This document shows, one piece after another, positions 1-64,000 of a stretch of DNA of 64,000 nt. Each line of letters starts with the position of its first letter. The stretch's first letter is position 1. Source of the stretch: Gemmatimonadota bacterium (lineage in GTDB: Bacteria; Gemmatimonadota; Gemmatimonadetes; Palauibacterales; Palauibacteraceae); assembly GCA_963666735.1 (NCBI GenBank), contig OY762926.1:1920001-1984000 (forward strand), in the 5' to 3' direction. A model generated the notes under the pieces. The model was not told the origin of the DNA, searched no databases, and worked only from the letters and a program-made list of their open reading frames with translations. The position numbers and the translations under genes are program-made.

Positions 1-797
1 TCACCCAGAACGCCGATTCTCGTCACCTCGAACTCCGCGCGGCCCGAACCCGCCCAACTCCTGCGCTTGACCCAGACCGCGCCGGACCCGTCGGGTGAGA
101 AGGCTATCAGGTCGTCTTCCGGCAGCGAATGCGTCAGATACACTCCCGCGTCGGGCGCAAGTCCAGCCTTGATCTCGACGGGTCCACCTCCGAGGGAAAG
201 TAGAGCCAACGTGTCGCGCAGCGAGCCCGTGGGGTCGGAAACGAGCAGCGGCAGGTTCGAGATACCCCCCCGTGCGGTGGCTCGGAGAGCTGAGAAGGTC
301 CGGGATCCGACCAGTCGACCGTTAGCAAGGATGGCTCTCGGCACGACGCTCAAGAAGTAGTACGACAACGGAGGATCCACGTCATATGGGACCGTCTCGG
401 CCTCACCGCTCAAAACATCGAAGAGCGTGAAGCGCCTCAAGCTCGGATCAGCGACCCACACCCGCGATCCATGCCAGCCCATTGACGACGGAGTCATCAA
501 CTCTGCCGGGCCCTCGCCTCGGCTGCCAAGATCACGAACAAACTCCCCGGTCCGTTTAAAGACCCTGACTGTCCCCTCTTGGGCCAGCAACACGTACACG
601 TAGTCGGTGTCCGTCAGAACGTCGCGCACTTCTGACAAACCGTAGATCGGGTCGTCCGCGCTCCCGATCGAAGCAACCCGTTGAAGGGACCATTCCGGCG
701 TCTGGCCCAGAATCGGGCCAGACGCCCATTGGATCACGCACGCGAGCACGAGCCCCGGCAGCCCACGGTCGATGAATCCTCTATACGTTTGAAGCAT
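1..797 (-). CDS. Secreted 6-bladed beta-propeller (NHL-like) protein, runs off the window start
   Basis: Not in ORF track; read manually: ATG 797 with GGAGGG RBS, MLQTYRGFIDRGLPGLVLACVIQWASGPILGQTPEWSLQRVASIGSADDPIYGLSEVRDVL...LGSRGEGPAELMTPSSMGWHGSRVWVAD; clear paralog of 1606..2778. Confidence 0.8.
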   Translation of the reverse strand, partial: MLQTYRGFIDRGLPGLVLACVIQWASGPILGQTPEWSLQRVASIGSADDPIYGLSEVRDVLTDTDYVYVLLAQEGTVRVFKRTGEFVRDLGSRGEGPAELMTPSSMGWHGSRVWVADPSLRRFTLFDVLSGEAETVPYDVDPPLSYYFLSVVPRAILANGRLVGSRTFSALRATARGGISNLPLLVSDPTGSLRDTLALLSLGGGPVEIKAGLAPDAGVYLTHSLPEDDLIAFSPDGSGAVWVKRRSWAGSGRAEFEVTRIGVLG

Positions 798-817
798 TGC
801 CGTTCCCTCCCTACCGC

Positions 818-1279
818 CTACAATTGCAGCTTCGCGGTCTCGCTTCGTATCCCACTCACTTTGGCTGGCGCATACCATTTCGTGACGATCCCTCCATCAC
901 ACGATCGCTTGATCTCGCTCGCCTGTCGGGGGAACGCGATGGGATTGGCCGATCCGCGCGCCACGCTGGCCGCTTGTGGTTCAGTTGAGGTTGCCTCGAA
1001 CTGTTCCATCGGCACGGCGGGTGCCGCGCGCCCGTCTAGCATCACCGTAACTACACAGCGTGGCCCTCCGACGCGACAGGTAGTGCATCTTGGTGTGGCA
1101 CAGTACTCGGCGCCGAGCCCTTGTTGGCCTGCCACGCAGTGGGCGCACTTATTACCGTTCTCATCAGAAAGTGCACCGTACTGACAATCCCAGCACTGTG
1201 CGCTCACGGGTTCGACCGACACCGCCCCGGCCAAGACGGCAAGACTGAGGCTCAGCATGAGAATTCGTGCGAGTCTCAT
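818..1279 (-). CDS. Secreted Cys-rich small protein (peptide A1), 153 aa
   Basis: ATG 1279 after GGAGAG; signal peptide ending VSA|Q; CxxC-x12-CxxC-x11-C-x4-CxxC-x6-C then tail RSCDGGIVTKWY...TAKLQL. Confidence 0.8.
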   Translation of the reverse strand: MRLARILMLSLSLAVLAGAVSVEPVSAQCWDCQYGALSDENGNKCAHCVAGQQGLGAEYCATPRCTTCRVGGPRCVVTVMLDGRAAPAVPMEQFEATSTEPQAASVARGSANPIAFPRQASEIKRSCDGGIVTKWYAPAKVSGIRSETAKLQL

Positions 1280-1433
1280 CGTCTCTCTCCTTTGTTTCGG
1301 TTGGAATCTCGGACGCTTGCCCAAGATACTTCACGAGTTCACTGGCATTCGGCGTTCGCATTGCGAGTGCGGCGCGTGCCTCCGTGGCGCTGCCGACAAA
1401 CCCGAAGGGTGCTTCGACCCTGGTGTCCTCAGG
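1280..1433 (-). pseudogene. Remnant of the 3' end of the lipoprotein gene at 4558..7177
   Basis: Encodes TRVEAPFGFVGSATEARAALAMRTPNASELVKY vs TKVEAPFGLVASGTAAPVVLAVRTLNASELVKY; DNA aligns to about 4560..4715. Confidence 0.75.
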
Positions 1434-1605
1434 TGGAGATGTCCCGCTTTCACGGACGGTTGATTTCTGCGGTTGATCACCTCCGGTTCTGCTCCCTTCG
1501 GTCTCTCTCGGACGCGGGAGAGAGGCTCCGGGTGCGCGCCCGCGGTGCGCCTCGGGGGGACACGCGGAGTGTGGCCACGGGGGAGGGGAAAGCCGACGTG
1601 GCTCC

Positions 1606-2778
1606 TCACCGCACAATTTCGTAGCGCACTAGGTACGGGATGTCGAGTGCATCCGACTCCACCACCCAGCAATCGGTCTTGCCGGCAAATGCCACATGTG
1701 ACGACGCGGGCAGCTGCAATCTTCCAACCGTCGCTCCGGCACCATCGAGGACAAGCCAAATCCGCTCGCCAGCTACTTCCGGTCCCGCCAGCCATGTCGT
1801 TCCGTCGCTTCCCGCCGAGACCCGCGTCACGGGCGGAAAATACTCCCGCATTCGAAAGAACTCGCGCAAAGCCGCTTCGTACGCCCGTCGATTAACGACG
1901 TGAGGGCTGTTCGCGGATTCAGCTATGGTCTCGTCGAAGAAGTCATCCGGCACCCGATGGGGCTCGTAACCAACGCGACGTCGGAAGATCGTGTCACCGC
2001 GAACTTGAACTTTGGTGACCTCGAATTCGGCCGGCTCATCGCCATCCCAACTCGTCCGGTCCACAATCACTGCATGGGAACCGTCCGGCGCTATCGCGAT
2101 CAGCCCGTCCTCCGGAAGTGGGCTGAGTCTGTATTCCATGTTAGATCCAAGGCCATCGGTGATCTCGCCCGTCTGCCGGTCGATCGCAAGTACGGCCAAG
2201 GTGTCGTGTAGGGCCCCATCCGCGTCCGTAACGACGACCACCCGGTCCGTAACGATCCCGCGAGCCTCAGCCCTCGCGGAGAACTGTGGATACCCAGCTA
2301 ACCGTCCGTCATCGAGTACGGCCCGGGGTACCATCCCGCGGACCGTGTATGACTCTTTGACCGGCGCGTGATACGGAACCGTTTCCGCGTCACCCGTCGT
2401 GACATCGAAGAACGTGAACCTCATCAACCGATAATCGGCCACCCACAACCGCGACCCGTGCCAGCCCATCCATGTAGGGTGCAGCAACTCGCCGGGTCCC
2501 CGTCCCTTGCGACCGAGCGCGCGAACGAAGGTACCGTCGCGCGAAAAAACACGGATCTGTCCGTCCTGCGGCTGAAGGACATAAACTTGATTCGCGTCCG
2601 CCAGCACTCCCCCAACCGGTGTGAGCCCGTAGGGGGGGTCGTCAGCGCTCCCGAGCTTTAGGTCGAGCCGCAGAGTCCACTCCGGCACCTGGCCCGCCGC
2701 CGAACCAGACGCGGACAAGGCACCGCAGACCAAAGCGGGCACCAGTATGGACACACGCCACTGGCCAATTCGCAACAT
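1606..2778 (-). CDS. Secreted 6-bladed beta-propeller (NHL-like) protein, 390 aa
   Basis: Signal peptide; LGRKGRGPGEL motif; C-terminal DALDIPYLVRY typical of this family. Confidence 0.85.
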   Translation of the reverse strand: MLRIGQWRVSILVPALVCGALSASGSAAGQVPEWTLRLDLKLGSADDPPYGLTPVGGVLADANQVYVLQPQDGQIRVFSRDGTFVRALGRKGRGPGELLHPTWMGWHGSRLWVADYRLMRFTFFDVTTGDAETVPYHAPVKESYTVRGMVPRAVLDDGRLAGYPQFSARAEARGIVTDRVVVVTDADGALHDTLAVLAIDRQTGEITDGLGSNMEYRLSPLPEDGLIAIAPDGSHAVIVDRTSWDGDEPAEFEVTKVQVRGDTIFRRRVGYEPHRVPDDFFDETIAESANSPHVVNRRAYEAALREFFRMREYFPPVTRVSAGSDGTTWLAGPEVAGERIWLVLDGAGATVGRLQLPASSHVAFAGKTDCWVVESDALDIPYLVRYEIVR

Positions 2779-3081
2779 TCCCCCCTATAACCGCAGTTGC
2801 GCGGTCGCAGTCCGAACCGCACTCACCTCGTCGGCAGAATACGGCGTCGAGATGATGCCCCCGTCGCACGATCGCCTCGTCTCCGGCCACTCTGGTGTAC
2901 CCGTGGCTCCTCCGTCTATCGCGACCACGAGCGCACCGCTTGCTCCCGCCGACCACTTCGTCGCTGGCGACTCAAGGGGCTCCGGGGGTGAGACTGGGCT
3001 TACCCCGTTTTAGTGGACAGGTGAAAGTGGTGGTTTCCTCCATTCTCGCCACCTCGCGGGAGAGGGCCGCGGCCCGGGGGG

Positions 3082-3960
3082 TCACGCCGCCTCTCCTTTC
3101 TCGCGCGCCTCGAAGCTGGCGGGCGACTCGTAGCCGAGGCTCGAGTGCCGCCGGCGCGGGTTGTACCAGCCCTCGATGAACCGGAACACCCCCCGGCGGG
3201 CCTCGCCGGGCGTCCGGAACGAGCGCCGCCAGATCAGTTCGCACTCCAGCGTGGCGAAGAACGACTCGCACATGGCGTTGTCGTAAGCGTCGCCCACCGA
3301 GCCCATCGAGGGCCTGACCCCGGCCCTCCGGCAGCGCCCGCCGAAGGCGTAGGACGTGTACTGGCTGCCTTGGTCGCTGTGGTGGATCACCCCGTCGGGG
3401 CGCCGCTGCGCCAGCGCCATGTCGAAGGCATCCAGCACCAGGGACGTCCTCAGGTGCGTCGCCATCGACCAGCCCACGATGCGGCGGCTCCAGGCGTCGA
3501 GCACGACGGCCAGATAGAGGAAGCCCGCCCAGGTCGGCACGTACGTGATGTCGGCCACCCAGAGTTCGTCGGGTCCGGAGGCCGAGAAGTCTCGGTCCAC
3601 GAGATCCGGCGCGGGCCTGGACTTCGCGGCCCGCTTCGTCGTACTGCCCTTGCGGCGCCGGCTCACCCCTTCGATCTCCGCCGCCCGCATCAGCCGCGCC
3701 ACCCGGCCCACACCCGCCTCGCGGCCCCGCGCCTTGAGTTCCGCATGGACCCGCGGCGCCCCGTACGTCCCCCCGCTCATGGCGTGGATCTCGACGATCT
3801 CCGCACTGAGCGCCTCGTTCTCCCGCGCCCGCCGAGACGGCTCCCGCGTCCGCCACGCATAGTACCCGCTCGGGGAGAGACCCAGCAGGCGGCACATCAC
3901 GCGCACGGGATACATGGCCTGGTGATCGCTCACGAACCGGAACCCCCCCGGGGGATCGAT
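3082..3960 (-). CDS. IS3 transposase OrfB (DDE integrase core), in the -1 frame relative to OrfA
   Basis: WVADITY, HHSDQGSQY, DNAMCESFF, YNPRRRHSSLGY; 5' boundary approximate. Confidence 0.9.
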   Translation of the reverse strand: MDPPGGFRFVSDHQAMYPVRVMCRLLGLSPSGYYAWRTREPSRRARENEALSAEIVEIHAMSGGTYGAPRVHAELKARGREAGVGRVARLMRAAEIEGVSRRRKGSTTKRAAKSRPAPDLVDRDFSASGPDELWVADITYVPTWAGFLYLAVVLDAWSRRIVGWSMATHLRTSLVLDAFDMALAQRRPDGVIHHSDQGSQYTSYAFGGRCRRAGVRPSMGSVGDAYDNAMCESFFATLECELIWRRSFRTPGEARRGVFRFIEGWYNPRRRHSSLGYESPASFEAREKGEAA

Positions 3961-4238
3961 CCGCTCTCCTTGGCGAACCAGGCCGTGGCTTTTGCCAATA
4001 TGTCGCGCTCGATCTTCACCCGGCGAAGCTCGCGCTTCAGTTCCCGGACTTCCTTGCGCTCGACCGTCGTCAGACCGTCGGTGCGACGCCCCTCGTCCAG
4101 GTCGGCCCGCTCCACCCAGCGCCGGATCGCCGTCGCCGAGGGCTCGAACTCGCGAGCCAGCCGGTCCGCGCTCCGTCCCGCACGGACCAGTTCCACCATC
4201 CGCGCCTTGTACTCCGGCGCGTATCTCCGTCCCGACAT
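3930..4238 (-). CDS. IS3 transposase OrfA (HTH)
   Basis: MSGRRYAPEYKARMVELVRAG...IRRWV...ERDILAKATAWFA. Confidence 0.9.
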   Translation of the reverse strand: MSGRRYAPEYKARMVELVRAGRSADRLAREFEPSATAIRRWVERADLDEGRRTDGLTTVERKEVRELKRELRRVKIERDILAKATAWFAKESGSIPRGGSGS

Positions 4239-5512
4239 GTGACACCTCCTCGTTGTGACCAACGCTCAAAGGTGTCCACCAAATCGGGGTAACTCCAGAC
4301 ACGTCCGTCGAGCATCACGCCACCCAGTACCTTGCAGAATCCTCCACCCAGGGTGCAGCGCGTGCACTCCGGGGTCGTACATTCGAGAGCTCCGAGTCCC
4401 CAATCGTCCGCTTCGCAGAAAACGCACCTGCGGCCGGGATCGGAGATCGGGCCGGGACCGGGTATGCAGTCCCAGCACTGTGCAACCGCGGGTTCCGCGG
4501 ACGCGATCCCGGCAAGAATGGCAAAGCCGAGGCCCAGCATGAGGATTCGTGTGCGTTTCATCGTCTCTCTCCGTTGCGCCGGATGGAGTCTCGGGCACGT
4601 GCCCACGAGTACTTCACAAGTTCACTGGCATTCAGCGTTCGCACGGCGAGCACGACGGGGGCCGCAGTGCCGCTCGCAACGAGTCCGAAGGGGGCCTCGA
4701 CCTTGGTGTACTTCAGGAATCGGCCATGTGAGTCGAACCGGAGCAGGAGCCGTTCGTCGGTCCCGCGGTGCGCCAGAGTCTGCACGTATTCGGGCCCGAC
4801 GGCGACGACCGAGGTCGAACTCCAGATGCCGGGATCCAGCCGCAATGATTGGGCCACGGCATCGGCGAACCAATCAGGATTGACCCGTTCAAGCTTCTCG
4901 GGCACCCAATCGATGGCGTTCCCGATACGCCACACCCGAAAGGGGCTGGAACCCTGCCACACAAGGGCTTCTCGCCCAGCCCCCCCAAGTGCGACAGTCC
5001 TCGCGTAAGCGGAATCCGGCGTCCAAGTACCGTTGCCCGCTGGCAGTTGCAGGTGGGACGGCATCGAATCGGAACCGGAGATTGCGACGATCCACCCGGT
5101 GGTTGTCCACGCCGCCGCGCTGGCTTCCCGCGATCCCGGTAGGCGGCGCCGAGTATGTGCGACGCCCGCAGTATCGGTGGCGACCACCTCGCCGCTCGCG
5201 GCATCCACGATCTCCAGATCCTTCTCGTTCAGGAACTGAACGCCGATCGCGCGCCCCACGTCGGCAGCGAGGATGTCTCTCGAAGCGGATCCACGGTACA
5301 CGCGAACGCCCGGAGTTCCGGCGAACCAGGCGACGATCAGGTCGCCCGACGGCGAGAGCGCTGCGCCGCTGAGCAGGCGATCTTCCGGGAGAGCGATGGC
5401 GGCTCGCTCGGTGAACTCGATTCCCTCTCTGCCAACACGCGCGAGACACGAGAGGAGCAAGAGATTAGAGTAGGGCGAGACAGAGAGATTGAGGATGGAA
5501 CGAGGAGAAGGA

Positions 5513-5947
5513 ATGAAGGTGAACGGAACGCCCCTCTCTTCAGGGGAGGGCGGGCGAAGCGCGGCGGCTTCCGCGGCGGATCCGGAGGTGTCGGCGAAGG
5601 CGACGCGGCGGCGCTTCACGGCGGCGTACAAGCTGTCGATCGTCGAGGAGGCGGACGCCTGCGAGACGTCGGGCGAGATCGGAGCGTTGCTTCGGCGCGA
5701 GGGATTGTACGGCTCGCACCTGTCGGCGTGGCGGAAAGCGGCGCGGGAGGGATCGCTGCGGGGGCTGGCGAAGAGACGCGGACCGAAGCCCTCGGGCGGG
5801 AAGCGTGAGGCGAGGAGGGTGCGGAAGCTGGAGCGGGAGAACGCGCGGTTGCGCGAGGAACTCCGCAAGGCGCGCATCATCATCGATGTCCAGGGAAAAG
5901 TTGCGGGGCTGCCGGGCGTGAGCCCCGGGGACGGGAAGCGCTCTTGA
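5513..5947 (+). CDS. Transposase OrfA (HTH + coiled coil)
   Basis: RRRFTAAYKLSIVEEADAC...GALLRREGLYGSHLSAWR; start could be 5489. Confidence 0.85.
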   Translation: MKVNGTPLSSGEGGRSAAASAADPEVSAKATRRRFTAAYKLSIVEEADACETSGEIGALLRREGLYGSHLSAWRKAAREGSLRGLAKRRGPKPSGGKREARRVRKLERENARLREELRKARIIIDVQGKVAGLPGVSPGDGKRS

Positions 5948-6981
5948 GCGCGGCCGGAGGCTTGGCCGGGCACGTGGGCGTACGCGCGGCGTGCGAGGCC
6001 CTCGGGGTCGCGCGCGCCACGTTCTACCGTCGCCGGAGGCCGAAGACCGGGCGGCGGCGGCCCCGGCCGGCTCCCGCCCGGGCCCTGGACGCGGCGGAGC
6101 GGGCGGAGGTCTTCGGCGTGCTGTGCTCGCCGCGCTTCGCCGACCGCGCGCCGGCGGAGGTGTACGCGACGCTGCTGGACGAGGGCGTCTATCTGTGTTC
6201 GGAGCGGACGATGTACCGGATCCTGGCCGAGAACCGGGCGGTCCGCGAGCGCCGGGCTCAGCGCAGCCATCCCAACCACCCGAAGCCCGAGGTGGTGGCC
6301 AAGGCACCGAACGAGGTGTGGTCTTGGGACATCGCCCGGCTGCTGGCGCCGGAGAAGTGGCGGTACTTCTATCTGTACGTGATCCTGGACATCTACAGCC
6401 GCTACGTCACCGGATGGATGGTGGCGGAGCGCGAGACCGCAGGCCTGGCCGGACACTTGGTCGGCGAGACGTGTCTCAGGCACGGTGTGCGGCCCCGGGT
6501 CCTCACGCTGCACTCGGATCGGGGATCCCCCATGACGGCCAAGTGCACGGCGCAGCTCCTGGCCGACCTGGGCGTCACGCAGTCGCTGGGCCGCCCCAGG
6601 GTCTCGAACGACAACCCGTACTCGGAGGCGCACTTCAAGACCCTCAAGTATCACCCGGGCTTCCCCGGTCGGTTCGGCTGCATCGAGGAGGCGAAGGACT
6701 TCTGCCGGGAGTTCTTCCAGTGGTACAACACCCAACACCGCCACGGCGGCATCGGCCTGCTCACCCCCGAGCAGGTCCACCTCGGCCGCGCCCCCGAGGT
6801 GATCGAGCAACGGCGGAACGTGCTGGCCGCGGCCTACGCCGCCCGCCCCGACCGCTTCGTCGTCGGCCCGCCGAGGGCTGTGGAACTCCCGGAGGAAGTC
6901 TGGATCAACCGCGCACTCCCCGTCACGCCGGTTGATGGATCGGAGTCGGCCAACGGGAGGAAGGAGGCCTCACTAAACTGA
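5944..6981 (+). CDS. DDE transposase OrfB
   Basis: VWSWDI, LHSDRGSPM, SNDNPYSEAHFKTLKY; TTGA overlap with OrfA stop. Confidence 0.9.
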   Translation: MSAAGGLAGHVGVRAACEALGVARATFYRRRRPKTGRRRPRPAPARALDAAERAEVFGVLCSPRFADRAPAEVYATLLDEGVYLCSERTMYRILAENRAVRERRAQRSHPNHPKPEVVAKAPNEVWSWDIARLLAPEKWRYFYLYVILDIYSRYVTGWMVAERETAGLAGHLVGETCLRHGVRPRVLTLHSDRGSPMTAKCTAQLLADLGVTQSLGRPRVSNDNPYSEAHFKTLKYHPGFPGRFGCIEEAKDFCREFFQWYNTQHRHGGIGLLTPEQVHLGRAPEVIEQRRNVLAAAYAARPDRFVVGPPRAVELPEEVWINRALPVTPVDGSESANGRKEASLN

Positions 6982-7280
6982 ATCGGAAAGTGTCTCACAT
7001 TCGTTGGCAGGTTCCGATTTCCGAGGCCGCCTGTGCCACCGGTTCGACGCTCTCCGCCCCTGCCCGCCGGTCATCGGGGATCCCGTCACGAGCGTGCTGT
7101 ACGTCACCGCATCCCGATGCGAGGGCGCACGCAACGACAGACCACGTGAACAGATTTTGGATCCGGGCTCTGTGCATTGTCCCATTCCCGATTCCGGGGA
7201 ACCCGAACATCGACGACTTCGGCATGGTAGCTCGTGTTGCGCGGCACCTGCAACCAGAGAGAAAATCGTATCAACTTGAC

Positions 7281-7991
7281 TCAGACTGTGTACTCTTGAT
7301 CAAGAATGACTACTCGGTCCGATTCGGCCGGAAGGATGGGCCGGACATGGTCCGCCGTGAACGCTGCGAAGAGCCGGTCCGTCGTCAGCCGCTCCAGTTC
7401 CCCCGACCGGCGAAGCTCGTATACCCTGAGGACCGAGAGAGCGGCGAGGAACGCGCCCAGCGTCGTGGCCCCGTTCGCTCGCGCTCCGAACTGCTTGAAC
7501 AGCGTGACTGGCGCACAGCCCACGTCCCCGGCCAGTTCCCGCACGTTGCGAACCGGTCGGTCGGCAGCCTGCCGCACCGCATGAACGAGGGCCGCCTGGA
7601 GAGCGGAAGGCAACGACGAGCGCTCGAACGATTTCGCCAAGCTCCACAGACCCCGTGTCGCGCGCGCGGCGTCGAGGCGGGGCCGGAGACCCGTTCGGTA
7701 TTCGGTGAACCAGACCATCGCCGCCACACGCACGCGAAGCAGTTGCCTGGCCAACTGGGGATCGGGATTCGTCACGAGAGCCACCGGCACCCACGGCCGC
7801 TCGCGCTCGAACCTCGCCAACAAGTCGATCTGCGCCGGCCGAACCCGGCCCACGCAAGCGATCACGACCGCCTCGACCTCACGGTCGAAACTGGCGAGCG
7901 CTTCGGTGGCGTCCGCCTCCCGGGCGCCGGGGCCCGCGGCTCGGCATACCTCCCGGGCTGTCTGCGGCGTGTCCGCGACTACAAGGATCAT
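7281..7991 (-). CDS. Pseudo-receiver + AraC-like HTH regulator, copy 1 (30-aa in-frame deletion)
   Basis: MILVVAD...PWVPVALVT receiver-like fold; VRELAGDVGCAPVTLFKQF HTH; paralog of 12302..13093. Confidence 0.7.
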   Translation of the reverse strand: MILVVADTPQTAREVCRAAGPGAREADATEALASFDREVEAVVIACVGRVRPAQIDLLARFERERPWVPVALVTNPDPQLARQLLRVRVAAMVWFTEYRTGLRPRLDAARATRGLWSLAKSFERSSLPSALQAALVHAVRQAADRPVRNVRELAGDVGCAPVTLFKQFGARANGATTLGAFLAALSVLRVYELRRSGELERLTTDRLFAAFTADHVRPILPAESDRVVILDQEYTV

Positions 7992-8426
7992 GGCGGCCTC
8001 TGCGGCCTCTTCTGAATGGGAACGCGGCGGCGCCCCGCATTCGATGTACCTCCGGTCTCTACTCTCTAGACGCCATGAGCGAGCGAAACCCCGCACGAGC
8101 CGGCCGACCGGATGGCGAACGTTCATCGGCGTTCGTCTCGTAGACTGCTTGTAACACAATGTGTGGCAGTCGATTAAGAAGGTCGGCGTCTGAGCCCGGG
8201 AAGCAGCGGCGGCTGCGGTGGGATCGCCGGTGGCCGTTGCATCGATCCCACGAATCGTCGTGGGACTCGGTCGAATTCGGCGCCAAGAGCAGCGGCGGCG
8301 TCCCGGTCCGGCTTGAGGCCGGCACCCGGTTGACACCACATTGATGGACATCTGGAGGTTTGCCATATGCGGACGGCCGCTCCGGCGACGCGTCGCAGTG
8401 AACCTTTCAGCGGGAGATTCTGGGCG

Positions 8427-8795
8427 ATGGGGTTTGATGTGATCGGACTCATCACGGTGGTGCTGGCCATCATCGGCGTGGGCGTGAAGCTGGAACTGGG
8501 CAACCGCAAGCTCGGCGGCCGGGTCGGCAAGATGCGCGACGAACTCCGGGGTGAGATCCGGGACACGCGCGACGAACTCCGGGGCGAGATCAAGGATGTG
8601 CGCGACAAGCTCGGGAACGAGATCGGTGCGCTCCGGGGCGAGATCAAGGACGTGCGCGACAAGCTCGGGGACGAGATCGGTGCGCTCCGGGGCGAAGTGG
8701 CGAAGACGAGCACGTCGGTGGCCCGGCTGGAGGGCCATGCCTTCGGCATTCCCTTCCCGGACGCCGGCGGCGGCCGAGGGATTGGTCAGGGCTGA
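8427..8795 (+). CDS. Small membrane-anchored coiled-coil repeat protein (DUF1640/Bdr-like)
   Basis: N-terminal TM helix; repeats RDELRGEI / RDKLGxEIGALRGEI; ends VARLEG. Confidence 0.7.
   Translation: MGFDVIGLITVVLAIIGVGVKLELGNRKLGGRVGKMRDELRGEIRDTRDELRGEIKDVRDKLGNEIGALRGEIKDVRDKLGDEIGALRGEVAKTSTSVARLEGHAFGIPFPDAGGGRGIGQG
8534..8696 (+). repeat. In-frame tandem repeats (33-bp and 54-bp units)
   Basis: gcgcgacgaactccgggg.gagatc x2; gcgcgacaagctcggg.acgagatcggtgcgctccggggcga x2. Confidence 0.8.
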
Positions 8796-8854
8796 CGGAG
8801 AACGGCCGGTGTGATCCGACCGCAACAGCCGGCGCGACGAAACGTGTTGGTGAC

Positions 8855-10135
<1,281 letters not shown>

Positions 10136-10214
10136 CGGCGAGACAGCCGCCGCGGTGCGTTACGGCACGATGATTTCCGGGAGGCCTCGGATCCGTTCAA
10201 TCGTCACCCTGGCG

Positions 10215-11309
10215 TCACCCTGGACTCTCCTCGCGGAGGCTGAGCTTTACGATGCGCCAGGGCGGGAAACGGGTGTCCGCGAGAAGGTACAGGTGCCGCC
10301 CGCCACCCAGAATCTGTGAGTTCTCCGGTAACGGCACGTCCTCGTACAGTTTGCGGCCGGTGTGCCGGTCGTAGATGTCGAGCGACGAGTGGTACTCGGT
10401 GAAGCCAACCTCGGAGCCAAAGCGTCCGTGTACGACGATTAGGTGAGACCCCACCACCGCCATCTGCGAGATCGTGCTGTGGCCCCCAAGCAGGTTCGGT
10501 ATCTGATTGGCGTACGCCCCCGGAGCAAGGGCACCCGGTTCGAACACGGGAAGGGGGTCGAACGAAGCCGGGGGAACGCCGATTTCCCCGATCGAGTCGC
10601 CCGCCGTGTTCAGGACTGCCACCGGATAGCGGACAGAGGAGGCCGTATAGATCGAGTCGCCCGCAACGGCGAACGGAAAGACGACTAGCGAAATCCAATA
10701 CGGCCTCTCCGCCGGAACGAAGGGATACCGATAAGCGCTCCATGCCACTTCGTTGTCCGTTAGCCGGTGCAGCAGCAGAGGACGCCGGAAGAAGCGTGAA
10801 GCGTCCTGTGGTCGCTCGGCGGCCCGCATCATCCCCACCAGCAGGTCGTCGCCCATTCGTATGACGCCCCGCGGGACCCCTGGAAGTTGTACCGTGGTAT
10901 CGGGCTCGAGTTCTCCGGTCAGGTACGTCAAGCGACCGCTCCGCGAGCCGAGGACCGCGATCTTGCCAGAGGCAGTCTCGGCCAAACCGTTGATGCCCTG
11001 GAACTCGAACGGGCCCTCTCCGAACCGTCCAAAGGCCGCTGCAAGCCGCCCATCCTCATGGTAGCTGCGGATCCTCGGAAGCCGTCCATCGCTCAGGAGG
11101 AAACCGCTTTTCACGCGTTCCGCAAAGATTCCCGGGGTTGCGATCGAGTCTTGCGGATCCTCACCTAGCGTGATCACCGCTTCGGTTTCGAACACCTCCT
11201 CCAGTGCGACCCCGGCCGGCGGCTTGTAATCGGGTCCCGCCGCGCACGCCGTAATCGCCAGACCGGCCGCGAACGGAGCCGGACAGCTCGCTCGCGCAGC
11301 CGCCCGCAT
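10215..11309 (-). CDS. 6-bladed beta-propeller lipoprotein, 364 aa
   Basis: Lipobox AITAC; FGRFGEGPFEF motif; start at ATG 11309 just below the peptide gene. Confidence 0.8.
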   Translation of the reverse strand: MRAAARASCPAPFAAGLAITACAAGPDYKPPAGVALEEVFETEAVITLGEDPQDSIATPGIFAERVKSGFLLSDGRLPRIRSYHEDGRLAAAFGRFGEGPFEFQGINGLAETASGKIAVLGSRSGRLTYLTGELEPDTTVQLPGVPRGVIRMGDDLLVGMMRAAERPQDASRFFRRPLLLHRLTDNEVAWSAYRYPFVPAERPYWISLVVFPFAVAGDSIYTASSVRYPVAVLNTAGDSIGEIGVPPASFDPLPVFEPGALAPGAYANQIPNLLGGHSTISQMAVVGSHLIVVHGRFGSEVGFTEYHSSLDIYDRHTGRKLYEDVPLPENSQILGGGRHLYLLADTRFPPWRIVKLSLREESPG

Positions 11310-11325
11310 GAGAGCGATCACGAGC

Positions 11326-11583
11326 TTACCGGACGACGATCTCAGGCAGGCAGCAAACCTCCCACGTCGTCCAGCACGCCGAGCCTTCACATGTTTCCCA
11401 CCAAGGGTCGCGATGCTGGAGGTCCACACACGGGCCAACTTCCTCCTCCCATTCCTCGACGCACGGGTCCCCACTGTCCTGTCCTTTCAGGGCCGAGGGG
11501 CCGACGGTCGTCGATGCGACCGCGAAGATGAGAGCCACCGCGAATGCGGTAGCGATACGTATGAACCGCGAGAACCTGTCCAT
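11326..11583 (-). CDS. Secreted Cys/Trp-rich peptide B, 85 aa
   Basis: AGGAGGG RBS; signal peptide; mature QDSGDPCVEEWEEEVGPCVDLQHRDPWWETCEGSACWTTWEVCCLPEIVVR (6 Cys, 5 Trp). Confidence 0.8.
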   Translation of the reverse strand: MDRFSRFIRIATAFAVALIFAVASTTVGPSALKGQDSGDPCVEEWEEEVGPCVDLQHRDPWWETCEGSACWTTWEVCCLPEIVVR

Positions 11584-11607
11584 TCTTCCCTCCTAACGGG
11601 ATTCGAG

Positions 11608-12204
11608 TTAACTGCGGATGACGCCAGTGGAGAGAGTCCCCCGCAAGGCGCCGACCTGAGCTTCAAAGCTCCAGCCGCAGTCCGAGCCGACAGCCCTGGA
11701 ATCGGCCATCACTACGACTCCGGCGCCATCAATGAGTAGCTTCGTGTTCGGGAGAAGTGGACCCAACGCTGCTTGCACGTCCCGTCGTCGCGCTTCCGTG
11801 AGGGCCGTGCCCCGCAGGGACCGACGCCCATCCTCCGGTACGTCATCCGTATCAAACACTACGACATGGCGCCGCAACGAATCGTCGTCTCCGAGGGCAT
11901 TCCAAACGGCGGGCCTGCCACTCAGGCACGTCTGACAGCGTGCCAAATCGACGATCCAAACCAGGTGCGCCTCCGCAGGATCCGGTTCTTCGAGTCCGAG
12001 CCACGACAGGGACACCGCCCTTCCGACCAGGCGATCCCGGACGCTCGACCGCTCTGCGAGCGGAGCCGTCGACTGCAGCGTCGCCGCGAGCTCGCGGTTC
12101 GACGCGGCCGTGTTCCAGACCGCGACCGCGCCGCAAAGCACCAGGGCGAACACAGCCAAGTCCAGAACCTTCCTGAAGGATTTTCCTGCAGCCATGAGCC
12201 CCAT
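11608..12204 (-). CDS. Membrane-anchored thioredoxin-fold (TlpA-like) protein
   Basis: N-terminal TM; LVWIVDLARCQTCL (CxxC after a beta strand); LLPNTKLLIDGAGVVV cis-Pro-like motif. Confidence 0.6.
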   Translation of the reverse strand: MGLMAAGKSFRKVLDLAVFALVLCGAVAVWNTAASNRELAATLQSTAPLAERSSVRDRLVGRAVSLSWLGLEEPDPAEAHLVWIVDLARCQTCLSGRPAVWNALGDDDSLRRHVVVFDTDDVPEDGRRSLRGTALTEARRRDVQAALGPLLPNTKLLIDGAGVVVMADSRAVGSDCGWSFEAQVGALRGTLSTGVIRS

Positions 12205-12301
12205 CCGCCTGCGATGAAACCGGGTTTCTCCTCGGGCTCAAACTGTATTCCCCAGCGAGGTTACGGCAACGGCTATAGTGTATCGGTTTTGCTCAAATCG
12301 A

Positions 12302-13093
12302 CTACTCTTGGTCGAAAGTGAATACTCCGACCGATTCTGCAGGCAGGATCGGTCGGACATGTTCCGCCGTGAACGCCGCGAAGAGTGGGTCCGGGGCCAT
12401 CCGCTCAAGCTCCCCGAGCGGGCAGCCCGGCCATGCGCGCACCCTTCGGGCCAAGGTTGCCCGGTGTATCTCCGTGCGGTGTAGCACGCGCTTCCAGCCT
12501 AAACCCGACCGGCGAAGCTCATGCACCCTGAGAACCGATAGAGCGCGGAGGAAAGCGCTCAGCGTGGTCGCACCGTCTGCTCGCGTTCCGAACTGCCGGA
12601 ACAGCGTGACGGGTGCGCAGCCCACGTCCCGGGCCAGTTCCCGCACGTTGCGAACCGGTCGGTCGGCCGCCTGCCGCGCCGCATGAACGAGGGCCTTCTG
12701 GAGAGAGGAAGGCAACGACGTGCGTTCGAACGATTCCGCCAGGCTCCACAGGCCCCAAGTCGCACGCAAGGCGTCGAGCCGGGGTCGGAGACGGGTCCGG
12801 CGTTCGGTGAACCAGACCACTGCCGCCACACGCACGCGAAGCAGTTTCCGGGCCAACTCGGGGTCGGGATTCGTCACGAGCACCACCGGCACCCACGGCC
12901 GGTCACGCTCGAACCTCGCCAACAGGCGGACCTGCTCGGGCCGAACCCGGCCATGGCAAGCGACCACCACCGCCTCAACCTTACCGTCGAGAGTGGCGAG
13001 CGCTTCGGTCGCGTCCGCCACACGGGCGCCGGGGCCCGCGGCTCGGCCTACGTCCCGGGCTGTCTGGAGCGTGTCCGCGACCACAAGGATCAT
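12302..13093 (-). CDS. Pseudo-receiver + AraC-like HTH regulator, copy 2 (full length, 263 aa)
   Basis: Receiver-like N-terminus with no obvious phospho-Asp; two HTH-like segments (VRELARDVGCAPVTLFRQF; WKRVLHRTEIHRATLARR). Confidence 0.72.
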   Translation of the reverse strand: MILVVADTLQTARDVGRAAGPGARVADATEALATLDGKVEAVVVACHGRVRPEQVRLLARFERDRPWVPVVLVTNPDPELARKLLRVRVAAVVWFTERRTRLRPRLDALRATWGLWSLAESFERTSLPSSLQKALVHAARQAADRPVRNVRELARDVGCAPVTLFRQFGTRADGATTLSAFLRALSVLRVHELRRSGLGWKRVLHRTEIHRATLARRVRAWPGCPLGELERMAPDPLFAAFTAEHVRPILPAESVGVFTFDQE

Positions 13094-13217
13094 GTTGGCT
13101 TCTTCCGAACGGGGTGGTTTTTCCCATGTTCTCGCATGCCGCTTGTATCGCACCGAATGACGAGCGACTGGAACGAAGGGTTTCCGAGGTCGGAAGACAG
13201 GGGTGGGCCTTGGCCAC

Positions 13218-13507
<290 letters not shown>

Positions 13508-13645
13508 CTCGTAGCGCAGAAACCGGGGCAACTCCACCTTGCTTCCTGTACGCCGCCGGGGGGCTGAACCTTACATCCGTCTTCCGGCTCTTGCGATCCG
13601 CCGCACCCGGGGTGCGGTCTCGTTTCCGGAGTACCGTTCCCGCGG

Positions 13646-14491
13646 CTACGGGAACCGGCGGATCGACTCGGCGACGAGGCGCTGGAAGCCGGCTTGGGCG
13701 AGTTTCGTCGTCTCGAGCACTTCCTCGTGATTCAGCGGCTCGTCGAGGACGCCCGCCGCGTAGTTCGTGAGGCAGGAGACGGCCACGCAGCGGATGCCGA
13801 GGGCACGCGCCGCGATCACCTCCGGTACCGTGGACATGCCGACGGCGCCGGCGCCCAGCGTTCGCAGCATGCGGATCTCGGCGGGGGTTTCGAAGGCGGG
13901 ACCGTGCATCGCCGCGTAGACGCCCTCGTGCAGCGTCTGCCCGAGCTCGGCCGCGGTCTCGCGCAAGATCACACGTAGTTCGCGGTCGTAGGCGAAGGTC
14001 AGGTCGGGGAAGCGATTCTCCGTCCCCACGACGGAACCGATGAGGGGGCTCGTGCCGGTCAGGTTCAGGTGGTCCGAGATCAGCATCAGTTCGCCGGGGT
14101 GCCAGCCCTCGCGGATCGCCCCGGCCGCGTTCGAGAGGAAGAGGACGGGGATCCCCAGCGCCGCCGCGACCCGCACGTAGAAGACGACGCGGTCCGGCGG
14201 GCCGCCCTCGTAGAGGTGGACGCGTCCGCCGAGGCCCAGCACGGGCCGGCCGCCGAGCGTCCCGATCAAGGCGTGCCCGGCGTGCCCGGTCACCGTCGGG
14301 CGGGGCCAGCCGGGAAGATCCTCGTATGGCACCCGCACGGGATCCTCGATCTCCGCGCCGAGCCCGCCGAGCCCCGAACCCATTGTGACCGCGACATCCG
14401 GCACGGCGCCGTCCAGCCGGTCCTCGATGCGGGCTCGCAGCGCCGCAGCCGCCGCCTCGACGCCGGCCTGGATGTCGGCGGCGCGGGTCAA
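13646..14491 (-). CDS. punA: Purine-nucleoside phosphorylase
   Basis: GSGLGG, GHAG, GRVHLYEG, GPAFETPAE, VGMSTVPE; TTG start overlapping nupC stop. Confidence 0.95.
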   Translation of the reverse strand: MTRAADIQAGVEAAAAALRARIEDRLDGAVPDVAVTMGSGLGGLGAEIEDPVRVPYEDLPGWPRPTVTGHAGHALIGTLGGRPVLGLGGRVHLYEGGPPDRVVFYVRVAAALGIPVLFLSNAAGAIREGWHPGELMLISDHLNLTGTSPLIGSVVGTENRFPDLTFAYDRELRVILRETAAELGQTLHEGVYAAMHGPAFETPAEIRMLRTLGAGAVGMSTVPEVIAARALGIRCVAVSCLTNYAAGVLDEPLNHEEVLETTKLAQAGFQRLVAESIRRFP

Positions 14492-15906
14492 GCGAGGACG
14501 CCGGCCAGCGTCGCCGTCATCCACGTCGCCACGGTACCCCCCAGCATCGCCCGCAGGCCGAGCTTCGACAGGTCCTCGCGGCGGGCCGGCGCGATCCCGC
14601 CGATACCCCCGATCTGGATCGCGATCGAGCTGAAGTTCGCGAAGCCCGTCAGCGCGTACGTGCACATGATGAGCGACTTGTTCGAGAGCTGCAGGTCGCC
14701 GCCGAGCCCGGCCCCGAGGTTGGTGAAGGCGAGGAACTCGTTCGCGACCATCTTCACACCGAACAGCGTTCCGACCTCGGCCGCGTCGGCCCACGGCACG
14801 CCGATGAGCCAGGCCACCGGCGCGAAGACCCAGCCGAAGATCCGCTCGAGCGTGATGCCCTCCACGCCGAACAGCCCCGTCACCCAGCCGATGATGCCGT
14901 TCCCCAGGGCGATGATGGCGAGGAAGGCGAGGAGCATGGCTCCCACGTTCAGGGCGAGCTTCAGCCCGTCCCCGGCCCCCCCCGCCGCCGCGTCGATCAC
15001 GTTCGCGTGCGCCTGCGGCGGGTCGATGTCCAGCGTGCCGCGCGTCTCGGGCTCTTCCGTCTCGGGCATCAGCATCTTGCTCACCACGACCCCCGCCGGA
15101 GCCGCCATGATGCTCGCCGCCAGCAGGTGCCCCGCGATGCCCGGGAACACCCCCACGAGGATCGCCACGTACGCCGCCAGCGCCCCACCCGCCACGGTCG
15201 CGAAGCCCCCCGTCATCACCGTGTTGAGTTCCGACATCGTCATCCGGTCCACGAAGGGCCGGATGAGGAGGGGCGCCTCCGTCTGGCCGACGAAAATGTT
15301 GCCGGCGGCCGAGGTCGTCTCGGCGCCGCTCGTCCCGAGGGTCCGCTGCATCGCCCAGGCGACGCCCCGCACGACGCGCTGCATGAACCCCAGGTGATAG
15401 GCGAGGGCCATGAGAGAGGAGAAGAAGATGATCGTGGGCAGGACGCTGAAGGCGAAATTCGCGCCGATGTTCACGATGCCGCCCGCGCCTCCGTCGACCG
15501 GCGTCGAGCGATCCACGAGCGACCCGAACACGAAGCGCGACCCCTCGTTCGTATAGCCGATGAGGGCGACGAACACGTCGTTGACGGCGCTGAAGAAGGT
15601 TCGGCCGATCCCCGTCTTGAGGACCAGGAGGGCGAACGCAACCTGAAGCCCGAGCCCCTTCGCGACGAGGGGCCACGAGATCGACTTCCGGTGCGCGGAG
15701 CAGAGCCACACGGTCGTGAGCAGGAACGCGATCCCGAGCAGGCCCCGCGCCAAACGCGAGAAGAAGGGTTCGTCGATCGTGCCGCCCACCCCCTCGAGCC
15801 CCTGCGCCGCCAGCGGCGCCGCCGTCGCGGCCAGCAAGAGGCAGAACGCCGCGGTTGCGGCCGCCGCGGCCAGTGCGGAGCGGCGTGGGTCGCGACGCTG
15901 GGACAT
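14488..15906 (-). CDS. nupC: NupC/CNT family nucleoside:cation symporter
   Basis: [51 protein letters not shown]. Confidence 0.93.
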
Positions 15907-15993
15907 CGGCGCACTCCGGTTGAGGTTCGCGGCGACGGGAGCCGCGGAAACATATCCCGTCCCGTCTTCCGCGCCACGCGACACCCGCTTCCA

Positions 15994-16093
15994 TGCCAAT
16001 TTGGCACCCAACGCCGACCGACCGTGCCGGCGAGTGCCATTTTGTCGGAAAAGTCGGCGTACCGGCGGGCCGCGGCGCGGCACGGCGATTGCA
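15994..16093 (+). promoter_or_regulatory. Putative sigma54 -24/-12 promoter of dnaK with two upstream activator-like sites
   Basis: CGGCACGGCGATTGCA at 16078-16093; palindrome TGCCAATTTGGCA 15994-16006 and TGCCATTTTGTCG 16035-16047. Confidence 0.65.
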
Positions 16094-16219
16094 ACGTGCT
16101 TCTTCCTGTTCGCGGGTGCGCGCCGGAAACGAGGCGCCGCTCCGTGCGATTCGGATGTGGTTCGGACTGGGACGAAACCAGCGGAAACAGCAGACCAGCA
16201 CAAAGCCAAGGACAATCGA

Positions 16220-18160
<1,941 letters not shown>

Positions 18161-18323
18161 TCCCCGGCGCGGTTCCGGCGGCCCGCGACCCGGGAGCCCG
18201 GCCCTCTGGCAACCCCGGGTCGCGCACCGCTCATCCTATGTGCACGGCGGAAGGAAACGCTAAGTTTGATTCGATATACTGTTCGGCTGTGCGGTGACGC
18301 GGCCGGGAGAGGGAGATGGAGGA

Positions 18324-19952
18324 ATGAGCGACTCGCTGCGTACTCGACTGAACCTGCTGATCGCGACGGCGTTCGCGTTCGCGTTCGGCGTGGGATTGGC
18401 TTCGGTACTGGACCTGACGCCGGTTTCGATCGCGGCGGACGGCAACCGGGACCCGGGGTGGGTGATCGGGGCCCCGGCAAGCGCCGGGATGACGATGGAG
18501 AACGGCTTCGCCAATGTGGCGCAGCGCGTGGCCCCCGCGGTCGTCACGATCTACCTGACGGCGGAGCGGGAAACCTCGTTTCCGAACGCATCCCCGTTCC
18601 CGCCGGGCTTCGAGCCGCCGCCGGGCTTCGAACCGCCGCCGGGGCTCGAGCTTCCGCCCGGGTTCGAGCTGCCGCCCGATTCCGAGCAGGACCGCGAGGA
18701 GGAGCGGCGGCCACGGACCGTCGAATGGAGCGGGTCCGGCTTCATCGTCTCGGACAACGGCTACGTGGTGACGAACAACCATGTGGTGGCCGGCGCGGAG
18801 CGCATCGACATCGAACTCCACGACGGACGGGTCTTCGACGACGTGGAACTCGTGGGGCGCGATCCGCAGACCGACGTGGCGCTGCTCCGGCTCGAGGTGG
18901 ACGACATCGCCGTCCTTCCCATCGGCTCGAGCGACGAGACCGCGGTAGGCGAGTGGGTGCTGGCCATCGGGAGCCCCGGCTTCCGCACCGCACCGGGACC
19001 GCTGCTGTCGTCCGTGACGGCGGGGATCGTCTCCGCCAAGGGGCGCAACATCTCCATCCTCCGGGACCGCAATCCTCTCGCGATCGAGGATTTCATCCAG
19101 ACGGATGCGGTGATCAACCGGGGCAACTCGGGCGGGCCGCTGGTGAATGCGGCGGGCGAAGTGATCGGAATCAACACGGCGATCCTGTCGACGACGGGGA
19201 GCTACCAGGGGTACGGCTTCGCGGTCCCGATCGAACTCGCCCGCGAGGTCGTCGACGACCTGATCGAATTCGGGGAGGTCCGGCGGGCGCTCATCGGCGT
19301 CTCGATTACCGATGTCGACGCCGCGGACGCGGCGTTCTACGGCTTGGAGCGCGTCGAGGGCGCGAAGATCCAGACCTTCTCCTTCGACAACAGTCCCGCC
19401 AGGCTTGCCGGACTCGAAGGCGGCGACGTCATCGTCGGCGTGGCGGGGCAGCCCGTCTCCGGCGTGTCGGAACTGCAGCGGCGGATCCGCGCTTTCGAGC
19501 CGGGGGAGACGGTGGCCCTCGACATCGTCCGCCGCTCCACGCTGGAGCGCGACCGGGCGCGCGTCCGCCTCATCTCGGCGGACGACGACTCGTCTCCCCG
19601 GGTCGCGGCACGCTCCGAGGCGCCCGAGGCGACAGGCGACGTGCTCGGCCTTGAAGTGAGAGATGACACGGAGGTCGAACCCGGGGAATACGCACCGTAC
19701 CGCATCGAGCCGGGGTTCAGGGGCGTCGTCATCACAGGCGGAGATTCGAGGGGCGCGGTGGGGCGGCTGCGCCTTCCCGCAGGGACGCTCATCCTCGACA
19801 TCAACGGCGAGGAGATCCAGGGGCGGGCCGATTACGAGCGAATCCTCTCCGCGCTGGAGCCCGGCGATGCGCTGAGCGTACAATTCAACGTCCTGCTGAT
19901 CGACGGGAGTCGACGGAACATGTTCCGGAGCGTCGTAATCCCGGAACGCTGA
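18324..19952 (+). CDS. degP: DegP/HtrA serine protease with PDZ domains
   Basis: GSGFIVS, TNNHVV, IQTDAVINRGNSGGPL. Confidence 0.93.
   Translation: MSDSLRTRLNLLIATAFAFAFGVGLASVLDLTPVSIAADGNRDPGWVIGAPASAGMTMENGFANVAQRVAPAVVTIYLTAERETSFPNASPFPPGFEPPPGFEPPPGLELPPGFELPPDSEQDREEERRPRTVEWSGSGFIVSDNGYVVTNNHVVAGAERIDIELHDGRVFDDVELVGRDPQTDVALLRLEVDDIAVLPIGSSDETAVGEWVLAIGSPGFRTAPGPLLSSVTAGIVSAKGRNISILRDRNPLAIEDFIQTDAVINRGNSGGPLVNAAGEVIGINTAILSTTGSYQGYGFAVPIELAREVVDDLIEFGEVRRALIGVSITDVDAADAAFYGLERVEGAKIQTFSFDNSPARLAGLEGGDVIVGVAGQPVSGVSELQRRIRAFEPGETVALDIVRRSTLERDRARVRLISADDDSSPRVAARSEAPEATGDVLGLEVRDDTEVEPGEYAPYRIEPGFRGVVITGGDSRGAVGRLRLPAGTLILDINGEEIQGRADYERILSALEPGDALSVQFNVLLIDGSRRNMFRSVVIPER
18600..18677 (+). 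repeat. 18-bp in-frame tandem repeat (PPGFEP-like x4)
   Basis: ccgccgggcttcgagccg units encoding PPGFEPPPGFEPPPGLELPPGFELPP. Confidence 0.8.
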
Positions 19953-20057
19953 TCCGCCGGACGCCGGGAGGAGCGGGGGTTCTTGCTTGCCCCCGTTCCT
20001 CGCGATCCCGAGATTCCCCGGCCGATCCCGGCGCCGCCTTCGACTTGGCGGAGTCGC

Positions 20058-20140
20058 GCGAAAGTGGCGGAATTGGCAGACGCGCCAGCCTTAGGAGCTG
20101 GTGGCCCTTGGCCGTGGGGGTTCGAGTCCCCCCTTTCGCA
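20058..20140 (+). tRNA. tRNA-Leu(TAG)
   Basis: GCGAAAG/CTTTCGC acceptor stem, anticodon arm CCAGC-CTTAGGA-GCTGG, long variable arm, GGTTCGAGTCC; CCA not encoded. Confidence 0.96.
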
Positions 20141-20215
20141 CTTCGTGCCGTACACGGGTGTGCACACACTGAGCCGTTCGCCCGTCCGGGAACACGAGCG
20201 GGAGCCAAACCGACC

Positions 20216-21487
20216 TTGAGCGCAGCCGACCCACAAGCCGCCACGACGGATCCGTTCGACGTCGCGATCAAGCAGGAGAACGATTACCTGCGCCGCCTCG
20301 ACGTGTCCGTGGACCCCGCGCAGGTGGCGGCGACGCGCCGCCGCGAAGCCGCCAAACTCCGGAAGACAACCCGCATCAAGGGATTCCGGAAGGGGAAGGT
20401 CCCGGTGCGGATCGTCGAGGAACGCTACGGTCCCCTCATCGACGAGCGGACGGTCGACGCGCTCGTCAACCGGGCGTATCGGAACGCCATCGAGCGGCAC
20501 GACCTTTCCACCATCGGGGAACCCGTGGTGAGCGAACTGGATTACCGGCCCGGTGAGCGGCTCTCCTTCCGTATCGACGTGGAGGTGATGCCGGCGATCG
20601 AGCTTGCGCGGACCGGAGGGTTCCGGGTCCAGCGGCGCGAGGTGGCCGTCGAGGATGCGGACATCGACGAGGTCATCGAGAACATCCGCAAGGAGAACGC
20701 GGTGCTCCAACCCGTGGACCGGGCGCCGCGGAGCGGGGATGTCGTCGCCGTGGCCATCCGCGAACACGGGAGTGGCGACGGCGCCGCGGAGAAACCGTAT
20801 CGGTTCGAACTGGGCGCGGGCTACGCGATTCCGGATGTCGAAGCCGCGATCCTCACGCTGGCGCGCGGCGAGGCAGGCTCGTTCACGGTTTCCTACCCGG
20901 AGGATTTCGGAGCCGGGGAACTCGCGGGCACCACCCGGTCGCTGCAGATCCGTCTCGACGATGTCCGGGCCAGCGAGCTTCCCGACCTCACGGACGAGTT
21001 TGCGAGCGAGATCGGAGATTTCGGGACGCTGGCGGACCTTCGCGAAGCGGTCGGAAAGGAACTCCTGGCGCGGGGTGAACGTCAGGCGGACGAGGAAGTC
21101 GGCGAACAACTCCTCGACGCGGTGATCGAAGCCAACGCCTTCGAGGTGCCGCCGAGTCTCACGTCGCGTTATCTTGACCAGGTGATCGACGCCCCCGAGG
21201 GAGCGGATCCCGAGCAGGTCGAGGAGGCCCGCAACTCCGTGGCCCCCCAGGTGGAGCGCCAGATCAAGCGGGATATGGTGCTCGAGCGACTCATCGAGGA
21301 TCAGGGGCTCGATCTGTCGAGCGAGGAATTCGACGAGCGCCTGTCGGAACTCGGGAGGGCGAGGAGCAAGAGTCTGGTGGAGATACGCCGGCAGCTCGCG
21401 AAGGAGAAGCAGCTCGACTCGCTCCGCCGCCGTTTTGCCATCGACAAGGCGTTCCGGTTTCTGATCGACGGCTCGGACGTGAGCTGA
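20216..21487 (+). CDS. tig: Trigger factor
   Basis: IKGFRKGKVP motif; tRNA-Leu-tig-clpP-clpX synteny; TTG start inferred. Confidence 0.93.
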   Translation: MSAADPQAATTDPFDVAIKQENDYLRRLDVSVDPAQVAATRRREAAKLRKTTRIKGFRKGKVPVRIVEERYGPLIDERTVDALVNRAYRNAIERHDLSTIGEPVVSELDYRPGERLSFRIDVEVMPAIELARTGGFRVQRREVAVEDADIDEVIENIRKENAVLQPVDRAPRSGDVVAVAIREHGSGDGAAEKPYRFELGAGYAIPDVEAAILTLARGEAGSFTVSYPEDFGAGELAGTTRSLQIRLDDVRASELPDLTDEFASEIGDFGTLADLREAVGKELLARGERQADEEVGEQLLDAVIEANAFEVPPSLTSRYLDQVIDAPEGADPEQVEEARNSVAPQVERQIKRDMVLERLIEDQGLDLSSEEFDERLSELGRARSKSLVEIRRQLAKEKQLDSLRRRFAIDKAFRFLIDGSDVS

Positions 21488-21517
21488 TGGGCTTCGCAAA
21501 CCACGTGAGGGACTGAC

Positions 21518-22153
21518 TTGAGCACGATATTCGCACCGTATGTCATCGAACGGTCGAGCCGCGGGGAACGCACGTACGACATCTTCTCGCGTCTCCTCAT
21601 GGACCGGATCGTCTTCCTCGGAGCTCCGATCAACGACGATGTGGCGAACGTGGTGATCGCCCAGTTGCTCTTCCTGGAGGCGGACAACCCGGAGCGCGAG
21701 ATCAACATCTACATCAACTCGCCGGGAGGGAGCGTCCAGGCGGGACTCGCGATCTACGACACGATGCAGTTCCTGAACGCCCCGGTGGCGACGATGTGCA
21801 TGGGGATGGCGGCGTCGATGGGAGCCTTCCTGCTCGCCGCCGGCACGCCCGGCAGACGGCGCTCGCTGCCGAACGCGCGGATCATGATCCACCAGCCTTC
21901 CGGCGGCTCCTACGGGACGGCGGCGGACATCGAGATTCAGGCGAAGGAAATCCTCAACGCCCGCGAGCGGCTGAACGGGATTCTCGCCGGACACACCGGA
22001 CAGGACCTCGACCGGATCGCCGAGGATGTCGATCGCGACCGCTTCATGTCCCCGGAGGAAGCGCGGGATTACGGGCTCATCGACCTGGTGGTGGCGCGCG
22101 AGGCGGAGGTTGACGGCAAGAACGGGCGACCCCGCCCCGCCGTGGCGAAGTAG
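21518..22153 (+). CDS. clpP: Clp protease proteolytic subunit
   Basis: [29 protein letters not shown]. Confidence 0.98.
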
Positions 22154-22186
22154 CAGGGCAACCCGGGGGACCGAGGGGAGGCGACG

Positions 22187-23431
<1,245 letters not shown>

Positions 23432-23471
23432 GGTCACTACTCCGGTCCGGACGGCCGAGTTCATCGGCGCG

Positions 23472-24035
23472 GTGGGCGCGGCCGGACAGAAGCCGCCGCG
23501 CGACCTCCAACAGATCGCGATCGCCGGGCGCTCGAACGTCGGAAAGTCCTCGCTGCTCAATCGTCTCGTGGGGCGCAAGAGCCTCGCGCGAACCTCGAAG
23601 CAGCCGGGGCGCACGCGCGAGATCAACTTCTTCCTCGTCGACGACCGCTATATGCTCGTCGATCTGCCGGGCTACGGGTTCGCGAAGGCGCCGAAGACCG
23701 TGCGGGAGAAGTGGGGACGGCTGATCGACGGGTACCTGCGCCGGACGCCGAAGCTGCTCGGCCTCGTGCTGCTCGTGGACGCGCGCCGCGGACTCACGGA
23801 CGACGATGAGCGGATGATCGAGTTCCTGGGGGCGACGGGCACGCCGACGCTCTTCGCGCTCACGAAGACGGACAAGCTGAACCGGTCCGGGCGTCGGCGG
23901 GCGACGAAGGAGCTGCGCGAGGCGCTCGAGCTCGATGCGGACCAGCTGGTCGAGACGTCCGCGCGCACCGGGGCCGGCGTCGACACGCTGCGCGAGAGCA
24001 TCGCCGCCCTCATCGCCGAGGCGGAGACCGGCTAG
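23472..24035 (+). CDS. engB: Ribosome biogenesis GTPase YihA/EngB
   Basis: GRSNVGKSS, DLPGYG, TKTDK; true start may lie near 23433. Confidence 0.93.
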   Translation: MGAAGQKPPRDLQQIAIAGRSNVGKSSLLNRLVGRKSLARTSKQPGRTREINFFLVDDRYMLVDLPGYGFAKAPKTVREKWGRLIDGYLRRTPKLLGLVLLVDARRGLTDDDERMIEFLGATGTPTLFALTKTDKLNRSGRRRATKELREALELDADQLVETSARTGAGVDTLRESIAALIAEAETG

Positions 24036-24182
24036 CCGATCGGACTCCTCGCCTGAAGCACGACGCACCTGAGACCAGGGGCCCGCGCGGAGAGGAGACA
24101 CGATGAGAAAGCTCGCATCGGACTGCTCGGAACCTTTCGGCGCCTTTCGCTCGCGGCGCGGAGGCGGCGCGGCCGGACGCCG

Positions 24183-24389
24183 GCGAACACCCGGCTGCGC
24201 GCGGAACACCTGCTTCGGAGGCACCCGGAGATTCTCGACTTGGATCCGGGGCGGATCCTCCTCATCGCGGGCCTGCAGCGTACCGCGACGACGACCCTGC
24301 ACCGATTGCTCGCGGCGGACCCCGGGATTCGCGCGTCGTGCAAGCTGCACCTGTGCGCTGCGGGTTCAACGACGTGGCACGAGGGCTGA
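24183..24389 (+). pseudogene. Sulfotransferase-family N-terminal fragment
   Basis: Manual translation TRLRAEHLLRRHPEILDLDPGRILLIAGLQRTATTTLHRLLAADPGIR resembles the PAPS-binding loop region. Confidence 0.65.
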
Positions 24390-24448
24390 AGGCCCGCGCG
24401 GAGGCCGGTTCGGCGGACGGGGGAGCCCGCGCCGGTGTGGGACCCGAC

Positions 24449-24542
24449 GCTGGGAAGGGGCCAGCGAGAGTCAGCGGGTGCCCAGCCTGTAGGCCTCGAA
24501 CTCCCGCTTGAGGTTCTCGATGTCCACGCTGAGGTCGACGAG
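24449..24542 (-). pseudogene. Degenerate copy of part of the sigma54 activator 3' region
   Basis: LVDLSVDIENLKREFEAYRLGTR* vs LVDLKVDIDDLKREFEAYRLGARR at 26481..26576. Confidence 0.85.
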
Positions 24543-24581
24543 CCATCCGATGCGGATTGCCGGTTCCCCATCGCCGATTCG

Positions 24582-25943
24582 TCAGTCGGGTGGACAGGAC
24601 TCGACGATGACTAGCGCGCCTGTCTCCCCTTCGAGGCGCAGGTGCAGCACGTAGTCCACGTCCAGATTGTCAGAGACCACGCCAAAAACTCCGCCGCCCG
24701 CGCCAAAGTGCAATGCTTCCAGCTCCGCGGACGCGGCCACCATGCCTCGATAACGCCCGCAGTTGTCCAAGAGATCCCAAGTCGAGCCAGCCTCGGCCCC
24801 TGTTCCCGGCTCCCGCTCGGCCCACAACCACCCTTCCGGCGACACTTCCAGGGCCGCCAATACAGGCCTCATGTCCGACTCCTTCTCACCTCTTTCCGGC
24901 AAGGGAGGAGGGGTGCCCAACTCCACGGTACGAAGGGTATCCCCGTCAAAGTTGACTTCGTGGAAGCGTCGGGCCGACCGATTCGCTAGCCACACTGTTC
25001 CGCCGGGTCCAGCCGCCCAAACGACCCGGGGTTCGGCGGCGGCAGCCGTGGTCAGATTCGTCGTGCCACCCCTGATCCGCCCCGCGTCGCGCCGGGTTTC
25101 CCTAGTTCTGCCCTCACCCAACGTTATGGGTCTCAGTTCGATCAGGAGCGTGTCCCCCGAGAGTATCTCGTGTTCAGCGGACACCGGCAGACGCGCCACA
25201 TGCAATTCCTGTCGACCAACGGAGGAGTTGAATGAAATGTGGGTCAATTCCCGATAAACGGAACCGAGAGTATCCGTGCCCACAACCCTTGTCATTGGCT
25301 TCGGATCCCAAGCCAAGGTAGCTACCGTGCCGCCGGATCGGCCCAGCTCGTTACCCAGCGAATCCAAGAGCAGTTGTTGCGAACGGTCGCCGACCCACAA
25401 TCGGTTGGGTGCCTGCCACACAATCCGGCCGCGCCCAGCCAGCTGGTTGGAGTAGCGTTTCTCGCCAGGTCCGTCTCCCTCTCGCGCCATGCTCCGCAGG
25501 TATCGCCCATCGCGATCGAAAACGCGGACTTCTCTCCATCCGACATCAAGGACATAGATTCGACCGCCCCCATCCACCGCCAGGTCGTGGATGTCGGCGA
25601 AGGCATCAGGTCCAGACCCGGACAGTCTTCCGATCCTCAGTTCCTCGACCAGCCGCCATTCTTCGGCAACCTCGGGGCCAGCCGACGCGACGTTGGACAC
25701 CACCGCACGTCGCCCACCCAAGGTGTCTTTCGGAAGTCCACCAGCCCCGCGTTCGACCTGGGCCGCCGACGGAATCGCCATGATCGCACATGACACCGTC
25801 GCCACGATAGCGTGCCGTGGCGAACGCAAGCGGTTGCCACCTCTTCTGGCCAATATCGCTTTCCAGGGAAGGGCGCTCGGCGCTCGGCGCGGGGGCAAGG
25901 CTCGGCCGGATCCGACCGGGATGGTTTGGCGGCGGCTGTGCAA
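24582..25943 (-). CDS. Secreted 6-bladed beta-propeller protein
   Basis: EELRIG, DLAVDGGGRIYVLD, AREGDGPGE, DNLDVDYV; start uncertain. Confidence 0.8.
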   Translation of the reverse strand: MHSRRQTIPVGSGRALPPRRAPSALPWKAILARRGGNRLRSPRHAIVATVSCAIMAIPSAAQVERGAGGLPKDTLGGRRAVVSNVASAGPEVAEEWRLVEELRIGRLSGSGPDAFADIHDLAVDGGGRIYVLDVGWREVRVFDRDGRYLRSMAREGDGPGEKRYSNQLAGRGRIVWQAPNRLWVGDRSQQLLLDSLGNELGRSGGTVATLAWDPKPMTRVVGTDTLGSVYRELTHISFNSSVGRQELHVARLPVSAEHEILSGDTLLIELRPITLGEGRTRETRRDAGRIRGGTTNLTTAAAAEPRVVWAAGPGGTVWLANRSARRFHEVNFDGDTLRTVELGTPPPLPERGEKESDMRPVLAALEVSPEGWLWAEREPGTGAEAGSTWDLLDNCGRYRGMVAASAELEALHFGAGGGVFGVVSDNLDVDYVLHLRLEGETGALVIVESCPPD

Positions 25944-26165
25944 GTCACTTACTCCACGATAAAGATGCAGGTTACGTCAACAGAGAAGTGCCACATGCCG
26001 CCGCCGAGATAGTAGCATCGTATGTCCCCTACGTGAGCGGCGTCCGCATCGAGATCTGCGCAGGCGTCAACAGCCTCGAGAATCCAACCTGTGACTGCAC
26101 TTTCCAGATCATGGGGGGGGGCGAGCGGAAAATGTCAAGATTGGCGTTCCTCTCGCCTGTTTAGG

Positions 26166-27809
26166 TTAATGTTCGATGCGGTACTTGCGGATCTTGCGGT
26201 AGATCGTGCGCTCGCCGATGCCCAGGGCCTGCGCGGCTTTCCGGCGGTTTCCCCCGGTCTGGCGGAGCACCGCGACGATCGCCTCGCGCTCGATCTCCTC
26301 CATCGTCATCCCGGGCCGGATCGCGATCATGTCGGCGTCCTCCGGGTAGGGACTGTCCCAGGCCGGCTGGGCGACTTCGTCCCCGGCGGGCGAGGCGCCG
26401 GCGGCCCCGGCCGCATCGGACGCGTCGACCGCGTCGGTGATGTCGATCTCGATCGCGTCTTCGATGTCTTCCCCCGCCCCGCTCCGGGAGGGGGCCGGAG
26501 GGAGTCGGCGGGCGCCCAGTCTGTAGGCCTCGAACTCCCGCTTGAGGTCATCGATGTCCACCTTGAGGTCGACGAGGGTGCGGAAGACGAAGGCGAGTTG
26601 CGGTGAACCGGGGATGGATCCGGCGCCGGCGCCGGCCGGAGGCGCGACGTGCCCGGGGGACGGCACGAGGCTCACGCCCCCGGTCCGGATCTCCGGCGGG
26701 ATGTCCTCCGGGCGGATGACGGAGCCGGGGGCGAGCACGACCATGGACTCGATCAGGTTCCGGAGTTCACGGACGTTCCCCGGCCAGTCGTAGTCGAGCA
26801 GGATCTGGAGCGCTTCCGGAGCGAGTCCGCGGAACTCCCGGTCGTGCTGCCGGCTGAACTCCGAGATGAAGCGGCGGATGAGGACCGGGATATCGCGGCG
26901 GCGCTCGCGGAGCGGCGGCATGTGGACGTTGAGGACGTTGAGGCGGTAGTACAGGTCGCGGCGGAACTCCCCCGTCTCGACCGCCTGCCTGAGGTCGCGG
27001 TTGGTGGCGGCGACGACGCGCACGCTGACCTGGATCTCGTGGTCCCCGCCCACCCTCATGAAGCGGCGGCTCTCGAGCACCCTCAGGAGCCGCGTCTGAG
27101 TGGGGAGCGGCATCTCGGCGATCTCGTCGAGGAGGAGCGTACCGCCATCGGCAAGTTCGAACATGCCCCGCCGCAGTGAGGTCGCTCCGGTGAAGGCGCC
27201 CTTCTCGTGCCCGAACAGTTCGGATTCGAGCAGCGACTCGGGGAGGGCGGCGCAGTTCACCGCGATGAAGGCCTTGGCGCGCCGCGGGGAGAGCCGGTGG
27301 AAGGCGCGCGCCACGAGTTCCTTTCCGGTCCCGCTCTCGCCGGTGAGGAGGACGGTGCTCATCACGGGGGCGATCATGTGCACCCGCTCGAGGATCTCGC
27401 GCATGGCCTCGGCGCGCCCGATGATTCCCGTTTTGCGCTGCAGGTCGTAGCGGTCGAGGTGCGTCTGCAGGACGACCCGCATCTCGTCGGGATCGAGGGG
27501 AACCGGGAGCGCCTCGTCGAGATCGAAGGACCGTGCCATCCGCCGACGCGCGTCCGGGTGAGTCTCCTCCGTGAGTCCGAGCACGGGCGGACGCGGAATC
27601 TCCGCCTCGAACAGGCCGCGCATCGCGGCGGCGCGCGATTCGTCGGGGGGACCGGTGAGGACGAGGGCGACCTCTGCCGCGCCGCCCAGCCGTCCCTCGA
27701 GTTCGCGCACGGATTCCACGAACTCGACCTCGTGCCCGTCGGCCTGCGCGGCCTGCCGGACGGCGATGGCGGCCTCCACTGCGCGCCCGTCGACGAAGAC
27801 GCGCGCCAT
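26166..27809 (-). CDS. Sigma54-dependent enhancer-binding activator (atypical receiver, AAA+, Fis HTH)
   Basis: GESGTGKE, ESELFGHEKGAFTGA, WPGNVREL, GNRRKAAQALGI. Confidence 0.95.
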   Translation of the reverse strand: MARVFVDGRAVEAAIAVRQAAQADGHEVEFVESVRELEGRLGGAAEVALVLTGPPDESRAAAMRGLFEAEIPRPPVLGLTEETHPDARRRMARSFDLDEALPVPLDPDEMRVVLQTHLDRYDLQRKTGIIGRAEAMREILERVHMIAPVMSTVLLTGESGTGKELVARAFHRLSPRRAKAFIAVNCAALPESLLESELFGHEKGAFTGATSLRRGMFELADGGTLLLDEIAEMPLPTQTRLLRVLESRRFMRVGGDHEIQVSVRVVAATNRDLRQAVETGEFRRDLYYRLNVLNVHMPPLRERRRDIPVLIRRFISEFSRQHDREFRGLAPEALQILLDYDWPGNVRELRNLIESMVVLAPGSVIRPEDIPPEIRTGGVSLVPSPGHVAPPAGAGAGSIPGSPQLAFVFRTLVDLKVDIDDLKREFEAYRLGARRLPPAPSRSGAGEDIEDAIEIDITDAVDASDAAGAAGASPAGDEVAQPAWDSPYPEDADMIAIRPGMTMEEIEREAIVAVLRQTGGNRRKAAQALGIGERTIYRKIRKYRIEH

Positions 27810-29398
27810 CAGCCGCCTGGCGACGCGTGCGCGGTATCGCCGCGCAACAGGTCGACCGCGTGGTCGACCACCGGTTCGAGCGCGGCCAGGCCGTCGGACA
27901 CGCCGCCCGGGCTCCCGGGCAGGTTGATGAGGAGCGTCTCGCCGCGGACTCCGGCCAGCCCGCGGCCGAGCGCGGCGTAGGGCGTGGATTCGGCACCGAC
28001 GCGGCGCAGCATCTCGGCGATCCCCGGCGCCTCGCGCTCGAGGACCGTGCGCGTCGCTTCGGGCGTCACGTCGCGCGCGGCAAGTCCGGTTCCGCCAGTC
28101 GTGAGGACGAGATCGACCCCCCGTACATCACACCAGTGCAGGAGGCGCGAGGCGATCGCGTCACTCTCGTCCGGCACGACATCCGCGCCGGACAACGAGT
28201 AGGCGCGCCCCCGAATCCACTTCCGGATGAGATCTCCGGAACCATCTTCGCGCTCGCCGGCGTACACGCCGTCGGAGATGGTCACGACGGCGATCCGCGG
28301 GGCGATCCGGTGCAGCGATCCGCGCGGATAGAAGGGCGGGCGCACGACTTCGCCCGCGATCGCCTTCCCCCGAATCATGATCTCCACGGCGTCGCCGAAG
28401 CCCGCGTCGACCGGCAGGTAGGCGGTCGCGATTCCGTGCCCCATGGAAGGGCTCACGGTCCCGCTTCGGACCTTTCCGACCGCCTCCCCGCCGAGTCGCA
28501 CTTCGTAACCCGCCCGCGGGAAGCCCCGCTCGAGCAGTCTCAGGAAGCGCAGCTTGCGGGCGAGACCGGCGGCGCGCTGGACGGCGAGGGCTTCCGCGCC
28601 CATGAAGTCGCCCTTGGCGTGCTTCACGAGCCACCCGAGTCCGGCCTCGAGCGCGGTCGTCTCATCGTCCACGTCGTTGCCGTAGAGCGCGTACCCCATC
28701 TCGAGCCGGAGCGAGTCCCTGGCCCCCAGGCCCGTGGGGACGGCGCCGGCCGCGACGAGCGCCCGCCACGTCGCCACCGCGTGCGCGTTCGGCATATAGA
28801 GTTCGAACCCGATCTCCCCCGTGTAGCCGGTCCGGCTGATGACGCACGGCGCCCCCGCGACCTCGCCGTGCACGAACCGGTAGTACTCGATCTCCGCCAG
28901 CGGCTGGTCCGTCAGCGGCGCCAGCATCACCTCGGCCATGGGTCCCTGGAGGGCGAGGAGGGCGATCTCATCGCTCTCGTCCGTCATCTCGACGTCGAAG
29001 CCCCGCGCGAGCCCGCTGAGGTGCGCCCAGTCCTTGGCCAGGTTGGCGGCGTTGACGACGAGCCGGTAATCCGCCTCGCCCATGCAGTAGACGATGAGGT
29101 CGTCGATGACGCCGCCGGTCTCGTGGCACATCGCGCTGTACTGGGCGTCTCCCGGCGCCAGGCGCGAGGGGTCGTTCGTCGTCGCGTAGGCCACGAACGC
29201 CCGCGCGTCCTCGCCGCGGACGCGGAACTCTCCCATGTGGGAGACGTCGAACAGGCCCGCGGTCTCGCGCACGGCATGGTGCTCGGCCCGGATCCCGGTC
29301 GGGTACTGGACGGGCATCGCGTACCCGGCGAAGGGAACGATCTTTCCGCCCAGGCGGACGTGTTCTTCGAATAGCGGGGTTTCTTTCAGGTCCTTCAC
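27809..29398 (-). CDS. gcvT: Glycine cleavage T protein fused to MogA/MoaB molybdopterin adenylyltransferase domain
   Basis: [27 protein letters not shown], then VVTISD...TTGGTG...RDVTPEAT...NLPGSP in the same frame. Confidence 0.9.
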
Positions 29399-30312
29399 GA
29401 TGCCGCTCCCATGAGCATGGCGAGGATCGCCTTCTGCGAGTGGAGCCGATTCTCCGCCTCGTCCCAGACGCGGGACGCCGGCCCGTCGATGACTTCGGCC
29501 GCGACTTCCTCGCCCCGGTGCGCGGGCAGGCAGTGGAGGAAGATCGCATCATCGGCGGCCCGGGCCATGATCTCCGCGCCCACATGGTATCCGTCGAAGG
29601 CCCGCGCACGCTCCACGGCCTCTTCCTCCTGTCCCATCGAGGCCCAGACATCCGTCGTCACGACGTGCGCCCCCTCGGCCGCCTCGGCCGGCGCCCGAAA
29701 GAGATCGACCTGCGTCGCGCGTCCCGCCGCGGCGAGGATCGCGGGGTCCGGATCGTAGCCTTCCGGGCAGGCGAGACGGAGTCGGAAGCCGAGCTTCGCG
29801 GCCGCGTTCAACCACGAGTTCGCCACGTTGTTGCCATCGCCGATCCAGGCGACGGTCCGCCCCGAGAGGTCGGGGCCGAACTCCGCGCGCGCGGTCTGCA
29901 GATCCGCCATGATCTGGCAGGGGTGCAGCAGGTCCGTGAGGCCGTTGATGACGGGAATCGAACCGTGCTCGGCCAGCGCCTCGACATCGGCCTGCGCGAA
30001 CGTCCGGATCATGATTCCGTGCACGAAGCGCGACAGGACACGGGCCGTATCGGAGAGCGGCTCCCCGCGTCCGATCTGGATGTCGCGCGCGGACAGGAAG
30101 AGCGCCTGCCCGCCCAGTTGGTGCGTCCCCACCTCGAAGGACACCCGGGTACGGGTCGAACTCTTCGTGAAGATCATGGCGAGCGTCTTCCCGGTGAGGG
30201 GACGGCCCGCCGCGCCGGGGTCGGCCTTGAGGCGGTCGGCGAGATCGAGCGCCTCGCGCAGCCGCCCGGGCGCCCAGTCGGCGATCGAGAGAAAATGTCG
30301 GGTCCGGTCCAT
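29395..30312 (-). CDS. argF: Ornithine carbamoyltransferase
   Basis: [20 protein letters not shown]. Confidence 0.96.
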
Positions 30313-30338
30313 GGCCTCGTGTGCCCTCGGGTCTCCGC

Positions 30339-31823
30339 TCAGAGGATGTAGCGTCTCAGGTCTTCGTCGTCCGCGATGCGCGACAGACGGTCCCGCACGA
30401 AGTCCGCGTCGACGGTGATCGTCTCGTTCGCCCGCGCTTCCGGCAGATCGAAGAGGATCTTCTCCAGGAGTGTGCTGAGGACGGTGTGGAGACGCCGGGC
30501 GCCGATGTTCTCCGTCCTCTCGTTCACGTGGCTCGCGATGCGGGCGATTTCGCGGACCGCGCCCTCCTCGAACTCGAGCCGGGCGGACTCGGTCTCCACG
30601 AGTGCCCGGTACTGCGCGAGCAGGGCGTAGCGGGGTTCCCGGAGGATGCGCGTGAAAGCCTCCGCGTCCAGACTCTCGAGTTCCACGCGGATCGGGAACC
30701 GGCCCTGCAGTTCGGGGATCAGATCCGAGGGCTTCGCGATGTGGAACGCCCCGGCCGCGATGAACAGGATGTGGTCCGTGCGGACCATCCCGTACCGCGT
30801 CTGGACCGTGGACCCCTCGACGATGGGCAGGAGGTCGCGCTGCACGCCCTCGCGCGAAACGTCGGGTCCCGCGCCGCCGTGCTTCCCGGCGACCTTGTCG
30901 ATCTCGTCGAGGAAGACGATCCCCATGCTCTCGGTTCGGCGCAGCGCCTGCTCCGTGACCTCCTCCATGTCCACCAGGTTCGCGAGTTCCTCGGAGCGGA
31001 GGATCCGGCGGGCGTCCGCTACGGTGACCCTGCGGCGGCGCGTCTTCTTCGGAAGCACCCCCTTGAGGACTTCCCCGATGTTGAAGTCCACGCTCTCCAT
31101 GCCGCCCCCCACATCCAGCATGGGGATCGAGCTTTCGCTGACCTCGACTTCGACCTCCCGTTCATCGAGCATGCCGTCGCGCAGGAGGCCGCGGAGCTTC
31201 TCGCGCGTGCGCTGCTTGCGCTGCTCGGAAGGCTCGCCGGAGCGGGTCTCGGATGCGTGTCCCGCAAGCGACACGACGAACTGCCGCTGCGGGTCCCCGC
31301 CGGAACCCGCCACGGGCTCACCCTCCGCCACGGGAGGAAGAAGCAGGTCGAGGAGGCGCTCCTCGACTCGCCGGTCGGCGATCTCACCGTGCCGGGCTTC
31401 CTGCTCCTCGCGCACGAGCTTGATCGCGATCTCGACGAGATCCCGGATCATCGATTCCACATCGCGGCCGACGTAGCCCACTTCGGTGAACTTCGAGGCC
31501 TCGACCTTGATGAACGGAGCGCCCGCAAGCCGCGAGAGACGGCGGGCGATCTCGGTCTTCCCCACACCGGTCGGGCCGATGAGGATGATGTTGTTGGGGA
31601 GGATCTCCTCGCGCATCCCCTCGTCGACGTTCTGCCGCCGCCAGCGGTTGCGGAGCGCGATCGCGACGGCCTTCTTCGCCTCGTCCTGTCCGATGATGTA
31701 CTGGTCGAGTTCCTCGACGATCTGTCGGGGGGTGAGCGCCGCCGCGATTCCGGGGTCGCCGGGATCCGGGGCGGGGACGATATCGGGGCGGTGCGTCACT
31801 CGCCCGCCATCGCTGGTCGTCAT
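30339..31823 (-). CDS. hslU: HslU ATPase
   Basis: [36 protein letters not shown]. Confidence 0.97.
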
Positions 31824-32401
31824 GGTTCGTTTCCGTTCCCGTTCGCGTTGCCGTCCGCGCTGCCCGGGAGTTCGAGCACCGTGATCTCCCGGTTCGTGTA
31901 CACGCAGATCTCCGCCGCGATCTCCAGGGCCTGCCGGGCGACTTCCGCGGCCGGCAACTCCGTCCGGCGGACGAGGGCCCGGGCGGCGGCGAGCGCGTGC
32001 GGCCCTCCGGAACCGAGCGCAAGAATGCCGTCGTCCGGTTCGATGACCTCTCCCGTGCCGGCGATGAGCAAGCTCGTCTCCCGGTCGGCGACGGCGAGCA
32101 GCGCCTCGAGCCGCCGGAGATAACGGTCGCTCCGCCACTCCTTCGCGAGTTCCACCGCCGCGCGCGTGAGGTGGCGAGGGTAGCGTTCGAGTTGCGCCTC
32201 GAACTTCTCGAACAGGGTGAGAGCATCGGCGACGCCGCCGGCGAAGCCCGCCAGGATCCGGCCATCGCGCATGGTGCGGAGCTTGTTCGCCTTCGCCTTG
32301 ACGACGGTTTCTCCCATGGTCACCTGGCCGTCACCCGCCATCGCGACCTCCCCTCCGACCCGGACACAGAGGATCGTCGTGGCTCGTATCATTCTCTTCA
32401 T
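31820..32401 (-). CDS. hslV: HslV protease
   Basis: TTILCVR, AGDGQVT, GSGG. Confidence 0.97.
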
Positions 32402-33342
32402 TCTCCTCCGCGCGGATGGGCCCGGGAGTGTACGCGCTTGAGGCGGTCCACGGATGTGTGCGTGTAGATCCGGGTCGTGCTCAGACTCGCGTGTCCCAGC
32501 ATCTCCTTCACCGAGACGAGGTCCGCCCCCCGATCGAGAAGGTGGGTCGCGAAGGAGTGGCGCAGCGAATGCGTGGTCAGCCGGTCACCGTCCGCGACCC
32601 GCGCGAGTTGGGCCGTCACGTCGCGCTGGATCTGCCGCCGCGAGAGGCGGGTGCCGCGAACGGAGAGGAACGCGGCTCGGGAGGTGCTTTCCCCCCGTTT
32701 GCCGAAGTAGGCGTCGAGCGCTTCCGAGGCGCGCCGGCCGAGCGGGACGATGCGCTCCTTCTCCCCCTTGCCGAGAGCGCGAATCTGCCCGGCGCGGGAG
32801 TCCACGGCGGTCGCATCGAGGCCGTGCACCTCCGCCAGCCGCAGTCCGCACGAGTACAGCAACTCGAGGAGGGCCCAGCGCCGGAGCGCCACCGCGGATC
32901 CGTCCCGCCGCGCCGCCTCGCCGGCCGAATCGAGCAGTTCGCGCGCGTCCTCTTCGCTCAGAAAGGAGGGCAGCGTCCGGTCCCGCCGGGGGGTGCGCAC
33001 GAGCCGGGCGGGGCTGGCCTCCACCCGGTCCGTGCGCCGGAGGAAGGCGAAGAAGGCGCGCACCGCGGCGAGCTTGCGGGCGATCGAGGAACGTTTCAGC
33101 CCGCGCAACTCCAGGTCTCCCATGAAGGAACGGATGGACACCCGATGGACGTCCGCCCAGCCCCAGTCGCGTGTCCCCTCGTACGCGCTCAGGAAGGCCT
33201 CGAATTGATCGAGGTCGCGACGGTACGCGGACACGGTGTTGGGGGACAGCCGTCGCTCGGCACGGGCGTAGCGGAGGAAGTCGTCGACCCAGGCGCGCCG
33301 GGCTCGCGCTCGCGCACCGGCGGGCGCGGACGTCCCGGTCAT
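32398..33342 (-). CDS. xerC: Tyrosine recombinase XerC
   Basis: [35 protein letters not shown]; topA-xerC-hslVU synteny. Confidence 0.92.
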
Positions 33343-35894
33343 TTTCTCGACGACTTCTTGCGGGGGCCGCCGCGCCGCCCACCCGTCTTTCTGGTCGCGT
33401 CGCGCTCCTTCCGCTTCCTCAGCAGGTCCAGCGCCATGTCCAGCGTGACCTCATCGGGCTCCGTCCCCCTGGGCAGCGAAGCGTTCGTCTTGCCGTGTTT
33501 GACGTAGGGGCCGTAGCGACCCTTGTAGATTGCGATCGACTCGCCGTCATCGGGGTGCGCGCCGACTTCCCGCAGCGGTGTGGCGCTCGCCCGCCGGCCC
33601 CGCGTCTTGGGCGCGGAGAGCAACTCCATGGCGCGCTCGAAGGTGACCTCGAGCGGGTCGTCGTTTTCCGTCAGCGAGCGGAAATCCTTTTGGTGGACGA
33701 CGTACGGACCGTAGCGACCGATCCCCACCTTCACCGGGTCGCCGCTCTCCGGGTGCGTGCCGAGCGGGGCGGGCATGGCGAGCAGCTTGAGCGCCATCGC
33801 CAGCGACACATCCTCCGGCTGAACGTTCTTCGGGAGGGAGGCGCGTTTCGGCTTCCTCGCGTCCGTCCTCTCGCCTTGCTGCACGTAGGGGCCGTAGCGC
33901 CCCTCCATGAGGTAGATGGCCTCTCCGGAATCGGGGTCCTCTCCCAGCCGGTCCGGACCTTCCGCCCGTTTCTGGAGGAGATCGATCGCCTGCTCCTCGC
34001 TGAGGTCGGCCGGGGCGACATCCTCCGGGAGGGACGCGGTGAGCCGATCACCGTTGCGCTCGAGTTCGAGGAAGGGGCCATAACGGCCGATCCGCACGCG
34101 GGGGGTGAGGTCCTGGAGGCGGACGGTCGAGGCCTCCCGCGGGTCGATGGCCGCTTCGCGCTCGACAAGTCGCGCTTCGAGACCTTTCCCGCCGCTGTAG
34201 AACTCCCCGAGGTACGCGCGCCAGTCCACGTTGCCGCGCGCGATCTCGTCCAGCGCCTCCTCCATCTCGGAGGTGAACCCGGTGTCGACGAGGTTCGGGA
34301 AGTGATCCTCCAGGAGACCGGTCACCGCGAAGGCGATGAAGGTGGGCACGAGTTGCTTGCTCTGCCGCACGGCGTAGCCTCGATCGACGACGGTCGAGAT
34401 GATGGCGGCGTACGTGGAGGGGCGCCCGATGCCGTCCGCCTCCAGTTCCTTGACGAGCGCCGCATCCGTGAAGCGGGGGGGCGGCTTCGTCTCGTGCTTC
34501 CGACTCTCCAGCTTGCGGTTCTCGAGTGTCTGACCCTCCCGCATGTCGGGGAGGACCGTTTCCTGGTTCTCCAGCGCCGCGTCCGGGTCGTCGGAGCCTT
34601 CGACGTAGGCGCGGAAGAAGCCGGGGAACTCGATGACTTTGCCCGCGGCGCGGAAGCGCGCCTCCTCCGCGTCCACGTGCACGTTCAGGTGCCGCAGCCG
34701 GGCATCCGCCATCTGCGTCGCGACCGCACGTCTCCAGATCAGTTCGTAGAGCGCCTTCTGCCGGCCGGTGAGTCCGAGTTCGGCGGCCGTGCGCATGTCG
34801 GTGCCGGACGGGCGAATCGCCTCGTGGGCCTCCTGGGCGGAGCGGGATTTCGTCTTGTAGCGCCGCGGGACAGAGCTCAGGTATTCCTCCCCGTACCGGG
34901 CCGCCACGCGGCTTCGGATCGCCCTGATCGCGGCTTCGGACAATGTGACGGAATCGGTCCTCATGTAGGTGATATGGCCGGCCTCGTAGAGCGCCTGCGC
35001 AATCCGCATCGTGTCCCGGGCCCCGAGGTTCAGCTTGCGGTTGGCCTCCTGCTGGAGGGTCGCGGTCGTAAACGGAGGATACGGGCTCCGCTTCGACTGC
35101 CTTTCCTGCAGCTTGACGACCTTGAAGGTCGCGTCGGCCAAGCGCGCGCGGAGGGCCTCGGCGCGTTCCCGGTCCAGCAGGACGACCTTGCGGCCGGACT
35201 TGAGCGCGCCGGTGCGTTCATCGAAATCCCGGCCCCTCGCGATCGCCACCCCGTCGAGCGCAGCCAGATCGGCCGTGAAAACGTGCCCATTCGCGGCGAG
35301 GTGGGCGCGCAGCCGCCACCAGGTCCCGCTCCGGAAGGCGCGCCGCTCCCGCTCGCGCTCGACGAGCAGGCGGACGGCGACCGACTGCACGCGGCCCGCG
35401 GAGAGTCCGGGCTTGATCTTCTTCCACAGGAGCGGGGAGACCCCGTACCCGACGAGGCGATCCAGAATCCTGCGCGCCTGCTGGGCTTCGATGCGGGGGA
35501 GGTCGATCTCTCCCGGCTGCTCGAGCGCCGCGAGCACGGCATTTCTCGTGATCTCGTTGAATGTGATGCGGCGGAACCGCTCTCGAAGCGACCGCTTCCG
35601 CGCGGTCAGAGCCTCGACGATGTGGTAGGCGATCGCCTCGCCTTCGCGGTCGGGGTCCGTGGCGAGGAGAATTGAATCCGCCTTCGCCGCCTCCGCGCGC
35701 AGCTTCCGGAGGACGGGTTCCTTCCCCTCGATCGTGACGTACTCCGGCTCGAACCCCTTTTCGACGTCGACGCCGAGGCCGCTCCTGGGGAGATCCCGGA
35801 CGTGCCCGACGGATGCCTGTACGCTGAAGCCGGCCCCGAGATACGACTCCAGGGTGCGGGCCTTCGCGGGCGACTCCACGATGACGAGATTCAC
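33339..35894 (-). CDS. topA: DNA topoisomerase I
   Basis: [34 protein letters not shown]-terminal GRYGPY repeats. Confidence 0.98.
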
Positions 35895-35904
35895 GTGCGG
35901 CCTC

Positions 35905-36504
35905 TCAACTCTCCTGTGGTCCTTCCGTGGTTCCTTCCACTGTTCCTTCCACCGTTCCTTCCCGGTCCGCCGGCGGGCGGGGCGCGAGACGCCGCAGACA
36001 TCTCAGCGCTACCTCCACGACATCATCCGGTTCCCGTCCATCCGTCTCCAGCACCAGTTCGGCCTCCGCGTAGGCGGCCTCCCGCGCCGCGAGCAGGGCG
36101 GCGAGCGCAGCCGCGGGGTCGGGTCCGGCCAGCAGAGGCCGAACCTCGGCACCCTCCCCGGAGAGGCGATGGATCGCGGTCTCGGGGCGCACGCGCAACC
36201 AGACGCGTACCCGGCCACCGGACGTACGGTCGATGTCCCGGCGCGCCATCCACCCTCCTCCGGTCGCAACGATGACATCCGTTGCCCGTGCCGCCCGGGA
36301 CGCGGCCCTGGCCTCGAGCCGCCGGAACTCGGCTTCGCCGCCGACGCGAAACAGGTGAGGGATCGTCTCCCCCGCCAGCTCCTCGACCTCGCGGTCGAGA
36401 TCCACATAGCGATACCCCAGCCGCCGGGCGAGGAGCGGTCCTATCGTACTCTTCCCCGCCCCGGAGAGCCCGACGAGCCAGATCCTTCGGGGCACCCTCG
36501 ACAC
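35905..36504 (-). CDS. aroK: Shikimate kinase
   Basis: GLSGAGKST, VATGGG, RPLL. Confidence 0.93.
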   Translation of the reverse strand: MSRVPRRIWLVGLSGAGKSTIGPLLARRLGYRYVDLDREVEELAGETIPHLFRVGGEAEFRRLEARAASRAARATDVIVATGGGWMARRDIDRTSGGRVRVWLRVRPETAIHRLSGEGAEVRPLLAGPDPAAALAALLAAREAAYAEAELVLETDGREPDDVVEVALRCLRRLAPRPPADREGTVEGTVEGTTEGPQES

Positions 36505-36505
36505 G

Positions 36506-37693
36506 TCACGTCCCGATCCGGGCGAGGTAGCTCTCCATGTTGGACCGCATGTCGGATACGTTGTCGCCGCCGAATTTCTCGATCCACGCGTCGGCCAGCA
36601 CGAGCGCCATCATCGCCTCGCCGACGACGCCGGCCGCGGGCACGGAGCACGTATCGCTGCGCTCCAGGAGCGCCTTGGCGGGCTCGCCGGTCCGGGTGTT
36701 CACGCTGTCCAGGGGGCGCCGGAGCGAGCTGAGCGGCTTCATGGCGACGCGGGCCACGATGTCGCCCCCCGTCGTCATCCCCCCCTCGAGTCCGCCGGCG
36801 TTGTTCCGGCGCCGCCGATAGCCCCCGCTCGCGGGGAGGGCGGGATCCCGCTCGATCTCATCGTGCACCTCCGACCCCCGGAAGCGCGCGGCCTCGAAGC
36901 CCATGCCGATCTCGACGCCCTTCATGGCGTGGATCGACATCATCGCCCCGCCGATGCGGCCCCCCAGGCGGGTCTCCCAGGTGACGTGGCTCCCGAGCCC
37001 CACGGGTACGCCGCGCGCCACGACCTCGAATACGCCCCCCAGCGAATCCCCGGCGCGGCGGGCGGCATCGATCGCGTCGACCATGGCCGCCGACGCGTCC
37101 GCATCGATGCAGCGCACGGGCGACGCGTTGGTCACGGCGAACAGATCCTCCGGCAGCGGCAGTCCGGGCGGGATCGACACCGGACCGATCGACACCACGT
37201 GGCTCTCGACGCGCACGCCAAATCTGGCCAGCAGACGCTTGGCGATGGCCCCGGCGGCAACGCGCGCGGCGGTCTCGCGCGCGCTGGCCCGTTCGAGGAT
37301 GTCGCGCGCGTCCTCCCTCCCGTACTTGAGCATCCCCGCGAGGTCGGCGTGTCCCGGCCGCGGCATGTACACCCGGCGCAGGAGTTCGTCGTCGTCCACA
37401 TCCGGCGCGTCGATCGCCATCGCCGCGCGCCAGTTCCTGTGGTCGCGGTTGGGGATCCGGATCGCGATCGGCGACCCCAGGGTCTCGCCGAGCCGCACGC
37501 CGCCGAAGATCTCGCCCACATCCTTTTCGATCCTCATGCGGCCGCCCCGGCCGTGCCCTCCCTGGCGGCGGACCAGTTCGAACGAGACATCGCCGGGCCT
37601 AAGAGCCAGCCCGGCGGGGATCCCCTCCAGCACGGCGACCACGGCGGGGCCGTGTGTTTCGCCCGCCGTCGTCAACCTCAGACACCTCAGCAT
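36506..37693 (-). CDS. aroC: Chorismate synthase
   Basis: TAGETHG, PRPGHAD, ERASARETA, NNAGGLEGG. Confidence 0.97.
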   Translation of the reverse strand: MLRCLRLTTAGETHGPAVVAVLEGIPAGLALRPGDVSFELVRRQGGHGRGGRMRIEKDVGEIFGGVRLGETLGSPIAIRIPNRDHRNWRAAMAIDAPDVDDDELLRRVYMPRPGHADLAGMLKYGREDARDILERASARETAARVAAGAIAKRLLARFGVRVESHVVSIGPVSIPPGLPLPEDLFAVTNASPVRCIDADASAAMVDAIDAARRAGDSLGGVFEVVARGVPVGLGSHVTWETRLGGRIGGAMMSIHAMKGVEIGMGFEAARFRGSEVHDEIERDPALPASGGYRRRRNNAGGLEGGMTTGGDIVARVAMKPLSSLRRPLDSVNTRTGEPAKALLERSDTCSVPAAGVVGEAMMALVLADAWIEKFGGDNVSDMRSNMESYLARIGT

Positions 37694-37831
37694 CCTGTCC
37701 TCATCGCGTCAACATCGCATGAAAGTCGCATGAACATCGCGTGGATCTCTCCTCATCGAACGGCCGTTCCAACGGCGGGAAAAGGATGCGCCGAGGCGGG
37801 AGCCGCAACCTGACGACCCCCTGACGGCCCC

Positions 37832-39570
37832 TTACCGTCCGTCCGGCTGGCGATGAATGATGTGCGGCGTAACGAGGATGATCAGGTCCTGCTTCACCTC
37901 GTTCTCCTTGGTGCTCCGGAACAGATTTCCAATCAGCGGGAGGTTCATGAGCCCGGGAATCCCGCTGCGGCTCCGACTCACCTCGCTCAGCGTAAGACCG
38001 CCGATCACGGCGGTCTCGCCGTCATCGAGCAGCAGCGTCGTCTCACCGATCTGTTTCTCGAACACGAAGCCCACATCCGAGAGTCCCAGCTTCAGCCCGG
38101 ACCGTTCGGCCATCAGCTCCAGCCGGATCTGATTGTTGTTCGTCACGTGCGGGACGACGTCCAGAATAATCCCCGTGTCCTCGAAATCGACGTTGACGCG
38201 CGCGGACTCGGTCTGGGCCCCCGGCTCCAGAACCCGGATCGGGGTGCGTTCGCCCACCTGAATCCTCGCGTGCGCGTGGTCCACGACCCGGATCGAGGGC
38301 GCAGCCTGCACGTCCGACAACTGCTGCGATTCGAGCGCTTCGAGGAACGAGAAGAGGGAGAACTCGCCGAACGCCACGGCCGTGAGGATCTGAAGCGCCG
38401 GCCCGATCGGGCGATCGTTCGCGTTCGCCAGCGCCGCGACCGCCGTGCCTCCGAGGCTCACGAGCGTTTCGTTCGTCCGCTGGACGAACCCCTGATCGAC
38501 CGTTCCATCGCCGTCCACGTCAACGAGTTGGGGCGGCGAATTGGGGTCGGGCGCCGGGATGACGTCGTTGATGCCCTGTTCCACGAAGTCGCCGGCCCGC
38601 TCCTTGAGGTCGTACACGATCCCCAGTTGCTGTACGTCGGTCCGGTCGACAAACACGATCTTCGCCTCGATCGCGACCTGGGGAGACGTCGGTCCAGCGC
38701 GGCGATGATCGTGTCCATCCGCGCGACGACGGACGGTGCGTCGGTCACGATGACTGTGTTGCTGCCGGCGAACGACACGACCTGGCCGCGGTTGGGCGTC
38801 GCCAGGTGTCGGAGCGTCTCCGCCACCGAGTCCGCCCGCGCATAGTTGATCCGGATCACGCGCGTTTCGCTCAGCAGTTGATCCCGCGCCTGGAGGTTCT
38901 CCAGCCAATCGACGACGACGATCCCGCCGTCGGTCCTGTGCCAGCCGAGGTTCTGGGCGGACAGAATCGCGTTCAGCGCCACATCCCACGGCTGATCGCG
39001 GATGTCGATGCCTCGAACGATGACGGACGCGACCTCTCCATTCGGGACGACCGAGATGTCCGCGAACTCCGAGAACCCGGCGAGGACGTCGAGCATGCTC
39101 GCGCTGTCGTACACCACCGAGATGCGTGGCTCGGTCTCCTGCACGACCGGCAGCGGCCCGGAAGCACTCCGGACATCCGTCGTGGACCAGGGAGAAAAAG
39201 GCGGCCCCGGGTTCCGGAAGGTCACGCGAACCGCACCGGAGTCCGCGGTTACCCGGTAGGCGGTTTCCCGCTCGAGATCGAATATGAGCCGCACCGTCCC
39301 GGGCCGGAACCGGGTTGAACGGATGCCGAGCACTCCGCCGCGGTCGATCCGGTCGTAGTGGCGGCGCGCGAGTCCCCGGTTCACCCCCTTCAGGTCAAGA
39401 AGCAGCCGCGGAGGATTGGTGAGCATCATGTGGCGGGGCGTGGCCGGCCCTCCGACGACCACCGTGATCTCGGTCTCCGTCCCCTCGGAGGCGATCCTCA
39501 CTTCCCGCATCTCGGCTGGGGAGGCTGCCGCAACCGCTGCGGCGACGGCGAAAATGGCCCGGGAGATCAT
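37832..39570 (-). pseudogene. pilQ: Type IV pilus secretin PilQ (AMIN + secretin), frameshifted near 38685
   Basis: N-part ends ...IIAALDRR, C-part PQVAIEAKIVFV...ETAVIGGL...PLIGNLF...ILVTPHI lies in another frame; one base is missing. Confidence 0.85.
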
Positions 39571-39971
39571 CCGCCTGTCCCCCGCTCACGCCTCACCCGC
39601 AGCGTCTCCCGACGGCTGACTCCGAAGCTCGTGATCACGAAATCCACCTCCTCAATGCGAATCCGCACGACCCGGGCCGTGCCGATGATGTCGCGTTCGC
39701 GGGCACGGTATCGCCGGCCCGTGGTTCGATCGGTCAGAATCGCAACGCTTCCCAGTTGCGGGTTGTACAGCACGCCGGACAGCGCAAGGTCTCCGAAACG
39801 GGGCCCCGCCTGTGTGTCCGGGTCAAGCGGCAGGAACGGGTCGCGTCGCTCGAAGGCCGGGTAGGCGAAGATCTCGCGCTCGTAGATCGGCGGCCGTGTC
39901 TGTGCCGTGACCTCCGGTGGCCCGGTTCGTAACGCTGCCGCGAGCACCGCGGTCAGGATCATGCGAGTCAT
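39567..39971 (-). CDS. PilP-like pilus assembly protein
   Basis: RRDPFLPL motif, position between pilO and pilQ. Confidence 0.7.
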   Translation of the reverse strand: MTRMILTAVLAAALRTGPPEVTAQTRPPIYEREIFAYPAFERRDPFLPLDPDTQAGPRFGDLALSGVLYNPQLGSVAILTDRTTGRRYRARERDIIGTARVVRIRIEEVDFVITSFGVSRRETLRVRRERGTGG

Positions 39972-40558
39972 CCACCCTCCGGCGAAGCGGCGTCTTCCGG
40001 CGGAAGCACGAAAGTCTCGAGGCTGAAGCGCGCGTGAACGAGTTGCCGTCCCGAGTCCGTGATGCGGGAGGGTACGATCTCGTCGACCTCGGGCCGTACG
40101 ATTCGGGCGAAGCCGGCGACCCGCGTCAGGAACTGCCCGACATCGTGGTACGCCCCCTCGACCTGAAGCGCCCATTGTTGCCGCACGAAGTAGCCGGTGG
40201 AGTCGGCCACGGGATCGGCGGGCAGCGCACGTACGAGTTCGAGACCGAGCGACTGTGTTTCGGCCGCGATGGCTTCATATATGGCCTCGACTTCACCCTC
40301 TCGCGGAACGAGCCGTTTCAGCGCCGCGAGCTGCCGTTCGCCGAGTACGAGACCCTCGTGTATCTCATCCGGGTTGCCGTCCCCCAGCTCGGCGAGGGCG
40401 TTGGCCCGCTCGGTCCGCTCAACCCGCTCTGCCAATCCGGCCAGCTCCACCCTGCGCGGGTTCCAGAAGTGCAGATGGAAGGCCGTCCCGCAGCCCAGCA
40501 GGAGTACGAGTCCGAGCGCCCGGTACTGCGCGCGGGGTTCCCTCGGTAGCACGGTCAA
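39968..40558 (-). CDS. pilO: Type IV pilus assembly PilO
   Basis: TM + coiled coil, LVP, VEGAYHDVGQFL...RIV. Confidence 0.85.
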   Translation of the reverse strand: MTVLPREPRAQYRALGLVLLLGCGTAFHLHFWNPRRVELAGLAERVERTERANALAELGDGNPDEIHEGLVLGERQLAALKRLVPREGEVEAIYEAIAAETQSLGLELVRALPADPVADSTGYFVRQQWALQVEGAYHDVGQFLTRVAGFARIVRPEVDEIVPSRITDSGRQLVHARFSLETFVLPPEDAASPEGG

Positions 40559-41175
40559 GCCGGTTCGACCCGCCGGGAGGCGGGCGCATGGGCGAATCGA
40601 AGCACGAGAGTGAAGGCCTGCCGGGCGACCTGATCGGGATCGGATCCCTGCTGCCGGCTGCCGACGATCCTCACATCGGCAATGTAGTCCGAGGTCTCCA
40701 GGCTGCGGACGAATTCCGTGATCGCGAGCGGATTGCCCGCAATCCCCTGAACTTCGACCGTGAGGTCGGGTGGCGGCGACAGTTGACGCAGGGAAGTCAG
40801 CCAGGCCGGCGGCGGGAGCGCGCGGCTGATTTCGTCCATCATGTGCGGCCACGCGAACCGGTCGCGGTCCAACTGTTCGACGAGGGCGACGCGCTCGCGG
40901 ATCTCGCGAGATCTTTCCGTCAAGCTGTCGCTTGCGGCCCGGAGTTCGGCGAGCCGCGCCGAATCCGCCACCGCTGCTTCAAGACGCACCTGCAGTTCGA
41001 GGGCCTCGGCCCGCTGCGATCGCCACAGCGCGACCGTGGCCGGCAGGATCGTCAGTGCCGAGATCAACAGTGCGACCCCCCAAAAGTCGATGCGGAGACG
41101 GCCACCGTCGCGCCCGTGCGTCGCGACCCCGTGCCGCGCGCGCAGAGCTTCGGGCAGAAGGTTGATCTCGATCAT
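40555..41175 (-). CDS. pilN: Type IV pilus assembly PilN
   Basis: MIEINLLP, MDEISRALP..WLT. Confidence 0.88.
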   Translation of the reverse strand: MIEINLLPEALRARHGVATHGRDGGRLRIDFWGVALLISALTILPATVALWRSQRAEALELQVRLEAAVADSARLAELRAASDSLTERSREIRERVALVEQLDRDRFAWPHMMDEISRALPPPAWLTSLRQLSPPPDLTVEVQGIAGNPLAITEFVRSLETSDYIADVRIVGSRQQGSDPDQVARQAFTLVLRFAHAPASRRVEPA

Positions 41176-41198
41176 GGTCGTACCCACGCTCTCACGTT

Positions 41199-42158
41199 TC
41201 AGCCTCCCCGAACCGGGGACCGAAGAGCGAGCCCGATCGAAAGCATGAGCATCGGCGCCACCGAGCCCAGATCCGTCCGATCCGCGACGTCCGGCGCGAC
41301 CTCGATACGTTCGAACGCGTGCGCGAGGCGCGTTTCCACGCCTGTCGTCTCTGCGAGGATCTCGACCAGGCCGGGCGCCGCGGCTCCTCCGCCGCACAGG
41401 TATACGCGTGCGATCCCCGGTCCGGTCTCGACGAAGGCCCCCGCGCGGTCGATGCCGCGTGCGATCCGGCGGGCGCCTTCATCCAGCCCGTCTGCCGTCG
41501 GAGCGCCGACGGCCAGTTCGCGGGCCAACAGCGGGAGCCCGTTCCGGAGCAGGTGTATGGCGGTCGAATGGGCCCCGATGTCGACCAGCACGGTCACATC
41601 CCTCATCGCGGCCGGATAGTTCGCCTCGAACGCGTTGCGAAGGGCCAGAGCCTCCACGTCGACCGTCGTCGGGTTCAGACCCGCCCGCCGCAGGAGTGCG
41701 ACGCGCGTCTCGATGACGTCTCGTTTCGCCGCCGCCAGCAGTACGCTCATCGTCGAGCTTTCTCCGTCCGGATCGATGATCGCGAAGTCCAGTTCCACGT
41801 TCTTCATGTCGAAGGGAACGTGCTGCTCCGCTTCCCACGGCATCACGGCGCGGGCCTCCGCCTCATCCATCCGGTCGATTTCGATCACCTTGCTGAGCAC
41901 ATCGCGCCCACCGATGCCGATGACCACATCGCGGGGCTTGATTCGCTCCCGCCTGAACATCGAGGAAAGCGTGTCGGCGACACGCTCCGGATCCCCGATC
42001 GTCCCGCCGCGCACGGTATCCGCCTCGTTCGGAGCGGTCGCGAGCCCCGTCAGGCGGGGCCCGCTCGGACCATGGTCGATCACCGCGGCCTTGCTGAAGC
42101 CGCTGCCGACATCGACGCCGACGGTGGCCTTCCGGCGCCGCAACCCGAATCTGCTCAT
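41199..42158 (-). CDS. pilM: Type IV pilus assembly PilM
   Basis: VGVDVGS, WEAEQHVPF, LVDIGA, YLCGGGA, IGLALR. Confidence 0.92.
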   Translation of the reverse strand: MSRFGLRRRKATVGVDVGSGFSKAAVIDHGPSGPRLTGLATAPNEADTVRGGTIGDPERVADTLSSMFRRERIKPRDVVIGIGGRDVLSKVIEIDRMDEAEARAVMPWEAEQHVPFDMKNVELDFAIIDPDGESSTMSVLLAAAKRDVIETRVALLRRAGLNPTTVDVEALALRNAFEANYPAAMRDVTVLVDIGAHSTAIHLLRNGLPLLARELAVGAPTADGLDEGARRIARGIDRAGAFVETGPGIARVYLCGGGAAAPGLVEILAETTGVETRLAHAFERIEVAPDVADRTDLGSVAPMLMLSIGLALRSPVRGG

Positions 42159-42161
42159 GCC

Positions 42162-43010
42162 TCAGTTACGGAGGGACATCGAGTAGACGACGCGCCGACC
42201 CGCTGCGCGACCGTTGCGGCCGATGGCCGTACCGGTCAGCCGGATTTCGCGCACGCGGGAGAGTTCCCCCGGTGCCACGCCGGCCTGGATGGCGCCTCCC
42301 GACAGCCGGTACTCGAACGCCGCGCCGAGCTCGAGCGGGGACACGAACTCCTGGCCGTTGCGCCGGATGGATACCGTTCCCGGTTCGGAATCGGATCGGC
42401 GGATCGCGTAGGTGAGCCGTCCATAGACGCGAGCGAGCGAGCCGGGCACGGGCGTCGTCCCGAAGCCGCCGTTCCAGCCGCTTGTGCGCCGGAACCACCG
42501 GGTCGGCATTCGGTTCGCCCGATCCGCTCCCGCCGCCCGGCAGGCGGTCTCCGCCGCCACCGAGACACTTGAGGCGGGCGTGAACCCGTCCGCGTAGTTC
42601 CAGTCCGCGGAGTACGGCCCGGAGAACGCCGTGCCGCGCCACCCGGACTGAAGGTTCGCGGCGATGGAATCGTAGGCGAAGAGATCGATCGATCCGCTGC
42701 TCACCGTGTCGCACACGATTGCCCTCAACACGACGACGCGGACGGACACGGTGTCGGGCGTTGCGACGAGCAGGTCGCCCGGCCCGGCGCCGCGGATCTC
42801 CGCTCCCATGCCGTCGGCCAGTGCGCGTGCCGTCTGCGACGCCCGGATGGCGTCCTCATTACGCAGATGAAAGCGGCTCTGACTCCCCAACAGGCCGATG
42901 AGCAGGCCGATGAGCAGACCGGCGCCAGCGAGCGCGACGAGCATTTCGGCAAGGGTGAACCCTCCCTGGCGGCATGGTCGGGGCGGCGTGAGGGGGCGCG
43001 GAATGCTCAT
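42162..43010 (-). CDS. Minor pilin (PilW/PulJ-like)
   Basis: Prepilin motif G|FTLAEMLVAL. Confidence 0.8.
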   Translation of the reverse strand: MSIPRPLTPPRPCRQGGFTLAEMLVALAGAGLLIGLLIGLLGSQSRFHLRNEDAIRASQTARALADGMGAEIRGAGPGDLLVATPDTVSVRVVVLRAIVCDTVSSGSIDLFAYDSIAANLQSGWRGTAFSGPYSADWNYADGFTPASSVSVAAETACRAAGADRANRMPTRWFRRTSGWNGGFGTTPVPGSLARVYGRLTYAIRRSDSEPGTVSIRRNGQEFVSPLELGAAFEYRLSGGAIQAGVAPGELSRVREIRLTGTAIGRNGRAAGRRVVYSMSLRN

Positions 43011-43375
43011 GGCGCCGCAGGCAGCGGGCGAGGCCGCGAGAGGACGATCTCGAGTGCCGCCGCCGGGGCTGGCGGCAGCGACACGGTTACGCGGGCGAGC
43101 TTGAGCCGCGGCAGCGGCGCGGTCACGTCATGCGAGATGTCGAATCGACGTCCACCGATATCGACGGTACTCGTGTGGGAGACGGCGGCGGCATGCCCGG
43201 CTCGGACGAGCGACTCCACGGCGTTTCGTCCCGCGAGCGCGTGGTCCGTACCCCACTGCGCCCGTAGCGCCAGGGAACCGATCCCGAGCGCGACGCCCGC
43301 CGCTCCGAGGATCCCGATGGACGTGACGACGATGGCCAGCAGGACCTCGACCAGACTGAAGCCCGCAGTCTTCAA
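43007..43375 (-). CDS. Minor pilin (PilV-like)
   Basis: G|FSLVEVLLAIVV. Confidence 0.8.
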   Translation of the reverse strand: MKTAGFSLVEVLLAIVVTSIGILGAAGVALGIGSLALRAQWGTDHALAGRNAVESLVRAGHAAAVSHTSTVDIGGRRFDISHDVTAPLPRLKLARVTVSLPPAPAAALEIVLSRPRPLPAAP

Positions 43376-43851
43376 TGTTGAAAAGGTACCGCGCGAACCC
43401 GGCCCAGGAAGTTCGACACCAGCCGAACGCCGCGCTTGCCGCGGTACAGGTGGATGCTGCCGGGGGATCCGTGTCCCCTGGCGTTGAAACGGAGAGTGGA
43501 GGGCTGCAATCGCACCGAGTCGATCCGGCCGAGCGCGTGCCTCCCGAGATCGACGCGGGACAGCAACGACCCTCCGCGCCGCGATACTTCGAGATGGGTC
43601 CCCGCGAGCGTCACCGCAGTCGGCGCATGGGTCGCCACGGCGTGGAGACGTGCCAACGCGAGCTGCGACTCCGCCACCCGGGCGGCTCGGGTCAGACTGA
43701 AGCTGTCGAGGGGTCCGCGCGAGATGATGACAGTCGCGGCCAGCCCTGTGACCGCCAGCGCGACCGCGACTTCCACCAGACTGAACCCGTTCCGCCCTGT
43801 ACGCGATCCTGTGCGCGATCCATGAGATCCGCGTGATCCGCCTTGCTGCAC
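43372..43851 (-). CDS. Minor pilin (FimT/GspH-like)
   Basis: G|FSLVEVAVAL, LARLHAV, LRFNARG. Confidence 0.8.
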   Translation of the reverse strand: MQQGGSRGSHGSRTGSRTGRNGFSLVEVAVALAVTGLAATVIISRGPLDSFSLTRAARVAESQLALARLHAVATHAPTAVTLAGTHLEVSRRGGSLLSRVDLGRHALGRIDSVRLQPSTLRFNARGHGSPGSIHLYRGKRGVRLVSNFLGRVRAVPFQH

Positions 43852-43923
43852 GGGGTGCTCCCTTTCTCGAATGAGGCGTTGCCGATTCTGTCCGTAAGTA
43901 TCGCTTCCCGTGTCAACGGCGCA

Positions 43924-44361
43924 TCAACAGCTGGTGGCCTCGATGATCTGCCCGACCACGCCCGAGGCGTTGGCGGCGGACGAATTGACGCACCACGTGT
44001 TCGGCGAGGATGCGTGTTTCGCCGTGATCTGGTAGCCGTCCGTGTACGCCGTCACGGCCAGCGAGATGTTCGTGCTGGCCTGGAAATCTCGAGTCCCGTC
44101 GCCATCGAGGTCCGCCCCTCCGCCGGCCGCCACGCTGACCGCGGCATAGGCCTGGCTGGTAAAGAAGTGCGCTTCCTCGGCCGTCATCATGTTGCGAATG
44201 TCGCTCTGCGCGGCGGCATCGAACGCCTTTTCCTTCGTACTCGTGAACTGCGGAATCGCGATGGCCGCCAAAATGCCGATGATGACGACCACGATCAGCA
44301 GTTCGATCAGCGTGAACCCCTCGGCACCACTCCTCGTCGTTCTTCTCATCCCTTTCCTCAC
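43924..44361 (-). CDS. pilA: Major type IV pilin
   Basis: G|FTLIELLIVVVIIGILAAIAIP; C-terminal Cys pair. Confidence 0.9.
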   Translation of the reverse strand: MRKGMRRTTRSGAEGFTLIELLIVVVIIGILAAIAIPQFTSTKEKAFDAAAQSDIRNMMTAEEAHFFTSQAYAAVSVAAGGGADLDGDGTRDFQASTNISLAVTAYTDGYQITAKHASSPNTWCVNSSAANASGVVGQIIEATSC

Positions 44362-44459
44362 TTCCGCCCGGGTTGGATCTTCGGCAGCACCTCCGGTGGG
44401 GGCTGCGCGAGCCGCGGCTCCCGGCGGCGCGCCGGCGACCGCGGACGGTTACCCTACAG

Positions 44460-45005
44460 TTAGTCATCGTCCAGCAACGGAGTATCAACGCCCCAGTCCG
44501 GAGGTTCATCGAAGCCCGAAGCCGCACGGATTCGGCCATGCCGCACCGACAGGGTCAGCGAATGCACACGTCCGGCACTGTCACGCAGCGGCCGGCGGAT
44601 ATCGTCGGTCCCGCCCGATGGCTCCAGAGGCTCCGGAGGCGGCAACCCCAGCGCGCGCAACGTCTCCGGCACGGTGTCGAAACCCCCCGCGAAGGCGGCC
44701 GTCCACGACCGGACGAGTGCCGGACCGCCGATCCGGTCAGGCCTGGCTCGCAGACGCAGCGTCCAGTTCGGAGCCTCGAAGCGCAGCCACCGGTCCTCCC
44801 CCGCCCGCCGGTCCGCCACCACGCGTCCGTACCGCTCGAAGGCCGCATCGACAGGCTGGCCGAGGAGGTCCCGCACGCAGGGAGCCGTCGCGCCGTGGAT
44901 GGCGTCTCCGTCGTTTGTGCTCGCGGACATGCGGCAAGAAGAGGAATGGGGAGAAACCCCGCAAGCCGCGAGGCCCGCTTCCCGCGATATCGGCAGGGGC
45001 GTCAC
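44460..45005 (-). CDS. Hypothetical protein in pilus cluster
   Basis: Fills the gap between pilC and pilA, start overlaps pilC stop. Confidence 0.5.
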   Translation of the reverse strand: MTPLPISREAGLAACGVSPHSSSCRMSASTNDGDAIHGATAPCVRDLLGQPVDAAFERYGRVVADRRAGEDRWLRFEAPNWTLRLRARPDRIGGPALVRSWTAAFAGGFDTVPETLRALGLPPPEPLEPSGGTDDIRRPLRDSAGRVHSLTLSVRHGRIRAASGFDEPPDWGVDTPLLDDD

Positions 45006-46099
45006 TGGATCGCGTTGATGAGTTCGAAGATCGGGAGGTACATGGCGATGATCATCCCGCCGACGAGACCTCCGAGGAACACGATCAGAACCGGCTCCAG
45101 TATCCTGAGCAGGCTCTCGGCGCCGGCATCGACTTCGTCGTCGTAGAAGTCGGCGATCCGGGCCAGCATCTCATCGAGATCGCCGGTCTCTTCTCCGACG
45201 TGGATCATTCGGGCCACCATGGGAGGGAAGGCCCGGGTCTCCTGCAGAGGCCGAGCGATGGAGTGACCCCGCTGGATCGCGGCCCGACTCGTCCGTATCG
45301 CGTCCTCGATGACCCGGTTCCCCGCCGTCCGCGCCGTGATCTCGAGCCCCTCGAGAATGGGGACCCCCGACGAGAGCAGCGTTCCCAAGGTCCGCGTGAC
45401 GCGGGACACCGCGGCTTTCCGGATCAGCGGGCCGAGAACCGGCAGCCTCAGCAGCATACGGTCGAGGCGCCGGCGGCCCGCATCCGTGGCGGCCCAGCGG
45501 CGCAGTATCAAGGCCGCGCCGACCACCACGGCGAGCAGCGCCCACCACCAGTTCTGGACGACCCTGGAGAAGCCGATGACCACGCGTGTCGGGAGCGGGA
45601 GCGTCGCATCGAAGCTCGCAAACACGGTTTCGAACGTCGGGATCACGAAGAGAAGGAGCGTCGCGACGACCGCGATGGCCACCGCGAGCACGACGCCGGG
45701 GTAGAGCATGGCGCCATTCACCTTGCGACGGATCTGTTCGCTCTTCTCGAGGAAGGTGGCGAGGCGGTCGAGAATCCCGTCCAACCTGCTCCCCGACTCG
45801 CCCGCGTGGACCATGTTGACGTAGAGCTGCGTGAAGACGCGGGGGTGCCGTTCGAGCGCGCCGGCCAGCGTGTGCCCGGCCTCGACATCGCGAAGCGTGT
45901 CGCGGGCGACGTCCCGAAGCGCGGAGTTCTCCGCCTGGAGCGCGAGGGTCTCGAGCGTCCGGGTGAGCGGCAACCCGGCGCCGATCATCACCGAGAACTG
46001 CCGTGTGAACAACACGAGATCACGGGTCTTCACGCGTGCCGAAGGTGCGAGGATCCGGCGCCGCACGCGGCGGCCCATGTTCGCCGCGAAAGACGTCAC
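45002..46099 (-). CDS. pilC: Type IV pilus platform protein PilC
   Basis: FTRQFSVMIGAGLPL, AGESGSRLD, GEETGDLDEML, AMYLPIF. Confidence 0.93.
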   Translation of the reverse strand: MTSFAANMGRRVRRRILAPSARVKTRDLVLFTRQFSVMIGAGLPLTRTLETLALQAENSALRDVARDTLRDVEAGHTLAGALERHPRVFTQLYVNMVHAGESGSRLDGILDRLATFLEKSEQIRRKVNGAMLYPGVVLAVAIAVVATLLLFVIPTFETVFASFDATLPLPTRVVIGFSRVVQNWWWALLAVVVGAALILRRWAATDAGRRRLDRMLLRLPVLGPLIRKAAVSRVTRTLGTLLSSGVPILEGLEITARTAGNRVIEDAIRTSRAAIQRGHSIARPLQETRAFPPMVARMIHVGEETGDLDEMLARIADFYDDEVDAGAESLLRILEPVLIVFLGGLVGGMIIAMYLPIFELINAIQ

Positions 46100-46205
46100 A
46101 GGCTCTCCATCGGGAGAGAGGTGAACCGACCGCCAGCCCCCACATCATCCACCCCGCGCCATCGCCGGCGGCCGGTCGCTACCGCTCTCCTCACGTCGAC
46201 TTGCT

Positions 46206-47294
46206 TCACCGCGCGGACCCATCCTGCGAGGACGCACTCGTCATGCGACGGAATTCGGCGGGGTCGGAGGCGATCCTGAGGCATTCCTCGAAGTCCACCT
46301 GCCGCCGGACATAGAGCTGGTGGAGCGCATCGTTGAGCGTCCGCATGCCGAACCTGCGCGCGGCCTGCATCGCGGAATGGATCTGATGGACCTTCGCCTC
46401 ACGGATCAGAGCCCGGACCGCGGGCGTCGCGACCAGAATCTCGCAGGCGACGACGCGTCCGCCGCCCTGCGCCCGGCGAAGGAGCGTCTGGGTGATGACG
46501 CCCTCGAAGACGTGGGCGAATTGCGCCCGCACCTGCTCCTGTCCGTGGGCCGGGAAGGCATCGATGATCCGGTGGATGGACTCCGCGGCCGAACGCGTAT
46601 GCAGCGTGCCGAGCGCGAGGTGTCCGGTCTCAGCGATCGTTAGCGCGGCCTGAATCGTCTCGGGATCCCGCAGCTCGCCGATGAGGATCACGTCAGGATC
46701 CTGGCGGAGGGCATAGCGAAGGGCGCTGGCGAAGCTGGGCGTGTCCTGCCCGATCTCGCGCTGGTTCACGATGCAGCGTTTGTGCGGATGGACGAATTCG
46801 ATCGGATCCTCGATCGTCACGATGTGGCCCGCGCGGGCCGTGTTGATGCGGTCCACCATCGCCGCGAGCGTCGTCGACTTGCCCGATCCGGTGGGCCCCG
46901 TCACCAGCACGAGCCCGCGCGGTTTGTCCGCCAGCCGCCCGACGATCGATGGTACGCCGATTTCGCGCAGGCTCGGGATCTCGACCGGCACCCGGCGGAT
47001 GGCGCACGCCACGCTCCCGCGCTGCCGGAACAGGTTCGCGCGGAAGCGGGAGAGGCCGGGGATCTCGAAGCCGAAATCGAAGTCGGGCTCGCCCGCGAAA
47101 CGCGCGCGCTGGTCGTTCGAGAGCATCGAACGGGCGAGAGCCGCCGTGTCCTCCGGATCCAGCACGCCTTCGTCGCGGCTGTCCGTGAGGTCGCCGTCGA
47201 TCCGGAGCTTCGCGCGTTCGCCCGCCGTAAGGTGCAGATCGGATGCGCCCCGTTCGACCATCTCGCTCAGCAGCTCAACCAGATGTGCGTCCAT
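46206..47294 (-). CDS. pilT: Pilus retraction ATPase PilT
   Basis: ASDLHL, GPTGSGKSTT, TIEDPIE, ALRQDPD, AETGHL. Confidence 0.95.
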   Translation of the reverse strand: MDAHLVELLSEMVERGASDLHLTAGERAKLRIDGDLTDSRDEGVLDPEDTAALARSMLSNDQRARFAGEPDFDFGFEIPGLSRFRANLFRQRGSVACAIRRVPVEIPSLREIGVPSIVGRLADKPRGLVLVTGPTGSGKSTTLAAMVDRINTARAGHIVTIEDPIEFVHPHKRCIVNQREIGQDTPSFASALRYALRQDPDVILIGELRDPETIQAALTIAETGHLALGTLHTRSAAESIHRIIDAFPAHGQEQVRAQFAHVFEGVITQTLLRRAQGGGRVVACEILVATPAVRALIREAKVHQIHSAMQAARRFGMRTLNDALHQLYVRRQVDFEECLRIASDPAEFRRMTSASSQDGSAR

Positions 47295-47304
47295 GCGGCC
47301 CGGC

Positions 47305-48816
47305 CTACGCCGGCGTCTCCCTGAGCACATCTTCGAGGGTCGCGATCCCCCGTCTCACCTTGGCGAACCCGTCCTGCCGCAGGGTGATCATCCCCTCGCC
47401 GACCGCGTGGCGCTCGATCTCTTCCGAGGATGCGCCCGCCAGGACCAGCCGGCGGATCGCGGGCGACATCGGAAGGACCTCGTACAGACCCTGGCGGCCC
47501 GAGTACCCCGACCCGCCGCACGAATCGCAGCCCGCGCCGCGGTAGAAGGCGCTCCCGCCGCGCCCACCCGCCTCCAGTCCGACCGACTGCAGGATCTCGG
47601 GTGCGTAGTCCGTCTCGGTTCGACAGTCGGGGCAGATGCGGCCGATGAGCCGCTGGGCGGTGATCACCTTGACGGCGACGGCGACGTTGAACGCCTCGAC
47701 CCCCATGTCCACCAGACGCGTCGGCGTCGAGGCGGCGTCATTGGTGTGGAGCGTGGAGAGCACGAGATGGCCGGTGAGCGCCGCCTTCACGGCGATCCCG
47801 CCCGTCTCGCGGTCGCGGATCTCGCCCACCATGAGGATGTTCGGATCCTGCCGCAGGAAGGCGCGAAGCGTCGTGGCGAAGGTAAGGCCGATCTTCGGGC
47901 GAATCTGGACCTGGTTGATGCCGTCGATGCTGTACTCGACCGGATCCTCGGCGGTCATGATGTTCGCCTCCGGCGTGTTGAGTCTCGCGAGCGCGCTATA
48001 GAGCGTCGTGGTCTTCCCGGATCCCGTGGGACCCGTGACCAGGACCATGCCCGATGTCTGTGAGATCGCGCCGAGCAGCGCGCGTTCCGCGCGTGCCTCC
48101 ATCCCGAAGGATTCGAGGTCGAAGGCCTGCCGCTCCCTGTCGAGGATTCGGAGGACGAGTTTCTCGCCGAACAGCGTGGGAAGCGTCGAGACGCGGAAGT
48201 CGATGACTCGGTCGGCGACCGGCATGCGGATCCGGCCGTCCTGGGGTATCCGGCGTTCCGCGATGTTCAGGTCCGCCAGGATCTTGAGGCGAGACGTCAG
48301 GGCCGCGGCCATCTGAAAGGGCGGACGCATGATCTCGCGCAGCCTCCCATCCAGGCGATAGCGGACGCGCAGTTCACTCTCGTACGGCTCGACGTGAACG
48401 TCCGAGGCGCCGCGATGTACCGCATCGCCGAGGATGTCGTTGATGAGCCGGACGGCCGGCTCCTCACCCGCTTCGACCGAGCCGGCCTCGGCGGGCGATG
48501 CCTCGGCCACCTCCCTCGCGCGCCGTTTCTCGCGTGTCGCGCCGGCCCCGTAGCTCCGGTCGATCCGTTGGCGAAGCGTGCGTTCTCCGACCCTGACGGC
48601 CTCGACCTCGAACTGGGTGAGGAAGGCCAGATCGTCGATGAGCGCCGCATCGGACGGATCGGCCATCGCGACCGAAAGCGTCCGGCCCGCACGCCGCAGC
48701 GGGAGTACGAGATGCCGGCGCGCGAATTCCGCCGGGATGAGACGAAGGGCGTTCGGATCCGAGGCCAGGCGCCTGTGCGTCGGGGCCGGGGTATCCGGGG
48801 CCGGCGAAGGAATCAC
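47305..48816 (-). CDS. pilB: Pilus extension ATPase PilB
   Basis: ASDVHVEP, GPTGSGKTTT, LRQDPNI, GRICPDC...GCDSC; GTG start overlapping comEA stop inferred. Confidence 0.93.
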   Translation of the reverse strand: MIPSPAPDTPAPTHRRLASDPNALRLIPAEFARRHLVLPLRRAGRTLSVAMADPSDAALIDDLAFLTQFEVEAVRVGERTLRQRIDRSYGAGATREKRRAREVAEASPAEAGSVEAGEEPAVRLINDILGDAVHRGASDVHVEPYESELRVRYRLDGRLREIMRPPFQMAAALTSRLKILADLNIAERRIPQDGRIRMPVADRVIDFRVSTLPTLFGEKLVLRILDRERQAFDLESFGMEARAERALLGAISQTSGMVLVTGPTGSGKTTTLYSALARLNTPEANIMTAEDPVEYSIDGINQVQIRPKIGLTFATTLRAFLRQDPNILMVGEIRDRETGGIAVKAALTGHLVLSTLHTNDAASTPTRLVDMGVEAFNVAVAVKVITAQRLIGRICPDCRTETDYAPEILQSVGLEAGGRGGSAFYRGAGCDSCGGSGYSGRQGLYEVLPMSPAIRRLVLAGASSEEIERHAVGEGMITLRQDGFAKVRRGIATLEDVLRETPA

Positions 48817-49490
48817 GGCGCGCTCGCGCATACCCGTTCCCGGAAGCGCGCGAGGGAGCGCGCCCCGATGCCTCGGACGCGGGTGATGGCTTCGGGGGTT
48901 TCGAACGGCCCGTTCGCGCTTCGGTCCTCAATGATACGGGTCGCGAGAGCGGGTCCGATGCCGGACAGGCTCTCGAGTTGTTCGCGATCGGCCCGATTGA
49001 GATCGATCCGCGCGCCTCCGGGCGGACAGCCCGTCAACGTCAACGTCGGCCTGGCGGGAGCGGAGCCCGAACGGGGCACCGCGGGCTCGAAGCGGAGATA
49101 CGGCGCGAGTCGGCGCGCGGTGACCTCCCCCACGCCGCCTACCCGCTCCAAGTCGGCCGCGCTGCGGAAGGAAGCACGGTCCCGCTCCTCGATGAGAGCC
49201 GCCGCCAAGCTCGGACCGACGCCGGGCAGACGGCGCAACTCGTCGGCCGGAACACGGTTCACATCGATCTGCTCGCCGTCGGCGAGCGGGGTCTGCGCCC
49301 GCTGCTCCCGGGTCAGGGCCGCGACGACCTCGCCCTCGATGCCCTCCAGATCCGTCGCGGGATCGATCTCCCCGAGACCCTCCACCCGGCCGGGGTCCGG
49401 CGCGAGGAGGGTGCGCGTCACGAGACTCACCCCCACGAGCACGAGCGCGGCGCCCAGCGCCTTGCGTTCCGCACGATTCAGATCCCACAC
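48813..49490 (-). CDS. comEA: ComEA family helix-hairpin-helix DNA-uptake protein
   Basis: TM plus two HhH modules: IDVN...LPGVGPSLA; IDLNRA...LSGIGPALA. Confidence 0.88.
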   Translation of the reverse strand: MWDLNRAERKALGAALVLVGVSLVTRTLLAPDPGRVEGLGEIDPATDLEGIEGEVVAALTREQRAQTPLADGEQIDVNRVPADELRRLPGVGPSLAAALIEERDRASFRSAADLERVGGVGEVTARRLAPYLRFEPAVPRSGSAPARPTLTLTGCPPGGARIDLNRADREQLESLSGIGPALATRIIEDRSANGPFETPEAITRVRGIGARSLARFRERVCASAP

Positions 49491-49570
49491 CCCGCACCTC
49501 CCCCTGTATCAGGACCGATTCCTGCACGAGGATCGGGAAGCGGATCAACCGGGCGTCAAACGGTCATGCG

Positions 49571-50251
49571 TCAGAAGATGAAGGTGATCTCGGCCCAGCC
49601 GTCGACCGGGTTCCCGTGGCGCAGCGCGGGCCGGTATTCCCACGCCCGCACCTGGCGCATGATGTCGCGGTTGAAGTCCTCGTCCGGGGTCGGGGGATCC
49701 AGTTCGACGAGGCCGGGACGCCCGGTGGCGTCGACGAAGACGCGCACCGTCACTTCCATGCCGCGGACGGAGCCGGGGGGATCCCAGTGCGGCACGACGG
49801 ATCTCGGCGAGGGCGACACGTACCCGTCGCCCTCGCCCCCGCTCGCCCCATCGTCCCCGAGACCGGTCCCCGCCCCGCTCCCGGCCGAGGGCGCCGGCGC
49901 GCCGACGGGGAGCAGTTCGGAGGACACATCTATCTCTGCTTCCCGGACCTCGATGTCGGGCATGTCGACGGCGAGGACGGGCCGCGGAGGCGGCGGAATC
50001 TCGATCCTCCGGGGCATGGAAACCCGCAGCGCCTGCATACCGCCCCCGCCGGCGGGGAGATCCGGATCCGCGCCGGGCCGGGCCGCCCGCTCCAACTCCG
50101 GCGCCGGGCGCACCCACGCGAGGAGCAGGAACGCGTGCAGGAGCGCGGAGGCGAGCATCCCGCCCCACCACACCGCCCGTTCCCGGGCGCGGGAGCGCGA
50201 TGACGCGACCCCGAATCGCCAATCCGGCCGTTTCCTTGTCGTCGTGCGCAC
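49571..50251 (-). CDS. TonB-like energy transducer
   Basis: SALLH TM motif, Pro/Gly linker, VRVFVDATG...WEYRPA...G.PV; start inferred. Confidence 0.75.
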   Translation of the reverse strand: MRTTTRKRPDWRFGVASSRSRARERAVWWGGMLASALLHAFLLLAWVRPAPELERAARPGADPDLPAGGGGMQALRVSMPRRIEIPPPPRPVLAVDMPDIEVREAEIDVSSELLPVGAPAPSAGSGAGTGLGDDGASGGEGDGYVSPSPRSVVPHWDPPGSVRGMEVTVRVFVDATGRPGLVELDPPTPDEDFNRDIMRQVRAWEYRPALRHGNPVDGWAEITFIF

Positions 50252-50396
50252 AGGTCCGATCCGACTCCAAAAGGGTGATGAAGCATCGTACGGCGGGCCG
50301 CCATTGCAGGTTCCCGGAGCTTGCCGCCCGGTCAGGCCCTCCGGCACATTGTGCGCCACCCGACACGTCTCCATCCAGGAGCCATCTTCCGTCTCC

Positions 50397-51428
50397 ATGA
50401 AAGCGATCCGCAAACCCGGGGCGGCCCCCGGCCTCGTGCTGTGCGACGCGCCGGTGCCCGAGATTCGCTCCCGCGACGTGCTCATCAAGGTGCGGCGGGC
50501 GGGGATCTGCGGCACGGATCTGCACATCCGGCAGTGGGACCGCTGGTCGCGGCATCGCGTGAATCCGCCCGTCACCCTCGGCCACGAATTCATGGGAGAA
50601 GTCGTCGAGACCGGACGGCTGGTGCGGAACGTCGAGGTCGGCGACCGCGTGTCGGCGGAAGGGCACCTGGTCTGCGGACACTGCGAATACTGCGGCACCG
50701 AGCAGGCGCACGTGTGCCGGGACACCCGGATCATCGGCATCGACCGGGACGGCGCGTTCGCGGAGTACGTCTCCATTCCGGCGGCGAACATCATCCACAT
50801 CCCCGATTCCATCCACGACGATCTGGCGGCGGTATTCGATCCGCTCGGCAACGCTTTCCACACGGTTTTGCACACGGAGGTGGCGGGACGGGTCGTCGCC
50901 GTGGTCGGATGCGGCCCGATAGGCCTGTTCGCCGTCGGGATCGCGCGCGCGGCGGGCGCTTCGAGGGTCATCGCGGTCGAGCCGCACGCGGGACGGCGGA
51001 AACTCGCGGCGCGGATGGGTGCGCACGACGGCCTCGACCCGGCGGACGGGGACGTGGAGGCGCGGATCGCCGACCTCACGCACGGCTACGGGGCCCACGT
51101 GGTGTGCGAGATGAGCGGACACCCCGAGGGCGTGCGCTCCGCGTTCCGCATCTGCCGAAACGGCGGCCACGTCCGGCTGCTGGGACTTCCCAAGGACAAG
51201 GCGGAGGTCAATCTGGCGCGCGACGTGATCTTCAAGGGTCTCCACGTGTACGGCGTGGTGGGGCGGCTCATGTACCGGACGTGGATCGAGATGCGGGATT
51301 TCCTGGCGTCGGGACGCCTCGACATCGAGCCGGTGATCACGCACAGGCTCCCGTTCGACCGCTTCGAGGAAGGGTTCGACGCCATGCATTCCGGCGAGGC
51401 GGCGAAGGTCGTCCTCGCGCTGGACTAG
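50397..51428 (+). CDS. tdh: L-threonine 3-dehydrogenase
   Basis: GICGTDLHI, GHEFMG, VSAEGH..CGHCEYC, DPLGNAFH. Confidence 0.95.
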   Translation: MKAIRKPGAAPGLVLCDAPVPEIRSRDVLIKVRRAGICGTDLHIRQWDRWSRHRVNPPVTLGHEFMGEVVETGRLVRNVEVGDRVSAEGHLVCGHCEYCGTEQAHVCRDTRIIGIDRDGAFAEYVSIPAANIIHIPDSIHDDLAAVFDPLGNAFHTVLHTEVAGRVVAVVGCGPIGLFAVGIARAAGASRVIAVEPHAGRRKLAARMGAHDGLDPADGDVEARIADLTHGYGAHVVCEMSGHPEGVRSAFRICRNGGHVRLLGLPKDKAEVNLARDVIFKGLHVYGVVGRLMYRTWIEMRDFLASGRLDIEPVITHRLPFDRFEEGFDAMHSGEAAKVVLALD

Positions 51429-51638
51429 GCGCCAGACTCGTCACGCCGCTCATGAAGGGGGTCGTGGCCAGGGCGATCGCAGCGGATTTCCATGCCGTGA
51501 AGGCCTACCACGAGGCGGTCGGATTCATTGTCACGATTCACACCCCCAAGGCGTTCCCAAGGCAGCTATCAGGTTGAAGCCGGACGCTGGAACGGCACAC
51601 CTTGTTCCAGTGTTGAAACTCATGCGGAACGGTGCCCA

Positions 51639-52936
51639 ATGCTTGCCGATTTGACCCCCTTCGCGCGACGGATCCAACCAGGAACGGTCCAAATCGCTGC
51701 CGCACTGCTGGCGACCATTGCGGTCTCGGCAACGCCGGGGGTCGCGGGGACCCAGGAAGTGATCGAACTCCCGGGCGAAGACCACTGGCTGGAGGCCGAC
51801 TTCGAGGAGGTCTACCGGGTGGGGTCCGCGCTTGGCGATGCTTGGGAAGAGTTCGGTACGATCGGCCGGGTGGGGTTCGACGACGCCGGGAACCTCCACG
51901 TGCTCGATCGCCTGGCTGCGCGGGTCGTCGTCGTGAACCCGGACGGAGACCTCGTTCGCGAATTCGGTCGCAGAGGCGAAGGGCCGGGTGAATTCCAATC
52001 GCCCATGGACATGGTGATCATGTCCGATGGCAGGGTCGTAATCGCGGACAGGGGACAGCGCGCGTACCACCTCTTCTCTCCCACCGGGGACTTCGAACGC
52101 ATGGTACGTATGGGCCGCATGGCGCAAGTTCGGGAAATGTACCCCGAGGCCGGTGGAGAATCCGTCGTCAGGGGTGCAAGAATGCTGGGCTTTTCGTTTC
52201 AAGTCGCGGGCGAGTCGACAATCGGCCCCTCCGCCGACCCACGTTCGATCGAACGAGTCTTCCTCACCGGGGACGAGGCGACGGTGGAAACCGCGGCCGA
52301 CGTATGGGGCCCCGCCTGGACCAGGCCGACCGAACGCCTGATTGCCGGGGGGCCGCAGAAAATCATGAGCCGGGGCCCCCGGAGAGGGTTTGAACCGGAG
52401 CTGTTCGCGGGTGTGCTCCCCGGCGGAGGCATCGCATTCTCGGACTCTTCCGCATACGCGATCAAGCTCGCGGAACGGGATGGCCGGATCAGTTCGATAC
52501 TTGCGCGACCTTTTCGCCTGAGCCCGTTACGGAACGCGTGATGCAGGCGGAGAGGAACCGCAGGTTGAGGGACCTGGAAGATGGTCCGGAAAGTCCGGTC
52601 TCCCGGTCCGGAGGCGCAATGACGATATCCGGGACCGGGGCCCGGGCGCGCGAGCGAATCGAGACGCTGGAGTTCGCCGAAGAAATTCCCGTCGTGCGAG
52701 ACCTGCACACGAGTTGGGGCGGCCGGATCTGGGTCCTGCGCCGTGGCGAAGAACCGGCCAGCGACGGTCCCATCGACATCCTCGCCGCTGATGGCCGCTA
52801 CCTCGGGAGCTACCGCACCGGAGCTACGCGGCTTCCAGACGCCTTCGGGCCCGAAGGGCTGGCAGCCTTCATCGAACGGGACGAGCTCGATGTCCAGACG
52901 GTGATCGTGAAGCGACTCCCGCGCACGGTCAACTGA
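51639..52936 (+). pseudogene. Secreted 6-bladed beta-propeller, frameshifted near 52517
   Basis: FGRRGEGPGEF; ...ILARPFR continues as [12 protein letters not shown]...[10 protein letters not shown] in another frame. Confidence 0.82.
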
Positions 52937-53358
52937 TGTCTGCGGAGGCGGCGAAGCTTGTGAAGGATCGGTTCAGAGCGGGGGTGCTTGGCGTCTGCGT
53001 CGCTGCGGTCGGATCGCTATTCGGAGACCGACCGGGCGGGGCGCTCAGGAGATCATCGAACGTCGCCCGACAACCTGGTTCGCAACTCAACACCCAACCA
53101 CCGACCTCCCAGCTAGGGCCGACTCCGGCCATGTACCAAACCGGCCATAACCATTGAGGAGACCCGCGATCAGAACCGGTCAGGGCTACGTGGGTCTGCG
53201 GCCGGAAGCGCAGGCGCGGGGTCAGTCTGTCTTGGTCGTGAAAGCTGATTTCGTGACCGCCAAGGTCTTGGAGACCGATGTTCCTCGCAGTACTGGCGAG
53301 CTTAGCTTTCGCCAATCTCCCGTCCCGTAACTTCGACCAACTCCGAGAGGCCCATGCG

Positions 53359-53877
53359 ATGAAGTCCCATCCCTGGATTCGAGCTGCCGCCTTGTCAGTT
53401 CTGGCCTTCGCTGCCGCACCCAATACCGCTCGCGCTCAGCCACTCCAGCCACGACCGGCTACCGAGGTACGCCTGTCGGGCGAACCGACCCTCGCCGTCG
53501 GAAGGCTCGACAGACCGACCGAGTACCTATTTGCGGATATCAACGCCGGCGCTCTGCTCGCCGACGGCAGTATGGTGGTGTCCGACGGGCAGCTTTTTCG
53601 GGTTCAGAGGTTCAGCGCCGAAGGGGAGCACCTGTGGAGCCGGGGCAGCGAGGGCGAGGGCCCAGGCGAGTTCGAGTATGTGCAGATCGCGGAAGGGTGT
53701 GCGAACGCGGAGTCGATCATCGTATACGACATCTGGACCACGCGTGTCTACGTGTACGACGGAGAAGGAAATCTGGTTGACGAGTACCGTCTTCTGTACA
53801 ACGACCATGGGTCCAGCTTGCCCCAGCCGGCGCGGCAGGCTCCGAGTCGGCGGGTCCCGTGTTCGCAGGCTACGTGA
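53359..53877 (+). pseudogene. 3'-truncated 6-bladed beta-propeller
   Basis: Signal peptide, GSEGEGPGEF, similarity stops at about LLYND (~150 aa). Confidence 0.7.
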
Positions 53878-54224
53878 AGTCAATCAACCTGAACCTGTCA
53901 CGTGACCTGCGCCAAGATACGGATGGCGAGTTGCAAGCAGGCCGCCGCCGCCATTTCCTATGGCTTGAATTCTTTCCTGGTGACTCAGCAGCAGCCCAGA
54001 CGCTGCGGGCTCTTCGTGATGGACCGGGCGGCGGCGTCGCCGCTTTCAGCTGTCGGGCGAATGACGAATCAGGTGAGTGGCACGGAACCGTAAGGTTGGT
54101 GGATGATCCATTCGCTGAGGATGAGACGAGCCTGAGAGCAACCTTCGATAGCATCGGTGAGTCTGATATCCGACCACCGCCCCATCTCGCCGAAGCTTCA
54201 CCGTCAAGCTCCACCAGCGACTGA
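53859..54224 (+). CDS. Possible hypothetical protein or fragment
   Basis: 121-aa ORF with protein-like composition, no recognised motif. Confidence 0.3.
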   Translation: MFAGYVKSINLNLSRDLRQDTDGELQAGRRRHFLWLEFFPGDSAAAQTLRALRDGPGGGVAAFSCRANDESGEWHGTVRLVDDPFAEDETSLRATFDSIGESDIRPPPHLAEASPSSSTSD

Positions 54225-54458
54225 TCCGGCCAGACGCACCAACGGTCGTGGCCTAGTTTTTATTGCAAGTCCCCTGATTATCCCAAGGCTGGATGCGGGT
54301 TTCTTGATCTACAGATCGTACTTGATGCTGGGGGATCTCGGATCCGCGAGGATCGTGGTACGCATGAACGACAGGTACGATCTCGCCGTTCTCGATTCGT
54401 CCTCGGGTGGCGAGGTGGGCAGGATTCAACGAGGGGATGGCGCGGGACGCTGAGAGCG

Positions 54459-55217
54459 ATGGGATGGTTCGTCGTGAGCAGACTGCCTACAAACAAGCGA
54501 GTTGTTCACGCTACGGGACCAAGTGGTCGCGCGTTGTTGCGCACACGTCTCGTGGTTCTCGGTGCGACGCGTCCCGCCCCCTTGGCCCTGACGCTCGCGG
54601 TGCTGCTGGCGACCGGGTGCTGGCGCATCGGGGATGCCACGCCCAGCGACGCGCTCGTCACCTGGGCCGCCTACCCCGAGACGGTGCGAGTGAACGAACC
54701 CTTCTCGTTCGAGTTCGCCGGCCCGGTGTCTCCCGACCAGTGCGGACGGCTCGACACGGCCACCCTGGCGATCACCGACGCCTCGGTCGAACTCGCCGCC
54801 GTGCGGAACACCTTCAGCACCATGTGCTCGCCGCAGAACGTCAGCTTCTACGAGGCGCGGCCGCTGAGGATCGCGACGCCGGGAGCGTATCGCGTGCGCG
54901 GCTCGGCCGGCATCGATCTCGGCACCCTGATCGTCACCGACACCGGGTCCTTCTCCGGCATCCGGGCGTGGGGCGAGGGCACCATCCGCGAGGCGGCCGG
55001 GTGCTGGTTGTTCGGCCCGGGGTGGATCGGGAGCCAGCGGGTGTTCGCGCTCGACGGCCTCAGCCCCGAGCTTCGCGAGGTGGGGACCGAGCGGGTTCTC
55101 CACGTGCGCGGACGGTTGCGGGCCTTCTCCGACTGCGGCAACTGGGGTTCGCGCCCCAGAATCCGTGTGGACACCGCGTGGGCGACCGACAAGACGGTCG
55201 GCGATCTCTATCCGTGA
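54459..55217 (+). CDS. Hypothetical lipoprotein
   Basis: Lipobox LLATGC, host-like codon usage; true start probably downstream of 54459. Confidence 0.7.
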   Translation: MGWFVVSRLPTNKRVVHATGPSGRALLRTRLVVLGATRPAPLALTLAVLLATGCWRIGDATPSDALVTWAAYPETVRVNEPFSFEFAGPVSPDQCGRLDTATLAITDASVELAAVRNTFSTMCSPQNVSFYEARPLRIATPGAYRVRGSAGIDLGTLIVTDTGSFSGIRAWGEGTIREAAGCWLFGPGWIGSQRVFALDGLSPELREVGTERVLHVRGRLRAFSDCGNWGSRPRIRVDTAWATDKTVGDLYP

Positions 55218-55284
55218 GCGACACGAGTCCGGGACGGCGCGATCATGGCACGGTATCATGACACTGTATGAGGAGCGGGATGTG

Positions 55285-56484
55285 ATGACGGCGAATGTGA
55301 ACCGGGGCCTCGAGCACCGCCTCGTCTCCGAACTCGGGGAGATGAGGGAGAACGGGGTTCACAAGGAACTGCTGCACATCATGGGGCGGCAGGCGCCCGT
55401 CGTGGACATCGATGGTCTGGGCGAGACCATCAACATGTGCTCGAACAACTACCTGGGCCTGTGCGACGAACCCTCCGTGATGCGGGCCGTGAAGGACGGG
55501 GTGGACAAGTACGGGGCCGGGACCTCCTCGGTGCGCTTCATCTGCGGGACGTTCGACATTCACCGCGAACTCGAGGCGGTGATCGCGGACTTCCTCGAGA
55601 CGCCGGCCTCCCTCACCTACACCTCCGCGTGGAACGCGAACGAGGGCCTCTTCGCGCCGCTCCTGGGGCCGGAAGACGCCCTGATCTCGGACCGCCTCAA
55701 CCACGCCTGCATCATCGACGGGATCCGCCTCTGCAAGGCGCGCCGCTTCATCTACGACCACATGGACATGGATTCGCTGCGCGACGCCCTCGAGGCGAGC
55801 CGGGACGCCCGCCACCGGCTCGTCATCACGGACGGCATCTTCTCGATGGAGGGGGAGATCGCGCCGCTCCCGGAGATCCGGGAACTGTGCGACCGCTACG
55901 ACGCGATCATGGCGGTGGACGACTCGCACGCCACGGGGGTGCTCGGCGACACGGGACGCGGGACGCCCGAACACTTCGGGATGCACGGCGAAGTCGACAT
56001 CGTCACGTCGACGCTCGGCAAGGCGCTCGGGGGCATGGCGGGCGGCTTTACGGCGAGTTCCGACGCGGTGATCGACTATCTCATCCAGGCGTCGCGCACG
56101 CAGTTGTTCACCAACGCCCTGCCCTGCCACTCGGCTGCCGGGGCCATGGCCGCGATCGAGCACCTGGAGGCGCATCCCGAACTCGTGGCCCGCCTCCGCG
56201 ACAACACGGAGTACTATCGCGAGGGACTGATCGAACTCGGGTACAAGCCGATTCCCGGCGGCACGCCCATCGTTCCCGTGATCGTCGGAAGGACGGCGGA
56301 TGCGATACGGCTCAGCCGCGAACTGCTGCGCGAGGGCGTCTTCGTCATCGGGTTCGGGTATCCCGTGGTCCCGCGCGGCGAGGCCCGGATTCGCTGTCAG
56401 TTGTCGGCCGCGCACGAGCGTGAACACATCGACGCCGCCCTCGCCGCCCTGAAGAAGGTCGGCCGGCGGCTCAACCTGATCTGA
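55285..56484 (+). CDS. kbl: Glycine C-acetyltransferase
   Basis: CSNNYLGL, SVRFICGT, DDSHATG, STLGKALGG, PVVPRGEARIR. Confidence 0.95.
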   Translation: MTANVNRGLEHRLVSELGEMRENGVHKELLHIMGRQAPVVDIDGLGETINMCSNNYLGLCDEPSVMRAVKDGVDKYGAGTSSVRFICGTFDIHRELEAVIADFLETPASLTYTSAWNANEGLFAPLLGPEDALISDRLNHACIIDGIRLCKARRFIYDHMDMDSLRDALEASRDARHRLVITDGIFSMEGEIAPLPEIRELCDRYDAIMAVDDSHATGVLGDTGRGTPEHFGMHGEVDIVTSTLGKALGGMAGGFTASSDAVIDYLIQASRTQLFTNALPCHSAAGAMAAIEHLEAHPELVARLRDNTEYYREGLIELGYKPIPGGTPIVPVIVGRTADAIRLSRELLREGVFVIGFGYPVVPRGEARIRCQLSAAHEREHIDAALAALKKVGRRLNLI

Positions 56485-56523
56485 CGCCATTGGCGCCATC
56501 GAGACTGCGGGGAGCATGGGATC

Positions 56524-57228
56524 GTGACTGAGCGCGGACTGAATCGGGAGATGCCCGGGGGGATGGTCATCACCCCGTCGATCCTGGCCGCCGACTACGC
56601 GCGGCTGGGAGCGGAGGTGGCCGAGGCGGAGGCCGCGGGGGCGGAGTGGTTCCAGCTCGACGTGATGGACGGGCACTTCGTCCCCAACCTCACGATCGGG
56701 CTGCCGGTGCTGGAGTCGTTGCGCGCGGTTTCCGGCTCGTTCCTCGACGTGCACCTGATGATCGACAACCCCGGCGAGTTCCTCGAGCCCTTCGCGGCGG
56801 CGGGCGCCGACATGCTCACGGTCCACCAGGAGGCGTCGGCCCACCTGCACGGGGACCTGCACCGGATCCGGGAGCTGGGCTGCTACGCCGGCGTCGCCTT
56901 GAACCCGGCCACCCCCGCGGAGACGCTGGCGGAAGTCCTGGGGTACGTGGACCTCGTCCTCGTGATGACGGTGAACCCGGGGTTCGGGGGACAGAAGTTC
57001 ATCGCCGAGGCGGTGCCGAAGATATCCACGGTGCTTCGCATGGCGGCGGATCGCGGGCTGGCGCCCCCGGCCATCCAGGTCGACGGAGGGATCGACCCGA
57101 CCTCGGCTCCGGTGTGCGCGGCCGCGGGGGCGTCGGTGTTCGTGGCCGGCTCGTCGGTCTTCCGCTGGGCGCCCGGCATCGACGCGAACATGGCGGCGCT
57201 GCGCGACGCGCTCGCGCCCTTCGGCTGA
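56524..57228 (+). CDS. rpe: Ribulose-phosphate 3-epimerase
   Basis: PSILAAD, DVMDGHFVPNL, MTVNPGFGGQ, VDGGI. Confidence 0.96.
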   Translation: MTERGLNREMPGGMVITPSILAADYARLGAEVAEAEAAGAEWFQLDVMDGHFVPNLTIGLPVLESLRAVSGSFLDVHLMIDNPGEFLEPFAAAGADMLTVHQEASAHLHGDLHRIRELGCYAGVALNPATPAETLAEVLGYVDLVLVMTVNPGFGGQKFIAEAVPKISTVLRMAADRGLAPPAIQVDGGIDPTSAPVCAAAGASVFVAGSSVFRWAPGIDANMAALRDALAPFG

Positions 57229-57235
57229 GGTCGCG

Positions 57236-58444
57236 GTGAACGGCGGCGGGCTTTCGCGCGAAGAACTCGTCCGCTACGGGCGGCACCTGAGCATCCCGGA
57301 GGTGGGGATGGAGGGGCAGCGGCGCCTGCGGGCCTCGAGCGTGCTCATCGTGGGCGCGGGCGGGCTGGGGTCGCCGGCGGCGCTCTACCTGGCCGCGGCG
57401 GGCGTGGGGCGGCTCGGACTCGTGGACCACGACCGCGTGGAACTCTCCAACCTGCAACGCCAGGTGCTCTACGACACGGATTCGGTCGGGACGCCGAAGC
57501 TCGCCTCCGCCCGGACGCGACTCGCGGGCCTCAACCCGGACGTGGCCATCGAGACCTTCGAGACGCGCCTGGATTCCGGGAATGCGCTGGAGATCCTCGA
57601 GGGGTGGGACTTCGTCATCGACGGGAGCGACAACTTCCCGACGCGGTATCTCGTGAACGACGCGTGCGTGATGCTCGGGACGCCCTTCGCGTACGGAGCC
57701 ATCCTGCGCTTCGAGGGCCAGGCTTCGGTCTTCGCCGCGCCCGATGGCCCCTGCTACCGGTGCCTGTTTCGGGACCCGCCGCCGCCGGACCTCGTGCCCA
57801 ACTGCGCGGAGGCCGGGGTTCTCGGCGTCCTGCCCGGGATCGTAGGGTCGATCCAGGCAAACGAGGCGATCAAATGGCTGGCGGGGATCGGCGAGCCGCT
57901 CGCCGGGCGCCTGCTCCTCATCGACGCGCTCCGCATGGAGTTCCGCTCGCTGGATACCGCCCCGGACCCCGAGTGCGTGGTGTGCGGCCCCGAGCCGAGC
58001 GTGACGGAACTCATCGACTACGAGCGCTTCTGCGGAGAGACCGGCGGCGAGGCGGCGACGGGCGGCGAAGGCGGCGCGGAGGACGGCGCGGGGACGGAGG
58101 ATACAGGGGATACCATGGAAGATGTCGACATCGATGTGCACGAACTGAAGCGCCGGATCGATGCCGGCGAGCGCTTCCAGCTCATCGACGTGCGCGAAGA
58201 CTACGAGTGGGCGATCTGCAATCTGGAGGGGGCCGGCGCGCGGCTCGTGCCGCTCGCGACGCTCCCCGCGGCGGTCGAGAGCTTCGACGCGTCGGAGCCG
58301 CTCATCATCCACTGCCGCTCGGGTCCCCGCGGCGACCGCGCCGTCGAGTACCTGCGCGCGACCGGGTTCGACCACGCGGTGAACCTCGCGGGCGGCATCC
58401 TTGCCTGGGCGGAGGAGATCGATCCCGCCATGCCGCAGTACTGA
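57236..58444 (+). CDS. moeB: Molybdopterin-synthase adenylyltransferase with rhodanese domain
   Basis: GAGGLGSP, SNLQRQ, PCYRC, C-terminal IDVRE...HCRSG. Confidence 0.93.
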   Translation: MNGGGLSREELVRYGRHLSIPEVGMEGQRRLRASSVLIVGAGGLGSPAALYLAAAGVGRLGLVDHDRVELSNLQRQVLYDTDSVGTPKLASARTRLAGLNPDVAIETFETRLDSGNALEILEGWDFVIDGSDNFPTRYLVNDACVMLGTPFAYGAILRFEGQASVFAAPDGPCYRCLFRDPPPPDLVPNCAEAGVLGVLPGIVGSIQANEAIKWLAGIGEPLAGRLLLIDALRMEFRSLDTAPDPECVVCGPEPSVTELIDYERFCGETGGEAATGGEGGAEDGAGTEDTGDTMEDVDIDVHELKRRIDAGERFQLIDVREDYEWAICNLEGAGARLVPLATLPAAVESFDASEPLIIHCRSGPRGDRAVEYLRATGFDHAVNLAGGILAWAEEIDPAMPQY

Positions 58445-58459
58445 CGGCGGCCCGAGTCT

Positions 58460-59389
58460 GTGACATCAGCCGTCCGAATCGTCTCGCTCCTCGCTTCGGG
58501 GACGGAGATCGTCGACGCGCTCGGACTCGGCGAGTGCCTCGTCGGCATCTCGCACGAATGCGACCATCCGCCCCAACTGCTCGACCGTCCGCGGGCGAGC
58601 CGGCCCCGCTTCGATCCCGAGGGGCTCACCAGCGGGGAGATCGACGCCGCGGTGCGCGAGGCGATGATCGAACACGGCAGCGTGTACGAGATCGACGAGG
58701 CCCTCCTCGAGCGGCTGGACCCGGACATCATCATCACGCAGGCCGTGTGCGAGGTGTGCGCGGTGCCGACGGGCGGGGTGCGGGAGGTGCTCGGGGCGCG
58801 CGGGATCGAGGCCGAGGTCGTGTCGCTGGATGCCCACACTATCGACGACATCCTCGGCTCGCTCGCGCAGGTGGCGCGCGCCGCCGAGGATCCGGAAGTC
58901 GCTCGCGGGCCGGGGAGGTCGCTCCGGAGGCGACTTGACGCGGTGCGCCAGGCGGTACCGGACGGCGACGCGCCGCAAGTGCTCGGCATCGAGTGGTTCG
59001 ACCCGCCTTTCGCCCCCGGCCACTGGGTGCCGGAGATGATCGAACTTGCGGGCGGCCGTAACCTTGTGGGCGAAGCGGGGCGGCCTTCCCGCGAGGTGTC
59101 GTGGGACGAAATCGGAGCCCTCGACCCGGACGCGCTCCTCCTCATGCCCTGCGGCTACGGCCTCGAAGCGGCCCGGCAAGACGCCGACGCACACGCCGAA
59201 CGTCTTCGGAAGGTGGCTCCGCGCGCGGTCGCCGAAGGCCGCGCCTGGGTCGTTGACGCCTCGTCCTACTTCAACCGCTCGGGTCCCCGTTTCGTCACGG
59301 GCGTCGAGATCCTGGGCGGACTGCTGCACCCGGACCGCCTCCCCACACCCGATCCGCGGCACGCCGCCGTGTGGACGCCGCCGGGCTGA
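58460..59389 (+). CDS. BtuF-like ABC substrate-binding family protein
   Basis: RIVSLLASGTEIV, GISHECDHP, GHWVPEMIELAGG, YFNRSGPR. Confidence 0.85.
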   Translation: MTSAVRIVSLLASGTEIVDALGLGECLVGISHECDHPPQLLDRPRASRPRFDPEGLTSGEIDAAVREAMIEHGSVYEIDEALLERLDPDIIITQAVCEVCAVPTGGVREVLGARGIEAEVVSLDAHTIDDILGSLAQVARAAEDPEVARGPGRSLRRRLDAVRQAVPDGDAPQVLGIEWFDPPFAPGHWVPEMIELAGGRNLVGEAGRPSREVSWDEIGALDPDALLLMPCGYGLEAARQDADAHAERLRKVAPRAVAEGRAWVVDASSYFNRSGPRFVTGVEILGGLLHPDRLPTPDPRHAAVWTPPG

Positions 59390-59419
59390 CCGCCGCCACG
59401 GACCGTGCCGCGAGTCCGG

Positions 59420-59710
59420 TCAGCGGCTTGCTTCCTCCCTGGTGTCGCCGTGGTTTCCCGTCCTGTACCGCACATAGCTCTCGAGTACACGGTTCATCCG
59501 CGTCTGGTAGCCCTCTCCCGGAGCCTTGAAGTAAGCCAGCACGGAGCGCTTCACGCGCATGGTGATCTGGTCGGTGCGGTCGGGCTCGACGAGCCCTGCC
59601 CGGTCCCAGAAATCCTCGTCCAGTTCGGGGATCTCGCTGAAGTCGATGCTCTCGTCCTCCACCGCCGCGATCTGCTCGGCCGTGAGGGGCCTATCGTAGC
59701 GTCCGCTCAT
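59420..59710 (-). CDS. brnA: BrnA antitoxin
   Basis: IDFSEIPEL, ITMRV..SVLAYFK..G.GYQTRMN. Confidence 0.9.
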   Translation of the reverse strand: MSGRYDRPLTAEQIAAVEDESIDFSEIPELDEDFWDRAGLVEPDRTDQITMRVKRSVLAYFKAPGEGYQTRMNRVLESYVRYRTGNHGDTREEASR

Positions 59711-59969
59711 GGTAGATTCTCCTTTCCTTGCGCGATGCCGGGCGGGCGGAGATCAGACGAATGCGCCCGCGACGCTCGGTGTAGGCAACCACGATCAGCG
59801 CTCCGGGCTCCACCCGACCAATGCTGATGTGGCGCTCCTCGCCGTAGTCCCGGCGACGGTCGGGCGACGTTGCGATGGTCCCCTCGAAGATGCGCCTGGC
59901 AATCTCGAACCCGATACCGTGCTTGCGGATGTTCGTTTGATTCTTGGTTTCGTCCCACTCGAATTCCAT
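59691..59969 (-). CDS. brnT: BrnT toxin
   Basis: MEFEWDETKNQTNIRKHGIGF...YGEER...IRLISAR. Confidence 0.93.
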   Translation of the reverse strand: MEFEWDETKNQTNIRKHGIGFEIARRIFEGTIATSPDRRRDYGEERHISIGRVEPGALIVVAYTERRGRIRLISARPASRKERRIYHERTLR

Positions 59970-59978
59970 TATCGATTA

Positions 59979-59993
59979 TACATATAATATGTA
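59979..59993. promoter_or_regulatory. Palindromic operator overlapping the brnT promoter
   Basis: TACATA-N3-TATGTA; minus-strand TATAAT 5 nt upstream of the ATG (likely leaderless). Confidence 0.65.
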
Positions 59994-60016
59994 GTTACAA
60001 CCACCGTTTCGCGAAT

Positions 60017-60070
60017 CGCATCGCTATCGGGGAGGGTCGGGCCTGGATCGTCGAGGCTTCCGCCTACTCC
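60017..60070 (+). pseudogene. Degenerate scar of the BtuF-like gene 3' region
   Basis: RIAIGEGRAWIVEASAYS vs PRAVAEGRAWVVDASSYF at about 59219..59272. Confidence 0.7.
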
Positions 60071-60243
60071 GCCCACAGGCCAGAAGTGCGATCCGGCGGT
60101 TGCGATGACGGGAGATGGGAGTCTTAGGCGACCCGGAAATCCGGGAGTCGGTGCGTGAAAGGCCGTATCGAATACGCCCACTGCCGGGCTACCGGCTGAG
60201 GACCGGGCGCGGACGCGTAGGCGTCCCCGGGCTGATCGGTCCC

Positions 60244-60660
60244 TCAAGTCCTCCCGGGGACCTTCACGAACCCCGCCGTTCTGAAGTGCCGGTCCAGCGT
60301 GAGGGCCTCTTCGATCCCCAGTTCGGACATGATCGCGAAGCTCGTCGCGTCTGCGAGCGAGAAGTCCTGGTCCGCGAAACGCCGGATCCACTCGCCAATG
60401 GCCAACTCTTCCCGTTCCGGCGTTACCTGTTCGATCCGATTCGGCGGCTGCCGGACCGCATCCAGGAAAGCGAGCGCGACGCGTCGACCCGCGCGACGCA
60501 GCAGAAGCGCGTGGATTTCGGCCACCACGAGGTTCGACGTCACGACCGCGGCGCCCGCACGCACCCGAACGCGGAGAGCTTCGGAGACCGCCAGATGGTC
60601 GGGGTGGGCGGCGTCAGCCAGCGGATACCAGGCGCTCGTATCGACGAACAGCGCGCTCAC
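60244..60660 (-). CDS. vapC: VapC/PIN-domain toxin
   Basis: LFVDTSAW, VVAE, FSLADATSF, LTLDRHF. Confidence 0.9.
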   Translation of the reverse strand: MSALFVDTSAWYPLADAAHPDHLAVSEALRVRVRAGAAVVTSNLVVAEIHALLLRRAGRRVALAFLDAVRQPPNRIEQVTPEREELAIGEWIRRFADQDFSLADATSFAIMSELGIEEALTLDRHFRTAGFVKVPGRT

Positions 60661-61001
60661 TTCGAAGCGGCACCGGGTTCATCGGTCGCCCCCGACGACC
60701 ACGACGCGACCTCGGCGCCGGCAAGAAACTCATCGTGGGCGCGCGCCACGTCGGAGTCCGGCTCCCCCTCCCGTGGCGGCGTACCGCAGAAGAGGCCGAT
60801 GATCGACAGGGCCGGGTGACGGTCGGGGTCCGAGAGCTGGGACTCCAGCGCTTCCAGACCCTTCCGCAGAACGTCGGACTTGGTCGTGTCGAGCGTCGTC
60901 CGCAAGCGCTCCAGGCGCTCGCGCTCCGTCCGTGCAAGATAGACCTGCACCGGCTCGCGGACCCGCCCCACTTCGCCATTCGAATCATGAACCGTCGCCA
61001 T
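60657..61001 (-). CDS. CopG/RHH antitoxin
   Basis: VQVYL...TKSDVLRKGL...DVARAHDEFL; overlaps vapC start. Confidence 0.8.
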   Translation of the reverse strand: MATVHDSNGEVGRVREPVQVYLARTERERLERLRTTLDTTKSDVLRKGLEALESQLSDPDRHPALSIIGLFCGTPPREGEPDSDVARAHDEFLAGAEVASWSSGATDEPGAASK

Positions 61002-61049
61002 GATTCATGATATGCCTTATGTCATCTTGATGGCAAGCAACTGACGGTG

Positions 61050-62660
61050 CTAGTCGAAGTTGACTTGGCGCACCTCTTCGACCCAGTCGAGGTCCTCCAG
61101 CGCGCGCAGCGTCTCGGCCGGCAGTTCGCCGTCGATCCTCACCACGCCGAAGGACTGGCCACCGCCCTTTCGCCGCGCAAGGTGATACTCGGCGATGTTC
61201 GCGTGCACCTCGCCGAGCACCGTCCCCACCGCGCCGATCACCCCCGGCTGGTCGCGATTGCGGATGAGGAGACAGGTGCCGCGGGGCTCCGTCTCGATAC
61301 GGAAGGTTCCGACGCGCACAATCCGCGGTTCCATCCGGGACCCCATGAGGGCGCCGCCCACAACCCTCCCCCTGCCTCTGCCCGATGCCGCGGAGAGTTC
61401 CACGTAGTTCGTGTAGTCGCCCACGGCCTGCGTACGTACGCGCACGATCTCCAGACCCCGTTCCGCCGCGATCGACAGGGCGTTCACGACGTTGAGGGGG
61501 GGATCGACCCGGCGTTCGAGGAACCCGACGGCGACGCTCGCCGCGAGGGGTCCGAGCACGCCGTCCTGCGGTCCTCCGTAGTGCACGTCGATCCGGTTGG
61601 GGGGTGCGTCCTCGATTCCGGCCAGGAGGCGTCCCAGGCGGTACCCGAGATCCATGATCGGTCCCGCCCCGTCGCGATCCTCGGCTTCGAAGGGAGCGTT
61701 CAGCGCGGCGCTGTAGTCGCCCTCGACGAGCGCGTCACGCACGGAGATGGCGATCTGCCGGGAGACCTGACGCTGGGCTTCGTACGTGGACGCGCCCAGA
61801 TGCGGGCTGAACACGAGTTGAGGAGCGTCCCGCAGCGGGCTGTCGGCGGGGAGCGGCTCCGTCTCGAACACGTCGAGGCCGGCGGCTCCGAGATGGCCGC
61901 TGGCGAGCGCCTCCGCCAACGCCGTCTCGTCCACGAGCCCGCCCCGCGCGGCGTTCACCAGAATCGAGCCCGGGCGCATGGCCGCAAGCTCGTTGCCGCC
62001 GATGAACCCGCGGTTCTCCTCGGAGAGAGGGACGTGCAGCGTTATCGCGTGGCAGGCCGGAAGGAGTTCGTCGAGGCCTGCAAGTTCCACGCCCAGATCG
62101 CTCGCCCGCTCGTCGCTCACGAAGGGATCGTGGGCCACGACGCGCATCCCGAACGCGCGCGCCCGCAAGACGACCTCCGCTCCGATCCGCCCGAGCCCGA
62201 TCACGCCGAGCATCTTCCCGCTCAACTGTATGCCCCGCAACTCCTTGCGCCTCCATTCCCCGGCGCGGATGCTCGCGTCCGCCTCCGTGATCCGGCGGGC
62301 CGCCGCGAGGAGCAGAGCGAAGGCAAGTTCGGCGGTGGACTGCGTGTTCGCGGCGGGCGCGTTGAGCACGGCGATGCCGCGCCGCGTGGCGGCCGGGATG
62401 TCGATGTTGTCCACGCCCACGCCCGCGCGTCCCACGACCCTCAGCCGGTCCGCGGACTCGATGAGATCGGGGGTGACCTTGGTGCGGGACCTCACGATGA
62501 GCGCCGATGCGCCTTCGAGCGCGCTGCGGAGCGCCTCGCGATCCGATGCCGTGTGATCCTCGACCACGAGCCCGGGGGCGGCCCGCAGCGTCTCGATCCC
62601 GTCCGGGAGGAGGGGATCCGCGATGATGACGCGAAGGTCGCCGTCGTTCGAATCGCTCAC
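61050..62660 (-). CDS. serA: D-3-phosphoglycerate dehydrogenase
   Basis: GRAGVGVDNID, GLGRIG, NAARGG, PHLGAST, C-terminal ACT domain. Confidence 0.96.
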   Translation of the reverse strand: MSDSNDGDLRVIIADPLLPDGIETLRAAPGLVVEDHTASDREALRSALEGASALIVRSRTKVTPDLIESADRLRVVGRAGVGVDNIDIPAATRRGIAVLNAPAANTQSTAELAFALLLAAARRITEADASIRAGEWRRKELRGIQLSGKMLGVIGLGRIGAEVVLRARAFGMRVVAHDPFVSDERASDLGVELAGLDELLPACHAITLHVPLSEENRGFIGGNELAAMRPGSILVNAARGGLVDETALAEALASGHLGAAGLDVFETEPLPADSPLRDAPQLVFSPHLGASTYEAQRQVSRQIAISVRDALVEGDYSAALNAPFEAEDRDGAGPIMDLGYRLGRLLAGIEDAPPNRIDVHYGGPQDGVLGPLAASVAVGFLERRVDPPLNVVNALSIAAERGLEIVRVRTQAVGDYTNYVELSAASGRGRGRVVGGALMGSRMEPRIVRVGTFRIETEPRGTCLLIRNRDQPGVIGAVGTVLGEVHANIAEYHLARRKGGGQSFGVVRIDGELPAETLRALEDLDWVEEVRQVNFD

Positions 62661-62670
62661 GGATTATCGC

Positions 62671-63792
62671 TCAGAGAACTTCGTCGAGGACGGCCAGAAG
62701 CGCCTCCAACTCGTCGAGAGTGTGTTCGCCCATGTGCCCGATCCGGAACGACGGTTGTTTCAGGGGCCCGTAGCCCGCCGCCACCGTGTATCCGTGCGCC
62801 AGCGCACGGGAGACGACTTCGGGACCCGTCAGTCCGTCCGGAAGCATGATGACGGTCACGCACGGCGAGCGGTAGCCCGGGGGCGCGAGCACATGCCACG
62901 GCCGGCCCGTTCGCGCGGCCGTATCGTCCACCCATTCGTACGTCCGGCGGGCCATGGCATCGTGACGCTCCCAACGCGCCTCCAGCCCTTCCTCCATCAT
63001 CCGGTCCAGTTGCCGGTCGAGAGCGAAGAGGAGCGAGACGGCCGGCGTGTTCGGCGTCTGCCAGCGCTCGAGGTTCTTCTCGAACTTGAGGATGTCGAAG
63101 TAGAAGCCGCGGTGTTCGACCTCCCGCGCGCGGGCGAGTGCCCTCTCGGAGGCGACGGCCAGCGCGAGGCCCGGCGGCAGGGCCACCGCCTTCTGCGACC
63201 CCGTGAGGACGAAATCCAGTCCCCACTCGTCGGTCTTCACCGGCGCCCCGGCCAGGGATGAGACCGTGTCGACGGCGATCAGCACGTCGTCGAACTCGTG
63301 GACGGCGGCGGCGAGTTCCTCCAGCGGATTGAGGACGCCGGTCGAACTCTCCGAGTGGACGACGGTGACGAGGTCGTACCGGCCGGGCGCCGCGGCGAGG
63401 GCGTCGCGCAGCCGCTGCGGCAAGTTCGGTTCGCCCCACTCCGCCTCGAGCGCGTCCGCGGGGCGCCCGGTCGCTTCGGCGATCGCGTGGAACCGCTTGC
63501 TGAACGATCCGTTCGTGAGGCACAGGACGCGGCGGCGCGTGAGGTTCGTGATGGCCGCTTCCATCATGCCGGTGGCGGACGATGTCGACAGGTACACCGG
63601 CCGCGACGTCCGGAAGAGTCGCGACGCGGCAGGCTGCATCGCTTCGATGAGGCCCGAGACCTCGGCGCTCCGGTGCCCCACGACGGGTCGCCGCATGGCG
63701 TCGAACAGATCCGGAGGGACTTCGGTCGGGCCGGGCAGAAAGAAGCGGCCGAACGAGATTGGTGGGTTCATGGCGGGAGTTGGTGGGTTCAT
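62671..63792 (-). CDS. Class V PLP aminotransferase (serine-glyoxylate/phosphoserine type)
   Basis: FLPGPTEV, VHSESSTG, DTVSS, TGSQKA, FRIGHMG; start 63792 or 63771. Confidence 0.92.
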   Translation of the reverse strand: MNPPTPAMNPPISFGRFFLPGPTEVPPDLFDAMRRPVVGHRSAEVSGLIEAMQPAASRLFRTSRPVYLSTSSATGMMEAAITNLTRRRVLCLTNGSFSKRFHAIAEATGRPADALEAEWGEPNLPQRLRDALAAAPGRYDLVTVVHSESSTGVLNPLEELAAAVHEFDDVLIAVDTVSSLAGAPVKTDEWGLDFVLTGSQKAVALPPGLALAVASERALARAREVEHRGFYFDILKFEKNLERWQTPNTPAVSLLFALDRQLDRMMEEGLEARWERHDAMARRTYEWVDDTAARTGRPWHVLAPPGYRSPCVTVIMLPDGLTGPEVVSRALAHGYTVAAGYGPLKQPSFRIGHMGEHTLDELEALLAVLDEVL

Positions 63793-63913
63793 GGCGGGAG
63801 ATGGTATCGCCCCCGGACGCCTGTGGCCAATCGGTCCCGCGCGGTTCTGGCAGCGTCCGGTTGACGCGCCGCCGGGACAGCGGGATTTTGCGGCCCGACC
63901 AAGGGGTTCACAC

Positions 63914-64000
63914 ATGCGATACGTCACAATCACCGACCTGTCTCCGGAAGATGTCCTCGACCGCGCCAAGACGTTCTTCGGCCGGCATTCCGGGCTCGCC
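63914..64000 (+). CDS. Hypothetical protein, partial
   Basis: AAGGGG RBS then MRYVTITDLSPEDVLDRAKTFFGRHSGLA, open to the window end. Confidence 0.6.
   Translation, partial: MRYVTITDLSPEDVLDRAKTFFGRHSGLA

Follow-up and report, generated by a model that had tools for sequence, protein, structure and literature searches.

Polymorphic disulfide-type mini-proteins appear to be paired with cognate beta-propellers at a variable chromosomal site of a Gemmatimonadota bacterium, a proposal already present in the initial annotation that the linkage of the genes, predicted binding of one pair, co-variation of the partners and a hypervariable interface all support. We analysed a stretch of 64,000 nucleotides (the window), in which the layout first noted forms the right half of a ~23-kb array that occupies the interval between PNP and katG and extends ~9.5 kb past the window's left end; a left-hand core and propeller, A3, also belong to it. 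Tentatively, and somewhat short of an even chance, we suggest a class-wide lock-and-key code, in which hundreds of conotoxin-sized disulfide cores would each be read by their own NHL propeller, be carried by a conserved tail together with a second propeller that stays constant, and be gathered or exchanged at hotspots of the chromosome. If true, such a code would represent polymorphic effector/immunity or self-recognition of a new type, lacking a known toxin fold or secretion machine, and would offer a natural library of matched mini-protein/binder pairs.

The genes of two cassettes had been placed on a shared strand, and both their positions and their minus-strand orientation proved right. 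The idea that the cassettes share one layout did not hold: cassette A has the order propeller > mini-protein > propeller and cassette B the order thioredoxin-like > peptide > propeller, and there is no cross-match between pepB and the A peptides. The supposed lipoprotein and peptide A2 of cassette A are present, each split by an IS3-type element, and the lipoprotein is instead a second propeller. The 5′ part of its gene lipA encodes a signal peptide with a lipobox-like Cys (7015..7177, minus strand), and the 3′ part (4558..5417, minus strand) represents the constant upstream propeller of A cassettes; between them lies an element with rve/HTH Pfam matches (5418..7014, plus strand; joint 5417-7015). 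A second element (2991..4296, minus strand), which matches a copy just left of the window at 99.6%, separates the 5′ part of pepA2, with signal peptide and 8-Cys core (4297..4561, minus strand), from the 3′ part, with linker and conserved one-Cys tail (2785..2990, minus strand). Both elements are missing from sequencing runs X5 and X6, and a near-identical strain has pepA2 and lipA whole and IS-free. The IS-free form stands on one contig with no mismatches in two of four runs, and in the other two the contigs reach into the IS ends. We rejected an assembly artefact, since four sequencing runs, drawn from three studies, leave none of the 30 bins uncovered. No RNA run was listed as a holder, which has no bearing on expression.

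Further along cassette A follow propA2, an intact gene for a 390-aa DUF5128/NHL-type six-bladed propeller (1606..2778, minus strand), a remnant of the lipA 3′ end (1326..1433, minus strand), the intact pepA1, which encodes a 153-aa precursor (818..1279, minus strand), and propA1 (1..797, minus strand, with 387 nt more past the window's left end), which encodes a 394-aa propeller. The peptide genes had been described as lying 6-20 bp before their propellers and as encoding 6-9 Cys; we found gaps of 16, 6 and 20 nt for pepB, pepA2 and pepA1, and 6, 8+1 (4561..2785) and 9 Cys, respectively. Together, the lipA remnant and the pepA1 signal region repeat the lipA/pepA2 junction over ~250 nt (77%), and this repeat is likely, on sequence grounds, a recombination handle. 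An orphan peptide-propeller pair sits behind a lipA remnant at the variable site.

The A peptides are two-part mini-proteins of ~125 residues that combine a variable core of 6-8 Cys with a conserved one-Cys tail. In pepA1, a signal peptide is followed by a four-stranded 8-Cys core (residues 28-76), a linker and a conserved basic one-Cys tail, and throughout the pepA family a hypervariable core lies between the signal peptide and the conserved tail. The family comprises 788 clusters at 50% identity. The core Cys count is even in 136 of 145 sequences, a single tail Cys is found in 144 of 145, the cores are acidic in 122 of 150, and only Cys is invariant across these 150 sequences. Pfam and other family scans of the peptides gave nothing over cut-off, PDB sequence searches with pepA gave nothing useful, and no toxin family or fold was matched. 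The pepA model (pTM 0.47), which includes the signal helix and a loose linker, matched nothing in Foldseek at E ≤0.001 or in VIA at Z ≥2; this blank indicates neither a new fold nor a difference. Two pepA profile matches, L080 and L085, were discarded as false, as they covered the signal peptide only. The Sec signal and mature N-terminal Gln that had been assigned to all three peptides are there as a pattern, identified by eye and with a crude script. The Gln is generic and no marker of the system, because the A propellers share it and a glutaminyl cyclase is encoded elsewhere in the genome.

Among the propellers, propA2 scored 23.1 bits against PF17170 (cut-off 22.9), homologues carry the source name '6-bladed beta-propeller', and the family profile matches NHL structures. 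A complex model of pepA1 (28-153) with propA1 (31-394) scored 0.88, and the best of three controls 0.00; 116 of 157 solved pairs attain the mark used, as do 2 of 215 mismatched ones, and close cousins can pass it. The runs share at least 48% of contacts, with a partner pLDDT of at least 51. The predicted interface is large, and its confident contacts are confined to core residues 31-74, with none on the tail. Compared with the other 324 positions, the 40 predicted contact positions of the propeller have a higher entropy (2.45 vs 1.19 bits in 66 rows) and a higher pN (0.24 vs 0.11), a difference that none of 300 random sets reached. The downstream propeller is predicted to bind the pepA1 core on its most variable residues.

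These features bear directly on a precursor/maturase relationship, one of three functions offered initially, in which the propeller would trim or modify the peptide enzymatically, in the manner of the NHL-fold amidating lyase PAL, and the tail would be a follower. The propeller profile matches PAL among NHL structures (E 3.5e-8) and conservation of the tail resembles that of a follower peptide, but the PAL matches span one generic NHL blade and rank under non-enzymatic NHL domains. In addition, 86 propellers contain no invariant His or Cys, their near-invariant columns being mostly Gly, Trp, Pro and hydrophobic residues, and the predicted contacts are hypervariable and lie on the core rather than the tail. 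Because the predicted binding face is the propeller's least conserved part, we disfavour this function and consider it improbable. The absence of a RiPP enzyme was borne out among 15 ORFs scanned with Pfam and 11 scanned with NCBIfam.

A comparison of peptides and propellers had been suggested at the outset, and their distances do track each other: in eight complete cassettes the propeller correlates with the core (rho 0.83), and lipA hardly correlates with the core (0.15), the propeller (0.22) or the pepA tail (0.07). Between the relatives G002 and G003, identity is 88% for lipA and 85% for the signal region, but 51% for the core and 59% for the propeller. At the sequence level, core and propeller are thus seen to have been exchanged together, with lipA and the signal region staying. 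In partial correlations across 22 class-wide loci, the core is not separable from the tail, nor lipA from propA (0.21 vs 0.22 for the tail). Both tail comparisons concern the idea that lipA may bind the tail. Since loops at the surface of most proteins vary and adjacent genes are inherited together, neither the co-variation nor the hypervariable interface proves specificity.

The variable site itself gathers duplicated flanks, IS elements and remnants. Fragments of katG and PNP stand between cassettes A and B, namely a duplicated 3′ part of katG (9390..10172, plus strand; 94% to the intact katG at the array's far left end), fused to a duplicated 3′ part of PNP (8855..9389, minus strand; 96% to the intact PNP at 13646-14473), and a decayed katG 3′ remnant lies upstream of regB (13260..13518, plus strand). 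Sequence comparison indicates that extra pairs and lone propellers accumulated between PNP and katG; among 21 relatives, this interval is empty in five, holds an intact peptide cassette in eight and only propellers or remnants in eight. That secreted-protein genes merely gather at a recombination hotspot, with no functional link, would fit such a site, but the pairing also occurs away from the hotspot and class-wide, and the complex model passes where controls score 0.00, which leaves this explanation highly improbable. Genome-wide, 10 of 65 Cys-rich secreted ORFs (heuristic ORF calls) lie directly upstream of a propeller, three of the ten in this array, in line with an enrichment for which a test had been proposed at the outset. 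Because 2000 random placements gave a mean of 0.27 and a maximum of 3, the layout is not due to chance. Values of dN/dS were 0.25-0.6 in all six gene sets tested.

The upstream propeller lipA had no Pfam or NCBIfam match over cut-off, and a PDB sequence search gave nothing useful. An NHL-like fold is predicted for the intact copy of relative G002 (model pLDDT 79.6), and the lipA model aligns with Brat NHL (VIA Z 18.9, rmsd 4.2, 248 aligned). A role as glutaminyl cyclase or other enzyme was set aside, as the top fold rows are NHL domains without enzymatic function and differ by no more than 1 Z unit; lipA could conceivably be an enzyme of an unknown kind. A pepA-type gene comes after lipA at 28 of 30 loci, the lipA stop overlaps the pepA start in many loci, and lipA > pepA > propeller is a conserved three-gene unit in five families of the class. 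Elsewhere in the genome, thioredoxin-like genes stand between or beside peptide and propeller. Conserved unit, overlap, dedicated thioredoxin-like genes and the large predicted interface would all suit a stable surface or periplasmic heterocomplex, whose propeller(s) would act as carrier or folding scaffold and display a disulfide domain that varies under pressure from host or phage and serves in adhesion, in host contact or as a decoy. A pure chaperone would have no use in the absence of a client, but of the 94 propeller matches in the 4-Mb genome most have no upstream peptide (at most 18 candidate peptides lie ≤3 kb upstream), and 8 of the 21 hotspot intervals retain propellers without an intact peptide. 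We regard the heterocomplex as unlikely.

Cassette B is led by regB (12302..13093, minus strand), an intact gene for a 263-aa regulator with an AraC-type helix-turn-helix and, judging from motifs, a receiver-like N-terminus that presumably lacks the phospho-Asp. Its Atlas score to Gemmatimonadota clusters is 0.97, HTH_18 being found in 32-98% of members, and matches occur in 18 of 41 genomes, every one of the same genus. There follows trxB (11608..12204, minus strand; 198 aa), with an N-terminal hydrophobic anchor and a CxxC motif that, with a third Cys, is invariant in an alignment of eight. TrxB is likely, from its sequence, a disulfide catalyst of thioredoxin fold; it had no Pfam and no PDB sequence match, and its Atlas scores (0.90-0.92 to unnamed clusters, 0.90 to two thioredoxin-like clusters) serve as a lead only. 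Next come pepB, an intact gene for an 85-aa precursor with a signal peptide and an acidic 6-Cys peptide (11326..11583, minus strand), and propB, which encodes a 364-aa propeller lipoprotein with a lipobox recognized by eye (10215..11309, minus strand). The pepB family occurs in 8 of 36 genus genomes, with the order trxB > pepB > propeller in all eight complete cassettes, and at least one intact pepB (relative G020) lacks its own propeller.

The regulators were correctly taken for paralogs (72% identity). The regulator of cassette A, regA (7281..7991, minus strand; 236 aa), is chimeric, its 5′ part being 93% identical to the B-cassette regulator region of G017, and lacks ~30 residues of the C-terminal helix-turn-helix region, a deletion shared by the IS-free strain contig; judging from this, regA is probably impaired. 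A regulator dedicated to the peptides, as first envisaged, fits the close copies (≥71% identical), 9 of 11 of which lead a Cys-rich peptide gene, but not the distant ones (7 of 37, the rest fronting other cargo) or the complete B cassettes, five of eight of which have no such regulator. The linkage of the close copies would suit a ligand/receptor code, in which the mini-protein would be a signal or a tag that identifies the strain, the propeller would serve as its receptor or sink, lone propellers would read the tags of other strains, and the regulator family would relay the result indirectly. Such a code accounts equally for the predicted cognate binding, the co-variation and the propeller surplus, and for cores that are acidic and non-lytic. 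The array ORFs scanned include no membrane-spanning sensor, however, B cassettes frequently do without the regulator, and genes for proteases, amine oxidases and housekeeping functions also stand behind members of the regulator family, so that we find this code fairly unlikely.

The reading we favour, at close to but below an even chance, is that of polymorphic effectors with cognate immunity-like propellers, the two being exchanged jointly at a variable site of the chromosome. The mini-protein would be exported by Sec and cleaved before Gln, which a housekeeping cyclase may convert to pyroglutamate; the even Cys of the core would be oxidised to 3-4 disulfides, a step that would fall to trxB in B cassettes and, in A, to DsbA-like proteins whose genes lie elsewhere. 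The downstream propeller is predicted, for A1 only, to clamp the core through hypervariable loops that make strand-to-strand contacts with it. Core and propeller are swapped together while lipA and the signal region remain, and the conserved basic one-Cys tail, possibly with lipA, might serve display, delivery or dimerisation. Released mini-proteins would hypothetically harm or disable cells without the matching propeller. Against effectors stand the missing toxin match of pepA, the intact pepB without its own propeller and the acidic cores, which differ from cationic peptides that lyse membranes. The cassettes showed no route across the outer membrane, T6SS VipB was not found in the 94%-complete genome, and one secretin is encoded elsewhere. 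Hand-checked loci with a broken peptide and an intact propeller outnumber the reverse (broken or missing propeller) by a weak 6 vs 4, yet the propeller gene is ~2.5 times as long. For this count, three of nine script-called rows (L076, L130, L145) were dropped as intact with a variant tail, three short-flank rows were added to the opposite side, and L172 was dropped.

In the literature searched, which includes few subscription journals, we found no paper on a peptide-propeller module, no mention of NVEALA, DUF5128 or PF17170, and no function given for DUF5128-type propellers. The locus offers these propellers a concrete role, in that a hypervariable face is predicted to bind their cognate disulfide mini-protein. 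Because its 788 clusters match no family or fold library, the A family is a large and unexplored source of disulfide scaffolds from bacteria, for each of which a natural binder is predicted. Should the pairs act as effector and immunity, an uncultured phylum would have a new mode of competition; should they act as signal and receptor, they would form a new recognition code.

Several known systems share features with these cassettes. CdiA-CT/CdiI and Rhs orphan arrays are polymorphic toxin-immunity systems, and as in these, the gene next to a variable domain encodes a cognate partner predicted to bind this domain (one pair modelled), pairs are exchanged downstream of a constant 5′ region, a hotspot collects both orphan pairs and partners that stand alone, and a constant part (signal peptide and tail, with a putative trafficking role) is joined to a variable part. 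Simple pairs of a signal-peptide toxin and a cognate immunity gene also exist, as described in PMC12419801. Unlike the usual C-terminal variable tip, the variable part here is N-terminal and the conserved part C-terminal, the core is a disulfide-type domain of ~50 residues without a known toxin fold, the partner is an NHL propeller of ~390 aa, and the cassettes contain no delivery system. In Bacteroidota, NVEALA (PF14055) small proteins adjoin DUF5128 (PF17170) or TolB_like (PF15869) propellers, a neighbourhood that is not known to have a function. There, too, a small Cys-containing exported protein lies beside the same propeller family, to which propA2 belongs by its PF17170 score, but pepA has a second conserved domain and is accompanied by a second, constant propeller, and PF14055 had no match in these peptides or the genome.

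Bacteroidetocins (class IIf bacteriocins) are disulfide-bonded peptides with their own thiol oxidoreductase gene, and PMC6671954 describes for them a double-glycine leader, an ABC transporter/peptidase, a 5-TM protein and no immunity protein. Cassette B may likewise pair its peptide with a thiol oxidoreductase, the putative one being trxB, which A cassettes lack, and differs in its Sec-type signal, acidic cores and propeller partner. The only C39 exporter in the genome is ~1.5 Mb away. The mau cluster of methylamine dehydrogenase encodes a propeller large subunit, a disulfide-rich small subunit and MauD/MauE, and thus likewise combines a propeller, a small disulfide-rich exported protein and a thioredoxin-like helper. 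The propeller here is six-bladed, NHL-type and hypervariable; because only Cys is invariant in the 150 pepA sequences, with Trp absent from invariant and near-invariant columns, there is no conserved Trp pair for a quinone cofactor, and no MauG di-heme peroxidase occurs among 15 ORFs scanned in the region. Finally, NHLRC2 and SOQ1 carry a thioredoxin-like domain fused to an NHL propeller, a combination to which weak profile and fold matches point here as well, but in these bacterial, polymorphic cassettes the two are separate genes with a Cys-rich peptide between them.

Every gene listed in the initial annotation lies on the minus strand where it had been placed: cassette A comprises a regulator (regA), lipA, the peptide gene pepA2, its propeller propA2, a lipA remnant, pepA1 and propA1, and cassette B comprises regB, the CxxC protein gene trxB, pepB and propB. 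The Cys counts of the three peptides (9, 9 and 6) and the gaps to their propellers (20, 6 and 16 nt) were likewise as reported; signal peptides and the Gln that follows them were called by sequence pattern and are thus predicted. Unnoticed in that annotation, an IS3-type element interrupts pepA2 and another interrupts lipA, the upstream "lipoprotein". Because one contig in each of the sequencing runs X5 and X6 spans 7559-1524 with neither element and zero mismatches, and contigs from runs X1 and X4 run into the IS ends, the locus occurs in both forms and the insertions are recent. Also overlooked was a deletion of ~30 residues in the helix-turn-helix region of RegA, which the IS-free strain shares. 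The unit of lipA remnant, pepA1 and propA1 is an orphan pair, preceded by a ~250-nt repeat of the sequence where lipA meets the signal region. The array also continues for ~9.5 kb beyond the left end of the window (G000:C1:1920001-1984000 in contig coordinates), where a third A cassette, a lone propeller and a broken B cassette are located. Just outside that end, at G000:C1:1918691-1919617, another IS-type transposase ORF adjoins a second copy of the pepA2 IS. On the plus strand, a 142-aa ORF (8367-8795) has a hydrophobic N-terminus, 33/21-nt coding repeats and a weak CCDC90-like match below the cut-off; three more homologous matches occur in the genome, and the relative G017 has a shorter version at the same place.

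An iterated profile found 94 propeller matches in the genome, 80 of them of at least 280 aa, and a crude filter (signal plus at least 4 Cys) passed 65 ORFs, many of them false. Ten of these 65 sit directly before a propeller, whereas random placement (n = 2000) gave a mean of 0.27 and a maximum of 3, so the adjacency is not due to chance. The genes are conserved, with a dN/dS of 0.25-0.6 for each of pepA, pepB, propA, lipA and trxB. At least ten more short Cys-rich peptides lie beside propellers (G000:C1:2414673-2431080, 2901710-2903379, 2943359-2944345, 2657579, 2744498 and 2188682); they are predicted to be exported and are unrelated in sequence, several have a DsbA-like gene in between, and two sit behind the genome's third regulator copy. 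No Cys-rich peptide was detected directly upstream of any of seven tandem propeller genes (G000:C1:2382504-2391063), nor any peptide upstream of further propeller genes in the window (24582-25847, minus strand; ~51663-53877, plus strand, fragmented).

The pepA product is a two-part mini-protein: its signal peptide is followed by a Cys-rich core and a DG-containing motif, and a loose linker leads to the conserved tail. With a profile built from 26 sequences, 788 clusters at 50% identity were gathered at E-values up to 0.001, and 144 at 1e-10. Among 145 full-length proteins from the best 149 matches listed, the core contains six Cys in 87 and eight in 44, the number being even in 136, and the tail contains exactly one in 144. 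Of 150 proteins, 122 have an acidic core and 143 a basic tail. In the model (pLDDT 81, pTM 0.47) four strands make up the core (residues 30-76), and the tail consists of a hairpin and a helix; pepA had no match in the family or fold libraries searched. Judging by the source names of homologues, the genus is probably Candidatus Palauibacter (Gemmatimonadota). An 11-sequence profile matched in 25 of the 401 genomes of the phylum and in 12 of the 36 of this genus; two matches were false, and the true ones are located before a propeller. At six other loci (L076, L077, L095, L098, L130 and L145) and at G000:C1:2831830-2832387, the Cys core is joined to other C-terminal tails, each keeping one Cys, which suggests a wider set of tail domains.

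The downstream propeller propA belongs to the DUF5128/NHL-type family, and lipA, which has no Pfam match, is modelled as an NHL-like propeller and was matched in 48 of the 401 genomes of the phylum, spread over five families. Because pepA directly follows lipA at 28 of the 30 best lipA loci (one per genome; it precedes lipA at one more), A is a conserved three-gene unit. At L172 in genome G138 the order is pepA, lipA, propeller. Two propA homologues of 546-547 aa (P0207 and P0213) carry an extra PF04191 (phospholipid methyltransferase-type) domain. B is a separate unit, ordered trxB, pepB, propeller lipoprotein in all eight complete cassettes and present in 8 of 36 genus genomes. Besides its invariant CxxC, TrxB has one more Cys that never varies, and it may have a thioredoxin fold. 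Elsewhere, the genome encodes a glutaminyl cyclase; one DsbA-like gene adjoins VKOR, and another five adjoin propellers. The N-terminal Gln noted in all three peptides proved generic, since the A propellers themselves begin with Gln after the signal, and PMC5837995 and PMC10653852 describe an analogous Q-rule in Bacteroidetes.

Export, disulfides and core-propeller binding are predicted. We modelled propA1 (31-394) with pepA1 (28-153) as one complex with three controls; it scored 0.88 vs 0.00 for the best control. The score mark, reached in a benchmark by 116 of 157 solved pairs and by 2 of 215 mismatched ones, is rough here because our own alignments were used. Between runs, 48% or more of the contacts recur, and partner pLDDT is at least 51. 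Confident contacts are confined to core residues 31-74, where strands 32-35 and 66-70 meet propeller residues 167-170 and 217-223. PDB sequence searches returned no solved complex resembling this pair, and we know of none. The 40 predicted propeller contact positions are more variable than the rest (2.45 vs 1.19 bits; pN 0.24 vs 0.11), as in 0 of 300 random sets, with variability computed independently of the model and without a surface-exposure control. A propeller acting as maturase should have a conserved active face, but the predicted binding face is hypervariable, and the near-invariant columns of 86 propellers include neither His nor Cys. The comparison of peptide and propeller divergence proposed at the outset bore out co-variation: across eight complete genus cassettes, which include kin and are hence non-independent, propeller distance tracks core distance (rho 0.83), vs 0.00 for the short tail and 0.22 for lipA, and lipA vs core gave 0.15. 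Across 15 genus pairs every peptide region correlates with the propeller (0.83-0.94), and class-wide partial correlations over 22 loci separated neither core from tail nor lipA from propA.

The regulator is a Gemmatimonadota receiver-like plus AraC-type protein; a single query matched it in 18 of the 41 genomes, each belonging to this genus. The idea of a dedicated regulator survives in that 9 of 11 close copies (at least 71% identical) lead a Cys-rich peptide gene, but not in exclusivity. For 37 distant copies, 5 kb of DNA downstream was available; it encodes a propeller in 8 and a Cys-rich peptide in 7, compared with 4.7% and 1.1% of random windows of the studied genome. The remaining copies precede genes for S8 proteases, amine oxidases, carboxypeptidase-regulatory-domain proteins or a membrane protein, or else housekeeping genes. 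With one query, no match lay within 1.5 kb at 5 of 8 complete B cassettes or at 27 of 30 lipA loci (that of the studied genome being interrupted by IS). The regulator is enriched at these cassettes yet is a general header of variable cargo. Around its 3' end, ~60 nt are conserved across 11 copies whatever cargo follows (e.g. 12302-12205 and 7281-7178) and may serve as a promoter, an operator or a handle for recombination.

Cassettes are swapped at the site of the array, between PNP (13646-14473) and katG. We compared this site in 26 relatives; the 21 with katG within the retrieved stretch were classified as empty (5), with an intact peptide cassette (8; 6 A, 2 B) or with propellers or remnants and no intact peptide (8). 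In the studied genome, duplicated 3' pieces of katG (94%) and PNP (96%) are fused at 9389/9390, stretches of the array match G017 at 93-98% identity over its single B cassette and flank, and regA is a mosaic, G017-like from 7402 upwards and A-cassette-like below. The array probably grew by repeated recombination of whole intervals via the flanking genes and the regulator. No integrase was seen in the array, its mobile-element genes being IS transposases only. Deletion fusions at L066 (G050) and L090 (G002), lipA-pepA and regulator-pepA, have lost most of the Cys core and keep tail and propeller intact.

A pure chaperone should be lost once its client is gone, but propellers mostly stand alone in the genome and do so in 8 of 21 hotspot intervals; the broken-gene count points weakly the same way (6 broken peptides with an intact propeller vs 4 intact peptides with a broken or missing one; 32 with both intact). 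With maturase and pure chaperone disfavoured, we infer that the pairs are either effector/immunity-like, which we put at a little under an even chance, or signal and receptor, which is rather unlikely; display complexes are hardly less likely than the latter. Speaking against effector and immunity are the acidic cores, the lack of a toxin fold in family and fold searches of pepA, the lack of a delivery route among the components looked for, and, in G020, an intact pepB that has no propeller of its own. The genome's only secretin-domain match lies at 37856-38338 (minus strand).

The peptide/propeller module is real and widespread, with a putative function, and is undescribed in the literature searched: searches yielded no paper on it, and "propeller", "peptide" and "RiPP" are absent from the main text of a paper on this order (PMC10469786). 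The new elements are the two-part build of the A family and the constant second propeller that goes with it, together with the contact predicted on the hypervariable face and the pattern of swapping at one defined site. Features of Cdi/Rhs systems served for the toxin-immunity comparison, and those of the mau cluster and the NVEALA neighbourhood were also used. The cassettes lack the double-glycine leader and the ABC transporter/peptidase that mark bacteroidetocins and differ by the defining test from NVEALA, mau-type dehydrogenases, RiPP clusters and NHLRC2/SOQ1. PMC12419801 (toxin-immunity pairs) and PMC6671954 (bacteroidetocins) were the comparison sources. In organisation the locus resembles a polymorphic toxin-immunity locus, a class to which it is not assigned.
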